In this document: in pieces, positions 1-64,000 of the stretch
Layout: every line of letters begins with the position of its first letter
Position numbering within the stretch: position 1 is the first letter of the stretch
Source: Oscillospiraceae bacterium
GTDB taxonomy: Bacteria; Bacillota; Clostridia; Oscillospirales; Ruminococcaceae
Length of the DNA stretch: 64,000 nt
Direction: 5' to 3'
Assembly: GCA_022508885.1 (NCBI GenBank)
Contig: JAFLUG010000002.1
Coordinates: 6,816 to 70,815, forward strand
Program-made: the position numbers and the translations under genes
The notes under the pieces: generated by a model
Told to the model about the DNA's origin: nothing
Database searches by the model: none
What the model saw: the letters and a program-made list of their open reading frames with translations, nothing else

Positions 1-970
1 TTTCCATTGCCGCAAGTCGGTCGCATTCTTTGATCCTCAGCCTCGCGGCGTTTGTAATACGGCTTGTTCCATGACAGAAACAAGCTAAAACCGACATTAT
101 CGGAACTAAATCGGGAATATCCGAGCAGTCGATCTCGAACGCTTTTCCATTCTTGGCGTTTTTGCAGATGTCAACGATCTTTTTATCTCCCTGCAGGGAG
201 TTTTCGTTAAGACCGTTTATCTCAATTTCTGAACCGAGCGCATTTGCTACATAGAAGAACGCCGCCTGAGAGTAATCCCCTTCAACATCTCCCGAAAACG
301 ATTTGAATTTTTCCGTTCCATTTACGGAATATCCGGTTTCATTTTCGGATATATCACAACCGAAATCGTGCAGAACTCCAAGAGTGATATCAACATACGG
401 TTTGGATTGCAGGGGAGAGGTGAGAAAAATTTCGCTGTCTCCCGACAACAGCGGGAGTGCAAACAAAAGCCCTGTGATGAACTGTGAGGAAATTCCGCCG
501 TCAATCTCAAACTTTCCGCCGCTTAATTTTCCGCTGAGCCTACATGGCAAGTTAGTATTGCTCAAAAAATAGAACGAAACATTATGTTTTGGAAATTCGC
601 TGATAAACGGTGTTATCGGTCTTTCCGGAAGCTTTCCTCTGCCTTGAAACTCAGCGTTTACGCCGAGCGCCGCGGCCACGGGTATCAGAAACCGAAGCGT
701 TGAACCCGATTCACAACAGTCTAAAACCGCTTTATCGGGAATATTTTTTATTCCTTCAATTACAGCCTTATTGCCGTCGTATTCGATCTCCGCGCCGAGA
801 GCTTTCATACAGCCGAGAGTAGCTTTTATATCAACAGAAGGGGAGAGGTTTGAAATTTCTGACCTGCCTTTTGAAAGAGCGGCCGCGATAATCATTCTGT
901 GAGCGACGCTTTTTGAAGGCGGAACATTAACGCTTCCGCGAAGCTTGTTTGGAGTAATTTTTATATCCAT
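1..970 (-). CDS. aroA: 3-phosphoshikimate 1-carboxyvinyltransferase (EPSP synthase), first ~323 codons; 3' end lies beyond the left edge
   Basis: Own translation of the minus strand from ATG at 970-968: MDIKITPNKLRGSVNVPPSKSVAHRMIIAAALS...CCESGSTLRFLIPVAAAL...GGISSQFITGLLFALPLL...DIPDLVPIMSVLACF...RLRIKECDRL. The frame is open to base 1. It is missing from the ORF track only because no stop codon lies inside the window. It starts 2 nt after the aroB stop (operon). Confidence 0.9.
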   Translation of the reverse strand, partial: MDIKITPNKLRGSVNVPPSKSVAHRMIIAAALSKGRSEISNLSPSVDIKATLGCMKALGAEIEYDGNKAVIEGIKNIPDKAVLDCCESGSTLRFLIPVAAALGVNAEFQGRGKLPERPITPFISEFPKHNVSFYFLSNTNLPCRLSGKLSGGKFEIDGGISSQFITGLLFALPLLSGDSEIFLTSPLQSKPYVDITLGVLHDFGCDISENETGYSVNGTEKFKSFSGDVEGDYSQAAFFYVANALGSEIEINGLNENSLQGDKKIVDICKNAKNGKAFEIDCSDIPDLVPIMSVLACFCHGTSRITNAARLRIKECDRLAAME

Positions 971-972
971 AT

Positions 973-2025
973 TCAACTTTCCAAGAATTCTTTGTATTCT
1001 TCAACTGACATTTTAACAACTTCACTTTTGCCTATATCCGAGCAAATTATGATATTCATACCGTTTGAAAGATGTTTTTTATCGTGAAGCGAAAGCTCGT
1101 AAAGTTTATCGAGCGGTGCGCTGTCTTTGATAGGCAGACCGCATTTTACCAAAAGCTCGTCCAATTTGTCGCCAACGCCTTTTTTGCACATTCCACGGCG
1201 CTCGGCAATATGTGTGAAAACGCTCATGCCCACCGCAACAGCGTTTCCGTGGGTAATGCCCGTGTAATTGTAGTATTTTTCAAGCGCGTGAGCAAGCGTA
1301 TGTCCGAAATTCAAGAGCATTCTTTCGCCCTTTTCCCGCTCGTCATTTTCAACGACCTGACCCTTGATAGTCACATTTCTTCTCATAATATCAACAAGAT
1401 TCTCGTTGATATCTTCATTTGACAGAATTTCAAACAGCTCGGGAGATTTGATCATTCCGTGCTTTATGACTTCCGCCATTCCGTCCGAGAAAAACTCTGG
1501 AGTAAGTGTCTTAAGAGTATCGGTGTCACAAATAACAAGCTTGGGCTGATGAAAAGCCCCAACAAGATTCTTTCCCGAATTAATGTTTACGGCAGTCTTA
1601 CCTCCTACAGAGCTGTCCGCCTGCGAAACAACTGTTGTCGGAATTTGAACAAAATTAATGCCGCGCATGTATGTCGCCGCGGCATATCCCGCCGTATCTC
1701 CTACAACACCGCCGCCGAGCGCAACAATAAAATCAGAGCGTGTATATCCGTTTTCCGCCATAAAATCATAGATCCCGAGCAGGGTGGAGTGATTTTTAGA
1801 AGCCTCGCCGTGGGGAAACACAAACTTTTTCGCCTCAATTCCTGCTGCATCCAGCGACTTCATCATGCGTTCGCCATAATACTTGTCAACATTGTCGTCT
1901 GTAACAACACAAGCCTTTGTTTTTGGCTTCATTACATGAGATATAAGTTCTCCCGATTTGTCAAGTAGACCCCTGTCAAGCAGAATTTCATAACTTGTGC
2001 TTGCGTTTACCAAAACTTTTTCCAT
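973..2025 (-). CDS. aroB: 3-dehydroquinate synthase
   Basis: 350-aa ORF with the GGGVVGDTAGYAAATYMRGINFVQIPTT nucleotide-binding motif and downstream HxxxH metal ligands typical of AroB. Adjacent to aroA. Confidence 0.93.
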   Translation of the reverse strand: MEKVLVNASTSYEILLDRGLLDKSGELISHVMKPKTKACVVTDDNVDKYYGERMMKSLDAAGIEAKKFVFPHGEASKNHSTLLGIYDFMAENGYTRSDFIVALGGGVVGDTAGYAAATYMRGINFVQIPTTVVSQADSSVGGKTAVNINSGKNLVGAFHQPKLVICDTDTLKTLTPEFFSDGMAEVIKHGMIKSPELFEILSNEDINENLVDIMRRNVTIKGQVVENDEREKGERMLLNFGHTLAHALEKYYNYTGITHGNAVAVGMSVFTHIAERRGMCKKGVGDKLDELLVKCGLPIKDSAPLDKLYELSLHDKKHLSNGMNIIICSDIGKSEVVKMSVEEYKEFLES

Positions 2026-2054
2026 AATAATCCTCCACCGAAATATCTCATATT

Positions 2055-2083
2055 ATTATACAATACTATAATTGATTTGTCAA
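2055..2083 (-). promoter_or_regulatory. sigma-70-type promoter for aroB-aroA
   Basis: On the minus strand: TTGACA (2083-2078), 17-nt spacer, TATAAT (2060-2055), about 30 nt upstream of the aroB ATG. Confidence 0.6.
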
Positions 2084-2135
2084 GAGTTAAGACTGCACGG
2101 CGGACTTTTTACAAAATTTATTTATTCGTAAATTT

Positions 2136-2248
2136 ACCCCCGATAAGGCGAGCCGCCTTTGGCAATACGTTCCACATGTGAAACGCTGTCAAAGGCTGAT
2201 GCTCGAAGATGCGACACTTCTATATCGCACTTTCCTTAACTCGGGGGT
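2136..2248. other. ~113-nt highly structured intergenic element (multi-stem; unknown class)
   Basis: The closing helix ACCCCCGAtAAGG (2136-2148) pairs with CCTTAaCTCGGGGGT (2234-2248). Nested inside are helices CGAGC/GCTCG, GCCTTTG/CAAAGGC and a GTGCGA/TCGCA(T) hairpin. The element lies between the SCP2-gene stop and the aroB promoter. Confidence 0.4.
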
Positions 2249-2282
2249 AACAATTTTTTAAGAGATGATCAGTAAGAAAAAA

Positions 2283-2786
2283 TCAGAAAATTGAAGCGAT
2301 CATAACTGCAGCAGGGATATTTCCGTTTGCATTAAGAGCACCGGTAGAAACAGCATCCTTTAGCGTAAGTTTTCCATCAAGAAGTTTCATCATATTTTCA
2401 TAGTTGATATATGCCTCAAAGCTGCAGTTGTCATAACGATAGGGCTGGACATCAACTTTACCATTCTTGACCTCAACATAAAGGTGGCAACTTGTATCGT
2501 TTTCCAAGCCCCATACCTCGATATCGACCGCTGCATCCGATTTAACATTCTTAGCGTTTTTAATGAGCTTTCTGAGTTTAGCACACATTTCATCTGCTGT
2601 GGCAAACTTGGGCTTTCTAACTACTTTTTTCTTAGCAGCCACAGATTTAGCAGGCGTCTTTGCCGAAGTCTTAGCAGTTTTAGCAGGTGTCGTTTTCTTG
2701 GCCGATGTCGATTTTACCGCAGCTTTTGCTGTTGCAGTTTTGGTTGTCGCGGTTTTCTTTGCCGGTTTTTTCTCAGATTTGGTCAT
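2283..2786 (-). CDS. SCP2 (sterol-carrier-like) domain protein with a Lys/Ala/Thr-rich N-terminal tail
   Basis: The C-terminal ...LYVEVKNGKVDVQPY...KLLDGKLTLKDAVSTGALNANGNIPAAVMIASIF fits the SCP2 fold signature. The N-terminus is a KKPAKKTATTKTATAKAAVKSTSAKKTTPAKTAK repeat-like tail. I prefer the ATG at 2786 (RBS GAAAGGA upstream) over the ORF-track start at 2804. Confidence 0.65.
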   Translation of the reverse strand: MTKSEKKPAKKTATTKTATAKAAVKSTSAKKTTPAKTAKTSAKTPAKSVAAKKKVVRKPKFATADEMCAKLRKLIKNAKNVKSDAAVDIEVWGLENDTSCHLYVEVKNGKVDVQPYRYDNCSFEAYINYENMMKLLDGKLTLKDAVSTGALNANGNIPAAVMIASIF

Positions 2787-2923
2787 ATCAAAATATCCTT
2801 TCAACTATTCCGCTGGATACGGAAATTTTTACTACAATAATATAATAACATATTATTTCAAAAAATTCAACTGATTTTTTATATTGTATAAATATTTTTA
2901 CAAATTTTATTAACACTGATATA

Positions 2924-2952
2924 TTGACTTAACAGCATATGAATGATATAAT
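2924..2952 (+). promoter_or_regulatory. sigma-70-type promoter reading into the left prophage junction (putative original promoter of the recombinase gene)
   Basis: TTGACT (2924-2929), 17-nt spacer, TATAAT (2947-2952). It has the same layout as the promoter at 10996-11024 and is followed by the same CAGTAGGG leader. Confidence 0.55.
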
Positions 2953-2957
2953 AACCA

Positions 2958-3006
2958 CAGTAGGGAAAAATATTGCTTATTGCGTAAAATAGAAATGTTA
3001 TGGTAG
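2958..3006 (+). repeat. Left copy of the junction direct repeat (attL-like): intact left arm and centre of the recombinase core site, with a degenerate right arm
   Basis: 2958-2995 (cagtagggaaaaatattgcttATTGCGTAAAATAGAAA) matches 11030-11067 at 33 of 38 positions. The last 18 bp, ATTGCGTAAAATAGAAAT (2979-2996), are identical to 11051-11068. The right arm here is TGTTATGGTAG(CAAT) instead of TTTTACGCAAT. Confidence 0.75.
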
Positions 3007-3014
3007 CAATTTTA

Positions 3015-3046
3015 GTGCGGTTTTCACAAACCGCACTTCTTTTTTT
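3015..3046 (+). terminator. Rho-independent terminator just inside the left prophage end
   Basis: GTGCGGTTT (3015-3023), loop TCAC, AAACCGCAC (3028-3036), followed by TTCTTTTTTT. Confidence 0.75.
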
Positions 3047-3145
3047 GTGTCAACTTTCCGGCTCTGTTCGTCATGACTTTTTTCATCATTTTTGCGCGAC
3101 TCAGCTCGTCATAATTATATAAACGGTATTCGCGCCTTCGATAGC

Positions 3146-3395
3146 CCGCGCCCGCAGGCGCGGAACTCTCTTAGTGTTATCTTCTAAAAAACTCATGAGC
3201 CGAAATAAGTTTTTCCTCTATTTAGGACTTTTAACGCGCCCGCCTCGATAATAAATTGAACAAATCAAGGTTATATTTGCGGTATGACAACTTTCGGTTT
3301 CTTGAAAGAAGAACAGCGCAGCCTCGCGCGGGGTGGGCTTCAGCCCTCCGCGCGAGGCGTTCGGGGAAACCCCGTCTTGGTAATACGGGGTTTCC
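3146..3395. other. Cluster of GC-rich perfect hairpins (candidate phage intergenic region: ssDNA origin or packaging signal)
   Basis: Three hairpins: CCGCGCC-cgca-GGCGCGG (3146-3163); GCCTCGCGCGG...CCGCGCGAGGC (3321-3358, with inner GGGCT/AGCCC); GGAAACCCCGT-cttggtaat-ACGGGGTTTCC (3365-3395). The three overlapping ORF-track ORFs here lack RBSs and recognisable motifs. Confidence 0.5.
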
Positions 3396-3472
3396 ATTAC
3401 AAGCACCCCTGACCGGGGCGGAAATCTCGGTCTGGATGAAGAATAAAAAATCCAAAATTTACCATTTTCCCG

Positions 3473-3506
3473 CGGTGAAAAAATATCCCCCGACCGAGGT
3501 CGGGGG
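3473..3506 (-). terminator. Rho-independent terminator of the leftward lysogeny operon
   Basis: Plus-strand hairpin CCCCCGACC-ga-GGTCGGGGG (3487-3506). On the minus strand it is followed by ATATTTTTTT. It lies directly after the stop of the 50-aa gene. Confidence 0.7.
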
Positions 3507-3510
3507 GGGT

Positions 3511-3663
3511 TTATTCAGCTTTTTCAATGTATTTTTCTTTCATTTCATTTAAATCTGAATTTACTCTTTCAATAAAATCTTCTTTACTTTCTGCATTATC
3601 TGAATTAAAGTTTAACATTTCTATAATTTCTTCAAATATCTCTTCAATTATTTCTTTTTTCAT
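3511..3663 (-). CDS. Small acidic helical protein (50 aa), translationally coupled to the XRE repressor
   Basis: Own translation: MKKEIIEEIFEEIIEMLNFNSDNAESKEDFIERVNSDLNEMKEKYIEKAE. Its ATG (3663-3661) overlaps the repressor TGA (ATGA). Below the ORF-track size cutoff. Confidence 0.5.
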   Translation of the reverse strand: MKKEIIEEIFEEIIEMLNFNSDNAESKEDFIERVNSDLNEMKEKYIEKAE

Positions 3664-3890
3664 TTTCTCATCTCCTTTTTTTTATATGGTTTTTCTTCAT
3701 CTGTAATATTTGCTATATAATCTATCGAAACATTGTATATTTTTGCGAATTGTACTGCTACATCTAATGGTACTATTCTTTTCCCGTGTTCGTATCTTAT
3801 ATAACTATTCAATGATATAAAGGCTTTCTTTGCACATTCGTTTTGTGAATAGCCTTCTCTTTCTCTTAATTCGCTTAATCTTGTGTACAT
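3660..3890 (-). CDS. XRE-family helix-turn-helix repressor (cI-like), 76 aa
   Basis: LSELREREGYSQNECAKKAFISLNSYIRYEHGKR is a typical HTH_3 motif. The gene is divergent from the rightward phage operon, with three operators in between. Confidence 0.85.
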   Translation of the reverse strand: MYTRLSELREREGYSQNECAKKAFISLNSYIRYEHGKRIVPLDVAVQFAKIYNVSIDYIANITDEEKPYKKKEMRK

Positions 3891-3930
3891 TCATTATACC
3901 ACCTTTCTTTCTTTTATTATAAAAAAAAAT

Positions 3931-3991
3931 CTCCAAATGGAGTTGACAATTCACTCCAAATGGAGTATAATGATTATAACTCCAAATGGAG
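3931..3991 (+). promoter_or_regulatory. Rightward phage promoter interleaved with three identical operators
   Basis: CTCCAAATGGAG (arms CTCCA/TGGAG) occurs at 3931-3942, 3954-3965 and 3980-3991. TTGACA (3943-3948) directly follows O1. TATAAT (3966-3971) directly follows O2, with an exact 17-nt spacer. Confidence 0.75.
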
Positions 3992-4032
3992 TTAAATTTT
4001 ATTTCTCATTAAAAGAGAAGAAAGGTGTTTTT

Positions 4033-4392
4033 ATGAGTTTATTAGAAAGTATTTTTGAAGTCAAAAAAAGACAAGTTTTTTCAAGCGATCAAGCAAGATG
4101 TGAAGAATTCCTTCAATATTTTGATGATCCGGATAGGCTCATTGATTATTTTAAATGTAGCATTTTTTTCCAACCTGAGCTTGATTTTTATTATCAGTTA
4201 GCCTCATTTATTACTATGCTTGATTATGCCGAAGACCTTTTTTGTTATCTAATTTATTATGGATTTCCTTTTGAGATGGCAAAAAATATTCTTCTTCCTT
4301 TTTATTACAATGATGAGGCTTTAGTTAAATCGTGGTTTTATAATTGTATGTCTCGCGCTTCTGATGATATAAGAAAAAAACATGGTATTTAA
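4033..4392 (+). CDS. Hypothetical phage protein, 119 aa (first gene of the rightward operon)
   Basis: The ATG at 4033 is preceded by AGAAAGG. The ORF-track start at 3883 would overlap the repressor start and the operators. No motif recognised. Confidence 0.5.
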   Translation: MSLLESIFEVKKRQVFSSDQARCEEFLQYFDDPDRLIDYFKCSIFFQPELDFYYQLASFITMLDYAEDLFCYLIYYGFPFEMAKNILLPFYYNDEALVKSWFYNCMSRASDDIRKKHGI

Positions 4393-4430
4393 ATTTATCG
4401 CTCACCAAAAGAGCAGAAAGGTTTATAAAA

Positions 4431-4574
4431 ATGGAAAATCAAGAAACTAATGAAAAGTCCCTTGAACATTTAGAAATGGAAGCTTTTGAGGATTGGTTCT
4501 GGAAAACCTATGAATCTACAAAAAATCTTTCTTCTGAACAATTTCTTGATTATTATGATTATGAATTTCCTTAA
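4431..4574 (+). CDS. Hypothetical small acidic protein, 47 aa
   Basis: Own translation: MENQETNEKSLEHLEMEAFEDWFWKTYESTKNLSSEQFLDYYDYEFP. RBS-like AGAAAGG upstream. Confidence 0.4.
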   Translation: MENQETNEKSLEHLEMEAFEDWFWKTYESTKNLSSEQFLDYYDYEFP

Positions 4575-4577
4575 ATT

Positions 4578-4609
4578 CCGTTGGTCGTCCGGATCACGAC
4601 GACCACCAA
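4578..4609 (+). repeat. Conserved hairpin motif, copy 1
   Basis: CCGTT-GGTCGTC-cggatcac-GACGACC-ACCAA. See copy 2 at 5491-5520, which has a compensatory base-pair change. Confidence 0.6.
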
Positions 4610-4671
4610 GAGCAATAACGCTCTATAAATTTTATAGCTCTATAAAAGAGCGGAAAGAAGAGGTAAAAATT

Positions 4672-4932
4672 ATGTTGGTACAGTTGATTGGTGTTCAGGA
4701 TTTAAATTTTGACACGGACGACAACAAGCACATCGAGGGTCTTAAGCTGCACATCGCTTATGAGAATCCGCACGTTACCGGGCTGAAGGTCGACAGTAAG
4801 TTTATCAATGCAGACCTTTGCAAGAAGCTTAATCTGACGGCTTCAACCCTTGCCGGATATATCGACGCTGTTGTAGATATTGCAACGGATATCAACGGTA
4901 AGATCATCGGCGTTACACCTTGTAAGGAGTGA
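4672..4932 (+). CDS. Hypothetical 86-aa protein; position and size compatible with an ssDNA-binding (gene V-like) protein
   Basis: ATG at 4672 is preceded by AAGAGG. MLVQLIGVQDLNFDTDDNKHIEGLKLHIAYENPHVTGLKVDSKF... looks beta-rich and has no TM segment. The functional guess rests only on size and synteny. Confidence 0.45.
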   Translation: MLVQLIGVQDLNFDTDDNKHIEGLKLHIAYENPHVTGLKVDSKFINADLCKKLNLTASTLAGYIDAVVDIATDINGKIIGVTPCKE

Positions 4933-4938
4933 TTTTAC

Positions 4939-5034
4939 ATGCTCGAGTTTCTTCAGTGGGCTTGCCTCGGAAGCGGAATAATCTTTGCAGTTCTGCTTGT
5001 GATTTATTTCGTAACACGCAAGCGGGGGGATTAA
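4939..5034 (+). CDS. 31-aa single-TM protein with a basic C-terminus (coat or minor-coat candidate)
   Basis: Own translation: MLEFLQWACLGSGIIFAVLLVIYFVTRKRGD. RBS AAGGAG lies 8 nt upstream. Confidence 0.5.
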   Translation: MLEFLQWACLGSGIIFAVLLVIYFVTRKRGD

Positions 5035-5037
5035 TGT

Positions 5038-5283
5038 ATGTTGGAAATTCTTTTGAGTGAAGTTACAGAAACCTTGCCGGTACAGGCTATTGAGCTTGAA
5101 GAACAGATAAATCATTATTGGGCGCAGCTTGGCTCTTCTGTATTTCAGCCCGGTTTGATTATTGACCTTCTTTCGGATATGACAAAAAATCCTCTCTGTC
5201 TTTCTGTAACTGGCGCTTTGCTTGTAGTTTTTGGTTTTAAAATCTTCTCTCAAATGATATTCGCTCATCTTGAAAGGAGGTGA
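5038..5283 (+). CDS. Hypothetical 81-aa protein with a C-terminal TM segment
   Basis: ORF-track ORF. The hydrophobic LCLSVTGALLVVFGFKIF lies near the C-terminus. The gene is tightly packed between its neighbours. Confidence 0.5.
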   Translation: MLEILLSEVTETLPVQAIELEEQINHYWAQLGSSVFQPGLIIDLLSDMTKNPLCLSVTGALLVVFGFKIFSQMIFAHLERR

Positions 5284-5287
5284 TATT

Positions 5288-5479
5288 ATGGAAGGTTCAA
5301 GTACAACCGTTTTGCAGACCGTTGCAGGTAATTCAAAGGATTTTCTTGGCTTGGTAACAGATATCGGGAGTACATGTATGCAGAATGAGGTTTGCATGGC
5401 ATTTCTGACTGTTACTTTCCTTTCTTTGGCTGTACGTCTGTTTAAGAAGGTTGTCCGTGCTCTCGGTCGCGGAAGATAA
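5288..5479 (+). CDS. 63-aa major-coat-protein candidate (pVIII-like architecture)
   Basis: ATG at 5288 is preceded by AAAGGAGG. It has a polar N-terminal part, then the hydrophobic core MAFLTVTFLSLAV, then the basic tail RLFKKVVRALGRGR. Hairpins and a terminator follow, as after coat genes of known filamentous phages. Confidence 0.5.
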   Translation: MEGSSTTVLQTVAGNSKDFLGLVTDIGSTCMQNEVCMAFLTVTFLSLAVRLFKKVVRALGRGR

Positions 5480-5490
5480 CCTTCGTCAAC

Positions 5491-5520
5491 CCGTTGGTCG
5501 TTCGGGTCACAACGACCTCC
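5491..5520 (+). repeat. Conserved hairpin motif, copy 2
   Basis: CGTT-GGTCGTT-cgggtcac-AACGACC-TCCA. Relative to copy 1 the innermost stem pair changes from C:G to T:A (covariation). The flanks CCGTT...CCAA are conserved. Confidence 0.6.
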
Positions 5521-5560
5521 AAAAAAATCCGCCTTTCGGCGGGAATAGTTTATTTTTCAT
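5521..5560. terminator. Short bidirectional terminator between convergent phage genes
   Basis: An A-run, then CCGCC-tttc-GGCGG (5529-5542), then T-rich sequence. It sits between the coat-candidate stop and the stop of the minus-strand 47-aa gene. Confidence 0.45.
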
Positions 5561-5693
5561 TATCGTTTAATTTCTTAAGTATTTCGTCAAGCTTTTTTTC
5601 TATTGGTTTCATCAAAACGTGATACATTGTTATTATTATAATTACTAATCTTATGAAATCTAATGTTATTAATAGCCATATTTGATTTTCCAT
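5550..5693 (-). CDS. 47-aa single-TM protein encoded antisense to the structural operon
   Basis: Own codon-by-codon translation: MENQIWLLITLDFIRLVIIIITMYHVLMKPIEKKLDEILKKLNDNEK. RBS AAGGAG lies 8 nt upstream on the minus strand. Confidence 0.5.
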   Translation of the reverse strand: MENQIWLLITLDFIRLVIIIITMYHVLMKPIEKKLDEILKKLNDNEK

Positions 5694-5757
5694 TTTTAAC
5701 CACTCCTTTCAATTTGATTATATCAAATCGAGATTATTTTGTCAATGAGGTGATTTT

Positions 5758-7530
5758 GTGAAAAAGGTTTCTTCGGTTTTAATGGCTGTTGTAATATTTC
5801 TTGTTTGCGTTCTCTCTTGCTCGCTTACTGTCTTTGCCATTGGCGAGTTTTTGATTGATTATTCTGTATCTTATGTTTTAGATTACTTTTCGGATAATCT
5901 TTTAAATTCTCTTAATTCCGGTCAGGCAAAAATTGAAGCTGCTCGAAGCTATTATTTTTATAAGCTTGTAAATAACGAATATAACTATAATGGTTCTGTT
6001 TTTTCTTCCGATGGTACTCGTTTTACTGATGATTATTTAAATCATTGTTGGGACTATTATTTTGAAGTTGTTTCTGCAAATCGTAACGAATATGACAGTT
6101 CTGGAGATGTATTTTTGACAGCTGCAGGTTTTGACGGTTCTTCTTGGAAGTTGTCTATGATTGCTTTTGAAGATTTCGGTAATGAAAGCGGTAACACTAA
6201 TAATGAAAATACTTGGCGTTCTGACTATAAGAATTATTATCAAACCTATCTCGCCCGTTACATATTAGACCAAGGTGGCACAGCTTCCGACCCTAACCCC
6301 GGAAAAAGTGGTCTGGATATCGCTCCCGGATATGTAAGTTCCGACGATCTTAAGGAGCATATCAATAAGGAAAATACACTTTACAGTCCCAAAGGCAAAG
6401 ACCTTTTCTTAAATTCCTATCGTACCGATAAGAACTATCATAGAGAAAAAATTCCTTCCGGTTATACGGATAGCCTTTACTATGTCACATTGTTTCAAAA
6501 TCCTCAGACTATGGAGTGTTTGAGGGATTTGTATTGTCTGCCGTTCTATAAAGCTGAGGACGGCACAATGTACTATTGTGACTATATGTTCCATTATTAT
6601 TGGGTTGCTAATGATGATCCAAATTCAGATATTGCCTTTCGTGCTGACGTTTATCAGTTCAATCAGACTTTAGGCTATATTTATCATGACGAGTATTCCG
6701 GAATTATTTATGAGGGTTTAAGTTATTCTATGCCTTATCAGATAAGGACAGCCGCTTTTACTTATTCCGGCTCGGGTCATTATAATGATTCACCTTATTT
6801 TTCTTTCGTTTCAGATTTAACTGAATATGACGACTGTAAAGCTACTATATATCAAACTGTTCCATATCTTGCCTTGAAATTTTCGTATTTCTTGCCCGAC
6901 TATTCAGCTTCCTATCTTTTTTATAGATACAGTACTAATTCCTCGTATATTACAATTTACAAGAATTTTTTTAATTCAAGTCTTTCCGGTTATCCTTACA
7001 GCAAAAACCCTAACACTAACAATGATTATGGTTTCATCTGCTCCGAAAGCATGATTTCAACCGTTTACAATATAGACAGCTCTCGCATTCCTTCCGGTCA
7101 GATCATTCAGATCACCGGAGATAGTAACGTATATAACTATTATATGACTGATCCCGAAACAGGGCATAGCAGTACTGTAAACGAGTTTGTAGAAAACAAT
7201 TATACATATATCACCAATAACAACGGGGGAGAGGGAAGCGGATCCGGCGGAGCTGGCGGAGATATAAACGTCAGCGGTAAAGTTGATGTTGAAGGAGATA
7301 TCCACGTTGGTGTTGACGTTAATATAAATCAGGGCGGAACCGGAGTAAATCCCGATGATTTCATACAAGGCGATTTAGATCTTGGCGGTTATTATGACGA
7401 TGCTGTAGATATGGCTTCCGGCGTTAATAATTTTATGCAGCTTTTCTTCTCGTTTCTTCCTGCTGAAATTTTATCGCTTCTTGGTATTCTTATAGCTGTC
7501 GCAATAGTCTGTCGGCTTCTTGGGCGGTGA
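5758..7530 (+). CDS. pIII-like adsorption / minor coat protein, 590 aa
   Basis: GTG start after GAGGTG. Signal peptide MKKVSSVLMAVVIFLVCVLSCSLTVFA. Long Tyr/Asn/Ser-rich ectodomain. Gly-rich linker NNNGGEGSGSGGAGGD. C-terminal membrane anchor LSLLGILIAVAIVCRLLGR. Confidence 0.65.
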   Translation: MKKVSSVLMAVVIFLVCVLSCSLTVFAIGEFLIDYSVSYVLDYFSDNLLNSLNSGQAKIEAARSYYFYKLVNNEYNYNGSVFSSDGTRFTDDYLNHCWDYYFEVVSANRNEYDSSGDVFLTAAGFDGSSWKLSMIAFEDFGNESGNTNNENTWRSDYKNYYQTYLARYILDQGGTASDPNPGKSGLDIAPGYVSSDDLKEHINKENTLYSPKGKDLFLNSYRTDKNYHREKIPSGYTDSLYYVTLFQNPQTMECLRDLYCLPFYKAEDGTMYYCDYMFHYYWVANDDPNSDIAFRADVYQFNQTLGYIYHDEYSGIIYEGLSYSMPYQIRTAAFTYSGSGHYNDSPYFSFVSDLTEYDDCKATIYQTVPYLALKFSYFLPDYSASYLFYRYSTNSSYITIYKNFFNSSLSGYPYSKNPNTNNDYGFICSESMISTVYNIDSSRIPSGQIIQITGDSNVYNYYMTDPETGHSSTVNEFVENNYTYITNNNGGEGSGSGGAGGDINVSGKVDVEGDIHVGVDVNINQGGTGVNPDDFIQGDLDLGGYYDDAVDMASGVNNFMQLFFSFLPAEILSLLGILIAVAIVCRLLGR

Positions 7531-7534
7531 GTAT

Positions 7535-7714
7535 ATGACGTTTGATTTAAGCGGCTTCGTTGAGCTTGGCACATGGCTTTTTTCTATCGGAAAATCTATA
7601 TTTGAAAGCTTCGTTTTTGATTTCGGCGATTTCCAAATTAATGGCTTTGCTTTGATGATTGGAATAGCTGTATTTTGCATTATATGTTATCTTTTAGGGA
7701 GAATTACTGAATAA
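7535..7714 (+). CDS. 59-aa membrane protein (pVI-like position)
   Basis: The ATG at 7535 lies 4 nt after the pIII-like stop. Sequence MTFDLSGFVELGTWLFSIGKS...GFALMIGIAVFCIICYLLGRITE. Its stop overlaps the next ATG (TAATG). Confidence 0.55.
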   Translation: MTFDLSGFVELGTWLFSIGKSIFESFVFDFGDFQINGFALMIGIAVFCIICYLLGRITE

Positions 7715-8391
7715 TGGGAATAGCAGAAATAATTGAAATAATTGAAATTGTCAATTTTGCTTTGGAGCTTTCCGAAGCTATTGAAAACGGTGTAAATTAC
7801 ATAATTGAGAAGTTTGTAGATTCTTCCGGTAATGTATGTACACGGATTGTATATCGTTATGACAGTACGGGCGACGGTGTAGAGGACAGCGAGGAGATTA
7901 TTTATACTCTTCAGCAGACTATTCCTAAACTTTATGATGGTTATTGCCTTGTAAATAAAGGAAATGAAATTGGCTTGGGTCAGCCTTCTTTAAAGCTTGT
8001 AGACGCTTCCGAGCTTCTTCCTATACTCGGTGATACTTATTCCGTTATATCTGATGGAGAAGGTATTAAAATAGATTTTGATGATGACGGCTTCATTGAT
8101 GATATTTTTTTTCCTGCTCCATACGATTTTTCCGGTGACGGTATAAACGATTGGTATCAGATAGTCGATGATGACGATAACGGACTTCCGGATTGCGCTC
8201 CCGGTACTCCTTTTTATTCTGTCGGAAGTGACGAGTATAACTACATAATCGAAACGCAGTCAGATACCGAAGTTCCGGCTCTGGATAAGAGCTTTGCAAA
8301 CTATACCGTTACCGAGGCTCTTTTGTTCCTTATATTTGTAGCCGGAGCGATCGGCGTAGGTGCTAAATTTTTCAAGCGGAGGAATATTTAA
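7714..8391 (+). CDS. Acidic 225-aa protein with DxDG-type loops and a C-terminal TM anchor
   Basis: DDDGFIDD, SGDGINDW and DDDNGLPD resemble calcium-binding loops. The C-terminal ALLFLIFVAGAIGVGAKFFKRRNI is an anchor. Confidence 0.5.
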   Translation: MGIAEIIEIIEIVNFALELSEAIENGVNYIIEKFVDSSGNVCTRIVYRYDSTGDGVEDSEEIIYTLQQTIPKLYDGYCLVNKGNEIGLGQPSLKLVDASELLPILGDTYSVISDGEGIKIDFDDDGFIDDIFFPAPYDFSGDGINDWYQIVDDDDNGLPDCAPGTPFYSVGSDEYNYIIETQSDTEVPALDKSFANYTVTEALLFLIFVAGAIGVGAKFFKRRNI

Positions 8392-8392
8392 T

Positions 8393-8539
8393 ATGAGCTT
8401 AGATAATATCTGGTTTGGCAGTTTCGAGGACGTTGTTTCTTGGCTCTGTTCCGCTGTTCCTTACGCTTTCGTATCTGTCTTTGTTCTTTCATGCGTATTC
8501 TCTGTTTTTGAAACTGTTTCGAATTGGGGTAGAAAATGA
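8393..8539 (+). CDS. 48-aa single-TM protein
   Basis: Own translation: MSLDNIWFGSFEDVVSWLCSAVPYAFVSVFVLSCVFSVFETVSNWGRK. RBS GGAGG upstream. Confidence 0.45.
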   Translation: MSLDNIWFGSFEDVVSWLCSAVPYAFVSVFVLSCVFSVFETVSNWGRK

Positions 8540-8658
8540 TGTTTGAGCTTTCTAATCTTCGGGAATTTTTCTATTGGCTTACCGGCTTGGGTCCTGTTCT
8601 TTTCTTCTTTTTCATCGCTAAGAATTTCATTATTTTCTTCAGAAAGGACGGAAAGTAA
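8536..8658 (+). CDS. 40-aa single-TM protein
   Basis: Own translation: MMFELSNLREFFYWLTGLGPVLFFFFIAKNFIIFFRKDGK. ATGA overlap with the previous gene. Its stop abuts the next ATG (TAAATG). Confidence 0.45.
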   Translation: MMFELSNLREFFYWLTGLGPVLFFFFIAKNFIIFFRKDGK

Positions 8659-9462
8659 ATGTTTTCTGCTATAATCAGCGCTATAAAATGCGCTCCGAGG
8701 TTCTGGGCTTTTTTCTTCAAGGACTTTTATTATTACATAAAATACAAGAAGTGGAGCGATTTCAATTATTGGGGGCTTCATTTGTTCCTCGGTAAGTTTG
8801 GTTCCGGTAAGACTATTTCGGCTGTCCGGTACGCATATAACATCTGTAAGAACCATAAGGGCGTTACCGTTCTTACTAACCTTACGCTTACCAATTTTCC
8901 TAAGGATACCACTATTATTAAGTTGGTTAATTCCAATCAGATTAAGGAACTGCCTAATAATTCTATTGTTCTTATTGATGAAATAGGTACCATTTTCAAT
9001 TCTCGCGACTTTGCCTCTTCAAAAAAGTCCGTTCCGAAGCCTGTTTATCAGATAATTTTACAGTGCCGTCACAGGCGTATTATCATGATCGGCACTGTCC
9101 AGCGCTGGAATCTGTTGGATAAGCAGCTTAGAGATATCGCCGACACCGTCACTGAGTGCCGTAGTTTTTTCGGCGATCCTTTTTCCCGGTATACTACTTG
9201 TGCCAATTATGACGCTTACGAGTATGATAAGTGGTTCAATAATCCTCTTATTCCTCGCACTCTTCGTCGTTATTACGGATATATTCAGACCGACAAGCTG
9301 CGCAGTAAGTATGATACTATTGAAATGGTCGAGGGTATGCTCGATGCTGAATATATCCCCGATGAGCAGATCATACAGAACAGGGAAGGAACTTCCTTTT
9401 CTCCTGCTGAGTTTGAGAGCAAGTCCGCAAAAAAATCTATAAGAAAGGCGCTTAAGAGATGA
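8659..9462 (+). CDS. Zot/pI-like P-loop NTPase (filamentous-phage morphogenesis ATPase)
   Basis: Walker A GKFGSGKT and Walker B IVLIDEIG, with a hydrophobic N-terminal segment. It lies in the canonical position after the structural genes. Confidence 0.6.
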   Translation: MFSAIISAIKCAPRFWAFFFKDFYYYIKYKKWSDFNYWGLHLFLGKFGSGKTISAVRYAYNICKNHKGVTVLTNLTLTNFPKDTTIIKLVNSNQIKELPNNSIVLIDEIGTIFNSRDFASSKKSVPKPVYQIILQCRHRRIIMIGTVQRWNLLDKQLRDIADTVTECRSFFGDPFSRYTTCANYDAYEYDKWFNNPLIPRTLRRYYGYIQTDKLRSKYDTIEMVEGMLDAEYIPDEQIIQNREGTSFSPAEFESKSAKKSIRKALKR

Positions 9463-10715
9463 TTACCTGTAAGCCCAGCGATTATTTGACTATATCCCTT
9501 ATTCCGGATAAGGATAATAATATAGATTTGGCAGATTTTATTACTCTTTTGCTCGATACTATGCATCTTTCTGATATGCTCCCTCTCATGCGCTTTATGT
9601 GCTCAACCTCTAAATATGAGCAGATTTTGCGGTATGAGGATATCCAGATAAAAATTCCTTATGCCGAAAACTATAAGAAGCAGGGTATTTGCCTTGAATT
9701 TTCGGGAAATGGTGTAAATTATTATATCGAGTGGCTTAAAAGTAAATATAATACGAGCTTGCGCTCTGCGTGCAGACGTTTTTACGCGCTTGTGACAAAA
9801 GGCTTCAAGCCTAATTGTTCCCGCTTTGACGTGGCTTTTGATGAAAAAATACTTAATTCCGGAGAAGAGAAGTATCTCGATCTCGATGTTATAGAAAGTA
9901 CGCTTCGCTCTCGCTGTTTTGTTTCTTGTTTTCGGAAGGGCGATCCTGATCATAGCTCCGGAGAATTTTCTTCCGTGCTTATTGATTTATCCAAAGCTGA
10001 TGAAAAGCTCCATTGTGATTTCATCAGCTCCATGAACCTTTCAAACGGTGTTGTCGGTAAAACAATTCAGCTCGGCAAGCGTAATAGTTCTTCAGTTGTA
10101 CGCTTTTACGATAAAAGAGCTGAGCAAGAGGTAAAAGGGGTAGAGCTGCCTAATAATCTTTCTTCTTGGGTTCGTTGTGAGTGCGAGTTTAAGAAACTTA
10201 ACGCTAATTCTGTTATGATGAAATTTGTTGAACTTTCGGAAAAGGATTTTGTTACATACTGCTCCGGTGTGCTTCTTAACCTTATTCGTTTCATCAATCT
10301 TGACCGCTCACGCCGCTCAAATTGTACTGTCTGCGATTGGTGGCTTGGTTTCCTCAAACACGCTAAGCGCGCGAAATTGGTGCATTTCAAGCCTCAGCGT
10401 AATAAATATATCCGTGCTGTAGCTTACCAAAAGAAAAGCGTTTCAGCTTGTCTTACCGCAATTTCTATGTGTGATCCTCGCGAAATACGCAGTATTTACG
10501 AATCCGGTCTTGATATGGTTGCCGACAGTAAATCCGCTCAGGCTATAATCGCGGACTATAACGCTTTGAAGAATTTAAGCCCTTACGAGTTTGATAAAGA
10601 ATGTCACCGTTCATTGGATCCGTTGACCGGGGTTCAGTTTTTGCGCCTGTTTACGGCTAAATCTGATGACGAGTTCAATCAATTCCTTTCCGAGCTTAAA
10701 AAGGAGATAGCTTGA
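9459..10715 (+). CDS. Rolling-circle replication initiator (Rep_trans / replication initiation factor family)
   Basis: RFDVAFDE, VRFYDKRAEQE and WVRCECEFK match my recollection of the Rep_trans (pT181 RepC / phage RCR initiator) conserved blocks. ATGA overlap with the ATPase gene. Confidence 0.7.
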   Translation: MITCKPSDYLTISLIPDKDNNIDLADFITLLLDTMHLSDMLPLMRFMCSTSKYEQILRYEDIQIKIPYAENYKKQGICLEFSGNGVNYYIEWLKSKYNTSLRSACRRFYALVTKGFKPNCSRFDVAFDEKILNSGEEKYLDLDVIESTLRSRCFVSCFRKGDPDHSSGEFSSVLIDLSKADEKLHCDFISSMNLSNGVVGKTIQLGKRNSSSVVRFYDKRAEQEVKGVELPNNLSSWVRCECEFKKLNANSVMMKFVELSEKDFVTYCSGVLLNLIRFINLDRSRRSNCTVCDWWLGFLKHAKRAKLVHFKPQRNKYIRAVAYQKKSVSACLTAISMCDPREIRSIYESGLDMVADSKSAQAIIADYNALKNLSPYEFDKECHRSLDPLTGVQFLRLFTAKSDDEFNQFLSELKKEIA

Positions 10716-10987
10716 TAGTGTGTGATTGGTGGAGCTGCGCACATTTTGAGGACTGTAAAGCTCGTTGCATTTTCTCCGGTTCTAAATATCCGGCTTGCTA
10801 TATGTGCGTACATTTTGATATGTGTGATGTTTGCACTGAGTATGTCAATTGTGCCGATCTGGTTACTCGTTATCTTCCGAATATGTTCCGTAGACTTGTA
10901 AGAGATATCCGGCTTGGGGAAGATACCGAACGGACAAATCAGTTTATACGCCGTAATACTCTCGGCGGTCAGAAGCGTGATGTCTGA
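10712..10987 (+). CDS. Cys-rich 91-aa protein (11 Cys in the first 47 residues)
   Basis: MIVCDWWSCAHFEDCKARCIFSGSKYPACYMCVHFDMCDVCTEYVNC... TTG start 5 nt after AAGGAG, overlapping the Rep stop. Confidence 0.45.
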   Translation: MIVCDWWSCAHFEDCKARCIFSGSKYPACYMCVHFDMCDVCTEYVNCADLVTRYLPNMFRRLVRDIRLGEDTERTNQFIRRNTLGGQKRDV

Positions 10988-10995
10988 CCGCTTAC

Positions 10996-11024
10996 TTGAC
11001 ATATTCTGGTCATAATGGTATAAT
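10996..11024 (+). promoter_or_regulatory. Consensus sigma-70 promoter (phage side of the right junction) now driving the recombinase gene
   Basis: TTGACA (10996-11001), 17-nt spacer, TATAAT (11019-11024). Confidence 0.6.
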
Positions 11025-11029
11025 GTCCT

Positions 11030-11078
11030 CAGTAGGGCAAAATATGAGCTATTGCGTAAAATAGAAATTTTACGCAAT
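11030..11078 (+). repeat. Right copy of the junction repeat, containing a perfect 28-bp palindromic tyrosine-recombinase core site
   Basis: ATTGCGTAAAA-TAGAAA-TTTTACGCAAT (11051-11078) reads as 11-6-11, or equally as 12-bp perfect arms around AGAA. It lies between the -10 box and the RBS (AGGGGGA) of the recombinase gene. Confidence 0.75.
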
Positions 11079-11091
11079 ATAGGGGGATAGT

Positions 11092-12138
11092 ATGACAGAA
11101 AATAAAAATTACAATAACGCGCCTCAGTCTATCAGGGATTTTATTTATTACGAGCAAATTGTAAAGGGTCGTTCAGAGCTTACTGTAAAAAACTATTTTA
11201 ACGATTTAAAAAGTTTTTTCAGATTTTATAAAATCAAAAACGGTCTTGCGAACGAAAAGGATTTCTCAACAATTGATATTTCGGATATTTCTGATGATGA
11301 TATTAAATCCGTTGATTTACAGTATGCTCAGGAATTTCTGATATTTATGCAAACTAAAATGGCTAATCAGCAAAAAGCCCGCTATCGTAAGGCTGTGACA
11401 CTTCGTCAGTTTTACAAATTTCTTACTAACAACAAAAACATGTTCGAAGTCAGTCCTATGGCAAATTTGGAGCTTCCAAGCCCAAAACCGGCACTTCCGA
11501 AATATCTTACACTTGAGCAGTCTCTTGAATTGCTGGTTAATGTAGATACTCCTGATACAAAGCGCGATTATTGTATAATCGTATTCTTTCTCAACTGCGG
11601 AATGCGTTTATCGGAGCTTGTGGGAATAAATATGAGCGATATACGGAAAACACGCGATAAGGACGGAAACGAAATTTACTCGATGAAAGTCCTCGGAAAA
11701 GGCAGTAAAGAGCGAATTATTTATCTCAACGACGCTTGTGTTAATGCTTACTATGATTATATCTCGCCTGAGATAACCGATCCCGATATTCGAAATGAAA
11801 AAGGTCTGCGCGATATGTCCGCACAGACAGACGCTTTGTTTTTGAGCCGCAGACGTACAAGAATATCAAACCGCCGTGTTCAGCAAATCGTTGAGGATTG
11901 TCTGAAGAAAAGCGGGCTTGACAATATGGGGCTTTCGGTACATAAGCTGCGTCATACAGCGGCTACGCTGATGTATCAGAACGGCGTTGACGTTCGTGTG
12001 CTTAAAGATGTTCTCGGACACGAAAATCTCAATACAACACAAATCTACACCCATGTTTCAAATGCTCAGATGGAAAACGCTATGAAGAAAAATCCGCTTG
12101 CGTCGGTAAATAATAAATCAAAAAATGATAAAGGGTGA
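11092..12138 (+). CDS. Xer/phage-integrase-family tyrosine recombinase, 348 aa
   Basis: N-terminal SAM-like core-binding domain (TVKNYFNDLKSFFRFY). Catalytic signature GMRLSEL ... KGSKER ... HKLRHTAAT ... LGHENLNTTQIYTHV (R-K-HxxR-H-Y). Confidence 0.88.
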   Translation: MTENKNYNNAPQSIRDFIYYEQIVKGRSELTVKNYFNDLKSFFRFYKIKNGLANEKDFSTIDISDISDDDIKSVDLQYAQEFLIFMQTKMANQQKARYRKAVTLRQFYKFLTNNKNMFEVSPMANLELPSPKPALPKYLTLEQSLELLVNVDTPDTKRDYCIIVFFLNCGMRLSELVGINMSDIRKTRDKDGNEIYSMKVLGKGSKERIIYLNDACVNAYYDYISPEITDPDIRNEKGLRDMSAQTDALFLSRRRTRISNRRVQQIVEDCLKKSGLDNMGLSVHKLRHTAATLMYQNGVDVRVLKDVLGHENLNTTQIYTHVSNAQMENAMKKNPLASVNNKSKNDKG

Positions 12139-12143
12139 CATGA

Positions 12144-12914
12144 TTAGTCTCCTGTATTAAGCTTTTTCTTGAATATTAAAATTGTTAAAATGAGTATGCA
12201 TCCTATTAAAACAACATTATATTTTACAGGCGCTATAAAACAAATGTTAAAAATCATATGTGATAAAGAAACTATTAATATACTTTTATATCTATAAAAA
12301 AGTATTCCTAAAATAAATGAAATTAAAATTGTCCATACAAAATATATAAGTATCTCCCTAAATCCTAAGGAATTTCTTATTGCCCACATAGGAATATGCC
12401 AAATTGGCCAAACAATTCCAACATATACCAAAGAAGTTTTATTCCCTTTTTCATTTGCTATTTTATTCAGCAAAAAACCTCTCCATGCGATTTCCTCAAC
12501 CAATGCTGTCACAAATAAATAGATACAGTTGATTAAGACTGCTAAAACATTTGGATAAGTGTTTGTGAATAAATCTTTATCGTCTGTAATCAAGCAATAT
12601 ATAATTGAAAAAGATAATCCAACACTTCCCAAGATTACACAATAAAATATTGCTTGACATTTTACTTTTTCTGCAAATAAACCAAAAAACCATTTTTTAA
12701 AGATTCTATCTTTTAAGGAAAATAATATGGATACCACAAGTGGTATGGTAACAAATAAGTATTTAGCATTAAGTATCACTTGGGAGATATGAATATCGTT
12801 TTTTTCCAAAAACATAGGGAGATAGCATAAATAAGAAAGTATTAGAACCAAAGATGTCCACAACAATACTTTCATATCCGGTTTTTTCGTACTCATTTCA
12901 TTTTCCTCGTTCAT
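12144..12914 (-). CDS. CPBP (CAAX/Abi) family intramembrane metalloprotease
   Basis: Multi-TM protein with the EEIAWRGFL motif and a distal SHMIFN motif. It starts 8 nt downstream of the znuB stop, so it is the last gene of that operon. Start codon uncertain. Confidence 0.75.
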   Translation of the reverse strand: MNEENEMSTKKPDMKVLLWTSLVLILSYLCYLPMFLEKNDIHISQVILNAKYLFVTIPLVVSILFSLKDRIFKKWFFGLFAEKVKCQAIFYCVILGSVGLSFSIIYCLITDDKDLFTNTYPNVLAVLINCIYLFVTALVEEIAWRGFLLNKIANEKGNKTSLVYVGIVWPIWHIPMWAIRNSLGFREILIYFVWTILISFILGILFYRYKSILIVSLSHMIFNICFIAPVKYNVVLIGCILILTILIFKKKLNTGD

Positions 12915-12922
12915 AGTATCAG

Positions 12923-13741
12923 CTATTTATTCAAAATCTTCCCTACAGCAAAAAATCCCGCAAATGCCGCAATATTTACGCACACGATGCTTGCTCCGCA
13001 CGGAGTATCAAAAGCATAGGAAATTATCATGCCAATTATGAATGTTACCACGGAAACTACCGCAGAGCTTACAGTTACGGAAAGAAAACTTTTGAAAACA
13101 CGCATGGAACAAAGCGCCGGAAAAATTATGAGGCTTGAAATAAGCATACTGCCCATAAGCCGCATTCCTATAACGATCGTTATTGCCGTAAGCAGAGCGA
13201 TTAGCATATTATAGACGTTTACCGCGCCGCCTGTGGCTTTCGCAAAGCTTTCGTCGAATGTGATAGCAAAAATTTTCGTGTATAGAAATATAAACATAAA
13301 CAGCACGATAGAAGCTAAAATCACGCTGATTATAACATCGCTCCGGCTTACGGAAATAATACTTCCGAAAAGATAGCTGTTTATATCAACATTCGACCCG
13401 CTTGAGAGCGAAACGGCCATAACGCCTATCCCAAGCGCGCCTGTTGATATAAGCGCAATAGCCGCGTCGCCCTTGATCTTGCCGTTTGAGGACAACCTCA
13501 ACAGCAGAAACGCCGCGACGATTACAACGGGGATCGCAACTGCCATTGGCGCCAGATTCAACACCGTTGCAACCGCAAGAGCGCCGAATCCAACGTGTGA
13601 GAGCCCGTCTCCGATCATTGAAAAGCGCTTTAAAACCAGACTTACTCCGAGAAGCGCCGCGCAAAGCGATACTAAGATGCCCACAATAAGCGCTCTTACA
13701 AGCACGGGAGTACCGAGAATATCGGTTATTATTTCAGTCAA
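12923..13741 (-). CDS. znuB: Metal (zinc-type) ABC transporter permease, ABC-3 family
   Basis: 272-aa polytopic membrane protein with ABC-3-like sequence (GDGLSHVGFGALA). Part of an operon with the ATPase, the binding protein and Zur. Confidence 0.8.
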   Translation of the reverse strand: MTEIITDILGTPVLVRALIVGILVSLCAALLGVSLVLKRFSMIGDGLSHVGFGALAVATVLNLAPMAVAIPVVIVAAFLLLRLSSNGKIKGDAAIALISTGALGIGVMAVSLSSGSNVDINSYLFGSIISVSRSDVIISVILASIVLFMFIFLYTKIFAITFDESFAKATGGAVNVYNMLIALLTAITIVIGMRLMGSMLISSLIIFPALCSMRVFKSFLSVTVSSAVVSVVTFIIGMIISYAFDTPCGASIVCVNIAAFAGFFAVGKILNK

Positions 13742-14471
13742 GGCTCACACCGCCTTTCACGATGTCCGCAAAATCACTGTTTTTAAATTCCTCAAGACTG
13801 CCGAAAAAGAAGCTGTCCTCGCGCATACAAAGCACGCGGTTGGCGTATTTAAGCGCGGCGGATATATCGTGAGTGACCATTATTACGGTAATTCCCTCTT
13901 TGTTTATCCGGGAGATCAGCTCGTAAAATTCCGCTGTTATTATCGGGTCGAGTCCCGTTACGGGCTCGTCAAGAAGCAGCAGTTTTTTTGTCGCGCAAAG
14001 CGCTCTCGCCAACAATACGCGCTGCTGCTGTCCGCCCGACAATTCGCGGTAGCTTCTATTTTTTAGCTCGGTTATGCCGAGCTTTTCGATGTTTTCAGCA
14101 GCGGTCTTGCGCTCCTTTGAAGAATAAAACGGACGCATTCCGCGGGAGTTAAGACAGCCCGAGATAACGACCTCAGACACACTCGCGGGAAAGCTTTTCT
14201 GCGCGCTTGTCTGCTGAGGAAGATAACCTATCTCGTTCTTTTGCAGTCCCTCGCCGAATTCTATCGTTCCGTTTTCGGGCTTTTTAAGCGACAGCAGAGC
14301 CTTTACAAGCGTGCTTTTTCCCGAGCCGTTTTCTCCGACAATGCACAGATAATCGCCGCTGCTTATCTCAAAGCTTAGATTTTCAATTACTGTCATATTC
14401 TCATACGACAGGCAAAGATTCTCTGTTTTAATTAAAGCCATTTTTTCCTCTGTTTCAATATAATCAACCAT
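13734..14471 (-). CDS. znuC: Metal ABC transporter ATP-binding protein
   Basis: Walker A GENGSGKST, signature LSGGQQQR, Walker B LLLLDEP. An alternative start at 14441 (after GAGGA) is equally plausible. Confidence 0.85.
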   Translation of the reverse strand: MVDYIETEEKMALIKTENLCLSYENMTVIENLSFEISSGDYLCIVGENGSGKSTLVKALLSLKKPENGTIEFGEGLQKNEIGYLPQQTSAQKSFPASVSEVVISGCLNSRGMRPFYSSKERKTAAENIEKLGITELKNRSYRELSGGQQQRVLLARALCATKKLLLLDEPVTGLDPIITAEFYELISRINKEGITVIMVTHDISAALKYANRVLCMREDSFFFGSLEEFKNSDFADIVKGGVSLD

Positions 14472-15435
14472 TATAATGGGTTATAAATGTTCTGTATTTC
14501 ATAGCATTTTCAATCACATCATAATTCCGTTCCATAAGCGAAACGTAGCTCTCCCCTGCCTCAAAATCATCGGCAGTTATGTTGTGACAGGAGTGAAATT
14601 CCGCAATCAGATCACTGTTTTCATTTGTCAGCGTCCGAGCGAGCTTAGTGTCAGAAAGTTCGATATGAAATACAACAGGTATTGTATCGCTGTCATTGAG
14701 TTTCTCAGTTAAAAACGCGATAGTCCTTGCTGAAGGCTCGGTTTCATCTCCGCAGCCCGGAAACGCAGCGTAATAATTAAGTCCGTATTCCTTGAAAAAG
14801 TACAAAAGCGGAAATCTGTCCGCGAAAACGAAATACCGCTTCTCCCCTGCCAATAATTCCTCAAAGCGTTTGTCAAGAGCGTTTATCTTTTCAATATAAC
14901 TCTTTGCGTTTTGTTCGTAAAACTCCGCTTTTTCGGGAGCGATATCCACAGCCGCGTTTTTTATGTTCTCAACAATTTTTACGGCGTTTTTGGGAGAAGT
15001 CCAGATATGCTCGTCATACTCGTCATACTCGTCTTCCCCGCTGTCGCTTTCCGCGATATTTTCATTTTCCTCCGTGAGTACCTCTACAGAGTCCATCATT
15101 CGCAGAGAATTTATTTCATCTAAGCCGCTGAGTATATTTTCGACCCACTGGTCGGATTCTCCGCCGTTATAAATAAACAGATCGCAGTTATTTATCTTTA
15201 CGATATCCTTTGCGGATGGGTCATAGCTGTGGCTTTCCGTTCTGGGCTTAAGCAAAAGAGTAACCTCTGCGGTGTCACCGAAAACCTGCCGCGCGAAGTC
15301 ATAAGCGGGAAAAATCGCGGTTACAATTCTAAGCTTGCCGTTTTCATCATCTTCGCTTTTACAGCCGCAGAATATCACCGCAGATAATGCCGCGACAAGT
15401 ATAAGTGCAATAAGTCTTCTAAGCATTGCTCTCAC
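14464..15435 (-). CDS. znuA: Metal (zinc) ABC transporter substrate-binding lipoprotein
   Basis: Lipobox VIFCGC. Cluster-9 SBP-like sequence with an acidic/His loop ESDSGEDEYDEYDEHIW, as in ZnuA-type proteins. Confidence 0.8.
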   Translation of the reverse strand: MRAMLRRLIALILVAALSAVIFCGCKSEDDENGKLRIVTAIFPAYDFARQVFGDTAEVTLLLKPRTESHSYDPSAKDIVKINNCDLFIYNGGESDQWVENILSGLDEINSLRMMDSVEVLTEENENIAESDSGEDEYDEYDEHIWTSPKNAVKIVENIKNAAVDIAPEKAEFYEQNAKSYIEKINALDKRFEELLAGEKRYFVFADRFPLLYFFKEYGLNYYAAFPGCGDETEPSARTIAFLTEKLNDSDTIPVVFHIELSDTKLARTLTNENSDLIAEFHSCHNITADDFEAGESYVSLMERNYDVIENAMKYRTFITHYNG

Positions 15436-15823
15436 CCTTCGCGCATTCGCCGCACAGTCCGTAAAATACGGTTTTTCCGATATCCACGAAAAAATCGTGC
15501 TTGGCTTTTATGTGGTTTTGTACTTCGTTTATAAAATCACAGTCAAGGTGTATAAGCCTACCGCATTTATCACAGCGCAGATGGAAATGCGAGGCGCATT
15601 CGTTGGAATCAGCAAGCTGATAGCACGAGGAATTCCCGTCTGTAAAGCGCTTTAAAATACCGCTTTCGGTGAGCTTTGAAAGCGTTCTGTATACCGTGGC
15701 TTCTCCAGAGGTTATTTCTCCGCTTTTGATTATATCCTTTGCGGAAAAGCATTTTCCGCGGCGTTTTGTGAAGAAATCGACGATCTCGTCGCGTTGTTTG
15801 GTTTTGTAACTGTTATCGCTCAT
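15419..15823 (-). CDS. zur: Fur-family metalloregulator (Zur-like)
   Basis: 134 aa, winged-helix N-terminus, Cys pairs CDKCG and CGEC. Embedded in the znu operon. Confidence 0.8.
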   Translation of the reverse strand: MSDNSYKTKQRDEIVDFFTKRRGKCFSAKDIIKSGEITSGEATVYRTLSKLTESGILKRFTDGNSSCYQLADSNECASHFHLRCDKCGRLIHLDCDFINEVQNHIKAKHDFFVDIGKTVFYGLCGECAKGESNA

Positions 15824-16353
15824 TTCGTCCTCACTTTCATCATTTCGAGTGCTGTCTCAATCGAAACACAATCGGCATATCTATCTTTCCAAATAAACTC
15901 GTTATAATATTTGTAGCTTTTTTCGGCGGACATAAAATCGTTGTCAAAGGTAGAGTTGCAATATTCGGGAACTATCATTTTAAAGTTGTGTTCAAATCCA
16001 CATTTTACGGTTGCATCAATACAGTAATCGGTTTGCAGTCCAACAATCATTATCTCTTTACTTTCAAGCGATTTGAGATACTCAAGCAGACCCGTCTGGT
16101 AAAACGCGCTGTTAGCGGTCTTGTCAAATATTTTTTCGCCGCTCAAGGGTTTAAATCCGCTGTAAATCTCAAAGCCCTCCGTACCTTTTGTTAGCGCTTT
16201 TCCTTCACCATCGTCGTGGCGAATAAATATCACTTCGATACAATTCTCTCTTGCGACTTTGATAAATTTTTTCACGTTTTCCTCAAACCTATCAAACATA
16301 TATAATTTATCATTTGTTATGAGTATTTGTGTATCAACTACCAAAAGAACCAT
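15820..16353 (-). CDS. Isochorismatase-family (cysteine hydrolase) protein
   Basis: 177 aa. VLLVVDTQ ... IVGLQTDYCIDATV matches the isochorismatase-like hydrolase catalytic Cys region. ATGA overlap with zur. Confidence 0.75.
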   Translation of the reverse strand: MVLLVVDTQILITNDKLYMFDRFEENVKKFIKVARENCIEVIFIRHDDGEGKALTKGTEGFEIYSGFKPLSGEKIFDKTANSAFYQTGLLEYLKSLESKEIMIVGLQTDYCIDATVKCGFEHNFKMIVPEYCNSTFDNDFMSAEKSYKYYNEFIWKDRYADCVSIETALEMMKVRTK

Positions 16354-16395
16354 TTTTGTTCTCCTTAAAATTTATATCTCTTGATTCTATAATTT

Positions 16396-16425
16396 GATAT
16401 TGACTATCATTTTCAAATTATAACA
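16396..16425 (-). promoter_or_regulatory. Extended -10 promoter element plus Fur/Zur-type box for the isochorismatase-zur-znu operon
   Basis: On the minus strand: TGTTATAAT (16425-16417), followed 2 nt later by GAAAATGATAGTCAATATC (16414-16396). The box matches the classical 19-bp Fur box GATAATGATAATCATTATC at 16 of 19 positions. Confidence 0.5.
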
Positions 16426-16535
16426 TATTTTTTTTAAAATTTCAATAGTTTTACTTGATTTTTTCTGAAAAAAGTAGTATAATTAAAGTGTAAATTTCGG
16501 GCAGAACGCCCTAAAAAACTATGGAGGAAAATAAT

Positions 16536-17114
16536 ATGGCAGAAATTCTCGTTGAAACATCGGCAAGACATGTACATGTTACAAAGGAAACTCTCGAGGT
16601 TCTTTTCGGAAAGGGCGCTGAGCTTACCAAGAAAAAGGATCTTTCCCAGCCCGGTCAGTACGCGAGTGAGCAGAGAGTTACGGTTGTAGGTCCTAAAAAG
16701 GAGCTTGCAAACGTTTCTATCCTCGGTCCTTGCCGCAATGCCGACCAGGTTGAGCTTTCGGCTACAGACGCACGTTCTATCGGAGTAGATATCGCAATCC
16801 GCGAGAGCGGCGACACCGCAGGTACGCCCGGATGCACCCTTAAAGGTCCCGCAGGCGAGGTTACTATCAAAGAGGGGGTTATTGTAGCTAAGCGCCACAT
16901 ACATCTTACTCCCGAAACAGCCGACAAGCTCGGCGTTAAAAACAAGGACACAGTCTGGGTAAAGTGCAAGACAAACGGCAGAGAGGCTATTCTCGGCGAT
17001 GTTGTCGTAAGAGTAAGCGATCAGTTTGCTGACGCTATGCACATCGATACAGACGAGAGCAACGCCATTTCCGCAACGCCCAATCTTATGGGCGAAATAA
17101 TTAAAAGCATTTAA
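16536..17114 (+). CDS. pduL: Phosphate propanoyltransferase (PduL family)
   Basis: ARHVHVTKETLEVLFG ... AKRHIHLTPE duplicated PduL motifs. I prefer the ATG at 16536 (GGAGG 6 nt upstream) over 16521. Confidence 0.85.
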   Translation: MAEILVETSARHVHVTKETLEVLFGKGAELTKKKDLSQPGQYASEQRVTVVGPKKELANVSILGPCRNADQVELSATDARSIGVDIAIRESGDTAGTPGCTLKGPAGEVTIKEGVIVAKRHIHLTPETADKLGVKNKDTVWVKCKTNGREAILGDVVVRVSDQFADAMHIDTDESNAISATPNLMGEIIKSI

Positions 17115-17130
17115 CAATACTTAAAGAAAA

Positions 17131-17166
17131 ACGGCTTGACTAAACTGTCAGGCCGTTATTTTTTTC
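17131..17166 (+). terminator. Rho-independent terminator after pduL
   Basis: ACGGCTTGAC-taaact-GTCAGGCCGT followed by TATTTTTTTC. It overlaps the 3' end of the convergent gene. Confidence 0.7.
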
Positions 17167-17604
17167 TTCAAGCATTTTTTCCGCCAAATCCGCCGCGTAT
17201 TTACAGAGCATAGGACAAGGGCGTTTTTTGTAGTACTCGGGCGTTCGAGCCTCAGGCTCTGCGGAAGCCTCCATCTTTTCAAGCCCCAAAAGCTCCCGGC
17301 AGATCATGCTTTTGTTGTCCTTGCGAAATTCCTCGGCGGCGGCGCGTATCTTTTCGTAAAGCGCCTTTTTGGCTTCAATATTCTTCGGCTCGGAATAGCC
17401 GTAAACCTCGCTTAATATCATCACCAAACCCAGAAAGGTCCCGCATACCTCTCTCATTCTGCCTACTCCCCCGCCGAAACCGCCGGAAATTCTCGCAAGC
17501 TTTTTTTCGTCAAGTCCGAAAATATCGGAAAATGCGACGGTTACAGCCTGAGTGCAGTTATATCCCTTAAGAAAATTTTCGTAGGCAATATCTCCGCGGC
17601 TCAT
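17140..17604 (-). CDS. C_GCAxxG_C_C family redox-active protein
   Basis: GYNCTQAV near the N-terminus, CGTFLG in the centre, C-terminal RPCPMLC. Confidence 0.7.
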   Translation of the reverse strand: MSRGDIAYENFLKGYNCTQAVTVAFSDIFGLDEKKLARISGGFGGGVGRMREVCGTFLGLVMILSEVYGYSEPKNIEAKKALYEKIRAAAEEFRKDNKSMICRELLGLEKMEASAEPEARTPEYYKKRPCPMLCKYAADLAEKMLEEKNNGLTV

Positions 17605-18428
17605 TTGCAGAATTCCTCAACAGCGTCCGCAATCGGATCAGCGGCGGTTGTTTCCATAAGCTCCAGCAATCCGGTGTCAACAAGCTTAGCAAGCTCCGCG
17701 TCGATCGGCAGCTTAGCAATGACCTTAAGATTAAATTTACCTGCGGTTTCTTCAATATGACTCTCACCGAAAACGCTTATGCGCTTTTTGCAGTCGGGGC
17801 ACTCAATATAGCTCATATTTTCAACCAGACCTATTATCGGAATGTTCATCATTTCAGCCATTTTCACGGCTTTTCCGACGATCATTGAAACAAGCTCCTG
17901 CGGAGACGTTACGACAATTATTCCGTCAAGCGGAATGGACTGAAACACCGTAAGCGGCACATCGCCCGTTCCCGGAGGCATATCCACAAACATATAGTCC
18001 ACATCGTCCCAGATAACGTCAGTCCAGAACTGCTTCGCCGTACCCGCGATTATCGGTCCGCGCCACACAACAGGGTCGGTATCGTCGGGTAGAAGCAGAT
18101 TTACGCTCATAACGCGTATTCCCTTCTTGGTCACAACGGGAAAAATCGCGGTCTCGGTTCCCTGAGCCTTTTCTTTTAATCCAAACGCCTTCGGAACGGA
18201 AGGTCCGGTAATATCCGCGTCAAGTATAGCTGTGCTGAAGCCTCTCCGGTTCATAAGAACAGCGCTCATACATGTTACGAGGGATTTTCCCACTCCTCCC
18301 TTTCCGCTGACAATTCCGATGACCTTTTTGATGTGTGAAAGCTCGTGAGGCTTTTCGATAAAGCTTTTAGGGTCGCGCTCCGCGCAATTTTCGGAGCACC
18401 CCGAACAATCGTGACTGCATTCGCTCAT
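17601..18428 (-). CDS. Mrp/NBP35 (ApbC) family iron-sulfur cluster carrier ATPase
   Basis: Cys-rich N-terminus, deviant Walker A GKGGVGKS, and the CPDC motif. Confidence 0.85.
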   Translation of the reverse strand: MSECSHDCSGCSENCAERDPKSFIEKPHELSHIKKVIGIVSGKGGVGKSLVTCMSAVLMNRRGFSTAILDADITGPSVPKAFGLKEKAQGTETAIFPVVTKKGIRVMSVNLLLPDDTDPVVWRGPIIAGTAKQFWTDVIWDDVDYMFVDMPPGTGDVPLTVFQSIPLDGIIVVTSPQELVSMIVGKAVKMAEMMNIPIIGLVENMSYIECPDCKKRISVFGESHIEETAGKFNLKVIAKLPIDAELAKLVDTGLLELMETTAADPIADAVEEFCK

Positions 18429-18465
18429 TTGTATAATTTCCTTTCATATCTATTATCACAAAAGA

Positions 18466-18912
18466 CTAAAGCTGCTTTCTGTATATCTGCGAGTTTTCAT
18501 CTTTTATGTATCCCAGACGTTTCAGCAAGTTTTCCTTGATTTCATCATCCGCGCAAAACCTCATCTCACCGCAAAGCATCTGCGAGGCCCACTGTTCAAC
18601 CGCTCTCAGCAGATACTCATCCGCGCCGTTTTTTCGGTAATATTCAACAGTGACAAAATCAACCACCTCTGCGTAATGCCCGAATCTCAGGGATAAGATC
18701 TCTTTTACATAAGCGTAGCCCGCAACGCGGTTTCCGTGGTTTACTGTCAGAAAAATGCTTTTGCTGTCCTTTATAATATCCTCAAAAATAAGCCTGCTGT
18801 TATATTCGGACAAACAACTCTCACCGAGCAATCTGCTGTTTATCAGATAAATATATTTAAAATCCTCGGGCAGCGCTCTTTTCAGATAGAAATTAAACAT
18901 CCGCTTCCTCAA
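18466..18912 (-). CDS. GNAT family N-acetyltransferase
   Basis: 148 aa. An acetyl-CoA-binding-like YRKNGADEYLL segment. Confidence 0.6.
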   Translation of the reverse strand: MRKRMFNFYLKRALPEDFKYIYLINSRLLGESCLSEYNSRLIFEDIIKDSKSIFLTVNHGNRVAGYAYVKEILSLRFGHYAEVVDFVTVEYYRKNGADEYLLRAVEQWASQMLCGEMRFCADDEIKENLLKRLGYIKDENSQIYRKQL

Positions 18913-20068
18913 TTATCTTGTCGGCAAAACCTTTTCCGTCTACCTTATCATCAACGCCCAATAGTTTTAAAACCGTTCCGGCAATTTCACAAAAGCCCGA
19001 CATTGTTCCCAGATTGACGGGTTTTATTTGCTTTCCGTAAATCAACACGGGGATATATTCCCGTGTGTGGTCTGTACCGCTGTGGCAAGGATCACAGCCA
19101 TGGTCGGCGGTCAGTATCAGAACATCGTCGGGACGCATATTCCGCATGAAATCACCTAACCATACATCAAACTCGTTCAGGGCATTTGTATATCCATCGG
19201 GATCGCGGCGATGACCGTACTGCATATCAAAATCCACAAGATTTGTAAAGCAAAGCCCATTCCAGTCATTTTCCTGATACTTTGAGGTTATCCTCATATC
19301 GTTGGCGTTTCCGATTTCACGCTCGGCAGTTGTAACACCCTTCCCCGCGAAAATGTCGTAGATTTTTCCTACTCCTATAGCTTCAAAGCCACTTCTGCTG
19401 AGAATATCAAGCATTGTGTCCTTTGGCGGAACAAGCGAAAAATCATGTCTGCGGGGAGTTCTTGTAAAAGGAAATTCATCTTCAAACGGACGGGCGATAA
19501 CTCTCCCGACGGCATAATCGCCGGTGAGAATATCGCGCGCAGTTTTGCAGTACTCGTAAAGCGTTTCTACCGGAACAATATCCTCGTGCGCGGCTATCTG
19601 AAAAACGCTGTCCGCCGATGTGTAGACTATAAGCGCGCCCGTCATCATATGCTCTTCGCCGTAGTCCGCGATTACCTTAGTTCCCGAATACGGAAGGTTG
19701 CACAATGTTTTCCTGCCTGTCCGACGTTCAAATTCACCGATGATCTCTTTCGGAAATCCGTTTGGAAAGACAGGAAACGGTTTTTCACTTATCATTCCCG
19801 CGATCTCCCAATGTCCGGTCGTTGTGTCCTTGCCTTTTGAAATCTCGGACAAACGCAAAAACGCGCCGCGCGGAACATTTTCTTTCTCTCCGAAATCAAC
19901 GCCGTCAATATTAAACAATCCAAGCCTCGTCAGATTAGGCACGCTCAGCTTTCCCGTATTATAGCATGAGCGCAAAGTATTTGCCCCCTCATCGCCGAAA
20001 TCAGCCGCATCGGGCATTTCGCCTATGCCAAAGCTGTCCAAAACCGTAAGAAATACGCGTTTAGTCAT
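18893..20068 (-). CDS. deoB: Phosphopentomutase
   Basis: 391 aa. LDSFGIG...PDA, TTGHWE and TADHGCDP motifs. Confidence 0.92.
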   Translation of the reverse strand: MTKRVFLTVLDSFGIGEMPDAADFGDEGANTLRSCYNTGKLSVPNLTRLGLFNIDGVDFGEKENVPRGAFLRLSEISKGKDTTTGHWEIAGMISEKPFPVFPNGFPKEIIGEFERRTGRKTLCNLPYSGTKVIADYGEEHMMTGALIVYTSADSVFQIAAHEDIVPVETLYEYCKTARDILTGDYAVGRVIARPFEDEFPFTRTPRRHDFSLVPPKDTMLDILSRSGFEAIGVGKIYDIFAGKGVTTAEREIGNANDMRITSKYQENDWNGLCFTNLVDFDMQYGHRRDPDGYTNALNEFDVWLGDFMRNMRPDDVLILTADHGCDPCHSGTDHTREYIPVLIYGKQIKPVNLGTMSGFCEIAGTVLKLLGVDDKVDGKGFADKIIEEADV

Positions 20069-20725
20069 TCAATCACCTTCAATTAAAAGCTTAACTGCCG
20101 AACTTGTGCCTATTCTGTCGCAGCCCGCGTTCAAAAACATTTCTATCTGCTCTTTGGTTTTAATTCCGCCCGCGGCCTTAATTTTAATATCGTCGCCGAT
20201 ATGCTTTCTGAAAAGCTCGACGTCACGGATATCCGCTCCCGCAGAACCAAAGCCCGTAGAGGTCTTGATATAATCAGCTCCCGCGCTTGTAACAACTCTG
20301 CACATCTCAACCTTTTCCTGCTCTGTAAGATTACAGGTTTCAACAATTACTTTCAGGATATTGAATTCACAGGCTTCTTTTATCAGCGCTATTTCCCTTT
20401 CAATAAGCGAAAATCTGCCGTTTTTTACGTCGGTCTGATTAACGACCATATCAATTTCGTTCGCGCCGCATTCTATCGCGTCTTTTGTTTCAAACCACTT
20501 TACGTTGGTCGTAGAATAGCCGAGGGGAAAACCGATAACGGTACATATGTTGAGCTCAGGGAAATTCTTGCGGGCACGCCTTATAAAACATGGCGGAATA
20601 CATACGGACGCGGTGTGATATTTAAGCGCCTCACGGCAAAGCGCGGCAATTTGCTTTGATGTCGCCGCGGGATTTAATAATGTATGGTCGATATGCGTAA
20701 AAATCTCAGAATTTTCCATAAGCAT
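20069..20725 (-). CDS. deoC: Deoxyribose-phosphate aldolase
   Basis: 218 aa. IDHTLL ... VIGFPLG ... ADYIKTSTGF (Schiff-base Lys). Confidence 0.92.
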   Translation of the reverse strand: MLMENSEIFTHIDHTLLNPAATSKQIAALCREALKYHTASVCIPPCFIRRARKNFPELNICTVIGFPLGYSTTNVKWFETKDAIECGANEIDMVVNQTDVKNGRFSLIEREIALIKEACEFNILKVIVETCNLTEQEKVEMCRVVTSAGADYIKTSTGFGSAGADIRDVELFRKHIGDDIKIKAAGGIKTKEQIEMFLNAGCDRIGTSSAVKLLIEGD

Positions 20726-20732
20726 CCCCTCT

Positions 20733-21983
20733 TTAAGAAAGTTTGCGCCTTAACAGTGAACGCGGCGGCGCGACAATGTCGGTTATTATCGCGATCTGCT
20801 CCATAGGATGATTTGCAACGGTAATCTTCTCACCGTTTTTGTCAAGCATTGTCTTTGGAGCAAATTTAATCGGCTCTTTTCCGGCAATCAACAGCTCAAG
20901 CTCGTCGGACAGCTCGAAATAATTACGAACAGTAAGTTTCATGACCCCGTTTTCACACCCGTCAACAGCCCCTACAAAATCATAATCGCGGATATACCCG
21001 CTGTCCGCAAAATATTGACCGCCATTTGTTATTTCCGACGGATTTTGTGAACAGCTTCCGTCCCGCGGACTTCCGTAGAAAAAACCGGTGCAATACGGAC
21101 GGTGGCTTATTTTATCCATTTCTCTGACGACCCATTCGGGCAGACTTTCGCCTCTTAGCACATAGTCTAACGCCGTTCGGTAGGCATTTGTAGTAAGCGC
21201 GGTATAATACGCAGATTTTGCCCTGCCTTCTATTTTAAGACTGTCGATCCCGACATCAAGCAAGTCGTTAATATGCTCTATCATGCACATATCCCGAGCG
21301 TTTAGGATAAAACTCCCGCGCTCGTCCTCAAAAATTTTGTAAAACTCTCCGGGACGCTTTTGCTCCATCAGATAATACTCCCAACGGCATGGCTGAGCGC
21401 ACTCGCCGCGGTTGGCGTTTCTTCCCGTGAGATACTCGGAGATAAGACATCTGCCTGAAAACGAAACACACATCGCGCCGTGTACAAAGGCTTCGATCTC
21501 CATATCCTCGGGAATATTCTTTCTGATTTTCCTTATTTCCGCAAGATTTAATTCGCGCGCCAAAACCGCGCGTTTTACTCCCATTTTGTAAAGCTCGGAA
21601 GCTGTCCGGTAGTTTACGATCCCCGTCTGAGTGGACGCGTGTATTTCCAGCTTAGGCTGAGTTTCACGAATTAGCGAGATTATCCCTATATCCGCGGCAA
21701 TAACCGCGTCAACGCCGGCGTTAGCGGCAGCCGAAATAAATTCGGGAAAACGCTCGATCTCATCATTGCTCGGAACAATGTTGCAGGTAATGTAGACTTT
21801 CACGCCTTTCTTATGCGCTGTCTCCACGGCTGAACAAAGTTCTTCCTCTGTGAAATTTTTCGCGCCCGCCCTCATTCCATAGGATTTTCCTCCGAGATAA
21901 ACAGCGTCCGCGCCGTAATCGAGAGCATAAAGCAGACTTTCAAAATCCCCTGTTGGAGAAAGAAGTTCGGGTTTTCTGTTCAA
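20733..21983 (-). CDS. Peptidase U32 family protein
   Basis: 416 aa. N-terminal PELLSPTGDFESLLYALDYGADAVYLGG is typical of U32/PrtC-like proteins. Confidence 0.85.
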   Translation of the reverse strand: MNRKPELLSPTGDFESLLYALDYGADAVYLGGKSYGMRAGAKNFTEEELCSAVETAHKKGVKVYITCNIVPSNDEIERFPEFISAAANAGVDAVIAADIGIISLIRETQPKLEIHASTQTGIVNYRTASELYKMGVKRAVLARELNLAEIRKIRKNIPEDMEIEAFVHGAMCVSFSGRCLISEYLTGRNANRGECAQPCRWEYYLMEQKRPGEFYKIFEDERGSFILNARDMCMIEHINDLLDVGIDSLKIEGRAKSAYYTALTTNAYRTALDYVLRGESLPEWVVREMDKISHRPYCTGFFYGSPRDGSCSQNPSEITNGGQYFADSGYIRDYDFVGAVDGCENGVMKLTVRNYFELSDELELLIAGKEPIKFAPKTMLDKNGEKITVANHPMEQIAIITDIVAPPRSLLRRKLS

Positions 21984-21989
21984 TGTTGT

Positions 21990-23411
21990 TTACCTCTCGT
22001 CATTTTCCTCCCTGAGAGCAGCGTCGATTATATTCTGCTCGTGTTCTTCCCGTGTTCTTGCCCAGTAGAAGGTTCCGTCCTTGCTCGCAAGGAAGAAGTA
22101 ATAATTTGTTTTTGACGGATACAGAGCCGCGTCTATTTCAGCAAGTCCCGGATTGCAGATAGCTCCCGCGGGCAGTCCCTCGCAATTATAGGTGTCGTAA
22201 GCGTTGATGATCTCCTGCATTTTAGCGTTGTTGGCGGCAGTTACCGATGGCTTGATCGACTTGTTGATATAGGTGTAGGTAGTATCCGACTCAAGTCTCG
22301 GGAATGTTTCGGAATCGTTTAGTCGATTGTGGAATACCGAGGAAATTCCCTTCATATTGTCTTCGTCGGTTCCCTCCCAACATATGAGAGAAGCAAGACG
22401 TATGACCTCGTCGAGCGTCATACCGAGTTCTTCCATTCTTTCTCTCATAGACTTTGTAATTTTGCTTTCAAAGTTTTCATACATTTTTTCCGCGGCAATT
22501 TCAGCATAATGCGTCGTATCGAAATTGGGATTGTTCTTCAGATCATCGATAACATAAAACTCGTAGGTGTCAGGGAACAAATATCCCTCGAGCATATTAA
22601 GGCGATTTGGATCGTTTTCTATGACCTCTTCAAAGTCGTATTTGTTCAATTTATGTTTGTAGTAATTTTCGAAGTCAACTGCCCTGCATACATAATTTGA
22701 CTCGAGAAGCTCTCCGATTTCCTTGGCTGTATAGCCCTCCGGAATAGTGACCTTAATGGTCTGAGTATACTGCTTCGGTGATTTCAGAGTATCAATAAGA
22801 CTTCCGTAAGACATATTTGAATAAAGCGTATAACTGCCGGTTAAGAACGGCTTTTCTTTGTCGCCTACAAGATTTATATATGCTTTCATAAAAAACGGCA
22901 TATTTATTATTCCGTTTTTATACAGCTCATCAACGATCTTATCCGAAGGCATACTGCTGTCAATTGTAACTTCTGCCGTACGGATCGTCTTTGCCATTCC
23001 CGTAAAATCACGCAGACCGTTTATTGAAAGAATCGCGAGAAGTACCCCTATTACAATCGAAGCCGCGGAAAGGAGAACTCCGAGAAAAACCTGTCCCATT
23101 GTCCTCGTGTGATTTATCTGAGTCTTTTTCTTGCGCTTTTTACGGCGTTTAACACTGTTTTCAGGCGAAGTATTACGTGCGGAATTATCCGAAACGGAGT
23201 CCATAAGTCTGGTCTGCTGCAAGTCGTCGGGTGAATTAAGCTCCGTAAACTCTTCCCTCGAGCGGATAGGCCTGTTCTCTTCCGAATAGTCCGTAATGCT
23301 CGACATTTCCTGAGTCTTTTCTATATCGCTTTCATCGCCAAGCAGCGACAGCTCACCCGAGTTTTCCGTATCTTCTGATTTAAATTCATCTCTAAATTGA
23401 TTTTCGTCCAT
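21990..23411 (-). CDS. mltG: Endolytic murein transglycosylase (YceG/MltG family)
   Basis: TM anchor, YceG-like domain, C-terminal GLPAGAICNPGLAEIDAALYP...YYFFLA. I prefer the start at 23411 (MDENQF, GGAGG upstream) over 23483. Confidence 0.85.
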   Translation of the reverse strand: MDENQFRDEFKSEDTENSGELSLLGDESDIEKTQEMSSITDYSEENRPIRSREEFTELNSPDDLQQTRLMDSVSDNSARNTSPENSVKRRKKRKKKTQINHTRTMGQVFLGVLLSAASIVIGVLLAILSINGLRDFTGMAKTIRTAEVTIDSSMPSDKIVDELYKNGIINMPFFMKAYINLVGDKEKPFLTGSYTLYSNMSYGSLIDTLKSPKQYTQTIKVTIPEGYTAKEIGELLESNYVCRAVDFENYYKHKLNKYDFEEVIENDPNRLNMLEGYLFPDTYEFYVIDDLKNNPNFDTTHYAEIAAEKMYENFESKITKSMRERMEELGMTLDEVIRLASLICWEGTDEDNMKGISSVFHNRLNDSETFPRLESDTTYTYINKSIKPSVTAANNAKMQEIINAYDTYNCEGLPAGAICNPGLAEIDAALYPSKTNYYFFLASKDGTFYWARTREEHEQNIIDAALREENDER

Positions 23412-23424
23412 TGCCGACCTCCGA

Positions 23425-23955
23425 TTATTTGTCAAAAACCGTAAACGTTGTCCGCATATCAAAAGGCTCCGTTGGAACCTCACGCTTAAAATCCTTATAG
23501 CATATTGTTATGCTTGTACCCTTGAAATTCCTTAAAAACCGGTCGTAATAGCCCTTTCCGTAGCCCAGCCGAAATCCGTTTCCGTCCGCGCATAGCGCGG
23601 GAACAACGCACAGCGTTTTTTCGTCAGCCAAAGCGGGTCTTATTTTCGGCGGTTCGTCAATATTGTACCTTCCTTTAGAAAGTTCATCAATGCTTTCAAT
23701 ATAGTAGAATGAAAGCTCCTTATCGCCGCTTACGGGCAGAGCGACAGAAATTCCCTTTTTCAAGCAGTGATCAATAAACCGTCTTGTATCAACCTCTATT
23801 TCCATAGAAGCATAGCAGAAAACCGAGCCCGCGTTATCAAGAAACGGCAGAAGCTGTTGGAAAATGCTCTCGTCCGCGTCCGACTTTTCCGCTTTGGTCA
23901 TAGCTTTTCTTTGTTTGATCAACTCGCGTCTGAGGTTTATCTTTATTTCGCGCAT
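23425..23955 (-). CDS. 5-formyltetrahydrofolate cyclo-ligase
   Basis: 176 aa. The GYGKGYYDRFL motif. Confidence 0.85.
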   Translation of the reverse strand: MREIKINLRRELIKQRKAMTKAEKSDADESIFQQLLPFLDNAGSVFCYASMEIEVDTRRFIDHCLKKGISVALPVSGDKELSFYYIESIDELSKGRYNIDEPPKIRPALADEKTLCVVPALCADGNGFRLGYGKGYYDRFLRNFKGTSITICYKDFKREVPTEPFDMRTTFTVFDK

Positions 23956-24488
23956 TGGATAGTGTTTCTGATTTCGTCGCTGAGCTGCTGACCTTTAAGT
24001 ACCTTTACAAGCTCTAAGCCGAAATCAACCGAAACTCCAGCGCCTGCGGCGGTAGTGAAAAGCCCGTCTGTAATTACGTTTTGCTCAGCAATTTCAGCTC
24101 CATCGAGATATTTTCTGTAATCGGGGAACGCTGTCGCCTTTAATCCTTTAAGCAAGCCTTTTTTCCCGTAAACAGACGGTGCAGCGCAAATCGCTCCCAT
24201 AGGTATCTTGTTATTTACGCAAAAATCAACAGCCGACTGAACCTCGGGCGATTTATCGAGATTTTCCGTGCCGAGAGAACCTCCGGGCAGAACTATCATT
24301 TCAAGTTTATCCGAAAGCTCGATTTCCTTGTCTGAAATATCTGCTTTCATGGGTATCCCGTGTGAGCTTGTTACTTCAACACCGCCGATTCCGACGGTTT
24401 TAACGTCAAGTTTAGCGCGCCTGAGCATATCTATGGGCGCAATCGCCTCAGTCTCTTCAAAGCCGTTAGCTAAAAACACATAAACCAT
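23943..24488 (-). CDS. DJ-1/PfpI family protein
   Basis: 181 aa. The AICAAP nucleophile-elbow motif. Confidence 0.8.
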   Translation of the reverse strand: MVYVFLANGFEETEAIAPIDMLRRAKLDVKTVGIGGVEVTSSHGIPMKADISDKEIELSDKLEMIVLPGGSLGTENLDKSPEVQSAVDFCVNNKIPMGAICAAPSVYGKKGLLKGLKATAFPDYRKYLDGAEIAEQNVITDGLFTTAAGAGVSVDFGLELVKVLKGQQLSDEIRNTIQCAK

Positions 24489-24522
24489 TTAGATCTTCCT
24501 TTCAAATCACACTGTCAAGATA

Positions 24523-25191
24523 TCAAGATATCAAGATATCGAGCTGTTTGCATATTTGCTCATGAATTTCCTCAACAGAAAGCGGATTTCCGTCTATTGC
24601 GCATTTGATAACGCTCCAGTCGCCGTTTTCCGCTGCGAACACCGCGCTATTCCGGCATTCTTCAAGAAATTCAACATTTCTTTCATGAATGTCCTTTTTG
24701 CTTTCATCGCCGTCATAACGCTTTTTCAGCAGTTCCTGAGAAACCTCGACCGGCATATCGAGAAAAATCACCTTATCCGGCTCGGGAAGTCCGAGCTTAT
24801 TGTACTCAAAGTCATACAGCCAGTCCAAAAAGCAATTATATTCTTCCCTCGGCATTTTTGTAAGCTGATAGATAGCGTTTGAGGTGGTATAACGTCCTGT
24901 GATGATTAGTCCGCCGTTTTGGTAAAATTCTTTCCAATCGGTCGCGTAGCTTACATATCTGTCAACAGCGTAAATTGCCGAAGCGGAATACGCGCCGTTT
25001 TTTCCCTCGCATTTTACCGTTCCGTCAAGATACTGCCGAACGAGCTGACCGCTTAAGGTGTCATAATTCGGAAAGCTTACCGCGCGGAAGTTTACGCCAA
25101 GACTTTTAAGATAGTCTGCCGCAAGTTCAAGCTGCGTTGATTTTCCGCTTCCGTCCAGTCCGTCAAGCACAATAAGTTTTCCTTTTGTCAT
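24523..25191 (-). CDS. tmk: Thymidylate kinase (dTMP kinase-like)
   Basis: P-loop LDGLDGSGKSTQ at the N-terminus. 222 aa. Confidence 0.75.
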   Translation of the reverse strand: MTKGKLIVLDGLDGSGKSTQLELAADYLKSLGVNFRAVSFPNYDTLSGQLVRQYLDGTVKCEGKNGAYSASAIYAVDRYVSYATDWKEFYQNGGLIITGRYTTSNAIYQLTKMPREEYNCFLDWLYDFEYNKLGLPEPDKVIFLDMPVEVSQELLKKRYDGDESKKDIHERNVEFLEECRNSAVFAAENGDWSVIKCAIDGNPLSVEEIHEQICKQLDILIS

Positions 25192-25262
25192 AAACTCACT
25201 TCCGGAATATCAATATATAGTATATTGTACCACATTTTTACAATTTAGTCAATATGTATGGA

Positions 25263-25673
25263 CTAATTTTTTGAAAATTGGAAATCAACAAATTCTTGAG
25301 CAGAATTTCTGATTTCTTTTTCAATATCTTCCCTGTTGACAATTTCTTTCATAAGGCTTAAATATTCATCTTTCTTGGAAGTGGCATTGATACAGCGGTT
25401 AAACATCCAGACTGTATGAAGTGTGGGTCTGCGTTTCAGTGATTCTATCAAATAGGGTTCGTAGCTTGGATAAAAGGTTTCAATAAAATGAACCATAGCT
25501 CCGGGCATTCCGAAATCATCTAAAGGGTGACGCTCCATGATCTGAAGAAGCGGCGTTACGGTTTCAATGCCCGCGCCTTCATCTTTTATAAGTGACATTT
25601 TTTCTTCCATAGCATATATAAAATCATCTGAACCTACCAGTTCTTCGATTTCCCGTAAAAGCTTATCAATCAT
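25263..25673 (-). CDS. Hypothetical protein, 136 aa
   Basis: ORF-track ORF with its own intergenic spacing. No motif recognised. Its size and helical character resemble small immunity-type proteins (a guess). Confidence 0.4.
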   Translation of the reverse strand: MIDKLLREIEELVGSDDFIYAMEEKMSLIKDEGAGIETVTPLLQIMERHPLDDFGMPGAMVHFIETFYPSYEPYLIESLKRRPTLHTVWMFNRCINATSKKDEYLSLMKEIVNREDIEKEIRNSAQEFVDFQFSKN

Positions 25674-25694
25674 TTATTCCTCCCTAAATTCTAA

Positions 25695-26402
25695 TTACTC
25701 TCTTGAAAGCTCATATTTTATTCCGCACTGCTCAAACCCAACTTTTCTGTAAAAATCCAAAAGTTTATCCTCACAGAGCAGGAACACATCGCTTGGACTT
25801 AACATTCGGCACACCGTAGTAATCAAGCTTGATGCGTTTCCCCTGTTTCGCATCTCGGGGAACGTCGCTATCTGCGACAAAAGAGCTTGTCCGCATAAAT
25901 TGTGCTGAACGCAAAGCACCGAGCCGTTAAAGCCGTAAAACCGCGAAATGCCGTGACGTACTCTGTGCGACATATCGAGATACCACGGTTCATAATCAAT
26001 TTCAAATGATGTTTTCAAAATACTGTATGCTTCGGAAAGCGAAAGCTCCGATACTTTTTCGGGAGCTTCGCATAAATTTCCCGAAAATCGCATTATATTA
26101 AGACTTTCGCGGTTAAGCCTCAGTTTTTCGGACAACAGCTTTCCCGATTCCTCCGAACAGAAAAGCTTTGAAAATCCGCTGAAACTCAGGAATTCACACA
26201 GTTCTTCAAAGTCACCATTGCCGAACGTGCAGATGACAAATTCATCGTAAAACCGAGCTATAATCAAGTCTTCCGCGGAATAAAACCGGCAAAAGTCATA
26301 TCCTGTCCCGTAGGCTTGCAAAAGGGCACGTATCTTCTGCGCTTCAATCCCGATTTTCGGCAGCTCAGAAAGCTCATCGGGTGAATATACGCGTTTTATC
26401 AT
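25695..26402 (-). CDS. Hypothetical protein with a GNAT-like C-terminal domain
   Basis: 235 aa. FPEMRNRGNASSL resembles the R-x-x-G-x-A acetyl-CoA loop. ATGA overlap with the upstream M42 gene. Confidence 0.5.
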   Translation of the reverse strand: MIKRVYSPDELSELPKIGIEAQKIRALLQAYGTGYDFCRFYSAEDLIIARFYDEFVICTFGNGDFEELCEFLSFSGFSKLFCSEESGKLLSEKLRLNRESLNIMRFSGNLCEAPEKVSELSLSEAYSILKTSFEIDYEPWYLDMSHRVRHGISRFYGFNGSVLCVQHNLCGQALLSQIATFPEMRNRGNASSLITTVCRMLSPSDVFLLCEDKLLDFYRKVGFEQCGIKYELSRE

Positions 26403-27412
26403 ATATCCGCCGCGGCTGAGAGCATTTTTTCGGCAAGCGCGCTTACCGCGTCAAAATCGCTTGTTTTTATTACGCAGGACGACGAATGAAGATATCTGCA
26501 TGGAACGGAAATAGCGCAGGTCCTTACTCCCGAACGGCTTATGTGAATGGCTCTGCTGTCGTTTCCACCGGCTATAAGTGTTTTTGTCTGAACGGGAATA
26601 TTATTTTCTTCTGCGGTTTTCATCGCGAGAGAATACAAGCCGCGGTCATACAGCGTACCGCCGTCCATATAGGAAACCACCGCGCCTTTTCCAAGCTCGC
26701 AGACTTTTTTCTCGCCCGATACGCCCGCAATATCGCAGGCTGTAGTGGTTTCAAGAACGAACGCGATATCCGGCGCGACCGTAAACGCCGCCGCGGCAGC
26801 CCCGCGAGTTCCTATTTCCTCCTGAACCGTAAAAGCATACCACGCGTCGTACTCCGGCTGTCCGTTTATCATGTTCATCATGACCAGACACCCCGCGCGG
26901 TCGTCGATTGCCTTACCCTTCAAAAATCCGTCGCCGAACTCAAAGAAGTCCGCGTCAAAATAAGCGTAGCTTCCAAGAGGAGCTTTCTTCTCGGCCTCTT
27001 CACGGGAATTTACTCCGATGTCAAGGTAAAGCTCACTTATTTCGGGTATCTTCTTTCGTTCGTCACTGCTTTGCTGGTGAATTGCCTTTGTAGCACAAAC
27101 GCCGTATGCGCCGCTTTCGAGCTTAATGCCTCTTCCGAGCAAGACCTCGGGATTTATTCCTCCGACCGCTCCGAAGCGCAGAAAACCTTCGCTATCCGCA
27201 TAAGTTATCATAAGACCGACCTCGTCCATATGAGCGGCAAACATTATCTTGTTTTTAGGCGTTTTTCTGCCTTTTTTAAACACGATCAGATTTCCGAGAT
27301 TATCGGTGAAAATCTCGTCGGCAGTAATTTTTTCCCGAATAAAATTGCGGATACTTTTCTCATCGCCCGAAGCGCCGTTTACCTCACATAATTCCTTAAG
27401 CATTTCGTTCAT
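26399..27412 (-). CDS. M42 family metallopeptidase (glutamyl aminopeptidase / CelM-like)
   Basis: 337 aa. HMDEVG and DDRAGC metal-ligand motifs. Confidence 0.85.
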   Translation of the reverse strand: MNEMLKELCEVNGASGDEKSIRNFIREKITADEIFTDNLGNLIVFKKGRKTPKNKIMFAAHMDEVGLMITYADSEGFLRFGAVGGINPEVLLGRGIKLESGAYGVCATKAIHQQSSDERKKIPEISELYLDIGVNSREEAEKKAPLGSYAYFDADFFEFGDGFLKGKAIDDRAGCLVMMNMINGQPEYDAWYAFTVQEEIGTRGAAAAAFTVAPDIAFVLETTTACDIAGVSGEKKVCELGKGAVVSYMDGGTLYDRGLYSLAMKTAEENNIPVQTKTLIAGGNDSRAIHISRSGVRTCAISVPCRYLHSSSCVIKTSDFDAVSALAEKMLSAAADI

Positions 27413-27413
27413 T

Positions 27414-28433
27414 TCACTTTTCCTCCGCGTATTCGCAAATCAACGAAGCTACCGCTTCGATATCGCGAATATCCGCTGTTTCGACGGCAGTGTGCATATA
27501 TCTTATCGGAAGCGACAGCGTACAGCATTTCACGCCGCGTCCGCTTACTCCGATAGCGTCGGCGTTTGTTCCTGTGGAACCCGGCATGATCTCACGGGTG
27601 AACGGAATGTTGGCGTTATTCGCGAGTGTACACAGCTTGTTTGACATTTCCTTGTCAAGACCTGCGGAAAATCCTATCATAGCACCGCTTCCAAGTTTTG
27701 CGGTATCCTTTTCGGAACTGTCGGGAGTATTGCCGAAAGAAACGTCGATGACTATCGCCTCGTCGGGCTGAATTTTAAATCCGTTCATTTTCGCTCCGCT
27801 CTCGCCAGTCTCCTCGCGGCAGGAAAAGCACACGGCAATATTGTAAGCTGTTTTCTTGCCCTTAAGCATTTCAAGAGCGCGTAAAACCGCACATACTCCG
27901 CTTCTGTTGTCAATAGCGGGAGCGGAAACCTTTGTTTCGGATAATTCGCGGAATGCCGAGTTTACCGTAATTCTGTCACCAAGGGAAATAAGCTCCTCTG
28001 CTTTATCTTTTGAAAGACCGATATCAATAAAAATATCTCCGATCTCGGGCGCGGTTCTTTCCTTTGACGATTTTGACACATGGGGAGGAAGAGTTGAAAT
28101 TACTCCCAAAACATCTTTCTTTCCGTGAATCGTTACCGACTGAGCCAAAAGCGTTTTTAAGTCCGGAGAACCGCACGCGCCGACGCCAATAAATCCATTT
28201 TCGTTAATAAATGTTACGATAAGCCCTACTTGGTCGATATGCGCGTCAAGCAAGAGTGTTTTTGCGTTTGGATCTTCGGATTTAACGAAACCCAAAACAC
28301 TTCCGAACGCGTCAACACTTACATTATCTGCGTATTCCCGAAGATATTCCGCAGCTTTTTCCGAAGCGGAGAACTCGTCTCCGGAAACCCCGACGCATTC
28401 TGTAAGCGCCTTTAAAACTGTTTTTATCTCCAT
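27414..28433 (-). CDS. M42 family metallopeptidase (paralogue)
   Basis: 339 aa. HIDQVG and IDNRSG motifs. In tandem with the previous gene. Confidence 0.85.
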   Translation of the reverse strand: MEIKTVLKALTECVGVSGDEFSASEKAAEYLREYADNVSVDAFGSVLGFVKSEDPNAKTLLLDAHIDQVGLIVTFINENGFIGVGACGSPDLKTLLAQSVTIHGKKDVLGVISTLPPHVSKSSKERTAPEIGDIFIDIGLSKDKAEELISLGDRITVNSAFRELSETKVSAPAIDNRSGVCAVLRALEMLKGKKTAYNIAVCFSCREETGESGAKMNGFKIQPDEAIVIDVSFGNTPDSSEKDTAKLGSGAMIGFSAGLDKEMSNKLCTLANNANIPFTREIMPGSTGTNADAIGVSGRGVKCCTLSLPIRYMHTAVETADIRDIEAVASLICEYAEEK

Positions 28434-28439
28434 TTTATA

Positions 28440-28937
28440 TCATTCCTTTAAAAAGTCGTTTTTTATATCGGGAATATTAAATTTACAACCCTCAATATTC
28501 AAAGCCTCAAGCTTGTAAGCAACAATTTCACGCGGAAACCCTAACTTAGCCGAGAGAGCCTCAAGCGAGTTTTCATTTTCCAGCTCGGACAAGATCTCAT
28601 CATCGGATATAAGTACGCTTGCCGCAAACAAATTTGCTTCCCGCTCGGTTTTGCTGTTTTCAAGAAACAGTGTGGTTTCACGTATTTTTCCATCGGAAAG
28701 ATCTTTGTGAAGCAAATCGTGGCCAAGCTCGTGCGCGCAGACAACAGATTTAAGTATTTCATCAAGTTCTTCATTGATCACAATATACCTTATATTGTTT
28801 TCACGCAAATAAAAACCTTTAAGCGAGCCGAGCTTTCTGAACCACACTTTTATGCCCGCATTCTCAGCGGTTTCAAATATATCGGCGCCGCCGTATCTTT
28901 CAACTATCTCTTTCGCAAGCTCAACAATACGCAGCAT
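28440..28937 (-). CDS. ImmA/IrrE family metallo-endopeptidase
   Basis: 165 aa. The HELGHDLLH zinc motif. Immediately downstream of an XRE regulator. Confidence 0.8.
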   Translation of the reverse strand: MLRIVELAKEIVERYGGADIFETAENAGIKVWFRKLGSLKGFYLRENNIRYIVINEELDEILKSVVCAHELGHDLLHKDLSDGKIRETTLFLENSKTEREANLFAASVLISDDEILSELENENSLEALSAKLGFPREIVAYKLEALNIEGCKFNIPDIKNDFLKE

Positions 28938-28940
28938 TCA

Positions 28941-29357
28941 TTATTCCCCGTTTTTATTGTTTTTACGGCTGTCAAGATAAATTTCATTAAGAGTTCTTAT
29001 CAGAAACTCCTTATCCTCGTCGGAAATGGAATTTCCCGCGAAAAGTCCTTTGCTTTCCTCAAGGAATTTTATTGCGCCCGCGCTTGTTTTCCCGCTGTCC
29101 AAAAGGGTTTTAATAAATTTTTCGTCGGCGGATAACTCAAGATCTGCGTTGTCGTCCGAAAGAAACTCGGCTGTAACGCCAAGCTCGTCTGCCATCCTTT
29201 TGAGAATATCTTTTCTCGGACGGCGGTTTTCCGTAATGTAATAATTAAACGCACGATATGTTATTCCGACAGACTTTGCAAATTCCGTCTTACTGATACG
29301 TTTTCTTGTAAGAAGATATTCCAGCTTTTCGCTTAGTTTCACGTCAGTTTCCTCCAT
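28941..29357 (-). CDS. XRE-family HTH transcriptional regulator, 138 aa
   Basis: RKRISKTEFAKSVGITYRAFNYYITENRRP is an HTH_3 motif, followed by a C-terminal extension. Confidence 0.8.
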   Translation of the reverse strand: MEETDVKLSEKLEYLLTRKRISKTEFAKSVGITYRAFNYYITENRRPRKDILKRMADELGVTAEFLSDDNADLELSADEKFIKTLLDSGKTSAGAIKFLEESKGLFAGNSISDEDKEFLIRTLNEIYLDSRKNNKNGE

Positions 29358-29423
29358 TATTGTATTACCTTATTATTATAGCAGTCATAATCTTTTTTGT
29401 CAAGTATTGGAAACAAGCATAAT

Positions 29424-29549
29424 CAATGAATATTATTCATTGCTATTCAAAATTTCTTAAAATTTATTTGAAAAAATAATGAGATTATTGAATAATATTA
29501 TGTATTATGAATATTAGCACTTGACAAAACATCAGGATGATTGTAAAAT
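29424..29549 (+). promoter_or_regulatory. ARG-box-like operators and the argG promoter
   Basis: A perfect 19-bp palindrome CAATGAATATTATTCATTG (29424-29442). Tandem TGAATAATATTATG / TGAATATTAGCA boxes (29487-29522) abut TTGACA (29521-29526), then a 17-nt spacer and TAAAAT (29544-29549). Confidence 0.55.
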
Positions 29550-29592
29550 AATATTCGTAAAATAATTTTCTAACATAAAGGAGATTTTAATT

Positions 29593-30816
29593 ATGGCTGA
29601 TCAGATTAAAAAGGTTGTTCTGGCATACTCGGGCGGTCTTGATACTTCGATTATTATCCCGTGGCTTAAAGAAACATATCCCGGCTGCGAGGTTATCTGC
29701 GTTGCGGGAAACGTAGGTCAGGACGCAGAGCTTACGGGTCTTGAGGAAAGAGCTAAGAAAACGGGCGCTTCAAAGCTTTATATCGAGGACATTCAGGACG
29801 AGTTTGTCAATGATTTCGTGTTCCCCACTCTTAAGGCAGGCGCCAAGTATGAGGGATATCTGCTCGGAACTTCTTTTGCGCGTCCGCCTATTGCTAAGAG
29901 GATCGTTGAGATCGCTAAGAAAGAGGGCGCGGACGCTATCTGCCACGGCTGTACCGGTAAGGGCAACGACCAGGTCCGTTTTGAGCTTACGATAAAGGCT
30001 CTTGCTCCCAATATGAAGATAATCGCTCCGTGGAGAGTATGGGACATCAAGTCGCGTGACCAGGAAATTGACTACGCCGAGGCGCACAATGTTCCCATTA
30101 AAATTACACGCGAAACAAACTACTCAAAGGATATGAACCTCTGGCATCTTTCTCACGAGGGACTTGACCTTGAGGATCCCGCAAACGAGCCTCAGTACAA
30201 CAAAGAAGGCTTCCTTGAGCTCGGAGTTTCTCCCGAGCAGGCTCCCGACAAGCCTACTTATGTTACGATCCATTTTGAAAAGGGCGTTCCCGTCTCTCTC
30301 AACGGCGAGAATATGGACGGCGTAAAGCTTATTAAGACGCTCAACAAGATCGGCGGAGAAAACGGTATCGGTTTGTTCGATGTTGTGGAAAACAGACTTG
30401 TCGGTATGAAGTCGCGCGGAGTTTACGAAACTCCCGGAGGAACCATTCTTTATCACGCGCACGAGGTTCTCGAAACTATCTGCCTTGACAAGGAGACTCA
30501 GCATTATAAATACGGTCTTGCTCAGAAATACGCCGACCTTGTTTACAACGGTCAGTGGTATACTCCCCTTCGCGAGGCTATGGACGCTTTTGTCAACAAG
30601 ACGCAGGAAACCGTTACGGGCGACGTAAAGCTCAAACTCTATAAGGGCAACATCATAAACGCGGGCGTTACCTCACCGTATACTCTTTACAGCGAGGACT
30701 TTGCTTCTTTCGGCGAGGACGATGTTTACAACCAGATGGACAGTGCGGGCTTTATCAACCTGTTCGGTCTGCCTATCAAGGTAAAGGCAATGCTTGACGC
30801 TGAGAGGAACAAATAA
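29593..30816 (+). CDS. argG: Argininosuccinate synthase
   Basis: 407 aa. The AYSGGLDTS motif. Confidence 0.95.
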
Positions 30817-30833
30817 TTACATTTAATTCAAAC

Positions 30834-30868
30834 CGCAAAGCGTGCAGATCCACGCTTTGCGCATTTTC
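30834..30868 (+). terminator. Intergenic hairpin/terminator between argG and argH
   Basis: CGCAAAGCGTG-cagatc-CACGCTTTGCG followed by CATTTTC (a short T-run, so possibly only an attenuating or stabilising hairpin). Confidence 0.5.
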
Positions 30869-30887
30869 AAACGGGAGATAATACATT

Positions 30888-32273
30888 ATGGCAATGTGGG
30901 CTGGAAGATTTTCCAAAGAGGTCGATAAGGGCGTAAACGCTTTTAATTCTTCTATTTCTTTTGACGCGAGAATGTATAAGCAGGATATTGCGGGCAGTAT
31001 CGCTCACGCGACGATGCTTGGAGAACAGGGCATTATAAGCATGAGCGACAGCCTTGAGATTATCGGCGGATTAAAGGAAATTCTCGGCGATATTGAGAGC
31101 GGAAAGCTTCAATTTGACCCGAATGCGGAGGATATTCACATGTTTATCGAGGCGGAGCTTACAAGCCGCCTTGGCGACGTGGGAAAAAGACTGCATACCT
31201 CGCGTTCGAGAAACGACCAGGTCGCGCTTGACATCAGACTTTATCTCCGTGATGAAATAAAGGAAATAAAAGAGCTTCTGGTAAAGCTTATCGAAACGCT
31301 GTGTGAGATCGCCGAGAAAAATTACGACACTATCATGCCGGGATATACCCATTTACAGCGTGCCCAGCCTATCACATTCGGTCATCATCTTATGGCATAC
31401 GCGCAGATGCTTTTAAGGGATATTGACAGGCTAAAGGATACGGAAAAACGAATGAACGTAAATCCTCTCGGAAGCTGTGCGCTTGCGGGAACGACCTACA
31501 ACATTGACAGACAGCGCACCACTTCCCTGCTCAATATGTACGAACCTATGGAAAATTCTCTTGACGGAGTTTCGGACAGGGATTTCTGCATGGAACTTGC
31601 TTCCGCGCTCTCTATCTGTATGGTTCATCTTTCAAGGTTTTCCGAGGAGATCATTATGTGGTGCAGTTGGGAGTTTAAATTCATTGAGCTTGACGACGCG
31701 TTTTCTACAGGCTCGAGCATAATGCCGCAGAAGAAAAATCCCGACGTTACCGAGCTTATCAGAGGAAAGACTGCGCGTGTTATCGGCGACAATATGACGC
31801 TTCTTACGATGATGAAGGGACTTCCGCTTGCATATAACAAGGATATGCAGGAGGACAAGGAAGCAATTTTCGACGCGGTTGATAATATTAAGCTCTGTAT
31901 ATCCACATTTACACCAATGCTTGCGACGATGACGGTATTGCGCGAGAATATGCGCAGCGCTGCCGCAAGAGGCTTTATAAACGCTACGGACTGCGCGGAT
32001 TATCTGGTTAAAAAAGGAATGCCGTTCAGAACTGCGTATAAGATAACCGGCGGACTTGTTGCACTATGTATAAGCAAAAACACCACTTTAGAGGAGCTTC
32101 CGCTTGACGAATACAAAAACGCAAGCGAGCTTTTCGATGAAGATATATATAACGCAATAAGTCTTGATACCTGCGTAAAAGAACGCAAGTCGTTCGGCGG
32201 GCCTTCTCCCGAAAGCGTTCTGGCACAGATTAAATCGGTAAAGAAAAAGCTTGAGGAGCAAAAAAATGGTTAA
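30888..32273 (+). CDS. argH: Argininosuccinate lyase
   Basis: 461 aa. The GSSIMPQKKNPD signature. Confidence 0.95.
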   Translation: MAMWAGRFSKEVDKGVNAFNSSISFDARMYKQDIAGSIAHATMLGEQGIISMSDSLEIIGGLKEILGDIESGKLQFDPNAEDIHMFIEAELTSRLGDVGKRLHTSRSRNDQVALDIRLYLRDEIKEIKELLVKLIETLCEIAEKNYDTIMPGYTHLQRAQPITFGHHLMAYAQMLLRDIDRLKDTEKRMNVNPLGSCALAGTTYNIDRQRTTSLLNMYEPMENSLDGVSDRDFCMELASALSICMVHLSRFSEEIIMWCSWEFKFIELDDAFSTGSSIMPQKKNPDVTELIRGKTARVIGDNMTLLTMMKGLPLAYNKDMQEDKEAIFDAVDNIKLCISTFTPMLATMTVLRENMRSAAARGFINATDCADYLVKKGMPFRTAYKITGGLVALCISKNTTLEELPLDEYKNASELFDEDIYNAISLDTCVKERKSFGGPSPESVLAQIKSVKKKLEEQKNG

Positions 32274-33204
32274 GGTTTACATTGACGGACAGGAAGGAAC
32301 TACGGGTCTTAAGATCCTCGAAAGATTTGAAGGCAGAAACGACATCGAGCTTCTGAAAATCGACGAATCCAAGCGAAAGGACAATGACGAGCGCAGAAAG
32401 ATGATAAATTCCGCCGATTTTGTTTTCCTGTGTCTTCCGGATGACGCCGCGAGAGAGGCTGTCGCTATGGCCGACGATAAAGTAAGAATTATTGACGCTT
32501 CTACCGCGCACAGGACAAATTCCGAATGGGCGTACGGATTTCCCGAGCTCGGCGCGGATTTCAGAAACAAAATCGAAAACAGCAGCAGGACCGCTGTTCC
32601 GGGTTGTTACGCGAGCGGATTTATTTCAATGGTATATCCGCTTGTTAAGCTCGGAATTATGCCGAAAGACTATCCCATAGTCTGCCACGCGGTTTCGGGA
32701 TACAGCGGGGCCGGAAAAAAAGCTATTGCCGTATACAAGGGAGAAAACCGTCCGGCGGATTTAGACAGTCCGCGTCAGTACGCGCTTTCACAACAGCACA
32801 AGCACCTTCCCGAAATGCAGAAGATATGCGGGCTTGATTACGCTCCCGCGTTTAATCCGCTTGTATGCGATTATTATTCGGGAATGGTCGTGTCGCTCCC
32901 GATTTTTACGAGAATGCTGACGAAAAAGTATTCTTTAAGCGATGTGAGAAAAGCGCTTAAAGAGTTTTATGAGGAAAACGGCTCTTATTTTGTAAAGGTG
33001 ATGCCCGAGGGCGAGCCCGAGGACGGCTTTATCGGCGCTAATAATATAAGCGGCACGAATATGATGCAGATTTTCGTAAACGGAAACGACGAGAGGCTTA
33101 TTCTCTGCTCGAGACTTGACAATCTCGGAAAGGGCGCGTCGGGAGCGGCGGTTCAGTGTCTTAACATAATGATGGGAATCGACGAGAAAACGGGGCTTAT
33201 CTGA
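32266..33204 (+). CDS. argC: N-acetyl-gamma-glutamyl-phosphate reductase (short type)
   Basis: MVKVYIDGQEGTTGL ... PGCYASG (catalytic Cys). The ATG at 32266 follows GAGGAG and overlaps the argH stop. Confidence 0.9.
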   Translation: MVKVYIDGQEGTTGLKILERFEGRNDIELLKIDESKRKDNDERRKMINSADFVFLCLPDDAAREAVAMADDKVRIIDASTAHRTNSEWAYGFPELGADFRNKIENSSRTAVPGCYASGFISMVYPLVKLGIMPKDYPIVCHAVSGYSGAGKKAIAVYKGENRPADLDSPRQYALSQQHKHLPEMQKICGLDYAPAFNPLVCDYYSGMVVSLPIFTRMLTKKYSLSDVRKALKEFYEENGSYFVKVMPEGEPEDGFIGANNISGTNMMQIFVNGNDERLILCSRLDNLGKGASGAAVQCLNIMMGIDEKTGLI

Positions 33205-33215
33205 TAGGTGATTTT

Positions 33216-33638
33216 ATGTACTATAAGGAAATAAGAGTGTGGGTTCCGGACGAGGAAGTTTTGGATATCCGTTTTTTAAAGCATGAAAAATTCTTTGTAT
33301 ATAATTTCCTTAATAAGCCGTATATAATTACGGCAGAAATTGTTGATACAAGAAATTATATCGGATTTGGAGCAGATGGAAAGATTTATCTTCTCGACAT
33401 AGAAAACAACCGCGAAGTCTATGCCTCGAGCGCGCTTGCAGTTTTCGGCAGACAGCTTAAGTTATATCGAGATTTAACTGCTATTACCGAACAAACTGAC
33501 GATGAAAAAACACAATCCGAAGATTTTGCAACGGAAATACAAAAGCTGGACAATAACGCGTTTTCAAATGAAAACAATTTCTGGTCTGAGGTTTTGAAAC
33601 AAATAGAGCTTGACTCAATACATGAGGTAAAGATATGA
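33216..33638 (+). CDS. Hypothetical 140-aa protein embedded in the arg operon
   Basis: ORF-track ORF packed between argC and argJ (ATGA overlap with argJ). No arginine-pathway motif recognised. Confidence 0.5.
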   Translation: MYYKEIRVWVPDEEVLDIRFLKHEKFFVYNFLNKPYIITAEIVDTRNYIGFGADGKIYLLDIENNREVYASSALAVFGRQLKLYRDLTAITEQTDDEKTQSEDFATEIQKLDNNAFSNENNFWSEVLKQIELDSIHEVKI

Positions 33639-34870
33639 TAAAAATAAATGGATTTGATTTTATAGACGGCGGTGTTTGTGCCGCAAAGGGCTTTACGGCT
33701 TCGGGAGTTATCGCAGGAATCAAGGCGGGAAACACAACAAAACGCGATCTTGCTCTTATCAAAAGCTCGGTTAGGTGTAAAACCGCGGCGCTGTTTACAA
33801 GAAACAAGGTTAAGGGCGCGCCAATTCTTGTATGCAAGGAACATTTAAACGATGGCTATGCGCAGGCTGTAATTGTAAACAGCGGAAACGCAAATACCTG
33901 TAACTCAAACGGGATCGAAATAGCCGAACAGATGTGCAGTTTAGCGGCAGAAGCTCTCGGACTTGATAAGGACGATATTCTCGTTGGTTCTACCGGCGTT
34001 ATCGGTCAGAAGCTGAGTATTGAACCTATAAAGGCTGTTATTCCCGAGCTTGCCGCTTCGCTCAGCGAAAACGGCAGTCCCCTTGCCTGCGAGGCTATTA
34101 TGACAACCGATACGCGCAAAAAAGAATTTGCGGTTGAGTTTGAGCTTGACGGAAAGAAATGCCGCGTTGGCGGTATCTCAAAAGGCAGCGGAATGATAAA
34201 CCCGAATATGGCTACAATGCTTGCGTTTATCACAACCGATGTGGCGATCAACGGCGAGCTGCTTGAAATGGCTCTGAGAAAGGTATGCGGAGTGACCTAC
34301 AATATGGTAAGCGTAGACGGAGATACTTCTACAAACGATACGCTTATTCTCATGTCCTCGGGTCTTGCTGAAAACAAGGAAATTATCTGCGAGGACGAAA
34401 GCTATGAGATTTTCGTAAACGCGCTTTATGCGGTTATGATGAATCTTGCCCGTGAGACAGCACGCGACGGAGAGGGCGCGACAAAGCTTATAGAATGTGT
34501 TGTAAGCGGCGCTCCCGATGAAAACACCGCGAAAACCGTCGCGAAGTCTGTTATTTCCTCGAGTCTTGTAAAAGCCGCGCTGTTTGCGGCTGACGCAAAT
34601 TGGGGAAGGATTCTGTGCGCGATCGGCTATGCCGACGCCGAGTTTGACATAAGCAAAACCGCGGTTGACCTCGCGAGTGAAAAGGGTGAGATCGCCGTAT
34701 GTGAAAACGGTGCGGGGGTTGATTTTTCGGAAGACAAGGCAAAGGAGATACTTTCCGAAGAGGAAATAAAAATTCTTGTAAATCTCAACAGCGGCGATTC
34801 CTCGGCAATCGCGTGGGGCTGTGATCTTACATTCGATTATGTAAAAATAAATGCTGAGTACAGAACATAA
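33635..34870 (+). CDS. argJ: Bifunctional ornithine acetyltransferase / N-acetylglutamate synthase
   Basis: 411 aa. The autoprocessing region MATMLAFITTD. Confidence 0.93.
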   Translation: MIKINGFDFIDGGVCAAKGFTASGVIAGIKAGNTTKRDLALIKSSVRCKTAALFTRNKVKGAPILVCKEHLNDGYAQAVIVNSGNANTCNSNGIEIAEQMCSLAAEALGLDKDDILVGSTGVIGQKLSIEPIKAVIPELAASLSENGSPLACEAIMTTDTRKKEFAVEFELDGKKCRVGGISKGSGMINPNMATMLAFITTDVAINGELLEMALRKVCGVTYNMVSVDGDTSTNDTLILMSSGLAENKEIICEDESYEIFVNALYAVMMNLARETARDGEGATKLIECVVSGAPDENTAKTVAKSVISSSLVKAALFAADANWGRILCAIGYADAEFDISKTAVDLASEKGEIAVCENGAGVDFSEDKAKEILSEEEIKILVNLNSGDSSAIAWGCDLTFDYVKINAEYRT

Positions 34871-34914
34871 TTTCACTAAAACCATTGTATATTGTTAAAT
34901 TAAGAGGTTTAAAA

Positions 34915-35769
34915 ATGGAAATTGATTACGATATCCGGGCTAACGTGATGGTAGAGGCTCTGCCCTACCTTCAGAAATACAACAACAAGGTAGTTGTGGT
35001 TAAATACGGTGGAAACGCCATGACAAACGAAAGGCTGAAACAAGCGGTAATGCAGGATATCGTCCTGCTTTCGCTGGTTGGTATAAAGGTCGTTCTGGTC
35101 CATGGCGGCGGTCCCGAGATAAACGAAATGCTGAATAAGATCGGCAAGGAAAGCAAGTTTGTAAACGGGCTGAGATATACCGATGAGGAAACGATAGATA
35201 TAGTTCAGATGGTTCTCGCGGGAAAGGTGAACAAGGACTTAGTTTCGATGCTTGAAAGCCACGAGGGCAAGGCGATAGGACTCTGCGGTCTGGACGGAAA
35301 TATGATCGAGGCAAAGACGCTTAATCCCGATCTGGGCTATGTCGGCGAAATAACCGACGTACATCCCGAAATAATCCAGAACGCGCTTGACAATGGATAT
35401 ATTCCCGTAATTTCGACGATAGGACGCGGCAAGGACGGGACAGTCTACAATATAAACGCCGATACTGCCGCCGCGAGAATAGCGGCGGAAATGAAAGCTC
35501 CGAGCCTTATACTTCTGACCGATATCAAGGGACTTTTGGAGGATAAGGACGACGAAAATACAATTATCAGAACCGTCGGCGTAAGCGAGGTCCCGTATCT
35601 CAAAAAACAGGGAATTATTTCGGGAGGAATGATCCCGAAGATAGAGTGCTGTGTTGAGGCTGTACGCCGAGGAGTCAAGCAGGCGAATATAATTGACGGA
35701 AGAATACCGCATTCGATCCTGATTGAGCTTCTTACGGATATCGGCGCGGGAACGATGATAATTGCGTGA
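34915..35769 (+). CDS. argB: Acetylglutamate kinase
   Basis: VVVKYGGNAM ... VLVHGGGP motifs. The ATG at 34915 follows AAGAGG. Confidence 0.93.
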   Translation: MEIDYDIRANVMVEALPYLQKYNNKVVVVKYGGNAMTNERLKQAVMQDIVLLSLVGIKVVLVHGGGPEINEMLNKIGKESKFVNGLRYTDEETIDIVQMVLAGKVNKDLVSMLESHEGKAIGLCGLDGNMIEAKTLNPDLGYVGEITDVHPEIIQNALDNGYIPVISTIGRGKDGTVYNINADTAAARIAAEMKAPSLILLTDIKGLLEDKDDENTIIRTVGVSEVPYLKKQGIISGGMIPKIECCVEAVRRGVKQANIIDGRIPHSILIELLTDIGAGTMIIA

Positions 35770-35776
35770 GGTAAAA

Positions 35777-36940
35777 ATGAAAACGATTGAACAATTCAAC
35801 AAATATGTCATGCATTCTTACGGCAGGTATGACCTCGTTTTGGACAGCGGCGGGGACGTGACCTCTGTTGATGAAGAAGGCAAAAGCTATATTGATTTCG
35901 GCTCGGGAATAGGTGTAAATTCTCTGGGCTACTGTAACGACGAGTGGGTTGAAGCGGTTTGCTCTCAGGCAAAAAGACTTCAGCATACGTCAAATTATTA
36001 TTATACAAAAGTTCAGGCTGATTTTGCTAAGGCGCTTTGTGAAACCGCGGGTTATACAAATTTATTTTTCGGAAACTCGGGTGCTGAGGCAAATGAATGT
36101 GCTATCAAAATCGCGCGTAAGTACAGTTTTGATAAATACGGAAAAGGCCGTCACAACATAATAACCCTAAAAAACTCGTTTCACGGAAGAACGATAGCCA
36201 CGCTTTCAGCAACAGGTCAGGACGTTTTTCACAACTACTTCTTCCCTTTTGTAGAGGGCTTTGTAAACGTTGAGGCAAATAATATCGCTGATTTGCGCGA
36301 AAAGCTTGACGATACGGTCTGCGCGGTCATGTTTGAATATATTCAGGGTGAGGGCGGAGTAAATCGGCTTGAACAGGAGTTTGTTGATGAGATTTTTAAA
36401 CTCTGTGCCGAAAACGATGTTATTACAATTGCGGACGAGGTTCAGACCGGCGTCGGAAGAACGGGAAAGTTTCTCTGCGGAGATCATTACGGTCACAAGG
36501 CTGATCTTACGACGCTTGCCAAGGGACTTGCGGGAGGAATACCGATAGGCGCTTGTCTTTCGGGAGAAAAATGCGCGAATGTGCTTGTTCCAGGAACGCA
36601 CGGTTCTACTTTCGGCGGAAATCCCATCGCGTGCGCGGGCGGTCTTGCGGTCTTAAACAAATTAAACACTGCCGGATTTCTTGATGAGGTTTCAAAAAAG
36701 GGCAAGTATTTTTGCGATAAGCTGAATGAAATTCCCGAGGTGAAATCGCTTTCGGGTCTCGGGCTGATGATAGGTATTGAATTAAAAACAAAGAACGCGC
36801 ATAATGCCGCAAAGGAAGCGCTTGAAAACGGACTATTAGTCCTTACTGCTAAGGAAAAACTGAGGTTTTTGCCGCCTCTTACAATTTCCTATAAGGAAAT
36901 CGACGAGGGGATGAAAATACTTGCAGGTCTTTTGAAATAG
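35777..36940 (+). CDS. argD: Acetylornithine aminotransferase
   Basis: Class-III aminotransferase with GNSGAEANE ... ADEVQTGVGRTG ... TFGGNP. The ATG at 35777 follows GAGG. Confidence 0.9.
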   Translation: MKTIEQFNKYVMHSYGRYDLVLDSGGDVTSVDEEGKSYIDFGSGIGVNSLGYCNDEWVEAVCSQAKRLQHTSNYYYTKVQADFAKALCETAGYTNLFFGNSGAEANECAIKIARKYSFDKYGKGRHNIITLKNSFHGRTIATLSATGQDVFHNYFFPFVEGFVNVEANNIADLREKLDDTVCAVMFEYIQGEGGVNRLEQEFVDEIFKLCAENDVITIADEVQTGVGRTGKFLCGDHYGHKADLTTLAKGLAGGIPIGACLSGEKCANVLVPGTHGSTFGGNPIACAGGLAVLNKLNTAGFLDEVSKKGKYFCDKLNEIPEVKSLSGLGLMIGIELKTKNAHNAAKEALENGLLVLTAKEKLRFLPPLTISYKEIDEGMKILAGLLK

Positions 36941-36953
36941 GAAGGGAGCGAAG

Positions 36954-37358
36954 ATGAAAAGAATAACACAGATCATATCGGTTATCAGCATTCTTATCGC
37001 GGCTATTGCTTTGATATTTAACTTTCAGGTTCTTTCCGGTAAAAGCTATTTTATAAGATTTGCTATTTTCTCCACCATCCGCAGAGGCGATATTATGGGT
37101 TTTCTCGGAAATCTTCTCGGACTTCTGATAACATCGTTCGCTTTTGCGGCAATGGGCATTTACGGAGCTATGCTGTCGATCTTCAACAGAGAAAAAGCGC
37201 GCAAGCCTGCTCTGATTTCGGGAATCTGCGTCACGGTATTGGCTCTTGTTTCCTTGTTTTTCAGCTTTAATAACAATTTCAATATCGGCGATATATTTAT
37301 TATTCTCTTCCCTGCCGCGTTTACGTTTTGCGTGATACAGACAACTGATGTTAAATAA
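36954..37358 (+). CDS. Hypothetical membrane protein, 134 aa, between argD and argF
   Basis: Four predicted hydrophobic segments. No motif recognised. Confidence 0.5.
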   Translation: MKRITQIISVISILIAAIALIFNFQVLSGKSYFIRFAIFSTIRRGDIMGFLGNLLGLLITSFAFAAMGIYGAMLSIFNREKARKPALISGICVTVLALVSLFFSFNNNFNIGDIFIILFPAAFTFCVIQTTDVK

Positions 37359-37379
37359 AACTTGAAAGGAATTGATCTA

Positions 37380-38291
37380 ATGAAACATTTATTGAAACTT
37401 CTCGATTTAAGCACAGAGGAGATCATTGATATCCTTAACCTCGCGGATCAGCTTAAATACGAGCAGAAGCACGGTATTCCCCACAACATTTTAAAGGGAA
37501 TGACACTCGGAATGATTTTCCAGAAGGCGTCTACAAGAACTCGTGTTTCTTTTGAAACGGGAATGTACCAGCTTGGCGGAAACGCGCTGTTTCTTTCTTC
37601 AAAAGAGCTTCAGATAGGACGCGGAGAGCCTGTACAGGATACGGCGCGTGTTCTGTCACGGTATCTTAACGGAATAATGATAAGAACATTTGAGCAGGCT
37701 GAAGTTGAAAACCTCGCAGAATACGGCTCTATACCGATCATAAACGGACTTACCGATTTCTGCCATCCTTGTCAGGTGCTTGCCGATCTGCAGACTATCC
37801 GCGAATACAAGAACAAGCTCGAGGGTCTTAATTTCTGCTATATCGGTGACGGGAACAATATGGCGAATTCTCTGACAGTCGGCTGTCTCAAAGTAGGAAT
37901 GAATGTAACTCTCGCCTGCCCCGAGGGATATTACCCTGACAAGCAGATCCTTGATTTCACAAGGGACTATGAAAACTTCAAGATCATAAACGATCCTGTT
38001 GAGGCAGCCGCGGACGCCGATGTTCTTTATACCGACGTATGGGCTTCAATGGGAATGGAAGATGAGGTTGAAAAGCGCAAAGCAGCGTTTAAGGGCTATC
38101 AGATAAACGACAGCGTTATGGCTTCGGCAAAGTCCGACGCGATAGTTATGCACTGCCTGCCTGCTCACCGTGAAGAGGAAATAACCTCAAAGGTATTTGA
38201 ACAGCACGCAAAGGAGATTTTTGACGAGGCTGAAAACCGTCTTCACGCGCAAAAAGCTGTAATGGTAAGGCTAATGGCTAACGAAGGCTGA
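37380..38291 (+). CDS. argF: Ornithine carbamoyltransferase
   Basis: STRTRVSFE ... HPCQ ... HCLPA motifs. I prefer the ATG at 37380 over the upstream TTG at 37362. Confidence 0.93.
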   Translation: MKHLLKLLDLSTEEIIDILNLADQLKYEQKHGIPHNILKGMTLGMIFQKASTRTRVSFETGMYQLGGNALFLSSKELQIGRGEPVQDTARVLSRYLNGIMIRTFEQAEVENLAEYGSIPIINGLTDFCHPCQVLADLQTIREYKNKLEGLNFCYIGDGNNMANSLTVGCLKVGMNVTLACPEGYYPDKQILDFTRDYENFKIINDPVEAAADADVLYTDVWASMGMEDEVEKRKAAFKGYQINDSVMASAKSDAIVMHCLPAHREEEITSKVFEQHAKEIFDEAENRLHAQKAVMVRLMANEG

Positions 38292-38305
38292 TTATTGGCA
38301 TAATA

Positions 38306-38340
38306 ACCGACACTGTTTAAATACAGTGTCGGTTTTATTT
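38306..38340. terminator. Rho-independent (bidirectional) terminator after argF
   Basis: ACCGACACTGT-ttaaat-ACAGTGTCGGT followed by TTTATTT. Confidence 0.8.
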
Positions 38341-38527
38341 ATGTATTCAACTCGGAAATCAGCTTTTCGATTATATATTTTTTTTCCTCTGCGCTGATAT
38401 TAAGGTTTTCAAGATATTTTTGTACGGTATGAGCAAACAGTCTGTTAGTTTCCTCCTTTAAATTAAATAGTGCGGTATCGTTTGTAAAATGTACTACCGC
38501 GTTTATTTTTTTCTGCATTTTCGGCAT
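38339..38527 (-). CDS. Hypothetical 62-aa protein divergent from the serine recombinase gene
   Basis: ORF-track ORF. A small helical protein. No motif recognised. Confidence 0.4.
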   Translation of the reverse strand: MPKMQKKINAVVHFTNDTALFNLKEETNRLFAHTVQKYLENLNISAEEKKYIIEKLISELNT

Positions 38528-38609
38528 ACGGTCAACCCCCTTTAGAGTAATATTATGACGGCGTACTTGTACAAGATTACGCGTAATTCAACTAAAAGGG
38601 AGCGTTTGC

Positions 38610-40220
38610 ATGAAAATCGCTGTTTATTCCCGAAAATCAAAATTTACCGGCAAGGGAGAAAGTATCGAAAACCAGATAGCGCTATGCAAAGAGTACATTA
38701 AAACGCATATTCCCAATGCAGCCGAAGATGACGTTTCTATTTATGAGGACGAGGGATTTTCCGGAAAAAATTTTGACCGTCCGCAGTTTAAAAAAATGAT
38801 GAAAACAGCAGAAAATGCTCCTTTCGACTATATCGTTGTTTACCGTCTTGACAGGATAAGCAGAAGCGTAGGAGATTTCGCGAATCTTATCGAAAAGCTG
38901 AATGAAATGAAAACCGCTTTTGTATGCATTAAAGAGCAGTTTGATACATCAACGCCCATGGGACGCGCAATGATGAATATTTCGGCGGTTTTCGCGCAGC
39001 TTGAGCGCGAAACAATAGCCGAGCGAATTCGAGACAATATAGTTCTCCTTGCTAAAACGGGACGTTGGCTCGGAGGAGTAACTCCTCTCGGATTTACAGG
39101 CGAAAAGGTTGAAATAAAAGATCCGGAGAATAAAAGACGTTTTGCGTTTAAACTTTCCCCGATCAAGAGTGAAATATTTACGGTAAAAACAATTTACGCG
39201 AGATTTCTCGAATCTCATTCTTTGACCAAAACGGTAACGTGGCTGATATCTCACGGTATAAAAACTCGTAAGAAAAACGATTTCAGAGCAAGGACAGTAA
39301 AGGATATTCTTAAAAATCCTGTATACTGCACAGCAGACGGCGACGCATTTGAATATTTTGAAGAACTTGGCTGTGATATATGCTTTACAAAGGAGGAAGC
39401 CGACGGAAAGCAAGGTATAATGCCGTTTTTAAGGACTTCTCAAAGCGGCAAGAAAACTCGACGAAACACGCCCGAGGAATGGATAATTGCTATTGGAAAG
39501 CATAAGGGAATCATTTCTTCGGAAGATTGGATCAAGACTCAGAACCTGCTTGGAAAAAATTCCTCTAAAACCTTCTATAAGCCGTCAAGAAACAGTACGG
39601 CAATATTTACGGGACTTGTAAAATGCGGTGAATGCGGACACAATATGCGTCCGCGACTATCAGGCCAAAATAAAGGCAACGATCCGCGAAAATTTACATA
39701 CATGTGCGAATATAAGGAACGTTCGAGAAGATCAAAATGTCGTATGCGCAACGCAAGCGGCAATATGCTTGATGAGAGCGTCATCACAGAAATACTTAAG
39801 CTCGGACAACTCAACGATCTAACCCAAAAGGAATTAACTGCCCTGCTGAATTCTGTCAAGAATGAAAAATTATCCGAAAATATAAACGAGATGAAAAAAC
39901 AAATCTCTGAAAAGGAAAAAATGATTTCAAAGCTTATGAACAGCTTTGCGGCTTCAGAAAACAGCTCATCATACGAATATGTAAAGCGTGAAACAGAGAA
40001 GATCGACAACGAGATAAAATGCCTTAGGGAAGAGCTTATGCACATTAATAATTCTGAAAAACAAACTGAAATCTTGAATATTGAATGTATTGTAAATGAG
40101 TTAATGGATTTCAAAAAAAGCTTTACGGGACTTTCGATCATTGAAAAACGGGATTTTGTAAATAAAGTTATTGAAAAAATTGTTTGGGACGGAGAAAAAG
40201 CAAATGTATATCTTAAGTAG
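38610..40220 (+). CDS. Large serine recombinase (SpoIVCA/phage-integrase type), 536 aa
   Basis: Resolvase catalytic domain (VYSRKSKFTGKGESIENQ ... VVYRLDRISRS), recombinase domain, Cys-rich zinc ribbon (CGECGHNM...CEYKERSRRSKC) and a C-terminal coiled coil. Confidence 0.9.
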   Translation: MKIAVYSRKSKFTGKGESIENQIALCKEYIKTHIPNAAEDDVSIYEDEGFSGKNFDRPQFKKMMKTAENAPFDYIVVYRLDRISRSVGDFANLIEKLNEMKTAFVCIKEQFDTSTPMGRAMMNISAVFAQLERETIAERIRDNIVLLAKTGRWLGGVTPLGFTGEKVEIKDPENKRRFAFKLSPIKSEIFTVKTIYARFLESHSLTKTVTWLISHGIKTRKKNDFRARTVKDILKNPVYCTADGDAFEYFEELGCDICFTKEEADGKQGIMPFLRTSQSGKKTRRNTPEEWIIAIGKHKGIISSEDWIKTQNLLGKNSSKTFYKPSRNSTAIFTGLVKCGECGHNMRPRLSGQNKGNDPRKFTYMCEYKERSRRSKCRMRNASGNMLDESVITEILKLGQLNDLTQKELTALLNSVKNEKLSENINEMKKQISEKEKMISKLMNSFAASENSSSYEYVKRETEKIDNEIKCLREELMHINNSEKQTEILNIECIVNELMDFKKSFTGLSIIEKRDFVNKVIEKIVWDGEKANVYLK

Positions 40221-40235
40221 TTTAAACCAAAACAG

Positions 40236-40296
40236 TTGACATTTTAATGAATTAATGTTATAATTGTATACGAAAATAATTGAAGAGGTATACAAT
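40236..40296 (+). promoter_or_regulatory. birA promoter with a BirA-operator-like inverted repeat
   Basis: TTGACA (40236-40241), 17-nt spacer, TATAAT (40259-40264). This overlaps the perfect inverted repeat ATTGTATAC-N16-GTATACAAT (40263-40296), which also spans the RBS. Confidence 0.5.
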
Positions 40297-40297
40297 T

Positions 40298-41269
40298 TTG
40301 ACTATCAAAGAGCAGCTTTACGGTCTTCTCGAGGAAAACCGAGGTAATTTTATTTCCGGCGAAGATATTGCAAAACAGCTTTACTGTACACGCGGAGCTG
40401 TTTGGAAAGCAATAAAAGCTCTGAGAAACGAGGGTTTTGAAATAAAGGCGGTTACAAACCGCGGATATTGTCTGTGTGACAGCGGAGATATTCTCAGTGC
40501 AGCAGGAATAAAACGTTATTTAAACAGAAAATGCAGTATAACCGTTCTCAAAACCATCAGCTCAACAAACGCTTACCTGCGGGAATTGGCCCAGAATGGC
40601 GCGAACGAGGGCGCCTTGGTTGTTTCCTGCGAGCAGACAAGCGGTTATGGAAGACGCAAAAGAAACTTCTTCTCTCCTGCCGATACAGGACTTTATATGA
40701 GTATTTTACTGCGCCCGCCGTTTTCCGCGCAGGAATCCGTAAAAATCACCGCGGCAGGCGCGGCGGCGGTTTGTATTGCGATAGAAAATGTTACGGGAGT
40801 ATATTCGGGCATAAAATGGGTAAACGACATCTTTGTTCAGAATAAAAAGGTTGCGGGCATTTTAACGGAAGCGTCGCTTAACATTGAAAACGGATTGCTT
40901 GATTATGCTATTATCGGCATAGGAATTAATGTTTATAAACCCGAAAACGGTTTTCCGTCTGAAATATCGGAAATAGCCGGGGCGTTGATTGACAAACGTA
41001 CGTCAGATGTACGAAATAAGCTTGTAGTTGAAATATACGATCATTTTATGAAGTTCTACGAAAAGTTTCCCGAATGTGATTATGTCCGTGAATACCAAAA
41101 ACGGCTTATGTGGCTGGGCGAGCGTATTTATATTCATTCGGGAGCAGACGGACATATTAAAACCCCCGCCGTTCTACTCGGAACAGATGAGAGCTGTGCG
41201 CTTAGGATCCGATATGATGATGGCACAGAGGATATTATTTATTCGGGGGAAATCAGTATCAACAGATAG
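40298..41269 (+). CDS. birA: Bifunctional biotin-[acetyl-CoA-carboxylase] ligase / biotin operon repressor
   Basis: N-terminal winged HTH (SGEDIAKQLYCTRGAVWKAIKALRNEGFEI), GRGRR-like loop GYGRRKRNF, and KWVNDI. I prefer the TTG at 40298 (after GAAGAGG). The ORF-track start is 40280. Confidence 0.88.
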   Translation: MTIKEQLYGLLEENRGNFISGEDIAKQLYCTRGAVWKAIKALRNEGFEIKAVTNRGYCLCDSGDILSAAGIKRYLNRKCSITVLKTISSTNAYLRELAQNGANEGALVVSCEQTSGYGRRKRNFFSPADTGLYMSILLRPPFSAQESVKITAAGAAAVCIAIENVTGVYSGIKWVNDIFVQNKKVAGILTEASLNIENGLLDYAIIGIGINVYKPENGFPSEISEIAGALIDKRTSDVRNKLVVEIYDHFMKFYEKFPECDYVREYQKRLMWLGERIYIHSGADGHIKTPAVLLGTDESCALRIRYDDGTEDIIYSGEISINR

Positions 41270-41652
41270 AAATATTTTATTTTCCGAGATTGTGTAATTG
41301 CATTATCAATACATCTGGAAGCGTAAGTGGAAAATTTGTTGTTTTTATTGAGGTCAAAGGTTTCTGCGGCACGAATGAGACCTATCGTTCCGATTGATAC
41401 AAGGTCGTCCGCGTCCGGAAAATCGGGATACTTTTTATTTACAATGTACGCGACAAGTCTGAGGTTATGTATGATAAGCCTGTCACGCGCTGTTTTAATT
41501 TCAATTTCCGTGCTTTCCGGATTTGACATTATTTTGAGACATTGTGCTTCTTCCTTTGATGAAAGCTGCTTTGGGAAATTATTTTTCCCATCGAAATGAA
41601 GTCCGAACAGCAAAAAGTTTTCAAGCGCGAGTTTTAATATCAGCCAAAACAT
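41239..41652 (-). pseudogene. sigK: 5' segment of the sporulation sigma factor gene sigK (pro-sequence and region 2 only; spoIVCB-like fragment)
   Basis: NNFPKQLSSKEE ... IIHNLRLVAYIV ... DLVSIGTIGLIRAAETF ... STYASRCIDNAI parallels B. subtilis pro-SigK up to ATYAARCIENEI. The sequence then diverges (TQSRKIKYFYLLILISPE*) and the tail runs into the birA 3' end. Regions 3 and 4 are absent. Confidence 0.75.
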
Positions 41653-41732
41653 AGTAAGTTCCTTTCGTTATTTTTTTGTGTGGATTTATTTTATTACTCT
41701 GCGCTTGTTTAATATTCATAATATACTGTAAA

Positions 41733-41760
41733 GCGCGGACAAATATATTTTTGTCCGCGC
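41733..41760 (-). terminator. Terminator hairpin after the histidine kinase gene
   Basis: GCGCGGACAAA-tatatt-TTTGTCCGCGC, 11-bp stem. Weak T-run on the minus strand. Confidence 0.5.
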
Positions 41761-41765
41761 ATCGA

Positions 41766-43247
41766 TTATTGTTTTTTCTGCAGCTTAAGCTCAAGCTTAT
41801 GCTTTTGAGGTTCTTCCGGTTGTTTTTCAATCAGATCCGACAGTTCGGGAGCTTCAAACCAGAATTTACTTCCCTGCCCCAAACTGCTCTCAGCGCCGTA
41901 TTTAAAGCCGTGCTGCTCAAGTACGCTTTTTACGATTGAAAGCCCTATACCGCTTCCCATTTTCGCGCGCTTGTGTGTAGCAGAGCGCTCGCTTACCTTG
42001 TAGTATCTGTCCCAGATATACGGAAGATTTTCGGGAGAAATACCCTCTCCGTGATCCTCAACCTCAAATCTTACCATTCCCTTATCATTTTTGAAAAGTC
42101 TTACAAATACCTTCTTATCGTCTCCGGCGTATGTTACCGCGTTGTTTATAAGATTGTATACTACCTGGTCGAGCTTTGATATATCGCCGGATATGCGGAT
42201 ATTATCTTCCGCCTGCAAATCAACGGTAATTCCATCATTGTATTTTACAATATCAAATCTTGAAACAACACCCGATATATTTTCTGAGAGATTAAAAGCT
42301 TCTATATTTAACTCCGTAACCCCCGCCTGAAGTTTAGACAAATCAAGAATGTCCGTTACAAGCGATGAAAGCCTGTCTGTTTCATCTATTATAACTTTAA
42401 TATGCTTTTCGCGTTTTTCAGGGTTATCACCCGAAATATCGCGTATCATCTCGGCATAAGCCTTTATCATTGTAAGAGGAGTTCGCAAATCGTGTGAGAT
42501 GTTTGACATAAGCTCACGCCTGAGATCATCGGATTTTGCTATTTCTTTTGAAGCTTGGGAAAGTGTTCCAGCAAGCTGTTTTATCTCCTCATAATCCCGC
42601 TTTCCTATTTTAGCGTCAAATTTTCCTTGCGGAAGAGTCTTTGCCGAATTGTTTATCCTGATGATAGGTTCGGATATCTTATTTGAAAATAACGCGGAAA
42701 TGAAAATTGTCAATATCATCATCAACAACCCGACGATATAAAACTGCCTTTGGAAAATCTGAACGGTCGTTCCGATAGGCTGGAGATAGTTGAAAATAAA
42801 AATATAAGCCTCGGGACTGTTCCTGTCACTTCCGATGTAGCTTCCCATCATAAGAATAGAGTTGTTTTCCTTTTCATCGCGGAAAGTCTTGTAAATAGTG
42901 CCTGAATCGGAATTGTTTACGCTGTTTATAAAGCTTGATTTGGAAATCATCCTGATTGAAAGACTTCCGCCGAGCATATCGACAAAATACGATCTGTTAT
43001 CGGGATAGATAATCTCGATAAACATTTTCTTGTCAAATGCCTGACTTTCGACTATCTGCTTGATGTCGTCGCTGTACCAATTCGTGCGGATATCTTCATA
43101 AACCTCGCTTATCTCATAGGTTTTCATCCAACCGTAAAACATCGGAAACATAGCGATAAGAAAAATGTAAGTAAACGCAAGCATCGCGATAACGACCACT
43201 TCAAATCTCGCCCAGACGCGAACCTTTATGCTTCGGAAAAAATTCAT
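41766..43247 (-). CDS. Sensor histidine kinase (two TM segments, HAMP, HisKA, HATPase_c)
   Basis: H-box SHDLRTPLT, N-box NLINNAVTY, G-boxes DHGEGI and GSGIGLSIV. Confidence 0.9.
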   Translation of the reverse strand: MNFFRSIKVRVWARFEVVVIAMLAFTYIFLIAMFPMFYGWMKTYEISEVYEDIRTNWYSDDIKQIVESQAFDKKMFIEIIYPDNRSYFVDMLGGSLSIRMISKSSFINSVNNSDSGTIYKTFRDEKENNSILMMGSYIGSDRNSPEAYIFIFNYLQPIGTTVQIFQRQFYIVGLLMMILTIFISALFSNKISEPIIRINNSAKTLPQGKFDAKIGKRDYEEIKQLAGTLSQASKEIAKSDDLRRELMSNISHDLRTPLTMIKAYAEMIRDISGDNPEKREKHIKVIIDETDRLSSLVTDILDLSKLQAGVTELNIEAFNLSENISGVVSRFDIVKYNDGITVDLQAEDNIRISGDISKLDQVVYNLINNAVTYAGDDKKVFVRLFKNDKGMVRFEVEDHGEGISPENLPYIWDRYYKVSERSATHKRAKMGSGIGLSIVKSVLEQHGFKYGAESSLGQGSKFWFEAPELSDLIEKQPEEPQKHKLELKLQKKQ

Positions 43248-43249
43248 TA

Positions 43250-43927
43250 TTAAACCTCGAATTTATACCCCAATCCGCGAAGTGTCACGATAAACTTCCT
43301 GTAAGGACCCAAATTGTTTCTAAGCATTTTTATGTGGGTATCAATGGTTCTGTCATCACCGAAAAAATCATATCCCCAGACCTCTTCGAGCAGCTTGTTT
43401 CTTGTAAGCGCGATATTTTTGTTTCTCACAAGGTAAAATAGCAGGTCATACTCTTTCGGCGTTAGATTCGCCTTTTCACCGTCAATATAAACGTTTCTGG
43501 AAACAAAATTAATCTCAAGCCCCTCAAATTTTTCGATTTCGATCTGAGACGTCTGAGCAGAGGCTGCTGAATTTCGCTTTACGATCGCGTTTATTCTTGC
43601 CATAACCTCCTTGGGAGAAAACGGTTTTACCACATAATCGTCTATGCCTATCTCAAAGCCAAACAGCTTGTCGTATTCTTCACCTCTCGCGGAAAGCATC
43701 ATCATTGGTGTTTGCTTGTATTTTCTTATCTCTTTGCAGGCTGAATATCCGTCGAGTCTCGGCATCATGATATCCATTACGATTATATCATAATCCTTTG
43801 CTTTTGCCATTTCAATAGCCTGCATTCCGTCGTTCGCTTCTTCGACCTCATGTCCTTCGAACTCAGCGTATTCCTTAAGCACCTCACGAATATGCTCTTC
43901 GTCATCTACCACAAGAATTTTATACAT
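43250..43927 (-). CDS. OmpR-family response regulator
   Basis: Receiver domain (ILVVDDE...DIIVMDIMMPRLDG) plus a winged-helix output domain (LTPKEYDLLFYL...RGLGYKF). Confidence 0.92.
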   Translation of the reverse strand: MYKILVVDDEEHIREVLKEYAEFEGHEVEEANDGMQAIEMAKAKDYDIIVMDIMMPRLDGYSACKEIRKYKQTPMMMLSARGEEYDKLFGFEIGIDDYVVKPFSPKEVMARINAIVKRNSAASAQTSQIEIEKFEGLEINFVSRNVYIDGEKANLTPKEYDLLFYLVRNKNIALTRNKLLEEVWGYDFFGDDRTIDTHIKMLRNNLGPYRKFIVTLRGLGYKFEV

Positions 43928-44121
43928 TTTTATCGCACCTCTTTTTATCTAAAGTATATTTTCAGCAAAAGCGGGCGTCCTTTGTTATTAAAAGAACGCC
44001 CAAAATAATAAAGAGAAAACTATGAACATTGCCGTCACTTACCGGTACGGGTACTGCTTGTACCGACAAACAAATAATACAAAATCATTATGTAAACAAC
44101 GTGAAAAGAAACTGAAATTTA

Positions 44122-45204
44122 TTAAAAAACGTCTTCTTTAAACAAATCAATAACCTCTCGCATTTTAAAATCAAGATAATCGGGAATACCGGTTTCAAAG
44201 TAAGTATACTCGTCACATTCAAGGATTATAGCATCATTTTTACATTCTTTAAGAGCCGGCATCTTCATTATTGTTATAACTCTTCCGTCTACCTCTTCAA
44301 GTGTAAATTCTCCGTCAGCCTCTTCCATCAGGCGCTTTATTATTGGTATTCCACATCCGATCTTATGCTTTGAAAAATCGTTTTCGGATAATTCATTTTG
44401 TTTTTCGCTATAATAGCTGTTTTCATTTACGATTTTCAATACAACATAATCTTTTTTGTCAATAACGCATTTCTGAAGTGTAACAATAGGTACACTGTCC
44501 TTTGGAGAATACAAAAGCGAATTCTGCAACGCGTTTATAATCGCACAGATGGCATGACGCCTATCGGCGTGAATATAGCAGGCGTCATATACCTTAACAT
44601 AATCGATATATCTGCCGCATTTTGAAAGAAAGGTATTACAGCGATTTATTATTCTTTCCAACAGCTCGCCGCAGTCAATTCTGACATAGTTCGGCTTCTT
44701 TAAAATAATATCGACATACTCGATTATGTTCTGTGAAACAAGATTTGTCTTAACCAGATATTCTTCCATATCCGCGGCGATTTTACTGTTTCCCATATCT
44801 CTTAGCTTGACCATGATATCCCATAGGTGAACGAGATTATACTGGAAAACATCTATGGTAGGAAGAAGTCTGCTGAAAAAATCCGTATTTCTCGCGATCC
44901 TTCCGAGCTCGTGACTGTCAAACAGCCCGCATATATAAAACCTGTCTGTTTTTATAATTTTTGCACAGTACTGAACGCCCTTAACAACAAAAATCGTGGA
45001 TGTAAATGTCTCGCTTGTAAACAGCTCGTCACGGTCTGAATATAAATTTACCTTTGTTTTAAGCGGTATAATTCCTTTCTTACTGTAAACGCATTCCAGG
45101 CTGTTGTTAAAAATCGCGGTAGGAAAGTCAACGGCTTCACAGAAACCTACTAAGTTTTTCAGCTCGTCGGCTTCAGAAACAGATTTATCTTTAATCTCAA
45201 CCAA
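44122..45204 (-). CDS. Hypothetical cytoplasmic protein with a GHKL/HATPase_c-like C-terminal domain
   Basis: 360 aa, no TM segment. AICAIINALQNSLLYS (N-box-like) and GCGIPIIKRLMEEADGEF (G2-like). No clear H-box. Confidence 0.45.
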   Translation of the reverse strand: MVEIKDKSVSEADELKNLVGFCEAVDFPTAIFNNSLECVYSKKGIIPLKTKVNLYSDRDELFTSETFTSTIFVVKGVQYCAKIIKTDRFYICGLFDSHELGRIARNTDFFSRLLPTIDVFQYNLVHLWDIMVKLRDMGNSKIAADMEEYLVKTNLVSQNIIEYVDIILKKPNYVRIDCGELLERIINRCNTFLSKCGRYIDYVKVYDACYIHADRRHAICAIINALQNSLLYSPKDSVPIVTLQKCVIDKKDYVVLKIVNENSYYSEKQNELSENDFSKHKIGCGIPIIKRLMEEADGEFTLEEVDGRVITIMKMPALKECKNDAIILECDEYTYFETGIPDYLDFKMREVIDLFKEDVF

Positions 45205-46993
45205 TCAGATCACTCATTTCATCAAGAAGTCGGTTAAAAAGTTTCATGGCGTTTCTGGCGGGTTCTTCCGATGTCATATCAACGCCCGCGTCCTTTAAAA
45301 GCGAGATAGGATCCTTTGAACAGCCTCCGCTTAAAAAGCCGATATAATCCTTTACGGCGCTTGCTCCCTCATTCAAAATACTTTCAGAAAGGGCTATTGC
45401 CGCCAAAAATCCCGTCGCGTACTGATAAACATAATAGTTATAATAGAAATGCGGGATCCTTGCCCATTCGACATCAAGCTCACTGTCAACTATAAAATCT
45501 TCTCCGTAATAATCAACATTCAGCTGATGATACACTTCACAAAGCTTATCTGCGGTAAGACTGCCGCCGTTTTCTACAATTTCATTTATCGCAAGCTCAA
45601 ACTCAGCAAACATCGCCTGACGGTAGAAGGTCGTTCTGAACTGCTCTAAGAAATAATTTACCAGATATGCTCTCAGCTTTTTATCTGAGCAATTCTTAAG
45701 CAAATGGCGCATAAGCAGGCTTTCGTTGCAGGTAGAAGCGACCTCCGCGACAAAAATAACATAATCTGAATAAACTACGGGCTGGTTTTTATTGGACAGA
45801 TAGGAATGGATAGCATGTCCCATTTCGTGCGCAAGAGTAAACTCACAGTTTAACGTATCTTTGTGATTAAGCAAAACAAACGGATGGATTCGTGCTCCCG
45901 CAGAATAAGCTCCGCTTCGTTTTCCGACATTTTCGTACACATCTATCCAGCGCTCGTCAATGGCCTTCTTAAAAATCGCGCGGTATTCCTCGCCCATAGG
46001 CTCAAGAGATGCATAAACCTCTTCTACTGCTTTTTCAAACGGAATTTTAAGGTCTATGTCATTTATACAAGGCGCGGACAGATCATAAGCGTGAAACTCG
46101 TCTGTTCCGAGAGCTTTTTTATGGATCTTAATATACCTATGCAGCGGTTCTAAATTCTCGCGGACGGACTTTATAAGCCGACGGTAAACCTCCGTATCCA
46201 CCTCATTTGCAGATAGAGCTGCCTCAAGTGTAGAGGAATATTTTCTCGCTCTCGCGTTGAACACAAGCGACTTGATCTGAGAAGAAAGCGTAGCCGCGCA
46301 GGTGTTTTTGAATTTACTGTATGTCTGATGTACGGACTCAAACGACGACTTTCTTAACACTCTGTCGGAACTGCGCATATACGCAACATGGCTTTCGTGA
46401 GTGACCTGATGAATATTTCCGTCTTTATCGACAGCATCGGGAAAGATAAGATCCGCGTCGTTGAACATCGAGAATATCGTATCTGGAGACTCCGCCATCT
46501 CGCCCGCAAGCGCAAGTATCTTCTCCTCATTTTCGGATAGGATATGTCCGCGTTTTATCCTTACGCGTTCAAGCGCTCTCTTGTATAATTTCAGTTCGGG
46601 AAGCTTGTCAAAAAAATCCGAAAGAGTTTCATCGGAAATGGAAAGTATCTCAGGAGAAGCAAATGCCGCCGCGTCAGACAAAGAAACATAAAGCATTCCA
46701 AGACGGTTTGACATATCCTGATACTTGGAAACACGCGTGTCCTCGTCACTTTTACGCTGAGAATAGTTAATAAGCTTATCCAGCAAAACGGTAAGCTCAT
46801 CGTCCAACCGGCAATAATCTAACAGATCTTCTGCGGAGCTACAGAGCTTTCCTTTAAATCCCGCAATTTTTTCCGCGTAACCCATTGCCTTCTTATAATC
46901 ATCTTCCCAAAGCTCGTCGTTTTTGTAGATGTCATTTATTGACCAACGGCTTTTCTCGGGAATATCAGCGCGCTCGGGTATTCTATCCGACAT
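45197..46993 (-). CDS. pepF: Oligoendopeptidase F (M3B family)
   Basis: The HEMGHAIH zinc motif. I prefer the start at 46993 (AAAGGAG upstream). The ORF-track start is 47011. Confidence 0.9.
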   Translation of the reverse strand: MSDRIPERADIPEKSRWSINDIYKNDELWEDDYKKAMGYAEKIAGFKGKLCSSAEDLLDYCRLDDELTVLLDKLINYSQRKSDEDTRVSKYQDMSNRLGMLYVSLSDAAAFASPEILSISDETLSDFFDKLPELKLYKRALERVRIKRGHILSENEEKILALAGEMAESPDTIFSMFNDADLIFPDAVDKDGNIHQVTHESHVAYMRSSDRVLRKSSFESVHQTYSKFKNTCAATLSSQIKSLVFNARARKYSSTLEAALSANEVDTEVYRRLIKSVRENLEPLHRYIKIHKKALGTDEFHAYDLSAPCINDIDLKIPFEKAVEEVYASLEPMGEEYRAIFKKAIDERWIDVYENVGKRSGAYSAGARIHPFVLLNHKDTLNCEFTLAHEMGHAIHSYLSNKNQPVVYSDYVIFVAEVASTCNESLLMRHLLKNCSDKKLRAYLVNYFLEQFRTTFYRQAMFAEFELAINEIVENGGSLTADKLCEVYHQLNVDYYGEDFIVDSELDVEWARIPHFYYNYYVYQYATGFLAAIALSESILNEGASAVKDYIGFLSGGCSKDPISLLKDAGVDMTSEEPARNAMKLFNRLLDEMSDLIG

Positions 46994-47013
46994 ATGATCT
47001 CCTTTCGTCAATC

Positions 47014-47604
47014 CTAATCATTGCGGCGTTCAGCCAAATAAATTCCCCAATCCTTAAACATTTCGGGGATATCATAAATCATTTTGCCGTTGATATTTAC
47101 GGCGAAACACTTTCCCGGATTTTCATACGAAAAAGTATCCCACGCGGTAACAAGCTTTTCCGTTCTCGGAATATCATGCTTTTTGAAGAGAGGATAATAC
47201 TTTTCGATTTCCTTGCTGAAAACGATGATCTCGTTGTACTTTACCGACATTATCTCGTCTCCGCTTTCATGACAGCCGAATCCAAACATCGCGAGTCCGT
47301 CCGCATAAAGCATCTCGCCTGCTATTTCAAGAATTCTTTCAGCATTTTTACTGTCAAGCGCGTCAATATAATAAACGTCATTGTGCTGAGCTTCTGAAAG
47401 GTCGTGCTCGTCGTTAGCGTTAGTGGGAAGTTCCAGGATAAAGAACAGCGGCTCTTCGTGCATTCTGATAAAACCGGTCATCATATCACCAAGCTTATCG
47501 GCGCTGACATTTGCGAAAATACGGTTTTCTCCGGGCGTATAGCTCTCAAAGAGCTTCTCCGGGAAAGGCACCGCACAGCCTGCCCTCATTTTCAACTGTT
47601 CCAT
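47014..47604 (-). CDS. Hypothetical protein, 196 aa
   Basis: ORF-track ORF in an operon-like position. No motif recognised. Confidence 0.45.
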   Translation of the reverse strand: MEQLKMRAGCAVPFPEKLFESYTPGENRIFANVSADKLGDMMTGFIRMHEEPLFFILELPTNANDEHDLSEAQHNDVYYIDALDSKNAERILEIAGEMLYADGLAMFGFGCHESGDEIMSVKYNEIIVFSKEIEKYYPLFKKHDIPRTEKLVTAWDTFSYENPGKCFAVNINGKMIYDIPEMFKDWGIYLAERRND

Positions 47605-47623
47605 AAATTCTTACAATACTTAA

Positions 47624-48178
47624 TCAATGCATTCTCTTACGGATCTTCGGCTTTAAAAGCTTTTCGTAAAAAAACTTTAAATAACCGAGGAAAATGTCGT
47701 AAGCTGCAAACGCAAACATTGCCAAAGAAGCAAGAATGATAGCGCTGTATTTTCCAAAATCATTTGCGTCTTCCAAAAGCTGCGTCATTCCGAAAGCAAA
47801 AATCAGGATCGAATAACAGCCCGCAATCGCTACCGCGGCAACAGCCAACTTTACAAGACCCCTCAACAGGAAAAACCTGAGTTTCTGAAAATACTCTCTG
47901 AGGATCGGATAATATCCAAACAGGAAAATAAACAGAAAAGCCACCTCATAGTTTGAGGTGATGAGCAAACATAAAAGCCCTACGGCAATGTAGCTTACAA
48001 GTCCGTATTTTACACCAAGTTCTTCTCTTATTACATAGATAAGAACACCTGCAAACGCGGGAGTTATATACTCAAACATAGGTACAAACCCGAAAACAAA
48101 CATCACCGCAAGCGCAAGCGCGCTCATGATACCACAAAGAGCAACGATATAGCCTATGCGCTGAGGCTTTTGTGACAT
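47624..48178 (-). CDS. Hypothetical polytopic membrane protein, 184 aa
   Basis: Five to six hydrophobic segments. Family not recognised (possibly an ECF S-component-like protein; a guess). Confidence 0.45.
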   Translation of the reverse strand: MSQKPQRIGYIVALCGIMSALALAVMFVFGFVPMFEYITPAFAGVLIYVIREELGVKYGLVSYIAVGLLCLLITSNYEVAFLFIFLFGYYPILREYFQKLRFFLLRGLVKLAVAAVAIAGCYSILIFAFGMTQLLEDANDFGKYSAIILASLAMFAFAAYDIFLGYLKFFYEKLLKPKIRKRMH

Positions 48179-48179
48179 A

Positions 48180-49034
48180 TTATCTGCGCCCCTGTCCGTA
48201 AAATTCCATACTCTTTTCCTTTTGTATTCTTCCGTCCCTCAAAAGACTGCGCAGCGTGTCGATATCATCATTTTCCATAGCGTCACGGTATTCCGTAAGC
48301 GACCGGATGATGTTGTTCACCTCAAATAAAAGCGCATCCTTGTTGCACATAAAAAGACCCGACCACATTTCCTCATTAAGGTACGCTACTCTTGTCAGAT
48401 CAAGAAAGCTTCCCGCCGAAAAACCGTCAGCCTTTAACAACGATGGACTTTTAACATAAGCGTTTGAAACAACATGGGCAAGCTGAGAGGTATAAGCGAT
48501 ATTTCTGTCGTGCTGTTCGGGAGTCGCTATAACCACCTGTCCGAAATTCATACAAGCTCCGAGGGTGGAAACAAGGTCAACAGCGATCTGCGGAGTTTTT
48601 TCAGTAGGCGTTACGATAAAGCTCGCCTTGTTAAAAAGCTCCGCGCTCGAATAGTCAAAGCCCGAATGTTCCGTTCCGGCCATAGGATGGGTCCCGATAA
48701 AGATAACGCCCTTTTCCTCAAGAATAGGTGTGCAGTTATTTACAATGTATCCCTTTACACCGCAAATATCCATTACTATCGAGCCTTTTTTGAACTTGTC
48801 CGCGTTTTCTTTAACGAACTTAACGATAGCCATCGGATAAAGCGCTATCACGGTAAGATTAGCCTCGCAGAGCTTCTCAACGCTTATTTCCTCGTCGATT
48901 GCGCCCGCTTCGAGAGCTTTTTTTACCGTTTCATTGTCCGAATCTATTCCCATGATATGGTGGAATGTGTTGGCTTTAAGGGCTTTACAGATAGAACCTC
49001 CGATAAGTCCCAAGCCCACTACTGCTATGTTCAT
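48180..49034 (-). CDS. tyrA: Prephenate dehydrogenase
   Basis: Rossmann IAVVGLGLIGGS and the GTHPMAG motif. Confidence 0.88.
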   Translation of the reverse strand: MNIAVVGLGLIGGSICKALKANTFHHIMGIDSDNETVKKALEAGAIDEEISVEKLCEANLTVIALYPMAIVKFVKENADKFKKGSIVMDICGVKGYIVNNCTPILEEKGVIFIGTHPMAGTEHSGFDYSSAELFNKASFIVTPTEKTPQIAVDLVSTLGACMNFGQVVIATPEQHDRNIAYTSQLAHVVSNAYVKSPSLLKADGFSAGSFLDLTRVAYLNEEMWSGLFMCNKDALLFEVNNIIRSLTEYRDAMENDDIDTLRSLLRDGRIQKEKSMEFYGQGRR

Positions 49035-49113
49035 TTACACTTCTCCCGATAATCCAATATAATGTTATTATACCATAATATCTAAAAAAATGCAATAGCT
49101 TTTGTTAAAATTC

Positions 49114-49147
49114 CCAAAAATAACAAGGACGCCGAAACGTCCTTGTT
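49114..49147 (-). terminator. Rho-independent terminator after fba
   Basis: On the minus strand: AACAAGGACG-tttcgg-CGTCCTTGTT followed by ATTTTTGGG. Confidence 0.75.
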
Positions 49148-49167
49148 AAAAGATAAAATTACTTGAA

Positions 49168-50031
49168 TCAAGCCTTGCCGACAGAGCCGAACAGCTCCAT
49201 TTTTTCCTTTACGGTAGCCTTTATTGCTTCCGCACCGGGAGCAAGCAGCTTTCTCGGATCAAAGCCCTTACCCTGCTGATCCTTGCCTGCTTCGATGTAC
49301 TTTCTCGTAGCGTCGGCAAACGAGAGCTGGCACTCGGTATTAACGTTGATCTTCGCAACGCCGAGCGAAATAGCCTTCTTGATCATATCCTCGGGGATAC
49401 CTGTACCGCCGTGAAGTACGAGAGGCATATCGCCGACTTCCTTCTTTACAGCCTCGAGAGTTTCAAAGGAAAGACCCGGCCAGTTTTCGGGGTATTTACC
49501 GTGAATGTTTCCGATTCCCGCGGCAAGCATTGTTACGCCAAGATCTGCAATCGCCTTGCACTCCTTGGGATCAGCGCACTCGCCGAGACCTACGACTCCG
49601 TCCTCTTCACCGCCGATTGAGCCGACCTCCGCTTCGATCGAAACGCCAAGAACATCGCAGGTGTTTACAAGTATTTTGGTCTTCTCAATGTTTTCAGCGA
49701 TAGGATAGTGAGAACCGTCAAACATTATGGAAGAAAAGCCTGCTCTGATGCACTTCTGCGCGCCCTCAAACGTACCGTGATCAAGATGAAGGGCTACGGG
49801 GACGGTTATATTCATTTCCTCGAGCATTCCGTTTACCATTCCCACAACGGTCTTAAAGCCCGTCATATACTTGCCCGCGCCTTCGGATACGCCGAGAATA
49901 ACGGGTGACTTCAATTCCTCAGCAACGGTCAGAACGGACTTTGTCCATTCGAGGTTGTTGATGTTGAACTGACCGACAGCGTACTTCCCGTCGCGAGCCT
50001 TATTGAGCATTTCTTTAGCGGAAACCAACAT
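49168..50031 (-). CDS. fba: Class II fructose-1,6-bisphosphate aldolase
   Basis: 287 aa. LHLDHG ... HGGTG motifs. Confidence 0.93.
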   Translation of the reverse strand: MLVSAKEMLNKARDGKYAVGQFNINNLEWTKSVLTVAEELKSPVILGVSEGAGKYMTGFKTVVGMVNGMLEEMNITVPVALHLDHGTFEGAQKCIRAGFSSIMFDGSHYPIAENIEKTKILVNTCDVLGVSIEAEVGSIGGEEDGVVGLGECADPKECKAIADLGVTMLAAGIGNIHGKYPENWPGLSFETLEAVKKEVGDMPLVLHGGTGIPEDMIKKAISLGVAKINVNTECQLSFADATRKYIEAGKDQQGKGFDPRKLLAPGAEAIKATVKEKMELFGSVGKA

Positions 50032-50169
50032 AAATATTTTCTCCTTTATGATTGAATTTCGGATTATAAATCCATAAAGTAATTATATCACATTTTCCAC
50101 AAAATTGCAATATATTTTGAAAAATTTTCTACAATTTCACCAAATGTATATTTCTGTTTATATCCCCTA

Positions 50170-50496
50170 TCAGCTATTGTGATCGCTGTTGTGGAACTGC
50201 TTAAGGTTTCCGATTTTTTTCGCTCTTTCACTCATTATCTCGTCAACTCTTTCAACAGAAAGCCCGCGCTCTGCCATAAGCACGGCGACGTGATAAAACA
50301 AATCGTTTATTTCGTTTGCAAGCTCTTCGTTGTCAGCATTTTTCGCAGCGATAACCATTTCGGTGCATTCCTCGCCGCACTTCTTTAAAATTTTATCAAG
50401 ACCCTTGTCGAAAAGATAGCAGGTGTAGCTGCCCTCCTGCGGATTGTCTCTGCGGTTTAAAATAACCTCGTACATTTCCTTGAACGCGTCTGTCAT
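50170..50496 (-). CDS. hisE: Phosphoribosyl-ATP pyrophosphatase
   Basis: 108 aa. The GEECTEMVIAAKN...LANEINDLFYHVAVLM MazG-like helices. Confidence 0.88.
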   Translation of the reverse strand: MTDAFKEMYEVILNRRDNPQEGSYTCYLFDKGLDKILKKCGEECTEMVIAAKNADNEELANEINDLFYHVAVLMAERGLSVERVDEIMSERAKKIGNLKQFHNSDHNS

Positions 50497-51155
50497 AGTT
50501 TTTCCTCCTGTGTTTCAAACTCCTCGTGTTTTATGAATTGCCCGAGAGAAGCAAGATTTTTCGGTGTCGCTTTAAATTTACAAAGCTCCTGCTCTTTACC
50601 GGTAAGGTCAACGACCTTAATTTTTATCCGATTTTTAAAATTGTCGATTTCCGCGTAAACGGGGATGGCGTCCTTCAATCCTCTTATCCTGTACCCGTTT
50701 TCCGTAATTACAATAAAGTGACCTAACATGCCTACTATCGAATCGATTCCAATCAAAAGCAAATAAACGCCTAATTGATTATATAAGTTCTCATTGTTTT
50801 TGCAGGTTGAAATATAATCCTCATAATACTTATAGGGGTCTAATATTATAATTCCTTTTTTATTTTCTTGAATTTTTGCAAATTCTTCAACAAATGCCGT
50901 TCCTCTTCCCGGCTCTAAAAGAGCGACAGTCTCCTTATATCCGTTTGCGGTCTCAAACTGCTGAGCCGAAAAGAAAAACATAGCTGTGATCATAACAAAA
51001 AGAATAACAGTAAAAACAGTACACTTGTATTTGACCGCAACAATCCCCTCTCTCGAAGAAAGAACAAACAATTTGACAAAACGAAAAATTCCAAACGCCG
51101 CGGAAAAAGCAAAAAAAGAATACAAAAAAATTCTAAAAATAAATAAAAAGTCCAT
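50493..51155 (-). CDS. Hypothetical membrane protein (220 aa) inserted between hisI and hisE
   Basis: Two to three N-terminal TM segments, then a soluble domain. ATGA overlap with hisE. No his-pathway motif. Confidence 0.5.
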   Translation of the reverse strand: MDFLFIFRIFLYSFFAFSAAFGIFRFVKLFVLSSREGIVAVKYKCTVFTVILFVMITAMFFFSAQQFETANGYKETVALLEPGRGTAFVEEFAKIQENKKGIIILDPYKYYEDYISTCKNNENLYNQLGVYLLLIGIDSIVGMLGHFIVITENGYRIRGLKDAIPVYAEIDNFKNRIKIKVVDLTGKEQELCKFKATPKNLASLGQFIKHEEFETQEEKL

Positions 51156-51161
51156 AATACC

Positions 51162-51476
51162 TCACTTTATCCTGTTGAAAAAGCAGGTACGGTTACCCGT
51201 ATGGCAGGCTGCGCCTGTCTGCTCTACTTTGACCAACAGCGTATCGTCGTCGCAGTCGCCGTAAATTTCGATAACGCGCTGAACGTGTCCAGAGGTAGCG
51301 CCCTTGTTCCAAAGCTCCTGTCTTGACCTGCTCCAGAACCAGGTGTAGCCCGTTTCAAGTGTTTTTTGCAGACTTTCTTCGTTCATATACGCGAGCATAA
51401 GAACCTCGCCCGTTTCATTATCCTGAACTATCGCGGGTATCAGCTCGGATTTTTTAAAGTATTTTTTTACGTCCAT
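51162..51476 (-). CDS. hisI: Phosphoribosyl-AMP cyclohydrolase
   Basis: 104 aa. ...[10 protein letters not shown]...[12 protein letters not shown]...GDCDDDTLL...ACHTG. Confidence 0.92.
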
Positions 51477-51516
51477 AAATCTCCCTATTACTGTGTACTG
51501 TCAACTGTCCACTGTT

Positions 51517-52230
51517 TCAATCCCACCAGAAATACCATGTTGACGACTTAGTGAGTATATCCGCAAGTCTTCCGACCGTTTCAACTCCCTGATCGACGAT
51601 ATCAGTGCAGAACATATACTGCTCGAGCGCAAGATCCATAGCCGCGGTCTTGTCCTTTATGGGGTGCGCTTTGAACTCAAGCACGTCGTGAGTCATCAGC
51701 GCGGGTATCGCACCGTATTTTTCATACCAATATTTTCCTATCCAGAACATCTCCTCAGGATTAGGACACTCGTTCCAGCCGCCGAAAGGAAACCAAGCGA
51801 ATATCTCCCACGGGTTTGTAACGGGAATTTTAGCGATAACGCACTCTAAACTTTTTCCCGTATGAAAATCGCGCATTCCCGAAAAGCCATTCATTTCCTC
51901 GCCGTCCTCAACCTCGCCGATAAGCTCGTCCCAATACTCGCTCATTTCCTCTTTTTCATTTTCAAGAGCATCATCGAACCACTTTTTCGCGTCGATCTCG
52001 GGAGCCGCAAACACCTCTTTCTGAAGGTCAGTCGAGCGGCTGCTTCCGTCAAGCTCCATATAGTCCTCAATTCCGAAAATTATCGGAGTATAACCGCCCT
52101 CCGTCCTTTTGGCAAACAATTCTTCATAAATTTCGTTTACTTCTAAAAGCTCTGTTCCTTTCGGTATGTGTACATACTCACAACCTAAATAATTAATTAT
52201 TTTCTGTGCCTTTTCGCTGATGTTTGACAC
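51517..52230 (-). CDS. Hypothetical 237-aa protein inserted between hisF and hisI (possibly DUF4253-like)
   Basis: The WFPFGGWNECP segment resembles what I recall of the DUF4253 family (memory only). No his-pathway motif. Confidence 0.45.
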   Translation of the reverse strand: MSNISEKAQKIINYLGCEYVHIPKGTELLEVNEIYEELFAKRTEGGYTPIIFGIEDYMELDGSSRSTDLQKEVFAAPEIDAKKWFDDALENEKEEMSEYWDELIGEVEDGEEMNGFSGMRDFHTGKSLECVIAKIPVTNPWEIFAWFPFGGWNECPNPEEMFWIGKYWYEKYGAIPALMTHDVLEFKAHPIKDKTAAMDLALEQYMFCTDIVDQGVETVGRLADILTKSSTWYFWWD

Positions 52231-52245
52231 TATTATTTCCTCCTT

Positions 52246-53001
52246 TTATCTTGCCGGAATATTATGCTCTCTCAAATGTGTTTTAATTTCACCTACGGTA
52301 AGCTCCTTAAAATGGAACAGCGAAGCCGCCAATGCCGCCGAGGAATTTGTTTTCTCAAAAACCTCACTGAAATGCCCGATCGCTCCGCAGCCTCCGCTTG
52401 CGATCACGGGTATGGAAACACGCTCGCAAACGAAATTGAGCATATCAATGTCAAACCCGCCGCGTACTCCGTCGGTATCGATTGAATTAAGGCAGATCTC
52501 GCCCGCGCCGCGCTCGGAAATTTCCTTTACCCAATCGCCCAGATCAAGGTTCATATCAACTCTTCCGCCGTTTATAAACACCGAATATCCGCCTTTGTCG
52601 TTGCGCTTTGCGTCAATTCCCACAACAACGCACTGACTTCCGAAGATCTCCGCGGCGTCGCTTATCAGCTTAGGATTCTTGACCGCCTGAGAGTTTACCG
52701 AGACCTTATCCGCGCCTGCTCTCAGAACCTCGCGAAAATCATCGACCGAGGAAATTCCGCCGCCAACACAAAGCGGAACAAAGACCTGCTGTGCTGTTCT
52801 CCTCACAACGTCGAGCATCACTCCGCGTCCCTCATAAGAAGCGGTTATATCGTAGAATACTATCTCGTCGGCGCCCTGTCTGTTGTATTCGACAGCAAGC
52901 TCTACGGGGTCGCCTACATCCTTTACGCCTTCAAAATTTACTCCCTTTACAACTTTTCCGTTCCTCACATCAAGACAGGGGATTATTCTTTTCGCAAGCA
53001 T
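52246..53001 (-). CDS. hisF: Imidazole glycerol phosphate synthase, cyclase subunit
   Basis: 251 aa. RIIPCLDV ... GADKVS motifs. Confidence 0.95.
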
Positions 53002-53010
53002 ACCTTCATC

Positions 53011-53733
53011 TTACTCCTCATTGTGTGCAATCTTTATCGCCTCGGAAAGGTCAAGACTTCCCGAATAAAGTGACTTTCCGCAAATCGCGCCGTAAAGCCC
53101 GAGCTTTTTGCAAATTCTAATGTCATCGACCGAGCGCACTCCTCCGCTTGCGATTATATTCGCGGAGCAGCTTGTATTTATCTGCTCCAATTGCTCGGCG
53201 TTTACTCCCGAAAGAGTTCCGTCCTTTGAGATATCCGTAAAGATTATGTACTCAACGCCGATTCCGCTCATCTCTCGCGCAAGCGCTGTAAAATAAACGT
53301 CCGAGGTTTCGAGCCAGCCTTCTGTCGCCACACAACCGTTTTTAGCGTCTATTCCCACGGCAATTCTTCCGCCGAATTCCCTTACGGCGTCTTTTACCAA
53401 CTGAGGATCCTTCACGGCGGCAGAACCGATAATAACGCGTGAAATTCCGCTTTGCAGATACATCTCTACAGTGTCGAGAGAACGTATTCCCCCGCCGACT
53501 TCAACCTTCAAACCGGTATTTTTCGCAACATCAATTAAGATTTCTTTATTCTGTTGCGAAGCATCCTTAGCTCCATCAAGATCGACCATATGTATCCATT
53601 CAGCGCCGGCTTGTTCAAACGCTTTCGCGGTGTCCATATAGCTGTCGGCGACCTTCTGAACAGTGCTGTAATCGCCCTTGAACAGTCTTACACACTGCCC
53701 GTCCTTTATATCTATCGCAGGTAATATAATCAT
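53011..53733 (-). CDS. hisA: ProFAR isomerase
   Basis: 240 aa. [16 protein letters not shown] ... HMVDLDGA. Confidence 0.95.
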
Positions 53734-53812
53734 AAAATCACCTCATATTCAAGCGTAAATTCAATTTAATTGCGTAAAAGTTTTCTTTTGCGCAGTATAT
53801 CCCCGTCTTGCC

Positions 53813-54403
53813 TTAAAGTTTCGCAAATCTCTGCAAAATGTTAAGTCCCGTTTCTCCGCTTTTTTCGGGATGGAACTGGGCGCCGTAAACATTCCCGCTG
53901 AACACCAGCGCAGGGACCTTCATTCCATAGTCACAGTATGCCGAAACATTTTCGCTTGGGCATTCCGCTGCGTAAGAATGAACGAAATACACATATTCCC
54001 CGCCCTTATCGAGCAGTCCGCATGAATTGTTAAGTTCAAGCTCGTTCCAACCGATATGCGGTATCGGAAGATTTTCGGGAGTCATAAGTCTCACACTTCC
54101 GCGGATAAGACCCAGACCGTCGGTTTCCTCAAACTCGTAACCCTTTTCAAAGAGCATCTGCATTCCGAGGCATATACCGAGCAGCGGCTTCTTCTCCGCT
54201 TCTTCCTTTATAACATTGACCAGTCCGCTTTCTCTGAGCATTCTCATCGCGTCGGGAAACGCTCCTACCCCCGGCAGGATGAGCCTGTCCGCACTGCGAA
54301 GATCATCAGCATTATTTGTTATTTTATTTTCAATTTTAAGATATTCGAGCGCGTTTTTTACGCTGAACAGATTTCCCGCGCCGTAGTCGATAATTGCGAT
54401 CAT
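53813..54403 (-). CDS. hisH: Imidazole glycerol phosphate synthase, glutaminase subunit
   Basis: 196 aa. ILPGVGAF ... GICLGMQ ... FHPEKS triad motifs. Confidence 0.95.
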   Translation of the reverse strand: MIAIIDYGAGNLFSVKNALEYLKIENKITNNADDLRSADRLILPGVGAFPDAMRMLRESGLVNVIKEEAEKKPLLGICLGMQMLFEKGYEFEETDGLGLIRGSVRLMTPENLPIPHIGWNELELNNSCGLLDKGGEYVYFVHSYAAECPSENVSAYCDYGMKVPALVFSGNVYGAQFHPEKSGETGLNILQRFAKL

Positions 54404-54415
54404 TTTTGACCTCTT

Positions 54416-54940
54416 TCAATAAGTTAAGCAAAACAGCTTGTGATATTTATCAAGCCCTTTGTTAAAACTAACAGTAAACCTTTTCAGCCGCTGAAACTCC
54501 TTTTCGGGAAACACATCCCAGTGTCTGTTGTAGACAGCCAGTCCGTTTCCGTTCTCATACAACGAAAATTCGACAATCACATCGTCAAGCAGTTCCATGA
54601 TATCAAATGAATTACCATACTCGAATTCCTTTTCCGCCGAAGCAAGCTCCGCACCTCTGTACGGCAGTTCCATCGAATCGGGAGCAAGAAATATCTCCAC
54701 AGCAACTTTTCCGTTTTCAAGCGCGAGCCGTAAAATATAAGCTCCCGGTTCGTCCTGCCAGCACAGCCATTCTTCGCCGGATTTCTCTTCAAGAATATTC
54801 GCCAGCGCGTCAAGAAAATACTTAGGCGCGTCACATTGCAGATAATCCGAGTTTGTAAGCCAGCCCTGCTTTTCACTGTGCGGGGTAAAGCAGACCTCAA
54901 ACCACCCGTAACGAATGCCGTGTATCTCAAACGTGTTCAT
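54416..54940 (-). CDS. Hypothetical 174-aa protein inserted between hisB and hisH
   Basis: I prefer the start at 54940 (MNTFEIHG, GGAG upstream). The ORF-track start is 55006. No motif recognised. Confidence 0.45.
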   Translation of the reverse strand: MNTFEIHGIRYGWFEVCFTPHSEKQGWLTNSDYLQCDAPKYFLDALANILEEKSGEEWLCWQDEPGAYILRLALENGKVAVEIFLAPDSMELPYRGAELASAEKEFEYGNSFDIMELLDDVIVEFSLYENGNGLAVYNRHWDVFPEKEFQRLKRFTVSFNKGLDKYHKLFCLTY

Positions 54941-55349
54941 CAAATATCTCCGACCAATGCAGTTTGATATGCTCCATAATATGCCCGATATTGCCCTCTC
55001 CCGCAAACTCGCTCATATCGAAAAAATTTTTGTCCGTGTTTATCCACAAAAGCGGATTTTTCTCCTCACACAGCGTTACTTCACGATTAAGACCGCCCGC
55101 GTATACCTCAACGTATTCATTGCAAAGCGGATACGAAAAGTCCATTAAATGCACAAGTCTGATATCCGCTTTCGTTATCCCTGTTTCCTCGGACAATTCG
55201 CGGTAAGCCGCCGTATAACCGTCCTCTCCCTGCTCGATCTTGCCGCCTACCATGTTATAAAGTCCTTTGTACGGGTCTTTTACTCGTCTGCACATCAACA
55301 TTTGACTTTTGTCGGGCGAGAAAACAGCAATGACGTTGTAGCCCTGCAT
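54927..55349 (-). CDS. NUDIX hydrolase
   Basis: Nudix box GGKIEQGEDGYTAAYRELSEETG. Confidence 0.85.
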   Translation of the reverse strand: MQGYNVIAVFSPDKSQMLMCRRVKDPYKGLYNMVGGKIEQGEDGYTAAYRELSEETGITKADIRLVHLMDFSYPLCNEYVEVYAGGLNREVTLCEEKNPLLWINTDKNFFDMSEFAGEGNIGHIMEHIKLHWSEIFDEHV

Positions 55350-55930
55350 TAAAGTGTACCTTTCGTGGAAACTGCCATGCCGTTTGCGTTTATTTTTACT
55401 GCCGCTTTCATGGCGTAAGCAAGCGCCTTGAACAGAGCTTCTATCTTGTGGTGGTCGTTCTTGCCGTATTCACAGCGCAAGTGGAGAGTAATTCCCGCGT
55501 TAAAGGCAAAAGCTCTCATAAACTCCTCTACAAGACAAGTATCAAGCTCGCCCGCCTTTTCTCCCTCAAACTCCGCGTCAAACACAAGAAACGGTCTTCC
55601 GCTTATATCGACAGCACAAAAGCCGAGCGCTTCGTCCATAGGAATAAACGCGCTTCCATAGCGGACAATTCCCGATTTGTCGCCGAGAGCCTCGCTGAAA
55701 GCTTTTCCAAGAACTATCCCTACATCCTCGGCGGTGTGGTGAGCGTCAACCTGTAGATCTCCCCTGGCATTCAGAATCAATCCAAACTCTCCGTGAACCG
55801 CGAACGAGTTAAGCATATGGTCAAGAAACCCAATGCCTGTGCTTATATCCGCCTCTCCGCCGTCTAAATTCAGAACAAGCTTTATGTCGGTTTCCTTTGT
55901 TGTTCTGGTAATCTGAGCTTTTCTGTTCAT
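55349..55930 (-). CDS. hisB: Imidazoleglycerol-phosphate dehydratase
   Basis: 193 aa. GIGFLDHML ... DAHHTAED motifs. Confidence 0.95.
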
Positions 55931-55955
55931 AACATTTCCTCCGATTTTTCAGAAA

Positions 55956-57254
55956 TCAAGCGTTGTTTTTTCTGACAGCAATTGAATTTGAGTGCGCCGT
56001 GAGCTGTTCACGATTTGCGATAAGAATTATGTCGTCCGCCGCGTCAAGAAGCGCGTCCTTGGTATAACAGATGTAGCTCGAGCGCTTTATAAAGCTATCC
56101 ACACCGAGCGGAGAATAAAATCTCGCCGTTCCGCTTGTGGGAAGAACGTGGTTTGGTCCCGCGTAATAATCGCCGAGAGGCTCGGGAGAATACTGTCCCA
56201 AAAACAGCGATCCGACGTTGTCAAGCCGTCCGATGTATTCCATAGGTTCTCTGACAATGCACTCCAGGTGCTCGGGCGCGATCTTATTAGCTATCTCAAC
56301 AGCATAATCCATATCATCGCAGACAATGATCCCGCCGTAATTGTTCAGCGATTCCTCAATTATTTCCTTACGCGACAGATACGCTGTCTGTCGCTCGATC
56401 TCCGCCTTTGTTTGTTCGGCGATCTCCATGCTTGTCGTGATCATGATCGAGCTTGCGAGTCTGTCATGCTCTGCCTGTGAAAGCAGATCTGCCGCAAGAT
56501 AAACAGGGTTTGCCGAGTCGTCGGCGAGTACAAGAATCTCACTCGGACCCGCTACCATATCTATATCTACAGTTCCGTAAACAAGCTTTTTCGCTGTCGC
56601 GACAAAAATATTTCCTGGGCCAACTATTTTTGATACACGCGGTATCTCTTCCGTTCCATACGCAAGAGCCGCTATTGCCTGCGCTCCTCCCGCAAGATAT
56701 ATTCTGTCAACTCCGCAAAGCGCCGCCGCGACAAGAATATCCTTGTTTGCGGAGCCGTCCTTAAGCGGAGGAGTTACCATTATAACTTCCTTTACTCCGG
56801 CAATTTTCGCGGGGATGGCGTTCATAAGTACAGACGAAGGATAAGCCGCAGTGCCCCCCGGAACATACAGTCCGACTTTATCGAGTCCGCGAATGCGCTG
56901 TCCCATAATAACGCCGTTTTCTTCGGTTACGCAAAAGCCCTCGTGCTTTTGTCTCGTGTGAAAAGCGGTGATGTTCTCAACGGCATTTAGCATTGCGTTT
57001 ACAAAATCAGGAGAGTTTTCGTTAGCCTCCGTCAGAGCGTCTTGTATAGCCTCATCGGGCACGCGGTAATACTGCGCGTTCGGGCTGTCAAACTTTGCGG
57101 TATACGCTTTTACAGCCTTATCGCCGTTTGCTTTTACATCGGCTAAAATTTCCCTGACCGTTTTTTCTACTTCTGCGTTTACTTCTCCCGCGCGCTTTTC
57201 TACATCCTCGAGAAAACGCTTTTCATCGCCGTTTGCTTTTATTATCCTTATCAT
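55956..57254 (-). CDS. hisD: Histidinol dehydrogenase
   Basis: 432 aa. AGPSE ... QAEHD motifs. Confidence 0.95.
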   Translation of the reverse strand: MIRIIKANGDEKRFLEDVEKRAGEVNAEVEKTVREILADVKANGDKAVKAYTAKFDSPNAQYYRVPDEAIQDALTEANENSPDFVNAMLNAVENITAFHTRQKHEGFCVTEENGVIMGQRIRGLDKVGLYVPGGTAAYPSSVLMNAIPAKIAGVKEVIMVTPPLKDGSANKDILVAAALCGVDRIYLAGGAQAIAALAYGTEEIPRVSKIVGPGNIFVATAKKLVYGTVDIDMVAGPSEILVLADDSANPVYLAADLLSQAEHDRLASSIMITTSMEIAEQTKAEIERQTAYLSRKEIIEESLNNYGGIIVCDDMDYAVEIANKIAPEHLECIVREPMEYIGRLDNVGSLFLGQYSPEPLGDYYAGPNHVLPTSGTARFYSPLGVDSFIKRSSYICYTKDALLDAADDIILIANREQLTAHSNSIAVRKNNA

Positions 57255-57886
57255 TTCAAATTCTCCTCAATAAGTCTTACAATCTCCTGAATGCGCTCCT
57301 GCTTAAGCTTTATGCTGACAGTATTTGCGATAAGACGCGCGGAAATCGGAGCAACGTCTTCATAAACCTCGAGTCCGTTTTCTTTAAGTGTGGTACCTGT
57401 TTCGACAATGTCAACTATCCCATCCGCAAGTCCGACAAGAGGAGCAAGCTCAACCGAGCCTTCTATTTTAACTATATCAACGTCGATCCCCTTTGCCTCA
57501 AAAAAAGTTCTTGTCACCTCGGGATATTTTGTCGCTACGGTCTTTACCCCATAACCCTCATAGAAATTTACGCCGTTTTTGACCGCAAGAGCAAATTTGC
57601 ATTTTCCAAAACCAAGATCAGCTATCTCGAAAAACCTGCCGCCATGCTCCATGATAGTGTCCTTTCCGACAACTCCCAAGTCGCAGACGCCGTGTTCTAC
57701 ATAAGTAATAACGTCTGCTGCCTTAGCCAGAACGACCTCGATTTCTTCGTCCGGAATTGATAAAATAAGCCGTCTTCCCTTTTCACGAAGATCTGTTACA
57801 TCATATCCGATTTTTTCAAGCAGGTCAACCGCCTTGTTTTCTATTCTGCCTTTTGTCAGCGCAATTCTGACTTTTCTGTTTTCCAA
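57251..57886 (-). CDS. hisG: ATP phosphoribosyltransferase (short form)
   Basis: 211 aa, the short HisG type that pairs with HisZ. DLGVVGKD motif. Confidence 0.93.
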   Translation of the reverse strand: MENRKVRIALTKGRIENKAVDLLEKIGYDVTDLREKGRRLILSIPDEEIEVVLAKAADVITYVEHGVCDLGVVGKDTIMEHGGRFFEIADLGFGKCKFALAVKNGVNFYEGYGVKTVATKYPEVTRTFFEAKGIDVDIVKIEGSVELAPLVGLADGIVDIVETGTTLKENGLEVYEDVAPISARLIANTVSIKLKQERIQEIVRLIEENLK

Positions 57887-57888
57887 GA

Positions 57889-59085
57889 CTACACCTCCCT
57901 GCTTTGAATATTGCCGTTTTCATCAATCAAAACAAGCTTTGGTATATTATTTTCACGCGCAAACTTCAAAGCTTTTTCGAGGCTTTCTTCTTCAAAAATT
58001 TTTACCCGCAAGCCGTTTTTGTAAAGCTCGTCACAGTACTTTAACGCCTCGATCTTGTTTTTGGAATATACAAGCACGTCTGTACTCTGCTCAAATTCCT
58101 CGGTATCAAAGGTTCTGATAAGCACCCTCGCCGCGGCTTCGACATTTACCGCAAAGCCTACAGCTTTTTCGTCCTTCCCAAACTCTTTAAGCAGATTGTC
58201 ATACCGTCCGCCGGACAGAATGGGCTGACCATACCCCTCTATATATCCGCGAAAGATAATGCCCGTATAATAACTTTTCTTATGAACAAGCCCTAAATCC
58301 ACACGAATTATATCGGGTGGAATTATTTTAGACAGATCCTCGCAGATACACTTCAGGTGTAAAAGCTTTGAACCAAGCTTACCTACATTAAGGTATTTTT
58401 GCGCTTCATCAAACACTTCCATTCCACCGAAAAGATGCGGAAGCGCTTTAAGCGCTTTTGCAACATTATCATCCGAGTCAGTAAGAATACTCTCCAAAAG
58501 CGGATAATTTTTGGTTTCAATGCCATTTCTAATAAGTTCGGCTTGCTGTTCATCACAATCATACTGCGAAATAAGCTCACGAAAAATTCCGCTGTCGCCT
58601 ATTTCAAAACGAAATCCCTTGTTTGAGCAGGACTTAAGCGCCTGATACCCGAGATAAAGCGCTTCATAGTCCATAGACTCCTCATTGCCGCCGATTATTT
58701 CTAATCCGCACTGAGAGATCTCGTCATCTCTGCCGCTGTCCTTTGGATTTACAAGAAATATGCTCTGATTGTAAAACAGCTTAAGCGGAAGCTGTTCTTT
58801 ATACAATCTTGTCGCGTAAAGTCTTGCAATCGGAAGAGTACTGTCGGGGCGAAGAACCATAAGCCGATTTTTCCCGTCAACAAGCTTGTACATTGATTCT
58901 TGAGGAAAACTGCGCTCGTTTCCGTTAAACACATCGTAAAACTCAATTCCAGGTGTGATAACGTCGGAATAACCGAAGCTATCAAAGATATTTGTTATCC
59001 GTCTTGAAATAATACGCTTTGCGGCCGCCTCTCTAAACAGATAGTCCCGTGTACCCTCCGGTGTAAGCAAATCGTTTCTTTTCAA
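57889..59085 (-). CDS. hisZ: ATP phosphoribosyltransferase regulatory subunit
   Basis: 398 aa. HisRS-like catalytic core without an anticodon-binding function. TTG start after AGAGGAG. Directly upstream of hisG. Confidence 0.88.
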   Translation of the reverse strand: MKRNDLLTPEGTRDYLFREAAAKRIISRRITNIFDSFGYSDVITPGIEFYDVFNGNERSFPQESMYKLVDGKNRLMVLRPDSTLPIARLYATRLYKEQLPLKLFYNQSIFLVNPKDSGRDDEISQCGLEIIGGNEESMDYEALYLGYQALKSCSNKGFRFEIGDSGIFRELISQYDCDEQQAELIRNGIETKNYPLLESILTDSDDNVAKALKALPHLFGGMEVFDEAQKYLNVGKLGSKLLHLKCICEDLSKIIPPDIIRVDLGLVHKKSYYTGIIFRGYIEGYGQPILSGGRYDNLLKEFGKDEKAVGFAVNVEAAARVLIRTFDTEEFEQSTDVLVYSKNKIEALKYCDELYKNGLRVKIFEEESLEKALKFARENNIPKLVLIDENGNIQSREV

Positions 59086-59157
59086 ATCTTCTACTCCTCT
59101 TTTTATGCGGCGTATATCTTCGCTCGCTTTAATGTATTAACATGATATCACACTAAT

Positions 59158-59186
59158 ATAATACCACAAGAACATTCATTTGTCAA
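59158..59186 (-). promoter_or_regulatory. sigma-70-type promoter of the his operon
   Basis: On the minus strand: TTGACA (59186-59181), 17-nt spacer, TATTAT (59163-59158). The ~70-nt leader has no obvious T-box or attenuator. Confidence 0.55.
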
Positions 59187-59239
59187 TAACACATAAACAT
59201 TTCATCAAAACCAACTGTAATTTTCAACAATGTGGAAAA

Positions 59240-62200
59240 TTACATATCAAAAAGCGTAAACTGTGCCGACTGTTGAAATCCGTTAAACGCTCCCATATCC
59301 TTAAGCTTTTCAATAACTGTAGAATTTACTCCGCTTGCAGCCTGAATATCGTCTATACATGCGTTTTCATCTCTGTCAATCGCCTCCCGAAGTTTTATAG
59401 CCGCGTTTTCTCCGCAGCCTGAAACCGCCAAAAACGGCATTCTAAGGTTTCCGTCTTCAATAGAATATGTAAGCGCGTGTGATTTTTTCGCATCTACAGG
59501 CAGAGCCTCTATTCCGCGTGACAGCATCTCCAGCACAAGCAAAAGCGCGTCAAGGGTCTCTGACTCTTTTGCTGAAGGCTTTGGAATTGACTTGATTTCC
59601 TGGATCCTCTGTTTAACCGCGTTTTTGCCTTTAAGTATTGTTTCCAGCTCAAGATTGTTTGTGTGCTTTGTAAGCGTAGCGGCGTAAAACTCGGCTGGTT
59701 TGTTTATTTTAAACCATGCCAGCTTTACCGCAGCCATTACATAAGCCGCGGCGTGAGCTTTGGGGAACATATACTTTATTTTCTTGCAGCTTTCAATATA
59801 CCATTTAGGAATACTGTTATCCTCAAACGCTTTATAGATCTCATCGTCAAATTTCTTTTCAGCATTACCCTTTCGCGTTATCTCCATTATCTTAAACGCG
59901 AGACCGGGCTCCACTCCCTTTTGCATAAGATACACCATGATATTATCGCGCGTTCCTATAACGTCGGAAATTGTACAGGTTCCGTTTTTGATAAGATCCT
60001 GCGCGTTTCCAAGCCATACGTCCGTCCCGTGTGAAAGTCCCGATATCTGAAGCAAGTCAGAAAAGTTTTTCGGCTGCGCGTCCTGAAGCATCTGCATAGC
60101 AAAACCGGTCCCAAACTCCGGTATACCAAATGTTCCGCTGCTTACGCCGATATCCTCGTCAAGATTTAAAGGCTCCGTTGAAACAAACAGCTTATATACA
60201 TCGGGGTCGGTAGTCGGAACATCAGCAATTTTTATGCCCGTCATATCCTCAAGATGCTTGTAAAGCGTAGGAACATCGTGTCCAAGCTCGTCAAGCTTTA
60301 AAATCGTATCATGGAGAGCGTGAAAATCGAAATGCGTGGTTATCATATCGCTTTCCGTTTTATCGGCGGGATGCTGAACCGGAGTGAAATCGTAAACCTC
60401 ATAGTCATTCGGCACGACTACCATTCCGCCCGGGTGCTGAGAGGTCGTTCTTTTCACGCCTGTGCAGCCGACCGTTAGTCTGTCAATTTCCGCGTCATTG
60501 ATATTAAGTCCCCGCTCCTCACTGTATTTTTTTACAAAACCGTACGCGGTCTTATCCTGCACCGCGGAAATCGTTCCTGCCTTGAAAACATGGTCTTTTC
60601 CGAACAGGTCTTCGGTGTATCTGTGAACCTTTGCCTGAACCTCGCCGGAGAAATTTAAGTCGATATCCGGAGCCTTATCGCCCTTAAAGCCCAAGAACGT
60701 TTCAAATGGGATATCATGTCCGTCGCGTATCATGTCAGTGCCACAGTTCGGACAGCTTTTCGGAGGCAGATCATATCCCGAGCCTACAGAACCGTCAGTT
60801 ATAAACTCCGAATGGCGGCATTTCGAACAGCGATAATGCGGAGCCAACGGGTTTACCTCTGAAATACCCGCCATGATAGCTACAAACGAAGAACCCACCG
60901 AGCCTCTTGAACCGACAAGATAGCCATTGTCCTCCGAGTATTTCACAAGTTTTTGCGCAATCATATAAAGCACCGAAAATCCGTATGTTATAATTGCCTC
61001 AAGCTCACGTTTAAGACGTTTTTCAACAATTTCGGGAAGCTCCTTTCCATCTTCCTTATACCAGGCGTTCGCCCTGCTCCAGCACAGATCCTGAAGTTCC
61101 TGCTCTGCCCCGTCGATTGAGGGAGTATATGTTCCTTTTGGAATAGGCCTTACGTCACCGTCTATCATTTCCGCTATTTTATTTGTGTTTGTTACCACGA
61201 CCTCAAACGCTTTTTCTTCGCCGAGATAATCAAATTCCTTAAGCATTTCATCGGTTGTCCTGAAATAAAGATCAGCCTGATTATCATAATCCTTATAACC
61301 CTGACCTGCCTGAAGGATTTTTCGGAAAATACCGTCCTCCTTATCTTTGAAGTGAACATCGCAGGTAGCGACGCAAAGCTTTCCGTGCTTGTCCGCAAGA
61401 TTTACGATCTCGCGGTTCAGATTTTTAAGCTCCTCGTCGTTCTCGACCTTTCCGTCGCGCACGAGAAATCTGTTGTTGCAGATAGGCTGAATTTCATAAT
61501 AATCGTAGACCGAAGCGATTTTTTCGATTTCCTTTTCAGACTTTTTTTCGAGAATAGCTTTAAATAGCTCTCCTGCCTCGCACGCGGAACCGATTATAAG
61601 ACCCTCACGGTGTTTCTGCAGCTCGGAAAGCGGTATTCTCGGTTTTTTGTAAAAATAATTTAGATTTGAATATGAAACTAACTTGTACAGATTTTTGAGT
61701 CCGATCTTATTTTTGACAAGAATGATCATATGATATGTCGGCAGCTTTTTTACCTCATCCGACTCGCTGTCATTTACAAAATAAGCCTCAACTCCGTAAA
61801 TCATCTTCATTTTAGAGCCTTTGGCATTAAGCGCTTCAATAGTATTCATTGCTTCGGGATAGCATTGGAGATTTCCATGGTCTGTTATAGCAACTGCGGA
61901 ATGTCCCCATTCATTTGCCTGTGTAATAAGCTCTTTGGCGGTAGAGACCGCGTCCATATCGGACATCTTTGTATGCATATGAAGCTCTACCCGCTTTTGC
62001 ACAGCATTATCCGTTCTGCCATGCGGACTGATTTCAGCAATTGAGCTCGGTCGGAAATTCACCTTATGTGTAAAGCTGTCCTGCTCAAATTTACCTGTCG
62101 CTATGATTGATTTTCCAACAGCAATGTTATTTGTAACAGCTTTTTTATTTTCAACTCCTGTAACTATTTTGATAATCGCGGATGAAGTCTTATCCGAAAA

Positions 62201-62998
62201 GCAGGCGGAGTAGATAAATGTTTTACCGTCACGTGAAGTCTTTTCATCGGATATCTTGAAAATAGTTCCCCATAGTGTAGTTTCATCTGCCTCTGAAAAA
62301 TTTTCGGACATATTCTCGGGATAACCGAAATTTCCCTTTCCATAAAAAAGCAGAGCCTTATTGCCGAATTTTTCATGCTCAAAGGAAAGCTCAATTTCTG
62401 TCGGATTTTCGGAAAACTGAGTTTTTTTGGAATAACCCCCGCGATAACCGTTCTTTTCCTTCGGCTTTTCCTCAACGGGAGCAATTGATATTTGTTCCGC
62501 AGGCACACTGTTTTCTTGTTTGATATATTTGTCTACATCAAGCTCGTTGTCTGATGACAAGACAACATTTATTTGTTTGTCAAAAAATCCGCGAACGTAG
62601 TTTTGTATCCTGTTTTCAACTCCAAGACCCATCAAAACTTTTTTTCCGCCGTTTTTAAGCGTTATTTCATAGGTCGAACCGTCATCGCTGATCTCGGCCC
62701 CGTCAAAATACCCGTTTACCGAGATCATCTTTCGTTTCATAAGTTCAATGATCTCGTATATGTATTCCACAGAAAACAAACTCTCATGGTATTTAGGGTA
62801 AATCATAGCCTCGGCGCTGATCGCCTCGGAAATAATCTCGGACGCGGAAAAAATCTCTGACATAGGCACAAGAGAGTCAAGCGCGAGGTTAATCTTTAAA
62901 TCGGTTTTCTCCCTGTTGCACGCAAGCTTCAGAACCGTACCGTCGCAAATAGTTTCGGGAAGCTCCACATTCTCAATTAAATCCAACAGCTTTGCCAT
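59240..62998 (-). CDS. polC: DNA polymerase III alpha subunit, PolC type, lacking the internal 3'-5' exonuclease domain
   Basis: 1252 aa. PolC N-terminal domain, OB fold, PHP motif (VELHMHTKMSDMDAV), zinc module (CSKCRHSEF...CPNCG), GSRGSVGSSFVA, PDIDLNF, KYMFPKAHAAAYV. The PHP halves join directly (GVEAYFVNDSESDEVKKLPTYHMIILVKN) where the DEDD exonuclease is normally inserted. Confidence 0.9.
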   Translation of the reverse strand: MAKLLDLIENVELPETICDGTVLKLACNREKTDLKINLALDSLVPMSEIFSASEIISEAISAEAMIYPKYHESLFSVEYIYEIIELMKRKMISVNGYFDGAEISDDGSTYEITLKNGGKKVLMGLGVENRIQNYVRGFFDKQINVVLSSDNELDVDKYIKQENSVPAEQISIAPVEEKPKEKNGYRGGYSKKTQFSENPTEIELSFEHEKFGNKALLFYGKGNFGYPENMSENFSEADETTLWGTIFKISDEKTSRDGKTFIYSACFSDKTSSAIIKIVTGVENKKAVTNNIAVGKSIIATGKFEQDSFTHKVNFRPSSIAEISPHGRTDNAVQKRVELHMHTKMSDMDAVSTAKELITQANEWGHSAVAITDHGNLQCYPEAMNTIEALNAKGSKMKMIYGVEAYFVNDSESDEVKKLPTYHMIILVKNKIGLKNLYKLVSYSNLNYFYKKPRIPLSELQKHREGLIIGSACEAGELFKAILEKKSEKEIEKIASVYDYYEIQPICNNRFLVRDGKVENDEELKNLNREIVNLADKHGKLCVATCDVHFKDKEDGIFRKILQAGQGYKDYDNQADLYFRTTDEMLKEFDYLGEEKAFEVVVTNTNKIAEMIDGDVRPIPKGTYTPSIDGAEQELQDLCWSRANAWYKEDGKELPEIVEKRLKRELEAIITYGFSVLYMIAQKLVKYSEDNGYLVGSRGSVGSSFVAIMAGISEVNPLAPHYRCSKCRHSEFITDGSVGSGYDLPPKSCPNCGTDMIRDGHDIPFETFLGFKGDKAPDIDLNFSGEVQAKVHRYTEDLFGKDHVFKAGTISAVQDKTAYGFVKKYSEERGLNINDAEIDRLTVGCTGVKRTTSQHPGGMVVVPNDYEVYDFTPVQHPADKTESDMITTHFDFHALHDTILKLDELGHDVPTLYKHLEDMTGIKIADVPTTDPDVYKLFVSTEPLNLDEDIGVSSGTFGIPEFGTGFAMQMLQDAQPKNFSDLLQISGLSHGTDVWLGNAQDLIKNGTCTISDVIGTRDNIMVYLMQKGVEPGLAFKIMEITRKGNAEKKFDDEIYKAFEDNSIPKWYIESCKKIKYMFPKAHAAAYVMAAVKLAWFKINKPAEFYAATLTKHTNNLELETILKGKNAVKQRIQEIKSIPKPSAKESETLDALLLVLEMLSRGIEALPVDAKKSHALTYSIEDGNLRMPFLAVSGCGENAAIKLREAIDRDENACIDDIQAASGVNSTVIEKLKDMGAFNGFQQSAQFTLFDM

Positions 62999-63010
62999 TT
63001 CTATCTTCCT

Positions 63011-64000
63011 TTACAGTTTTTCTATTTCCTTTTTCAGCTCTTCAAGAAGCTTGTCCTCCGGAACTTTGCGGACAATCTGACCTTTTCTGAAAATCAGACC
63101 TTCTCCGATACCACCGGCTATTCCTATATCAGCCTCCCGCGCCTCTCCCGGCCCGTTTACCGCACACCCCATAACAGCAACCTTTATCGGCTTATCTACG
63201 GTTTTAAGCATTTCTTCGACACGGTTAGCAAGGGTTATCAAGTCTATCTGAGTTCTTCCGCAGGTAGGACAGGAAACAATTTCCGTTCCTCCTCCCAAAC
63301 CGCAGGCTTTAAGAATATCCTTTCCGGCGTATACCTCTTGTATCGGGTCGGCTGTAAGTGAAACGCGTATAGTAGCCCCTATTCCGTCGCATAAAAGCGA
63401 GCCTATTCCAACAGCGGATTTTATAAGACCCATTCGCTCGGTTCCCGCTTCGGTAACTCCGAGGTGCAGCGGGTAATCCGTCTGCTCGGCAAGACGTCTG
63501 TACGCGTTTATCATCAACTTTACATTTGAAGATTTTAAACTTATTACAATATCGTCAAAATCAAATTTATTAAGCAGTCTCACATGATTTAACGCGCTTT
63601 CTGCGAGCGCCTCAGCAGTTGGACTGCCGTATTTTTCGAGCAGATCTTTTTCAAGAGAACCCGAATTTACCCCTATTCTTATCGGTATCTGTTTTGCTCT
63701 GCACGCGTCCGCGACGGTCTTTATCCTGTCTTCGTCACCGATATTTCCCGGATTTATGCGGATTTTATCAACTCCCGCTTCAATGCATTCAAGCGCGATC
63801 TTATAGTCAAAATGGATATCTGCCACGATCGGAACATCGACCGATTTTTTTAGCTCGGATATAAGTCTTGCGTTCTCGATTTTCGGCACAGCCGCACGAA
63901 TTATCTCACATCCGGCTTTTTCAAGCTCTATCGCCTGCTTTACACTATTTTCAATATCGTCTGCGGGAACGTTTAGCATTGACTGAATGTAAATCTTTCC
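63011..64000 (-). CDS. ispG: 4-hydroxy-3-methylbut-2-enyl diphosphate synthase (partial; start lies beyond the right edge)
   Basis: AGCEIIRAAVP, INPGNIG and the C-terminal [4Fe-4S] motif SCPTCGRT ... GCAVNGPGE. The reading frame stays open upstream of the ORF-track Met to base 64000. Confidence 0.9.
   Translation of the reverse strand, partial: GKIYIQSMLNVPADDIENSVKQAIELEKAGCEIIRAAVPKIENARLISELKKSVDVPIVADIHFDYKIALECIEAGVDKIRINPGNIGDEDRIKTVADACRAKQIPIRIGVNSGSLEKDLLEKYGSPTAEALAESALNHVRLLNKFDFDDIVISLKSSNVKLMINAYRRLAEQTDYPLHLGVTEAGTERMGLIKSAVGIGSLLCDGIGATIRVSLTADPIQEVYAGKDILKACGLGGGTEIVSCPTCGRTQIDLITLANRVEEMLKTVDKPIKVAVMGCAVNGPGEAREADIGIAGGIGEGLIFRKGQIVRKVPEDKLLEELKKEIEKL

Follow-up and report, generated by a model that had tools for sequence, protein, structure and literature searches.

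Organization of the locus

The window analysed here, a stretch of 64,000 nucleotides, carries near its left end an insert of 8.07 kb (~2997–11050) that is bounded by two copies, one of them imperfect, of a short palindromic site. Host aroB and a gene for an SCP2-domain protein form the left flank, while a CPBP protease gene and a zinc ABC transporter operon form the right flank; the closest relatives are Oscillospiraceae MAGs. The G+C content is 0.36–0.40 in the insert versus about 0.44–0.46 in the flanks. The features of the region are listed below by coordinates, strand and assignment.

2924..2952, +, host xer promoter, TTGACT-17-TATAAT with a TG-extended −10 box, 11/12 (promoter scan); now separated from xer
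2953..2978, +, host leader, carrying the CAGTAGGGAAAAATAT motif (alignments)
2979..3010, +, attL: intact left arm ATTGCGTAAAA (2979–2989), centre TAGAAA (2990–2995) and degenerate right arm TGTTATGGTAGCAAT (2996–3010)
3014..3046, +, intrinsic terminator on the phage side of attP: stem 3014–3037 (10 pairs), then TCTTTTTTT; faces the stranded host promoter
3047..3659, no strand, non-coding phage region with GC-rich hairpins, resembling an inovirus intergenic/origin region (ssDNA fold)
3660..3890, −, phage HTH (Xre-type) repressor (Pfam HTH_3, 1.9e-10; PHROG repressor families)
5758..8391, +, two large phage ORFs of 590 aa and 225 aa (no Pfam or PHROG match)
8659..9462, +, Zot/pI-type morphogenesis ATPase, an inovirus hallmark (Pfam Zot, 3.2e-08)
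9459..10715, +, rolling-circle replication initiator (Pfam Rep_trans, 7.5e-30, and Rol_Rep_N)
10712..10987, +, Cys-rich 91-aa ORF, always the final gene ahead of the phage promoter and attP
10996..11050, +, phage-borne promoter TTGACA-17-TATAAT, 12/12, TG-extended, with a leader resembling that of the host (promoter scan); faces xer
11051..11078, +, attR: regenerated perfect 28-bp site, same sequence as the empty-site attB
11092..12138, +, host Xer-family tyrosine recombinase, 348 aa (Pfam Phage_integrase, 6e-36; SAM-like N domain)

The right copy of the site (11051–11078) is a perfect 11-6-11 arrangement, ATTGCGTAAAA-TAGAAA-TTTTACGCAAT, and ends 13 bp 5′ of the ATG of the 348-aa ORF. With up to three mismatches allowed, the 11-6-11 pattern occurs twice in the 64-kb window, against 0.01 occurrences expected. 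The 18-bp identity that the preliminary description had claimed for 2979–2996 proved exact, with 11051–11068 as the matching stretch, and an extra flanking T (2978 and 11050) brings it to 19 identical bp (2978–2996 and 11050–11068). After that T, the shared stretch takes in all of the left arm ATTGCGTAAAA and of the centre TAGAAA, plus the first base (T) of the right arm. The similarity of ~50 bp described upstream was recovered by a repeat search as 2942–3000 versus 11014–11072, with 83% identity over 59 nt, and this pair is the longest two-copy family within the first 16 kb. The right arm of the left copy had been called degenerate, and MAFFT did align TGTTATGGTAGCAAT to TTTTACG----CAAT with a 4-nt insertion.

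Alignments of the leader revealed a motif, c-AG-y-AGGGg-AAAATAT, that is common to the host loci and the phage copy; the best-conserved block, CAGTAGGGnAAAATAT, sits between the −10 box and the core. A leader peptide 3′ of the AGGG motif was considered and rejected, as the start codon and the frame vary among loci. No known RNA family or tRNA target was found in positions 1–16000 of the window.

An inovirus-like prophage between the two copies

By its gene set, the insert is a filamentous (inovirus-like) prophage. The combination by which an inovirus is recognized, a pI/Zot ATPase and a rolling-circle Rep in a genome of 5–12 kb, is present here within 8.07 kb. The Zot protein also matched the PHROG families Zot-like (2.3e-11) and M13 protein I (4.3e-09). 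Its relatives, found on many IMG/VR contigs of 5–9 kb, numbered 125 confirmed among the IMG/VR viral contigs, and the best 80 of the 125 were kept as loci for comparison. A search of viral contigs with the Rep protein gave no confirmed relative.

Within the non-coding region at the left end, the GC-rich segment 3290–3520 folds as ssDNA with −56.6 kcal/mol (z −5.2), and three palindromic 14-mers at 3931–3993 overlap a perfect divergent promoter at 3943–3971. The 590-aa ORF has an N-terminal signal/TM segment and Gly-rich linkers, the 225-aa ORF has a C-terminal TM segment, and weak homologues of the two are found in the related prophages L006 and L014; position and composition only make them candidate adsorption or minor coat proteins. 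Small ORFs of 47–63 aa in the insert are candidates for the major coat protein. For the 91-aa ORF, Pfam and PHROG gave no match up to E = 5; homologues of it adjoin the site in L014, L065, L054 and L021, and in a scar in L030.

No recombinase is encoded among the 14 called genes of 2997–11050, only 4 of which would be long enough for one (the 590-aa ORF, the 225-aa ORF, Zot and Rep_trans), and tblastn with the Xer protein found no Xer paralogue in the window.

The host recombinase and the adjacent palindromic site

The recombinase encoded at 11092–12138 was compared with the named Xer families. The best NCBIfam matches were XerC, XerD and XerA, and all scores were below the cut-off (XerC 191.5/335, XerD 185.8/~330, XerA 176.9/220, XerS 114/267). 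Because every NCBIfam score falls below the curated cut-off, the protein is placed outside the named equivalogs and, on these profile scores, is a separate Xer-like lineage that is not part of the XerS, XerC, XerD or XerA equivalog. Among solved structures, XerA (5hxy) and XerD (1a0p) come nearest, with XerH (5jjv) giving only 9.9e-13, and alignment to 5hxy and 1a0p located the catalytic R-K-H-R-H-Y set as R (mRlsEL), GKGsKeR, HklRHt, GH and IYTH.

The xer gene is syntenic and single-copy in 44 genomes and is a core gene of the Oscillospiraceae clade. The palindromic site lies 15–90 bp upstream of it in about 22 of the 29 close relatives, and 0.4–1 kb from it or absent in five or six. More distant relatives have other palindromes in an equal promoter–palindrome–RBS layout, such that the site varies together with the xer gene. 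From this co-variation of site and protein across clades, and from their adjacency, we infer that the adjacent Xer protein acts on the 28-bp site. In its 11-bp arms and 6-bp centre the site is also built like an Xer target, and integrase-less elements occupy it repeatedly.

Empty and occupied sites

The preliminary description had predicted an ancestral attB composed of the promoter of the 2924 type, a perfect palindrome and the recombinase gene. Precisely this arrangement was found in a contig of the same species that lacks the insert (L051). The flanks of L051 are 97.4–98.6% identical to the window, its SCP2 protein is identical, and its SCP2–xer spacer of 233 bp reads TTGACTTAACAGCATATGAATGATATAATAACCACAG..., that is, the promoter copy of 2924, then the perfect palindrome and xer. 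The same attB layout is present in four sister species (L004, L010, L012 and L015) with aroB–SCP2–xer–ABC synteny, in which the empty sites read TTGACT-17-TATAAT, about 26 bp of leader, palindrome, RBS and xer. At the empty site of L051, the sequence upstream of xer is thus the 2924-type copy and not that at 10996–11050, and the proposed ancestry stands. Comparison of the empty and occupied sites of the same species places the insert within the 28-bp site.

A second sample carries the prophage with 100% identity (L048) and has an equal attL (L052), and a third sample lacks it; from this distribution it is taken to be a recent, polymorphic insertion. The 7,828-bp contig L048 was also considered as a circular form and rejected, as it equals 3253–11080 of the window and has no terminal overlap.

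Comparison of the SCP2–xer spacer in the lysogen and the non-lysogen showed that six of the seven differences are confined to the 18 bp immediately left of the core, and that the last five bases before the core in the non-lysogen (GAGCT) equal the phage copy. These six clustered substitutions are unexplained by a clean exchange within the centre. One possible interpretation is that the cluster arose when the host and phage leaders, which are homologous, exchanged sequence.

Promoters and terminator at the junctions

The second promoter of the form TTGAC(T/A)-17-TATAAT proposed beforehand was borne out by the promoter scan, with a copy at each junction. The hexamers and spacer of the phage-borne promoter occupy 10996–11024, and the −10 boxes of both copies end exactly 26 bp before the site. 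When the 55-bp promoter segment alone was compared with the empty sites of the sister species, the two copies gave 39 and 38 matches, and identity to these sites was therefore discarded as a way of telling the host promoter from the phage promoter. Because the 55-bp sequence alone does not discriminate, the assignment of the copies is made from their flanking context: the left copy at 2924 is contiguous with the host SCP2–xer spacer, while the right copy adjoins a phage gene, beginning 9 bp past the stop codon of the 91-aa ORF. The phage promoter gave 42/58 matches to the host promoter of L016.

The strong terminator that had been placed immediately after the left half-site was located at 3014–3046, with a fold of −14.9 kcal/mol (z = −4.4) that none of 200 shuffles equalled in stability. 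Apart from that hairpin, the 93-nt transcript region 2958–3050 shows only a modest fold (z −2.3). At the other end of the insert, the scan found no + strand terminator between 9975 and xer (11092), and for this reason transcripts reading through from the phage operon could drive xer even without the phage promoter at 10996–11024.

Junctions in related phages and the predicted attP

In a circular phage, attP would consist of the promoter, the left arm, the centre, the degenerate arm and the terminator, in that order, and its predicted sequence would be ...ATATGAGCT ATTGCGTAAAATAGAAAT GTTATGGTAGCAAT.... The preliminary description had predicted an attP of promoter, asymmetric site and terminator; this was not found for the window phage itself, but a junction of that kind is present in the related phage L065. 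Searches for the exact junction pattern of a free attP gave 0 matches in viral contigs and 0 in metagenome contigs, and the 18-mer of left arm and centre recovered 87 stretches in metagenomes, nearly all attributable to chance, with two perfect sites and no attP.

The locus L066, among the best 80 of the 125 Zot relatives, is an integrated copy that reads phage end, ATTGCGTAAAAGAGAAATTTTACGCAAT and xer. L065 is 99.4% identical to L066 through the last base of the centre and then diverges, continuing with ATTGATAACCC, a T-run hairpin (−28.3 kcal/mol, z −5.2), a promoter and a RelB/YoeB-like pair. As read from this order of phage-left, half-site, degenerate arm and terminator, L065 is an attP-type junction. 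It could be, instead of a free circle, the junction of two adjacent elements. Blast detected no similarity of the L065 tail to the window phage or to any other locus.

An independent junction was identified in another species, L029, where the host promoter is followed by ATTGCGTATAA-TTCTTG-TATTATGATAGTTAT, a 72-bp AT-rich remnant and then a perfect site. The right arm in this case (TATTATGATAGTTAT) has the same 4-nt-longer shape as that of the window. Because the L029 arm has the same shape, the degenerate arm is considered a feature of the incoming attP and not random decay. The 1.9-kb mini-element L021 likewise has an attL followed by a terminator hairpin (−15.1 kcal/mol), and a terminator downstream of the degenerate arm is thus common to L065, L021 and the window.

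TG-extended, near-consensus promoters pointing outward just before the site are present in at least four divergent phage lineages; besides that of the window phage, they read TTGACA-17-TATACT in L005/L014, TTGACA-17-TACACT in L030, TTGAAA-17-TATAAT in L054/L065/L066 and TTGTAA-17-TATAAT in L055. Around these promoters the flanking sequence and the distance to the site (26 versus 38 bp) have diverged. L030 has lost the phage body and attL, and its scar, which lies between a host transporter gene and the site, in front of xer, comprises only the phage promoter and leader and the last ~35 codons of the 91-aa ORF. Sequence comparison thus lends support to the promoter swap suggested beforehand, through the outward promoters of four phage lineages and the promoter-only scar of L030.

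Proposed mechanism

The interpretation that we regard as likely is that 2924–3046 is the attL of an 8.07-kb, inovirus-like, recombinase-free prophage inserted in the palindrome of the xer leader, and that the phage promoter restores expression of xer. The insertion point is in the 5′ leader of xer, between the xer promoter and the ribosome-binding site, and because the site lies in this leader, every insertion would leave xer without the promoter that normally precedes it. With the promoter copy that the phage brings along, xer still has a promoter after insertion. The host Xer protein would catalyse integration of the phage, as in IMEX elements, and the phage-borne promoter, possibly together with read-through from the phage operon, would then restore xer expression. 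In the lysogen, xer transcription would start near 11031 and give a 61-nt leader that includes the palindrome hairpin, while the stranded host promoter would produce only an orphan transcript of ~87 nt, ended by the phage terminator, which may in this way shield the phage origin region from host transcription and the repressor gene from antisense transcription. The poor right arm of attL would be expected to lower excision by attL × attR recombination, with attR remaining fully usable. A host xer locus is the probable source from which the phage captured its promoter and leader, and selection would then have maintained them.

An alternative that we consider unlikely is that the duplicated promoter has no selected function. 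It would then be host DNA left over from an aberrant excision, with read-through driving xer and the hairpin serving as the operon terminator in the circle. The lack of a + strand terminator between the end of the Rep and 91-aa genes and xer fits this explanation, as does the order in a circular phage, where the 3014–3046 terminator would come after the end of the operon; the likeness of the phage promoter to host promoters of related species (42/58 to L016) is also consistent with capture. However, a TG-extended, near-consensus promoter is similarly placed in at least four lineages despite divergence in sequence and spacing (26 versus 38 bp), and the promoter is the one phage part kept in the L030 scar; moreover, capture and later selection can both hold. 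Distinctly less probable is that the promoter, attP and terminator constitute a phage gene for a small RNA of ~87 nt that acts in the free phage, for example in the control of integration or replication, with transcription of xer as a side effect. The promoter and terminator do bracket only the site in the predicted circle, and likewise in L065, and the leader motif AGGGrA is conserved. There is, though, no Rfam match and only a modest fold beyond the hairpin (z −2.3), and the homology of the phage leader to the host leader argues for mimicry of the host arrangement.

The exact 26-bp geometry relative to the core, shared by the host and the window phage, and the position of the top-conserved block CAGTAGGGnAAAATAT outside the hexamers, between the −10 box and the core, would suit a different function for the ~50 bp left of the core, namely as accessory recombination sequences that, like cer or psi of XerCD, serve synapsis and are not a promoter. 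Across the phage lineages, however, it is the hexamers and their 17-bp spacing that are conserved while other sequence and the distance to the core change, and the site is present in host clades with no nearby promoter (L020, L021 and L031), making this reading very improbable. There is next to no chance, in our estimate, that the recombinase is a phage integrase at the end of the prophage, or that the degenerate arm is a decaying second dif copy left by a duplication. The gene does adjoin the prophage, and its Pfam domain is named 'Phage integrase', but it remains at the empty site of the same species and is the syntenic single-copy gene of 44 genomes; the same arm shape recurs in another species and beside phage DNA in L065, and attL is identical in two samples.

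Relation to known Xer systems

Integration of the phage at attL and attR by the host recombinase, as favoured here, resembles the behaviour of the IMEX elements (CTXphi, VGJphi and TLCphi of Vibrio, the gonococcal genetic island and LME-1 of Legionella), which likewise have no integrase and insert at a host Xer target. The window element has no recombinase of its own and is inserted exactly at an Xer-linked site with which it shares the left arm and the centre. In both cases attP partly mimics the site, and one junction is perfect and the other imperfect. Filamentous phages also make up most of the classical IMEX (PMC4246890, PMC5357621), and work on LME-1 and XerL of Legionella showed that excision drops when one att arm carries mismatches (PMC9765430). 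The differences are that the host here belongs to a Gram-positive gut clostridial lineage (Oscillospiraceae), that apparently a single recombinase with palindromic arms is used and not XerC plus XerD, and that the site is inside the leader of the recombinase gene, so that integration disconnects the promoter and the phage supplies a replacement. A folded ssDNA attP like that of CTXphi is not evident here and finds no support: the ssDNA fold of the attL region 2979–3010 is not significant (z −0.4) and no second inverted half-site was found inside the element.

A single Xer gene with its site immediately upstream is also known from XerS/difSL of streptococci and lactococci and from XerH/difH of Helicobacter and Campylobacter. 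The protein described here is neither of these (XerS 114 versus a cut-off of 267; XerH 5jjv 9.9e-13), and its site, of 28 bp, has a 6-bp centre between arms of perfect symmetry, compared with 31 bp and an 11-bp centre in difSL. Le Bourgeois et al. (2007) proposed that difSL is situated between xerS and its promoter, that XerS may regulate its own synthesis and that such a layout could prevent IMEX insertion, the rationale being that insertions would inactivate xerS (PMC1914069). At the xer loci described here insertions are frequent and repeated, and the inserted phages carry a promoter, which is the opposite of a protective effect.

The Gram-positive inoviruses of Clostridium (CAK1), Propionibacterium (B5) and Enterocloster share with the window phage a genome of ~8 kb that encodes pI/Zot, a repressor and a rolling-circle Rep, and direct repeats on either side (PMC10061712, PMC6813254). 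In contrast to the window phage, neither integration at an Xer-type site nor a promoter-bearing attP is found in these two sources, and the Enterocloster study reported only flanking direct repeats (PMC10061712). The part of the literature covered here yielded no description of this Xer lineage, of IMEX in Clostridia or of a promoter-bearing attP.

A broader reading, which we hold as a tentative possibility, is that the locus represents an undescribed single-recombinase Xer module of Oscillospiraceae and relatives, with the site in the leader of the gene itself, that a family of Gram-positive filamentous phages overcomes the promoter–dif–xer layout put forward in 2007 as a safeguard, through an attP that mimics the xer promoter and leader, that cycles of integration rewrite the control region of xer, and that the 91-aa protein could be an Xer-activating or directionality factor. 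The L030 scar and the substitution cluster would, on this broader reading, be traces of repeated integration, decay and exchange, and the 91-aa protein could be analogous to XafT of TLCphi.

To our knowledge, nearly all Xer-exploiting elements described so far come from Proteobacteria with XerC/XerD, where they carry cholera toxin and other cargo. The locus extends this lifestyle to abundant gut Clostridia with what is apparently a one-protein Xer system, for which it provides a defined 28-bp site open to direct testing, and it offers a natural counter-example to the 2007 idea that dif between xer and its promoter acts as protection. If the promoter swap is real, lysogeny alters expression of the host recombinase, and decayed prophages may leave phage promoters in permanent control of a host housekeeping gene. 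The short attB/attP pair could also serve as an integration tool for gut anaerobes that are hard to engineer.

With regard to a possible identity of the site as the chromosomal dif, which would be unique and at the replication terminus, the window shows no switch in GC skew or gene orientation there, and the skews of the 9-kb flanks were mixed in 22 related loci. Positions 53769–53796, in the hisH–hisA spacer, hold a second 11-6-11 site whose centre is different; it is conserved in that place in L026 and L028.

Remnants and variants of the element at the xer site

Comparison locus L030 (8580-10000) contains the scar of a decayed element, flanked by a host transporter gene on one side and by the 28-bp site on the other. 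The Cys-rich 91-aa phage ORF is reduced there to a C-terminal remnant, and the only other parts of the element left are the leader and a TTGACA-17-TACACT promoter. At this locus, a promoter of phage origin is now fixed ahead of xer, the recombinase gene. Miniature inserts, flanked by one degenerate and one perfect site, were observed in two further loci, L029 (9851-9978) and L021 (8050-9981). The L029 insert comprises 100 bp with no genes, and the 1.9-kb insert of L021 carries a structured region and the Cys-rich ORF, with neither Zot nor Rep, which makes it satellite-like.

The Cys-rich ORF, of ~90 aa and without a known family, was located at the following positions:

window 10712-10987, phage ORF
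L014 5469-5735, comparison locus
L065 2695-2979, related phage
L021 9623-9925, 1.9-kb mini-element
L030 9727-9894, scar

It is invariably the final gene ahead of the phage promoter and attP, and it is retained both in the mini-element and as a scar. One speculation is that its product is a candidate accessory factor in Xer-mediated integration.

The lysogen (window 2961-2978) was compared with the non-lysogen (L051/L053), revealing 6 substitutions within the 18 bp to the left of the core and 1 substitution in the rest of that spacer (~215 bp). The GAGCT of the non-lysogen is identical to the phage-side copy at 11046-11050 and, taken with the substitution cluster, this match hints at an exchange between homologous host and phage leaders. 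Contigs end exactly at the 28-bp site in many assemblies (L002, L005, L018, L024, L027 and L053), and such breaks are a typical mark of within-sample insertion polymorphism. In sample SRR13619850 the phage has a contig to itself, and so does each of the two flanks, SCP2 on one side and xer on the other.

Sites in relatives of Xer

Xer relatives at 42-49% identity retain the promoter-palindrome-RBS-xer layout with palindromes of other sequence, TGTGAAAC-N-GTTTCACA (the first kind) and ATTTCGCTAAA-N6-TTTAGCGAAAT. Loci with other palindromes are:

L033-L041 and L045, ~20 bp before xer
L042, L044 and L046
L056, ~4800

The last of these is an inovirus contig adjoining a palindrome of the first kind, and the Xer-site phage lifestyle may therefore extend across the family. 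In five close relatives with 78-82% Xer identity (L006, L007, L008, L022 and L032), the palindrome either could not be located or lies 0.4-1 kb ahead of xer, with different sequence filling the gap between the two; these may represent insertions at the xer side of the site.

Other palindromes and neighboring features

Two further palindromic features were noted in the window:

53769-53796, second 11-6-11 site, ATTGCGTAAAA-GTTTTC-TTTTGCGCAGT, hisH-hisA spacer
3931-3993, three palindromic 14-mers, CTCCAAATGGAGTT, spaced 23-26 bp

The his-region site has one perfect arm and one with 2 mismatches, and its center (GTTTTC) is unlike that of the xer-proximal site. It is kept at the orthologous spacer in two further species (L026 4667-4694 and L028 836-863). 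Possible roles are those of an operator, of an RNA hairpin or of another target for Xer.

The 14-mers overlap a perfect promoter (3943-3971) adjoining a divergent HTH repressor gene, and are probably the operators of that repressor. Immediately past the attP-type junction of the related phage L065, a RelB/DinJ-like antitoxin and YoeB-like toxin pair is present (3364-3885).

Elsewhere in the window, a 13-kb block (~29000-42000) displays positive GC skew in otherwise negative-skew surroundings; it may have been inverted or have a foreign origin.

Follow-up and report, generated by a model that had tools for sequence, protein, structure and literature searches.

An inovirus-type prophage lacking an integrase at a putative Xer-type recombinase site of a gut Oscillospiraceae bacterium

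How does a phage that carries no integrase come to sit in a bacterial chromosome? The question arises from an 8.1-kb element within the 64,000-nucleotide stretch analysed here (the window), the host being an uncultured gut Oscillospiraceae bacterium that carries PolC. Profile searches with Pfam, PHROG and NCBIfam revealed no integrase domain in any ORF of the element, which encodes the filamentous-phage functions of replication, ssDNA binding, a coat-like protein and pI-type assembly (Table 1). The evidence supports a real, intact filamentous (inovirus-type) prophage, probably an inovirus of the IMEX type sitting on a module that resembles xerS/difSL. An inovirus of gut Clostridia is an already known kind of phage, and the original prediction, made from the letters of the window, overstated its novelty: such phages have been described (PMC6813254, PMC10061712), and IMG/VR contains 125 or more ATPase relatives at 42-50% identity. 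The more interesting part is the mode of integration, without an integrase and at a putative host Xer-type recombinase site.

Table 1. Coordinates (window numbering) of the prophage features and the adjoining host elements
Feature	Position	Strand	Basis
Native promoter of recombinase gene, TTGACT-17-TATAAT with TG	2924-2952	+	11/12 match
attL, hybrid core ATTGCGTAAAA-TAGAAA-TGTTATGGTAG	2979-3006	+	comparison with empty site
Terminator-like hairpin and T-run, right after attL	3014-3046	+	sequence scan
GC-rich non-coding hairpin cluster	3047-3510	+	GC content, ssDNA folding
Acidic protein, 50 aa; repressor co-transcribed	3511-3663	-	ORF analysis
XRE-family repressor (HTH_3), divergent to phage operon	3660-3890	-	Pfam, PHROG
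Three CTCCAAATGGAGT operators (3931, 3954, 3980); predicted lysogeny switch	3931-3992	+	motif count
Acidic protein, 119 aa	4033-4392	+	ORF analysis
Acidic protein, 47 aa	4431-4574	+	ORF analysis
Predicted OB-fold ssDNA-binding protein, 86 aa (gene V / RstB analogue)	4672-4932	+	predicted structure, structure search
One-TM protein, 31 aa; Ff pVII/pIX position	4939-5034	+	Kyte-Doolittle
One-TM protein, 81 aa	5038-5283	+	Kyte-Doolittle
Candidate major coat protein, 63 aa	5288-5479	+	polar N-terminus, TM segment, KK..R..R.R basic tail
One-TM protein, 47 aa, opposite strand; moron-like	5550-5693	-	Kyte-Doolittle
Candidate pIII-like protein, 590 aa	5758-7530	+	N-terminal hydrophobic signal peptide, Gly-rich linker, C-terminal TM anchor
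One-TM protein, 59 aa; Ff pVI position	7535-7714	+	Kyte-Doolittle; alternative TTG start 7520
Acidic protein, 225 aa, C-terminal TM anchor	7714-8391	+	Kyte-Doolittle
One-TM proteins of 48 aa and 40 aa, translationally coupled	8393-8539, 8536-8658	+	Kyte-Doolittle
Zot/pI-like P-loop morphogenesis ATPase, 267 aa	8659-9462	+	Pfam, PHROG
Rep_trans rolling-circle replication initiator with Rol_Rep_N domain	9459-10715	+	Pfam, PHROG
Cys-rich protein, 91 aa; final gene ahead of attachment site	10712-10987	+	kept in related phages
Phage-borne outward promoter, TTGACA-17-TATAAT with TG	10996-11024	+	12/12 consensus match
attR, intact 28-bp palindromic core, dif-like 11+6+11	11051-11078	+	comparison with empty site
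Host Xer-family tyrosine recombinase gene, 348 aa; outside phage	11092-12138	+	Pfam, NCBIfam, PDB

Attachment site and host recombinase

The inserted DNA comprises 8,072 bp (2997-11068), with the crossover placed at the end of the common 18-nt stretch ATTGCGTAAAATAGAAAT. It lies between two copies of a 59-nt direct repeat (2942-3000 and 11014-11072), which are 83% identical and spaced 8,072 bp. The original prediction had set the bounds within one base of these (2996-11067) and had noted the direct repeat, which does bound the element but is not an anonymous att: it consists of the palindromic core of a recombinase plus the promoter and leader of its gene. This tyrosine recombinase gene, the decisive neighbour, lies just beyond the element as first drawn.

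An empty-site junction, proposed as a check at the outset, is present in Logan contig SRR27406848_16521 (L004), which comes from a different metagenome; there the SCP2 gene and the recombinase gene are 233 bp apart, the palindrome is intact, and the flanking proteins are 99-100% identical to those of the window. Set against this site, the two junctions attL and attR are exactly reciprocal, and the target is neither duplicated nor deleted. The existence of a near-identical strain with an empty site makes the insertion recent and polymorphic. The same phage occurs in the separate sample SRR13619850, 100% identical over 7,828 nt. The circular (attP) junction, likewise proposed as a check, was not found in JGI metagenomes or IMG/VR, from both of which the phage itself is absent; present activity of the phage is inferred, since no such junction turned up in the scanned collections.

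It is unlikely, all the same, that we are looking at a cryptic, non-productive prophage, domesticated to the point that its sole remaining role is to provide a promoter for the recombinase gene. The missing junction would fit such a relic, as would the decay seen at this site in relatives, namely a prophage scar of ~100 bp (L033), a 1.9-kb mini-element (L025), and a locus reduced to a phage-type promoter and 27 aa of the Cys-rich gene (L034). However, the frames of the present phage do not show the decay that the original prediction had named as telling against it: 17 of 17 are intact and tightly coupled, the copy in the second sample is identical, and the insertion is recent and polymorphic.

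The recombinase belongs to the host, as it occurs without the phage in L004 and has orthologues in 44 loci. Its top matches are XerC, XerD and XerA in NCBIfam and XerA, XerD and XerH in the PDB, and it scores under the equivalog cut-offs of XerC, XerD, XerS and XerA; PGAP labels its homologues just "tyrosine-type recombinase/integrase". We presume it to be the integration enzyme of the phage. The 28-bp palindromic core, ATTGCGTAAAA-TAGAAA-TTTTACGCAAT in an 11-6-11 layout, lies in the leader of this gene, and the crossover point falls inside the palindrome, within ATTGCGTAAAATAGAAAT. Integration has left an intact core adjoining the recombinase gene and, on the left, a hybrid site that is crippled: its left arm and centre are intact, and its degenerate right arm comes from the phage. 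The scar in L033 has the same attL-like type of degenerate arm (TATTATGATAG, 9/11 identical).

In about 25 species the core is kept directly upstream of the orthologous recombinase gene, its 6-bp centre being variable, and orthologues at 42-49% identity have other palindromes at the same place; judged by sequence, core and recombinase vary in step from one species to the next. Related phages without an integrase occupy this place in five loci (L010, L018, L051, L052 and L063), and more distant sister phages encode a tyrosine integrase of their own and have repeats of tRNA 3' ends at their flanks. The core may be non-unique, because a second, similar palindrome sits 42.7 kb away in the his operon. 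With regard to a possible location at the replication terminus, the skew reaches its maximum at the site in just 3 of the 24 loci, and in several there is no switch within 20 kb. We regard the core as a candidate dif-like site, possibly the true dif.

Rolling-circle initiators nick at palindromes able to form hairpins, and the insertion could have been made by the Rep_trans protein of the phage, or by another host factor, at a palindrome that is by chance a hairpin hotspot or a regulatory operator. The his-operon palindrome, which stands apart from any recombinase gene, and the putative status of the core as a recombinase site both lean this way. We nevertheless give this little credence, since an 11-6-11 layout with arms kept and centre variable is the core architecture of tyrosine recombinases, the site varies along with the recombinase orthologue, the two junctions are exactly reciprocal, and the sister phages that bear an integrase go to tRNA genes.

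The insertion has moved the native promoter 8 kb from the recombinase gene, and this promoter now reads into attL; in L004 the same sequence lies directly upstream of the gene, and it is kept in other empty sites. At its right end the phage has a consensus promoter and a copy of the leader that is 76% identical to that of the host, and equivalent promoters are found at the right ends in L018, L051, L052 and L063. We infer that transcription of the recombinase gene, cut off from the host promoter, now starts from the phage promoter. The left end of the phage begins with a terminator (3014-3037), and this layout of a core followed by a hairpin has analogues in L025 and L062.

Gene content of the element

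The components listed in the original prediction were all recovered: a Rep_trans initiator, a Zot/pI-like ATPase, a 590-aa protein with signal peptide, Gly-linker and anchor, small one-TM proteins (at least seven claimed, eight found), a coat-like layout at 5288-5479, a GC-rich hairpin cluster, a divergent XRE repressor, and a chain of genes from 5758 to 10987, in which neighbours abut or overlap by 1-4 nt. Also as predicted, searches of Pfam and PHROG matched no ORF to tailed-phage structural or packaging proteins (terminase, portal, capsid, tail), aside from a weak match of the Zot-like ATPase to a PHROG of terminase large subunits (E 0.0026) and a Pfam match to a P22 tail factor that stayed below threshold.

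The ATPase scores 33.7 bits against Pfam Zot (cut-off 20.3), matches the PHROG families Zot-like toxin and M13 protein I, and has the motifs GKFGSGKT (Walker A) and VLIDE (Walker B). Kyte-Doolittle analysis, used for the signal and TM calls on membrane proteins, found no TM segment in it, unlike canonical pI. Its nearest relatives are on IMG/VR viral contigs of 4-9 kb, a size shared by many of its IMG/VR relatives, and in GenBank records named Inovirus; the closest public ATPase is about 50% identical outside the host clade and 67-69% identical inside it. The two coupled genes that immediately precede it have homologues in L010 and L018. The ribosome-binding site of the 63-aa ORF (AAAGGAGGTG) is the strongest of the element, terminator-like hairpins lie 3' of this ORF (5491-5543), and the minus-strand 47-aa gene has its own perfect promoter (5745-5717) and terminator. 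The 590-aa protein, whose linker is GGEGSGSGGAGG, has no profile match in Pfam, PHROG or NCBIfam and has weak homologues at the same position in L010, L018, L051 and L052; it may serve in adsorption or as a minor coat protein. Both this pIII assignment and that of the coat protein are candidates drawn purely from architecture.

The replication initiator matches Pfam Rep_trans with 104.5 bits (E 7.5e-30), above the cut-off, as well as Rol_Rep_N; the Rep and ATPase assignments thereby both have the profile support whose absence the original prediction had named as refuting it. A weak MobT-relaxase match was also recorded. The AF2 model of the 86-aa protein has a mean pLDDT of 95.4. Structural similarity search against BFVD revealed an Inoviridae sp. 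protein (E 3e-5, TM 0.74/0.86), followed by an RstB-like protein and the SSB of Thermus phage OH3, and the best PDB matches were SSBs, among them Ff gene V (TM 0.50, with a weak E-value). This clear structural match of the model points to a gene-V/RstB-like ssDNA-binding protein. The earlier view that the virion and secretion components lack named homologues is borne out by sequence profiles; the exception is this protein, whose structure matches inovirus ssDNA-binding proteins.

In the control region, the repressor is of the XRE type (HTH_3, E 1.9e-10), and its operator motif occurs three times against 0.06 expected, overlapping a perfect sigma-70-type promoter (3943-3971, 12/12). The 119-aa acidic protein has no match in Pfam or PHROG. 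The hairpin cluster has a GC content of 0.47 versus about 0.30-0.37 in adjoining segments and is closed by a bidirectional terminator hairpin (3486-3507). Folded as ssDNA, 2990-3530 reaches -104.9 kcal/mol, compared to -70.4 +/- 5.1 for shuffles (z = -6.8), and the cluster may act as the ssDNA packaging signal and as replication origin(s).

Rep_trans is best known in pT181-type plasmids, and together with the MobT match and the lack of sequence homologues of known function for the coat and adsorption proteins (Pfam, PHROG) this would suit a non-viral element, such as an integrated rolling-circle plasmid, with a Zot-like ATPase and no filamentous virion, a highly improbable origin in view of the inovirus-type fold of the ssDNA-binding protein, the Ff-like gene order (V-VII/IX-VIII-III-VI-I), the coat-like and pIII-like proteins, and the viral contigs and Inovirus records that hold the nearest ATPase relatives.

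Proposed integration and life cycle

For an IMEX-type inovirus, we propose that the host recombinase would join the chromosomal core to a phage attP with the same centre and a good left arm but a degenerate right one, a design also seen in TLC-phi and GGI. After insertion, the phage promoter would maintain expression of the recombinase, and the left-end terminator may shield the prophage from read-through of the displaced host promoter. Lysogeny would be held by the XRE repressor on its three operators. On induction, the Rep_trans protein would begin rolling-circle replication, the 86-aa OB-fold protein would coat the plus strand, and the Zot-like ATPase, together with the small membrane proteins, would push virions through the single membrane with no secretin.

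Comparison with known systems

Inoviruses secreted by gut Clostridia were described as Enterocloster/Hungatella prophages by Burckhardt et al. 2023 (PMC10061712), and Firmicutes inoviruses were predicted in silico by Roux et al. 2019 (PMC6813254). Our phage resembles these prophages of 6.5-8.5 kb in its gut Clostridia host, a pI/Zot-like ATPase accompanied by 10-16 small ORFs, direct repeats at the flanks, and the absence of a secretin; it differs in the host family, here Oscillospiraceae. Both papers, unlike the reading given here, describe no integration mechanism. Roux et al. classed a repeat as a canonical att site when it lay "next to an integrase", a rule under which the present layout would be filed as integrase-encoding, whereas the "integrase" here is a conserved host gene that is found at empty sites too.

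Like the Ff phages (M13/fd/f1), the element has the order SSB, two small TM proteins, major coat, pIII, small TM protein and pI, in addition to a structured intergenic region and rolling-circle replication. Unlike them, it has an initiator of the Rep_trans rather than the Phage_CRI (gII) type, no secretin (pIV), a pI-like protein without a TM segment, and a temperate lifestyle with an XRE switch.

The IMEX systems of CTX-phi, VGJ-phi and TLC-phi (Vibrio) and of the gonococcal GGI are reviewed in PMC5357621 and PMC4246890. As in these, an integrase is absent and attP is a mimic of the Xer target in the host; one good arm and the centre are kept and the other arm is degenerate, a pattern shared with TLC-phi and GGI. 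Integration likewise gives one intact and one crippled site, and different elements occupy the site in tandem or serially. In contrast to these systems, the host is a monoderm of the Clostridia, and the target resembles the perfect palindrome of a one-recombinase core instead of a XerC/XerD heterodimer site. Moreover, this target is only dif-like and sits in the recombinase gene's own leader, so the phage must bring a promoter.

A dif-mimic element at a single-recombinase Xer target is also known from Legionella, where, according to Nicholson et al. 2022 (PMC9765430), integration of LME-1 revealed the XerL-dif system. As described there, LME-1 has a Gram-negative host and is not an inovirus; that study places the Legionella dif close to the terminus and reports genetic tests of the recombinase, whereas here the core is a candidate dif and the recombinase a presumed partner. 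A close parallel in layout is XerS/difSL of streptococci and lactococci (PMC1914069; Nolivos 2010, PMC2965235), in which the core likewise lies immediately upstream, between promoter and coding sequence, and the linkage of site and gene is kept throughout a whole clade. Nevertheless, the recombinase here is not XerS, scoring 114 bits against a cut-off of 267, and its core is 28 bp and symmetric, compared to the 31-bp, asymmetric difSL. Le Bourgeois et al. 2007 (PMC1914069) proposed that the difSL linkage guards against IMEX because insertion severs the gene from its promoter, a barrier that the present phage appears to bypass.

Gene content of the prophage

The recomputed ORF map agreed with that of the original prediction, and profile-HMM searches supported both of its anchor genes. 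The initiator matched Pfam Rep_trans with 104.5 bits (E 7.5e-30) and also contains a Rol_Rep_N domain. The Zot/pI-like ATPase scored 33.7 bits against a Pfam Zot cut-off of 20.3 and matched the PHROG families of Zot-like toxin and M13 protein I, in addition to possessing a Walker A (GKFGSGKT) and a Walker B (VLIDE) motif. The divergent repressor was assigned to HTH_3/XRE by profile search; three exact CTCCAAATGGAGT operators (3 found vs 0.06 expected) lie between its gene and the plus-strand operon and overlap the operon promoter. The size of the insert, said to be inovirus-like, indeed falls within the range of about 5-15 kb of filamentous phages. The claim that tailed-phage genes are lacking held in that no terminase, portal, capsid or tail match was found, but two marginal matches remain in the Pfam and PHROG searches: a terminase large-subunit PHROG (E 0.0026) and a sub-threshold P22 tail-factor Pfam. 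No element ORF matched a secretin in the Pfam and PHROG profile searches. The ATPase has at least 125 relatives in IMG/VR, and GenBank phages are at most 33% identical. Altogether, the element is very probably an inovirus-type filamentous phage. The phage itself is one more gut clostridial inovirus, of a group already established (PMC6813254, PMC10061712) and now known to be common; the useful part is its integration design.

The 86-aa protein has no sequence-profile match, and a word-index homology search returned only itself; an exhaustive HMMER search revealed ~50 representative homologues. An AlphaFold model built on 38 homologues reached a pLDDT of 95.4, compared to only 45.6 for the single-sequence AF2 model, which is unusable. 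Against BFVD, the top viral match is an unnamed entry (E 1e-6), followed by an Inoviridae sp. protein (E 3e-5, TM 0.74/0.86), an RstB-like protein and the ssDNA-binding protein of Thermus inovirus OH3. Against the PDB, OB-fold SSBs head the list, Ff gene V among them at a TM of only 0.50, with weak E-values. The model thus predicts a dedicated ssDNA-binding protein of the gene V/RstB type. The Ff phages have the gene order V-VII-IX-VIII-III-VI-I. With the 86-aa ORF assigned as SSB, the order of the element parallels theirs: SSB, two small TM proteins, coat, pIII-like protein, small TM protein and pI-like ATPase.

A hydropathy scan found single TM segments in eight small proteins, at least seven having been predicted, and the 590-aa protein displays the pIII-like layout attributed to it, with an N-terminal signal, a GGEGSGSGGAGG linker and a C-terminal anchor. 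The 63-aa ORF has the described coat-protein layout of a TM core and a basic C-terminus; it possesses the best ribosome-binding site of the element, is followed by terminator-like hairpins, and has no homology to known coat proteins. It is a candidate major coat protein. The GC-rich hairpin cluster is also borne out, as it folds as ssDNA far better than shuffles (z = -6.8).

Further small features were observed in this region. A minus-strand one-TM ORF of 47 residues sits inside the structural module with its own terminator and promoter, and no homologue was found in the relatives L010 and L018; it looks like a moron, perhaps for superinfection exclusion or a toxin. Three early genes, among them that of the ssDNA-binding protein, have a common 32-nt leader motif ahead of their ribosome-binding sites, perhaps a translational operator that they share. 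Another 32-nt repeat, a hairpin, is present in two copies.

Features of the prophage, its site and the compared loci (positions are those of the window or of the named contig)
Feature	Contig	Position (strand)	Details
Native recombinase promoter	window	2924-2952	11/12, extended -10
attL	window	2979-3006	left arm and centre kept, then degenerate arm TGTTATGGTAG
GC-rich hairpin cluster	window	2990-3530	
Insert	window	2997-11068	8,072 bp
Terminator hairpin	window	3014-3037 (+)	followed by T-run
XRE repressor gene	window	3660-3890	
Operon promoter	window	3943-3971	12/12, sigma-70-type
Leader motif	window	3993-4024, 4389-4420, 4626-4657	TTAT.GCTC....AAAAGAG..GAAAG
32-nt hairpin repeat	window	4578-4609, 5491-5522	
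Predicted ssDNA-binding protein	window	4672-4932	86 aa
Candidate major coat protein	window	5288-5479	63 aa
47-aa ORF	window	5550-5693 (-)	one TM
Promoter of 47-aa ORF	window	5745-5717	12/12, extended -10
Zot/pI-like ATPase	window	8659-9462	
Rep_trans initiator	window	9459-10715	
Phage right-end promoter	window	10996-11024	12/12, extended -10
attR palindrome (core)	window	11051-11078	ATTGCGTAAAA-TAGAAA-TTTTACGCAAT
Host recombinase gene	window	11092-12138 (+)	348 aa, tyrosine recombinase
Predicted attP junction			…TATGAGCTATTGCGTAAAATAGAAATGTTATGGTAGCAATTTTAG…
Large serine recombinase	window	38610-40220	536 aa, CcrB/XisF-like N-terminus
Second palindrome	window	53769-53796	ATTGCGTAAAA-GTTTTC-TTTTGCGCAGT
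Deletion scar	L033	9797-9990	
Mini-element	L025	8050-9981	1.9 kb
Cys-rich gene remnant	L034	9808-10001	
Divergent inovirus-like element	L045	1882-9979	approximate ends
Phage right end and half-core	L062	3193-4855	
Integrase-bearing relative	L107	4997-13345	
Integrase-bearing relative	L113	5219-14569	
Integrase-bearing relative	L084	6841-15221	
Palindrome upstream of hisA	L030	4684	
Palindrome upstream of hisA	L032	853	

The integration site and the adjoining recombinase

The direct repeat that bounds the element is real, with 59-nt copies that are 83% identical and lie 8,072 bp apart; the original bounds left out the adjoining recombinase gene. A perfect 28-bp palindrome, the core, forms the end of the right copy and is located 13 nt upstream of this gene. 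Looking up the exact protein of the SCP2-domain gene at the flank led to an empty site in the Logan contig L004 (SRR27406848), where 233 bp separate the SCP2 and recombinase genes and the flanking proteins share 99-100% identity with those of the window. The empty site carries the same palindrome as attR, and when attL, attR and attB are aligned, the exchange maps to within ATTGCGTAAAATAGAAAT. The reconstructed attP, consisting of left arm, centre and degenerate right arm, mimics the core. A third sample (SRR13619850) also contains the phage, matching at 100% identity over 7,828 nt; there the assembly breaks at the repeats. Both the empty site and the identical copy therefore indicate a recent, polymorphic insertion, in favor of the predicted phage and not of a decayed block fixed at this locus. 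The anticipated circular junction did not turn up for this phage in exact-pattern scans of JGI metagenomes and IMG/VR. Protein-based scans for the phage returned only distant relatives (38-41%) or none, and an exact look-up of its 91-aa Cys-rich protein returned only the contig of the window. In a circular episome (10996-11078 joined to 2997-3046), the outward promoter, attP core and terminator would form a ~75-nt transcription unit, possibly a small RNA spanning attP.

We propose that the host recombinase probably catalyzes the integration, given its adjacency, a site that changes with the orthologue, and the lack of any other recombinase. No integrase, transposase or serine-recombinase domain was found in the scanned element ORFs (those of at least 86 aa, plus the 63-aa and 76-aa ORFs). 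Neither tRNA/tmRNA nor Rfam scans returned anything in the whole window, and the element is therefore not at a tRNA site. That the recombinase gene belongs to the phage is rejected, as the gene, together with its promoter and the core, is present at the empty site too, and phage-free orthologues occur in many species. Taken together, an inovirus prophage integrated by an Xer-type enzyme is the explanation we consider likely. A role of the 91-aa Cys-rich protein as an Xer-specific accessory factor (XafT-like) found no support, since tRNA-integrating relatives also have Cys-rich small ORFs at their right ends.

The recombinase is of the Xer family; among NCBIfam models, XerC, XerD, archaeal XerA and XerS match it best, every score being below cut-off. 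The scores of 191.5 bits for XerC (cut-off 335) and 185.8 for XerD (cut-off 330) indicate that it is not a canonical XerC or XerD; nor is it an XerS orthologue (114 bits vs a cut-off of 267), being closer to the XerC, XerD and XerA models. The closest solved structures are XerA, XerD and XerH. The family, large and unnamed, has at least 7,994 homologues, and the best 120 listed all derive from MAGs or metagenomes. When species-representative genomes were scanned, 44 loci emerged, all of them in uncultured Oscillospiraceae or related Clostridia. About 25 of these species have identical arms around a variable 6-bp centre directly upstream of the orthologue, at 12-120 nt from the start codon. Orthologues of 42-49% identity have other palindromes at the same position, either ATTTCGCTAAA-N6-TTTAGCGAAAT or TGTGAAAC-N-GTTTCACA. 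A 75%-identical orthologue with a half-core was also seen in L029 (CAVIFG010000171.1), a 5.1-kb contig labelled 'Escherichia coli isolate ... cleanbin' that is probably mis-binned in the public record.

Proposed promoter replacement and other occupants of the site

The target site lies inside the transcription unit of the recombinase gene, and the insertion cuts the gene off from its native promoter. The right end of the phage bears a promoter of its own, followed by 37 nt that are 76% identical to the host leader. First after attL comes a terminator hairpin on the plus strand. L018, L051, L052 and L063 likewise have outward promoters at their right ends, and the layout of core then terminator recurs in L025 and L062.

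Integrase-less relatives in L010, L018, L051, L052 and L063 share the order ATPase, Rep, Cys-rich protein, promoter, core and recombinase gene. L051, L052 and L063 are IMG/VR contigs that all include the recombinase gene, and a rule of 'direct repeat next to an integrase' would count this conserved host gene as phage-encoded, an annotation hazard. Three more distant IMG/VR relatives (L107, L113 and L084), with ATPases 42-47% identical, encode their own tyrosine integrase and are flanked by 47-89-nt repeats resembling tRNA 3' ends, a second mode of integration in this phage group. Absence of an integrase thus goes with the recombinase-linked core in this group.

Smaller remnants occupy the same site elsewhere. 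L033 contains a deletion scar of past occupancy, an attL-attR of roughly 100 bp: the host promoter is followed by an attL, with a degenerate arm matching that of the window at 9/11 positions, then by ~70 bp and an intact core. Only a Cys-rich ORF is left in the mini-element of L025, and in L034, which holds a Cys-rich gene remnant, the phage-type promoter appears to drive the recombinase gene permanently. L045, from a Candidatus Fimenecus MAG, contains a divergent inovirus-like element in reversed orientation between two copies of the palindrome of its own lineage, TGTGAAAC-N-GTTTCACA, 8,081 bp apart, the right one adjoining a recombinase orthologue; it encodes a Zot-like ATPase of 24% identity, a signal-peptide coat-like protein and a small SSB-like ORF. 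In L062, the right end of an L063-type phage is followed by a half-core in place of the recombinase gene, and further on by a terminator hairpin and a toxin-antitoxin pair (RelB/YoeB-like) that lacks homologues in the other loci. With this pair following the half-core, the contig is ambiguous as proof of the attP junction of a related phage, and represents either such a junction or the tandem insertion of a second element. Half-site matches in L021 and L035 were dismissed as elements, for they flank ordinary zinc-transport (znu) genes.

Many MAG contigs (L009, L011, L022, L027, L028, L031, L044 and L002) break off 20-320 nt before the start of the recombinase gene, two of them exactly at the core, a pattern that polymorphic or repeated insertions at the site would leave in assemblies. 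Elsewhere in the window, a large serine recombinase gene lies at the margin of a possible further integrated element, a segment at about 38-46 kb with lower GC (about 0.39-0.41) and a sign change of the GC skew.

The core as a candidate dif and comparison with known Xer systems

GC skew is higher on the left than on the right flank of the site in 17 of 21 loci; in the source genome it is positive far left of the site and negative over most of the 53 kb rightward. Only three loci have their cumulative-skew maximum at the site, and a switch is absent from several. Skew and gene orientation together fit a terminus in some genomes, which is not evident in others. The second palindrome of the window, dif-like and in the hisH-hisA intergenic spacer 42.7 kb from the xer-linked core, has 2 mismatches to this core (chance expectation 0.01) and a different centre; similar palindromes lie just upstream of hisA in L030 and L032.

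Tentatively, the xer-linked palindrome might be the true dif of a previously unrecognised single-recombinase Xer system, xerS/difSL-like and widespread in Oscillospiraceae and relatives, against which an integrase-less inovirus clade would have evolved a bring-your-own-promoter attP composed of promoter, leader mimic, core and terminator; we rate this reading as possible rather than probable. If it is true, a phage promoter controls the expression of the host dimer-resolution enzyme. The recombinase family and its conserved cognate site are, in any case, a candidate platform for dimer resolution or integration in uncultured gut Clostridia.

Vibrio and Neisseria provide well-known examples of integrative mobile elements exploiting Xer, or IMEX (PMC5357621), and Legionella a single-recombinase case (PMC9765430). 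Our literature search found no IMEX-type inovirus in a monoderm host, and no integration into a core inside the leader of the recombinase gene itself with promoter replacement. Judged from sequence, a filamentous phage here probably exploits an Xer-type recombinase of its host, a monoderm anaerobe. Le Bourgeois et al. proposed that the dif-xerS linkage could protect against IMEX, because insertion would sever xerS from its own promoter (PMC1914069). The replacement promoter at one end of the phage and the terminator at the other appear to be a counter-measure, and such a promoter-swap design contradicts the idea that linkage of site and gene shields from mobile elements; were the core dif, the phage would defeat the very protection proposed in 2007. 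The site-gene arrangement is shared by xerS/difSL (PMC1914069), with the core immediately upstream of the recombinase gene throughout the clade, but the protein is not XerS. Judged by sequence, the recombinase would resemble the XerS module in its working and yet stand outside the XerS family.

Follow-up and report, generated by a model that had tools for sequence, protein, structure and literature searches.

A gene-linked palindromic dif-like site upstream of a host Xer-family recombinase gene in Oscillospiraceae, probably exploited by an integrase-less inovirus-like prophage

Xer/dif recombination is a near-universal answer to chromosome dimers. A classical dif site has two arms of different sequence. 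The genes for the classical recombinases XerC and XerD are distant both from one another and from dif (PMC1914069). As systems with a single recombinase, a review of 2017 lists only XerS and XerH from bacteria and XerA from archaea (PMC5357621). In the XerS/difSL system, one Xer-type recombinase acts on a site at the terminus that directly precedes its coding sequence, and this placement was suggested to allow autoregulation (PMC1914069). Le Bourgeois et al. (2007) further proposed that a dif site between promoter and xerS could block insertions by Xer-exploiting elements, because an insertion would part xerS from its promoter (PMC1914069). Integrative mobile elements that exploit a host Xer recombinase are referred to as IMEX; the phage examples reviewed were all from Proteobacteria (PMC5357621).

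Here we describe a locus from a 64-kb stretch of an Oscillospiraceae genome (the window), in which a palindrome precedes a gene for a Xer-family recombinase (xer) and coincides with the end of a prophage (Table 1). We hold with moderate confidence that this palindrome is the core site of a chromosomally inherited, gene-linked and probably single-recombinase Xer/dif module near the replication terminus, and that an inovirus-like IMEX exploits it.

Table 1. Features of the xer locus and of the window, in window coordinates.
Feature	Position	Strand	Sequence or description	Evidence
Native host promoter of xer	2924-2952	+	TTGACT-17-TATAAT with TG extension	Promoter scan, 11/12
Left copy of 59-nt direct repeat	2942-3000	+	-10 box, leader, left arm and spacer	Repeat search, 83% identical to right copy
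attL hybrid site	2979-3006	+	ATTGCGTAAAA-TAGAAA-TGTTATGGTAG	Read from sequence
Inovirus-like prophage	2996-11067	+	8,072 bp, no integrase	Missing from L202; gene content
Intrinsic-terminator-like hairpin with T-run, inside left end of prophage	3014-3047	+	10-pair stem, then TCTTTTTTTG	Terminator scan
Phage-borne outward promoter	10996-11024	+	TTGACA-17-TATAAT with TG extension	Promoter scan, 12/12
Right copy of 59-nt direct repeat	11014-11072	+		Repeat search
dif-like core site and attR	11050-11079	unstranded	Perfect 12-6-12 palindrome	Read from sequence
Ribosome binding site of xer	11081-11087	+	AGGGGGA	Read from sequence; GGAGG-like element at the same place in orthologues
Host Xer-family tyrosine recombinase gene (xer)	11092-12138	+	348 aa	Pfam, NCBIfam, structure alignments
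Second dif-like sequence	53769-53796	unstranded	ATTGCGTAAAA-GTTTTC-TTTTGCGCAGT	Located in hisH-hisA intergenic spacer

A preliminary description of this DNA had reported a perfect 28-bp palindrome of 11-6-11 geometry at 11051-11078, placed between a consensus promoter and the ribosome binding site of a recombinase gene. Direct reading bore out both points. The arms are ATTGCGTAAAA (11051-11061) and TTTTACGCAAT (11068-11078), the spacer TAGAAA (11062-11067) is asymmetric, and T11050 together with A11079 extends the symmetry to 12-6-12. From the end of the core site to the ATG of xer it is 13 nt. A perfect palindrome is not special by itself in the 82-kb composite, because five others are present (six perfect 11-6-11 palindromes observed versus none in mononucleotide shuffles); these five are G+C-rich and terminator-like. 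The core palindrome is set apart by its AT-richness, the lack of a T-tract behind it, its position in a 5' UTR, its conservation in other species and its coincidence with a prophage junction. The sole further near-match in a pattern search of the window is the second dif-like sequence, which differs from the main site by two mismatches (0.01 expected by chance). It is non-coding, and its position is kept in two other genomes (L026, L028).

In 22 of 30 close orthologous loci (at least 70% identity), the site is found within 100 nt of the xer start codon: 16 have perfect arms, one has a symmetric double change and five have one or two mismatches. Perfect arms stand farther upstream, at 0.35-0.95 kb, in three further loci; three lack the site, two of these having too little upstream sequence to tell. 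Across the Oscillospiraceae genomes the arms are near-invariant, in contrast to a variable spacer sequence and a divergent flanking UTR. The spacer is 6 nt long in every full site found, although the searches demanded this length, apart from one in the distant group that allowed 6-8 nt. Among distant orthologues, 8 of 14 have a different short palindrome; recombinases of 40-49% identity pair with the arms ATTTCGCTAAA/TTTAGCGAAAT or ATTATACAAAA/TTTTGTATAAT. The three arm variants, each changing symmetrically, track the recombinase lineage. Identical arms and their symmetric co-variation argue for binding of one protein, and a single recombinase would then suffice at the core site. In metagenomes, the core site was met in 73 contigs, beside the recombinase gene in 39 of them; in about 20, the vicinity of the site has no recombinase gene and no phage genes.

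The xer product contains a Pfam Phage_integrase domain (E = 6e-36) and a SAM-like N-terminal domain. Alignment to the structures of XerA and XerD assigns a complete catalytic set (R172, the hairpin lysine K203/K206, H284, R287, H310 and Y319). For its placement we used the NCBIfam HMM cut-offs, standing in for a phylogeny. By these the protein belongs to the Xer clade, yet it is none of XerC, XerD, XerA and XerS, as it scores below every Xer equivalog cut-off tested. The top scores are those for XerC (TIGR02224, 191.5 bits versus a cut-off of 335.15), XerD (TIGR02225, 185.8 versus 329.6) and XerA (NF040815, 176.9 versus 220), and XerS follows with 114 versus 267 (NF003462). Phmmer gave 91 bits to XerA, 89 to XerD and 51 to Helicobacter pylori XerH (5jjv). 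The database name for the family is merely 'tyrosine-type recombinase/integrase'. The 44 related xer loci come from 44 different contigs in 44 differently named genome records, and the gene appears to be single-copy. Its identity between genomes correlates with that of its neighbours (r = 0.75 for aroB, r = 0.88 for the ABC permease).

The recombinase gene had been proposed to lie outside a repeat-bounded prophage that lacks an integrase. The repeats do exclude the gene. In a near-identical strain, L202, the flanks are 98.6% and 97.4% identical to the window, exactly 8,072 bp are missing, and the order is SCP2, host promoter, intact palindrome, xer, with no inovirus-like insert. The 59-nt segment is single in L202, the two BLAST alignments to the window overlapping by exactly 59 nt. 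Phage-free loci from other species (L004, L010, L012, L015) have the order aroB-SCP2-[promoter-palindrome]-xer-ABC transporter, and in these as in L202 promoter, palindrome and recombinase gene are uninterrupted. Because of the empty site in L202 and the same layout in phage-free orthologues, xer is host-borne.

No recombinase or transposase domain was detected in the large ORFs of the prophage (Pfam, PHROGs), ORFs below about 90 aa being without any matches, and xer is the sole tyrosine recombinase in the window. The element between the repeats carries a Zot/pI-like ATPase gene at 8659-9462 (Pfam Zot E = 3e-8), a Rep_trans rolling-circle initiator gene at 9459-10715 (Pfam E = 7.5e-30) and, on the minus strand, an HTH repressor-like gene at 3660-3890. 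With a pI/Zot-type ATPase, a rolling-circle Rep and a small genome it has the characters of an inovirus, as judged from its predicted genes. Relatives were found among IMG/VR viral contigs by an alignment-based Zot search (Zot 42-71% identity); neither a simple Zot search nor the exact pattern of attP/attL brought up anything in IMG/VR. A circular attP form of the 8,072-bp phage was not found: exact-protein look-ups (p91, Zot) returned lysogen contigs only, and the Logan phage contig L205 terminates in attR, not attP. Neither prophage junction has a tRNA target or a match to a known RNA family.

At the left junction, the hybrid site attL consists of a perfect host arm, the same spacer as attR and a degenerate phage arm (6/11 matches to TTTTACGCAAT). 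It is 8,072 nt away from the full site with that spacer, and the boundaries of the prophage can slide within the common arm and spacer. The 59-nt repeat is more than the att core, as it also holds a phage-borne copy of the -10 box and leader of the xer promoter. Two marks of an IMEX are seen in the prophage: it has no integrase of its own, and dif-like sequences stand at both junctions in the target of the host Xer. The suggestion that a host recombinase has been hijacked is supported by the empty site, the phage-free orthologues, the missing integrase and the hybrid attL. The xer product would be the catalyst of integration, for which the agreement of phage orientation with spacer polarity is indirect support.

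The site is also used by other elements. Related inoviruses adjoin it in L006, L014, L049, L050, L061 and L208 and in many metagenome contigs; counts from the latter overstate independent events, because many are the same phage-host pair resampled. Four further pairs of hybrid and full site enclose elements of 1.9-5.5 kb, and the pattern of arm, spacer and degenerate arm is seen in five independent elements. When the spacer is read in the direction from phage to site, its polarity is the same in 32 of 33 cases. One host flank is common to L175 (empty) and L163 (lysogen), and the L163 phage has the inverted orientation expected from the spacer polarity. Two further candidates are less clear-cut. 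In L060, a phage end shared with L061 meets a hybrid site, and the DNA past this site has homology to the left end of the L142 element. The junction may be an attP or one within a tandem array: the downstream DNA encodes a RelB/YoeB-like pair (seen by eye in the ORF translations), and its match to the 1.9-kb element of L142 covers no more than a short stretch. L025, with a hybrid site beside xer and an HTH gene facing xer, was considered as a reversed lysogen, but the spacer polarity does not fit and it was set aside as evidence.

In L202 the native promoter directly precedes palindrome and xer, whereas in the window the prophage parts promoter and gene. The promoter at the right end of the phage is homologous, by alignment, to the host promoter-leaders of phage-free loci. 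A consensus promoter is found on phage right ends that adjoin xer and on none of the ends that adjoin other DNA. The predicted phage promoter thus probably keeps the host xer switched on, and the terminator-like hairpin at the left end would halt transcripts from the orphaned host promoter.

The core site is close to the replication terminus of this genome. In a 74-kb composite of the window's own contig, the gene strand switches and the cumulative GC skew reaches its maximum at about window coordinate -2300, approximately 5.3 kb to the left of the site. Thirteen plus-strand genes spanning 15.6 kb (GC skew +0.10) are followed by some 27 kb in which all host genes are on the minus strand, except xer and one short PTAC-domain gene (PF06130); the overall skew to the right of the switch is -0.08. 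The caveat of the preliminary description, that gene orientation does not switch at this locus, is therefore to be withdrawn: the switch lies just beyond the beginning of the window, which starts to the right of it. In 21-kb loci of other species, the maximum of the cumulative skew is at the edge of the DNA in 4 of 12, and the trend is compatible or suggestive only, because over so short a stretch chance often places the maximum within 6 kb of the centre.

The position of the switch bears on whether the module serves the chromosome at all. Recombinase and site might be a dedicated landing pad, an attachment point for mobile elements only, whether as a domesticated integration module or as what is left of an old element; canonical XerC/XerD would then resolve dimers at a classical dif in another part of the genome. 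A gene beside its site is the layout of an integration module, as Le Bourgeois et al. noted for XerS (PMC1914069), and both the use of the site by several different elements and the rearranged local gene order around it in different species would suit such an origin. However, neither a classical dif (B. subtilis, E. coli) nor a difSL-type site was found in 82 kb around the clean terminus-type switch of gene orientation and skew, the best matches having 8-11 mismatches. The scores below all Xer equivalog cut-offs may also point to a domesticated integrase, but the best protein matches are Xer equivalogs and not phage integrases, and the apparently single-copy gene diverges in step with housekeeping neighbours. 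Since the switch is only about 5.3 kb away, a true dif is favoured over a mere landing pad, which we regard as unlikely.

A different function was considered for the palindrome itself, which might mainly be an RNA hairpin or a repressor operator, with the prophage brought in by homologous recombination of the two 59-nt copies of promoter and leader. As RNA it would form a hairpin of -13.7 kcal/mol (z = -4), 2-12 nt ahead of the ribosome binding site across orthologues, but it matches no Rfam family and the site is found outside any 5' UTR, too. A G-U pair is retained in four of seven one-sided arm changes; beyond pairing, however, the arm sequence itself is near-invariant against a drifting UTR. 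Entry by homologous recombination would agree with the 83% identity of the repeats and with the nucleotides just 5' of the arm, which look swapped between copies. It does not account for the end of attL/attR homology at the border of spacer and arm, for the recurrence of arm, spacer and degenerate arm in five elements or for a phage orientation that follows spacer polarity, and the exact 6-nt spacer of all full sites (a length that most searches required) is the core geometry of tyrosine recombinases. We give this explanation little credence, while a regulatory role of the palindrome could coexist with recombination.

That the recombinase is a prophage gene beside its own attP, with the true right end past 12138, might be thought from its position next to phage genes in the same orientation, from its inclusion in IMG/VR viral contigs (L049, L050, L061, L208) and from the att-beside-integrase arrangement that is canonical for pipelines such as that of Roux et al. 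(2019), but it is refuted by the empty site of L202, which keeps gene and site without the phage, as do four further species with conserved synteny, and it disagrees with repeat boundaries that leave the gene outside and with a gene divergence that follows the host neighbours.

With the palindrome taken as a dif-type site, we propose the following mechanism. Two monomers of the same Xer protein would bind each core site, two core sites would synapse, and strand exchange would take place where the spacer borders on the arms; a chromosome dimer would thereby be turned into monomers, and the xer product would serve dimer resolution. As the site is part of the 5' UTR of xer, its occupancy by Xer may also damp expression of xer and so provide autoregulation. 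The attP of the phage, as deduced from attL and attR, would have one perfect arm, a spacer matching that of the host and a degenerate second arm. Recombination of attP with dif by the host Xer would insert the phage, rebuild a perfect dif beside xer (attR) and leave a one-armed hybrid at attL. The insertion would sever xer from its native promoter, and the consensus promoter and leader at the phage right end, copied from the host arrangement, would maintain its expression.

Taken together, the data allow a wider reading, which we put forward tentatively and at slightly less than even chances. Many gut Oscillospirales may resolve dimers by one as yet undescribed Xer on a palindromic dif in its own 5' UTR, and a Gram-positive-type clade of inoviruses may behave as IMEX by means of a one-armed attP and a portable xer promoter, thereby defeating the linkage protection proposed for XerS-type systems. 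The direction of integration would depend on the spacer alone, the polarity of which flips between hosts along with the orientation of the phage.

If this is true, a new lineage would be added to the rare single-recombinase architecture, from abundant and poorly cultured gut Clostridia, and its identical arms would make the site the simplest possible dif. In the literature searched, of which coverage is incomplete and which included Kono 2011, Castillo 2017, Smyshlyaev 2021, Roux 2019, Le Bourgeois 2007 and a Sulfurimonas phage paper, we found no gene-linked Xer/dif module of this kind. The protection hypothesis of Le Bourgeois et al. becomes testable, as phages appear to evade the block by a replacement promoter, and sister phages landing on the opposite side of the site have no such promoter. 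The host range of Xer-exploiting phages would be widened to monoderm anaerobes. The borders of such elements will be mis-drawn by prophage pipelines that read the adjacent tyrosine recombinase as a phage integrase.

Among described elements, IMEX of the TLC-phi/GGI type resemble the prophage in lacking an integrase, in an attP made of one dif arm and the centre with a diverged other arm, and in being flanked after integration by a functional dif and a defective hybrid (PMC5357621). They use the two recombinases XerC and XerD of Proteobacteria, in which the xer genes and dif are far apart and therefore no promoter problem arises; the window host, in contrast, is a monoderm member of the Clostridia with palindromic arms, and its phage carries a replacement xer promoter. 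CTX-phi and VGJ-phi of Vibrio are likewise filamentous, have a rolling-circle initiator and a Zot/pI-type ATPase, and integrate at dif via the host Xer (PMC5357621). CTX-phi differs in that it integrates as folded single-stranded DNA from two attP halves, whereas no pair of inverted attP halves was found at the window prophage, the junctions of which fit a double-stranded one-armed attP.

On the side of the recombinase, XerC/XerD and archaeal XerA are closest by sequence and share the 11-6-11 site geometry, although the window protein falls below their cut-offs. XerH/difH of Helicobacter and Campylobacter is similar in that a single recombinase acts at its own dif-type resolution site (PMC5357621; PMC5241119). 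It belongs to another bacterial phylum, its phmmer score is well below those of XerA and XerD, and no report of an inovirus using difH was found in the literature searched. XerS/difSL is also gene-linked and terminus-proximal, with the site directly upstream. The recombinases are not orthologous by the XerS cut-off, and difSL is an atypical site of 31 bp (PMC5357621), while the window site has 28 bp with a 6-bp spacer and identical arms; in 82 kb, nothing comes closer to difSL than 11 mismatches. A further difference from XerS/difSL is that phages with a promoter of their own are inserted at the window-type site.

The perfect palindrome which the preliminary description had placed between a consensus promoter and the ribosome-binding site (RBS) of a tyrosine recombinase gene was confirmed by the sequence and a promoter scan. 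The gene, xer, encodes a protein with a Pfam Phage_integrase domain (E = 6e-36) and a SAM-like N-terminal domain, which public sources name 'tyrosine-type recombinase/integrase' and nothing more specific. NCBIfam scores were 191.5 (XerC), 185.8 (XerD), 176.9 (XerA) and 114 bits (XerS), all under the equivalog cut-offs; among solved structures, XerA and XerD matched with about 90 bits and XerH with 51 bits. The catalytic residues are all present by alignment to XerD and XerA (R172, the K203/K206 hairpin lysine, H284, R287, H310 and Y319). By these comparisons, the recombinase is a Xer-clade enzyme outside the XerC, XerD, XerA and XerS groups. Its family is large and highly conserved: the best 120 of 8,000 matches are 73–100% identical and come from Oscillospiraceae, Ruminococcus and Clostridia metagenome-assembled genomes.

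Perfect 11-6-11 palindromes occur six times in 82 kb and never in shuffled sequence. The remaining five are G+C-rich terminator-like hairpins, so it is context which distinguishes the palindrome at xer, not symmetry by itself. The evidence, all of it comparative, makes it very probable that this palindrome is a recombination site used with this recombinase.

Features of the palindrome, the xer gene and the prophage (window positions)
Feature	Position	Remarks
Direct repeat, 59 nt	2942-3000 and 11014-11072	83% identity; brackets plus-strand gene block
Promoter TTGACT-17-TATAAT	2924-2952	second strong promoter; upstream of left junction
Left junction (attL) ATTGCGTAAAA-TAGAAA-TGTTATGGTAG	2979-3006	arm and spacer as at palindrome, then degenerate arm
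Terminator-like hairpin	3014-3037	just after left junction
HTH repressor-like gene	3660-3890	leftward; in prophage block
Zot/pI-type ATPase	8659-9462	in prophage block
Rep_trans rolling-circle initiator	9459-10715	in prophage block
Promoter TTGACA-17-TATAAT	10996-11024	12/12 score; upstream of palindrome
Palindrome ATTGCGTAAAA-TAGAAA-TTTTACGCAAT	11051-11078	perfect 11-6-11; one extra complementary pair per side gives 12-6-12
xer ORF	11092-12138	348 aa; RBS then ATG, downstream of palindrome

The site was surveyed at 30 orthologous loci (recombinase at least 70% identical). Identical arms lie within 100 nt of the start codon at 16 loci, and one locus (L019) carries a symmetric double change (arms ATTTCGTAAAA / TTTTACGAAAT). 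Five loci have one or two arm mismatches, three have a perfect site 0.35–0.95 kb upstream of the gene, and two retain the xer-proximal arm alone; no site was seen at three, for two of which the upstream sequence is shorter than 200 nt. Every full site found by our searches has a 6-nt spacer, the length which the searches presupposed. The spacer sequence varies (TAGAAA, TAAAAA, TATAAA, TAAAGA, TGGAAA, TCCTTA, CTTTTA, TTTCTC), and the UTR around the site is poorly conserved (leader alignment A2). Recombinases only 40–49% identical to the window protein are paired with two further symmetric arm types, ATTTCGCTAAA-N6-TTTAGCGAAAT (loci L042, L043, L044 and L046) and ATTATACAAAA-N6-TTTTGTATAAT (L036, L045 and L051). 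Identical arms changing on both sides together fit a single protein which would bind both halves.

Alternatively, the palindrome could act as an RNA hairpin instead of a DNA site. Such a hairpin is predicted (−13.7 kcal/mol, z = −4), and its arms would co-vary too. However, no Rfam family matches at the palindrome, and a DNA site is the better fit to the invariant arm sequence, the constant 6-nt spacer and the junctions described below. Any regulatory role may come on top of recombination instead of replacing it.

Of 73 metagenome contigs carrying the arms of the xer palindrome, about 20 show no recombinase gene and no phage genes in the vicinity. Another tyrosine recombinase family, which shares about 30% identity with the window protein (351–400 aa in the two members scanned), adjoins the extended palindrome GATATC-ATTGCGTAAAA-N6-TTTTACGCAAT-GATATC (L133, L134, L136, L181, L130, L149, L199). 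The arm sequence is thus used beyond xer's own family. At loci of Fimenecus-type homologues (46–49% identity; L033-L035, L037-L041, L045), the place of the dif-geometry site is taken by a short palindrome, GTGAAAC-N-GTTTCAC, directly before the RBS. The window contains a second dif-like sequence, ATTGCGTAAAA-GTTTTC-TTTTGCGCAGT (53769–53796), in the non-coding hisH-hisA spacer. It is kept at the same position in L026 (4667–4694) and L028 (836–863); the hisA-side arm is perfect, the hisH-side arm is degenerate in the outer 3 nt, and spacer polarity differs among genomes.

Domain searches of the prophage block, which also has several small ORFs without database matches, detected no integrase, resolvase or transposase. 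No second tyrosine recombinase was found within the 64-kb window. Within the prophage, two 47-aa ORFs on opposite strands, otherwise unrelated, begin alike: a perfect 17-nt inverted repeat (4426–4442 and 5682–5698) forms the RBS and MENQ start of each, and the minus-strand ORF has a 12/12 promoter of its own (5745–5717).

The recombinase gene had been placed outside the prophage, and relatives agree. Looking up P0002, a 99%-identical recombinase, by exact match yielded a locus from a different sample, L202, where xer comes 233 nt after SCP2. This locus is 98.6% identical to window positions 1–3000 and 97.4% to 11014–14463, and the overlap of the two alignments is precisely the 59-nt repeat. 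In the L202 intergenic region, the host promoter (2924–2952 in the window) is followed by the intact palindrome and then xer. L202 is an empty host site (attB), and the insert measures 8,072 bp. The uninterrupted order aroB-SCP2-[promoter-palindrome]-xer-ABC transporter, free of phage genes, was also found in four other species (L004, L010, L012, L015; recombinases 84–88% identical to the window protein). The 44 related loci represent 44 separate contigs from 44 differently named genome records, and recombinase identity tracks that of the neighbours (aroB, r = 0.75; ABC permease, r = 0.88). The empty site, the phage-free synteny and the co-divergence with neighbours show that xer is a vertically inherited host gene. 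That xer is instead a phage integrase is ruled out by L202 and the phage-free species loci.

Directly 5' of the left arm, 5–6 nt are not the same in the empty site (ACGAGCT, L202 8780–8800) as in attL (ATTGCTT, 2970–2978) despite the overall flank identity of 98.6%, while the phage-side copy (ATGAGCT, 11042–11050) resembles the empty site. This pattern suggests past exchange between repeat copies.

In the window and at four further loci, a hybrid site, made up of a perfect arm, the same spacer and a degenerate arm, is paired with a full site farther downstream; these pairs enclose elements of 8,072 (window), 1,904, 1,886, 3,132 and 5,455 nt. Related inoviruses (Zot 45–71% identical) abut the site with their right end in genome loci L006 and L014 and in IMG/VR contigs L049, L050, L061 and L208, and an inovirus right end stands against the site in at least 19 metagenome contigs. 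In L051, a recombinase with 49% identity has a ATTATACAAAA-type site with an inovirus close by. No circular form of the prophage was seen among the contigs searched. A phage right end common to L060 and L061 joins the perfect site and xer in L061, and ATTGCGTAAAA-GAGAAA-ATTGATAACCC in L060, where the DNA past the hybrid site is homologous to the left end of a 1.9-kb element in L142. The L060 junction would be expected of either an attP structure or a tandem array. Directly after this hybrid site (L060 3364–3885), translations judged by eye indicate a RelB-like antitoxin and YoeB-like toxin pair. The 1.9-kb mini-elements of L021 (8050–9981) and L142 (2–1915), with a hybrid site at one end and a perfect site at the other, have their phage right end in common; they could be satellites or deletion derivatives.

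Read from phage to site, spacer polarity is the same in 32 of 33 cases (GAGAAA, TGGAAA, TAAAAG, TAGAAA and similar), which often resample the same phage–host pair and thus represent fewer independent events. Phage-free sites read towards xer have either polarity. The cleanest case is the pair L175 and L163, which share the host flank on the NifS side as well as the site (spacer TTTCCA): the site is followed by xer in L175 and by an inverted phage right end in L163, an inversion as spacer-directed recombination predicts. Some host lineages have the spacer in reverse polarity with respect to xer (TTTCCA, TTTCTC, CTTTTA, TTTTCA; L175/L179/L171 vs L163/L157/L135, also L013, L028, L154 and L180). 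In these hosts the phage runs the other way round, and the perfect site is found on the far side from xer. In L143 (4816) and L165 (2426), one perfect site is approached from both sides by two different inoviruses, the phage ends supplying both arms. Many assemblies end within 40 nt of the palindrome (contig starts L002, L008, L027, L192, L159, L183, L018), which could reflect population-level presence or absence of inserts, or an assembler artefact.

With the site between promoter and RBS, every insertion into it cuts xer off from its promoter; for the difSL-xerS arrangement, Le Bourgeois et al. (PMC1914069) suggested that this very effect may be protective. The right end of the phage brings a 12/12 promoter of its own and a leader which aligns with host promoter-leaders of phage-free loci (A2), matching in the -35 box, TGnTATAAT and an AGTAGGGG..AAATAT motif. 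This motif, AGTAGGGG(A)AAATAT, lies between -10 box and left arm (2960–2975, 11032–11047) in host- and phage-borne promoters alike. All phage right ends abutting xer have a 9–12/12 promoter (11–12/12 except the L021 mini-element), whose -10 box ends 26–38 nt before the arm (59 nt in L021); they comprise three sequence types, the window's included. Five right ends abutting a non-xer flank (two types) have no promoter (best 7/12). We infer, from few independent lineages, that the phage promoter may be a counter-adaptation keeping the hijacked recombinase expressed; the chances that it is adaptive seem evenly balanced.

The preliminary description had seen no switch of gene orientation, as an argument against a terminus dif. 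This caveat falls, as genes and GC skew switch just left of the window, which starts only 3 kb left of the site and has minus-strand genes on both sides of it. Leftward extension of the same contig via L047, then L206, revealed 13 consecutive plus-strand genes (15.6 kb, GC skew +0.10) and a strand switch at about window coordinate -2300. Over the next ~27 kb, host genes are on the minus strand except xer and one short PTAC-domain gene (PF06130), and overall skew to the right of the switch is -0.08. In a 74-kb phage-less composite, cumulative skew peaks 5.3 kb away from the site, and the convergence point is marked by a perfect palindrome rich in G+C. The 82 kb contain no dif resembling that of B. 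subtilis or E. coli, or difSL. A 12-kb plus-strand block with positive skew (about 30000–42000) interrupts the right flank, where genes are otherwise on the minus strand and skew is negative; the block could be an inversion or island. At 12 loci from other species, taken with 10 kb on either side, the pattern is never origin-like: every left flank is G-rich, and the right one is lower or negative. Over stretches this short, the pattern is taken as compatible with a terminus position.

We propose that, at the terminus, the host possesses a Xer/dif module linked to its recombinase gene. The most economical reading is dimer resolution by a single recombinase, as with XerS and XerH; that the module serves the cell in this way seems reasonably likely. 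The phage would be an integrative mobile element exploiting host Xer (IMEX), its integration rebuilding a perfect dif beside xer and leaving a one-armed hybrid at the far junction, in an orientation set by the asymmetric spacer. In the literature searched, of which coverage was incomplete, we found no description of such a gene-linked module or of an inovirus IMEX in Clostridia; Roux et al. (2019) did not discuss Xer and dif and counted att beside an integrase as canonical. The module has the same architecture as XerS/difSL and XerH/difH, and the prophage the same mode of exploitation as known IMEXs. The phage's putative attP resembles those of TLC-phi and GGI, in which one arm and the central region match dif and the other arm diverges (PMC5357621).
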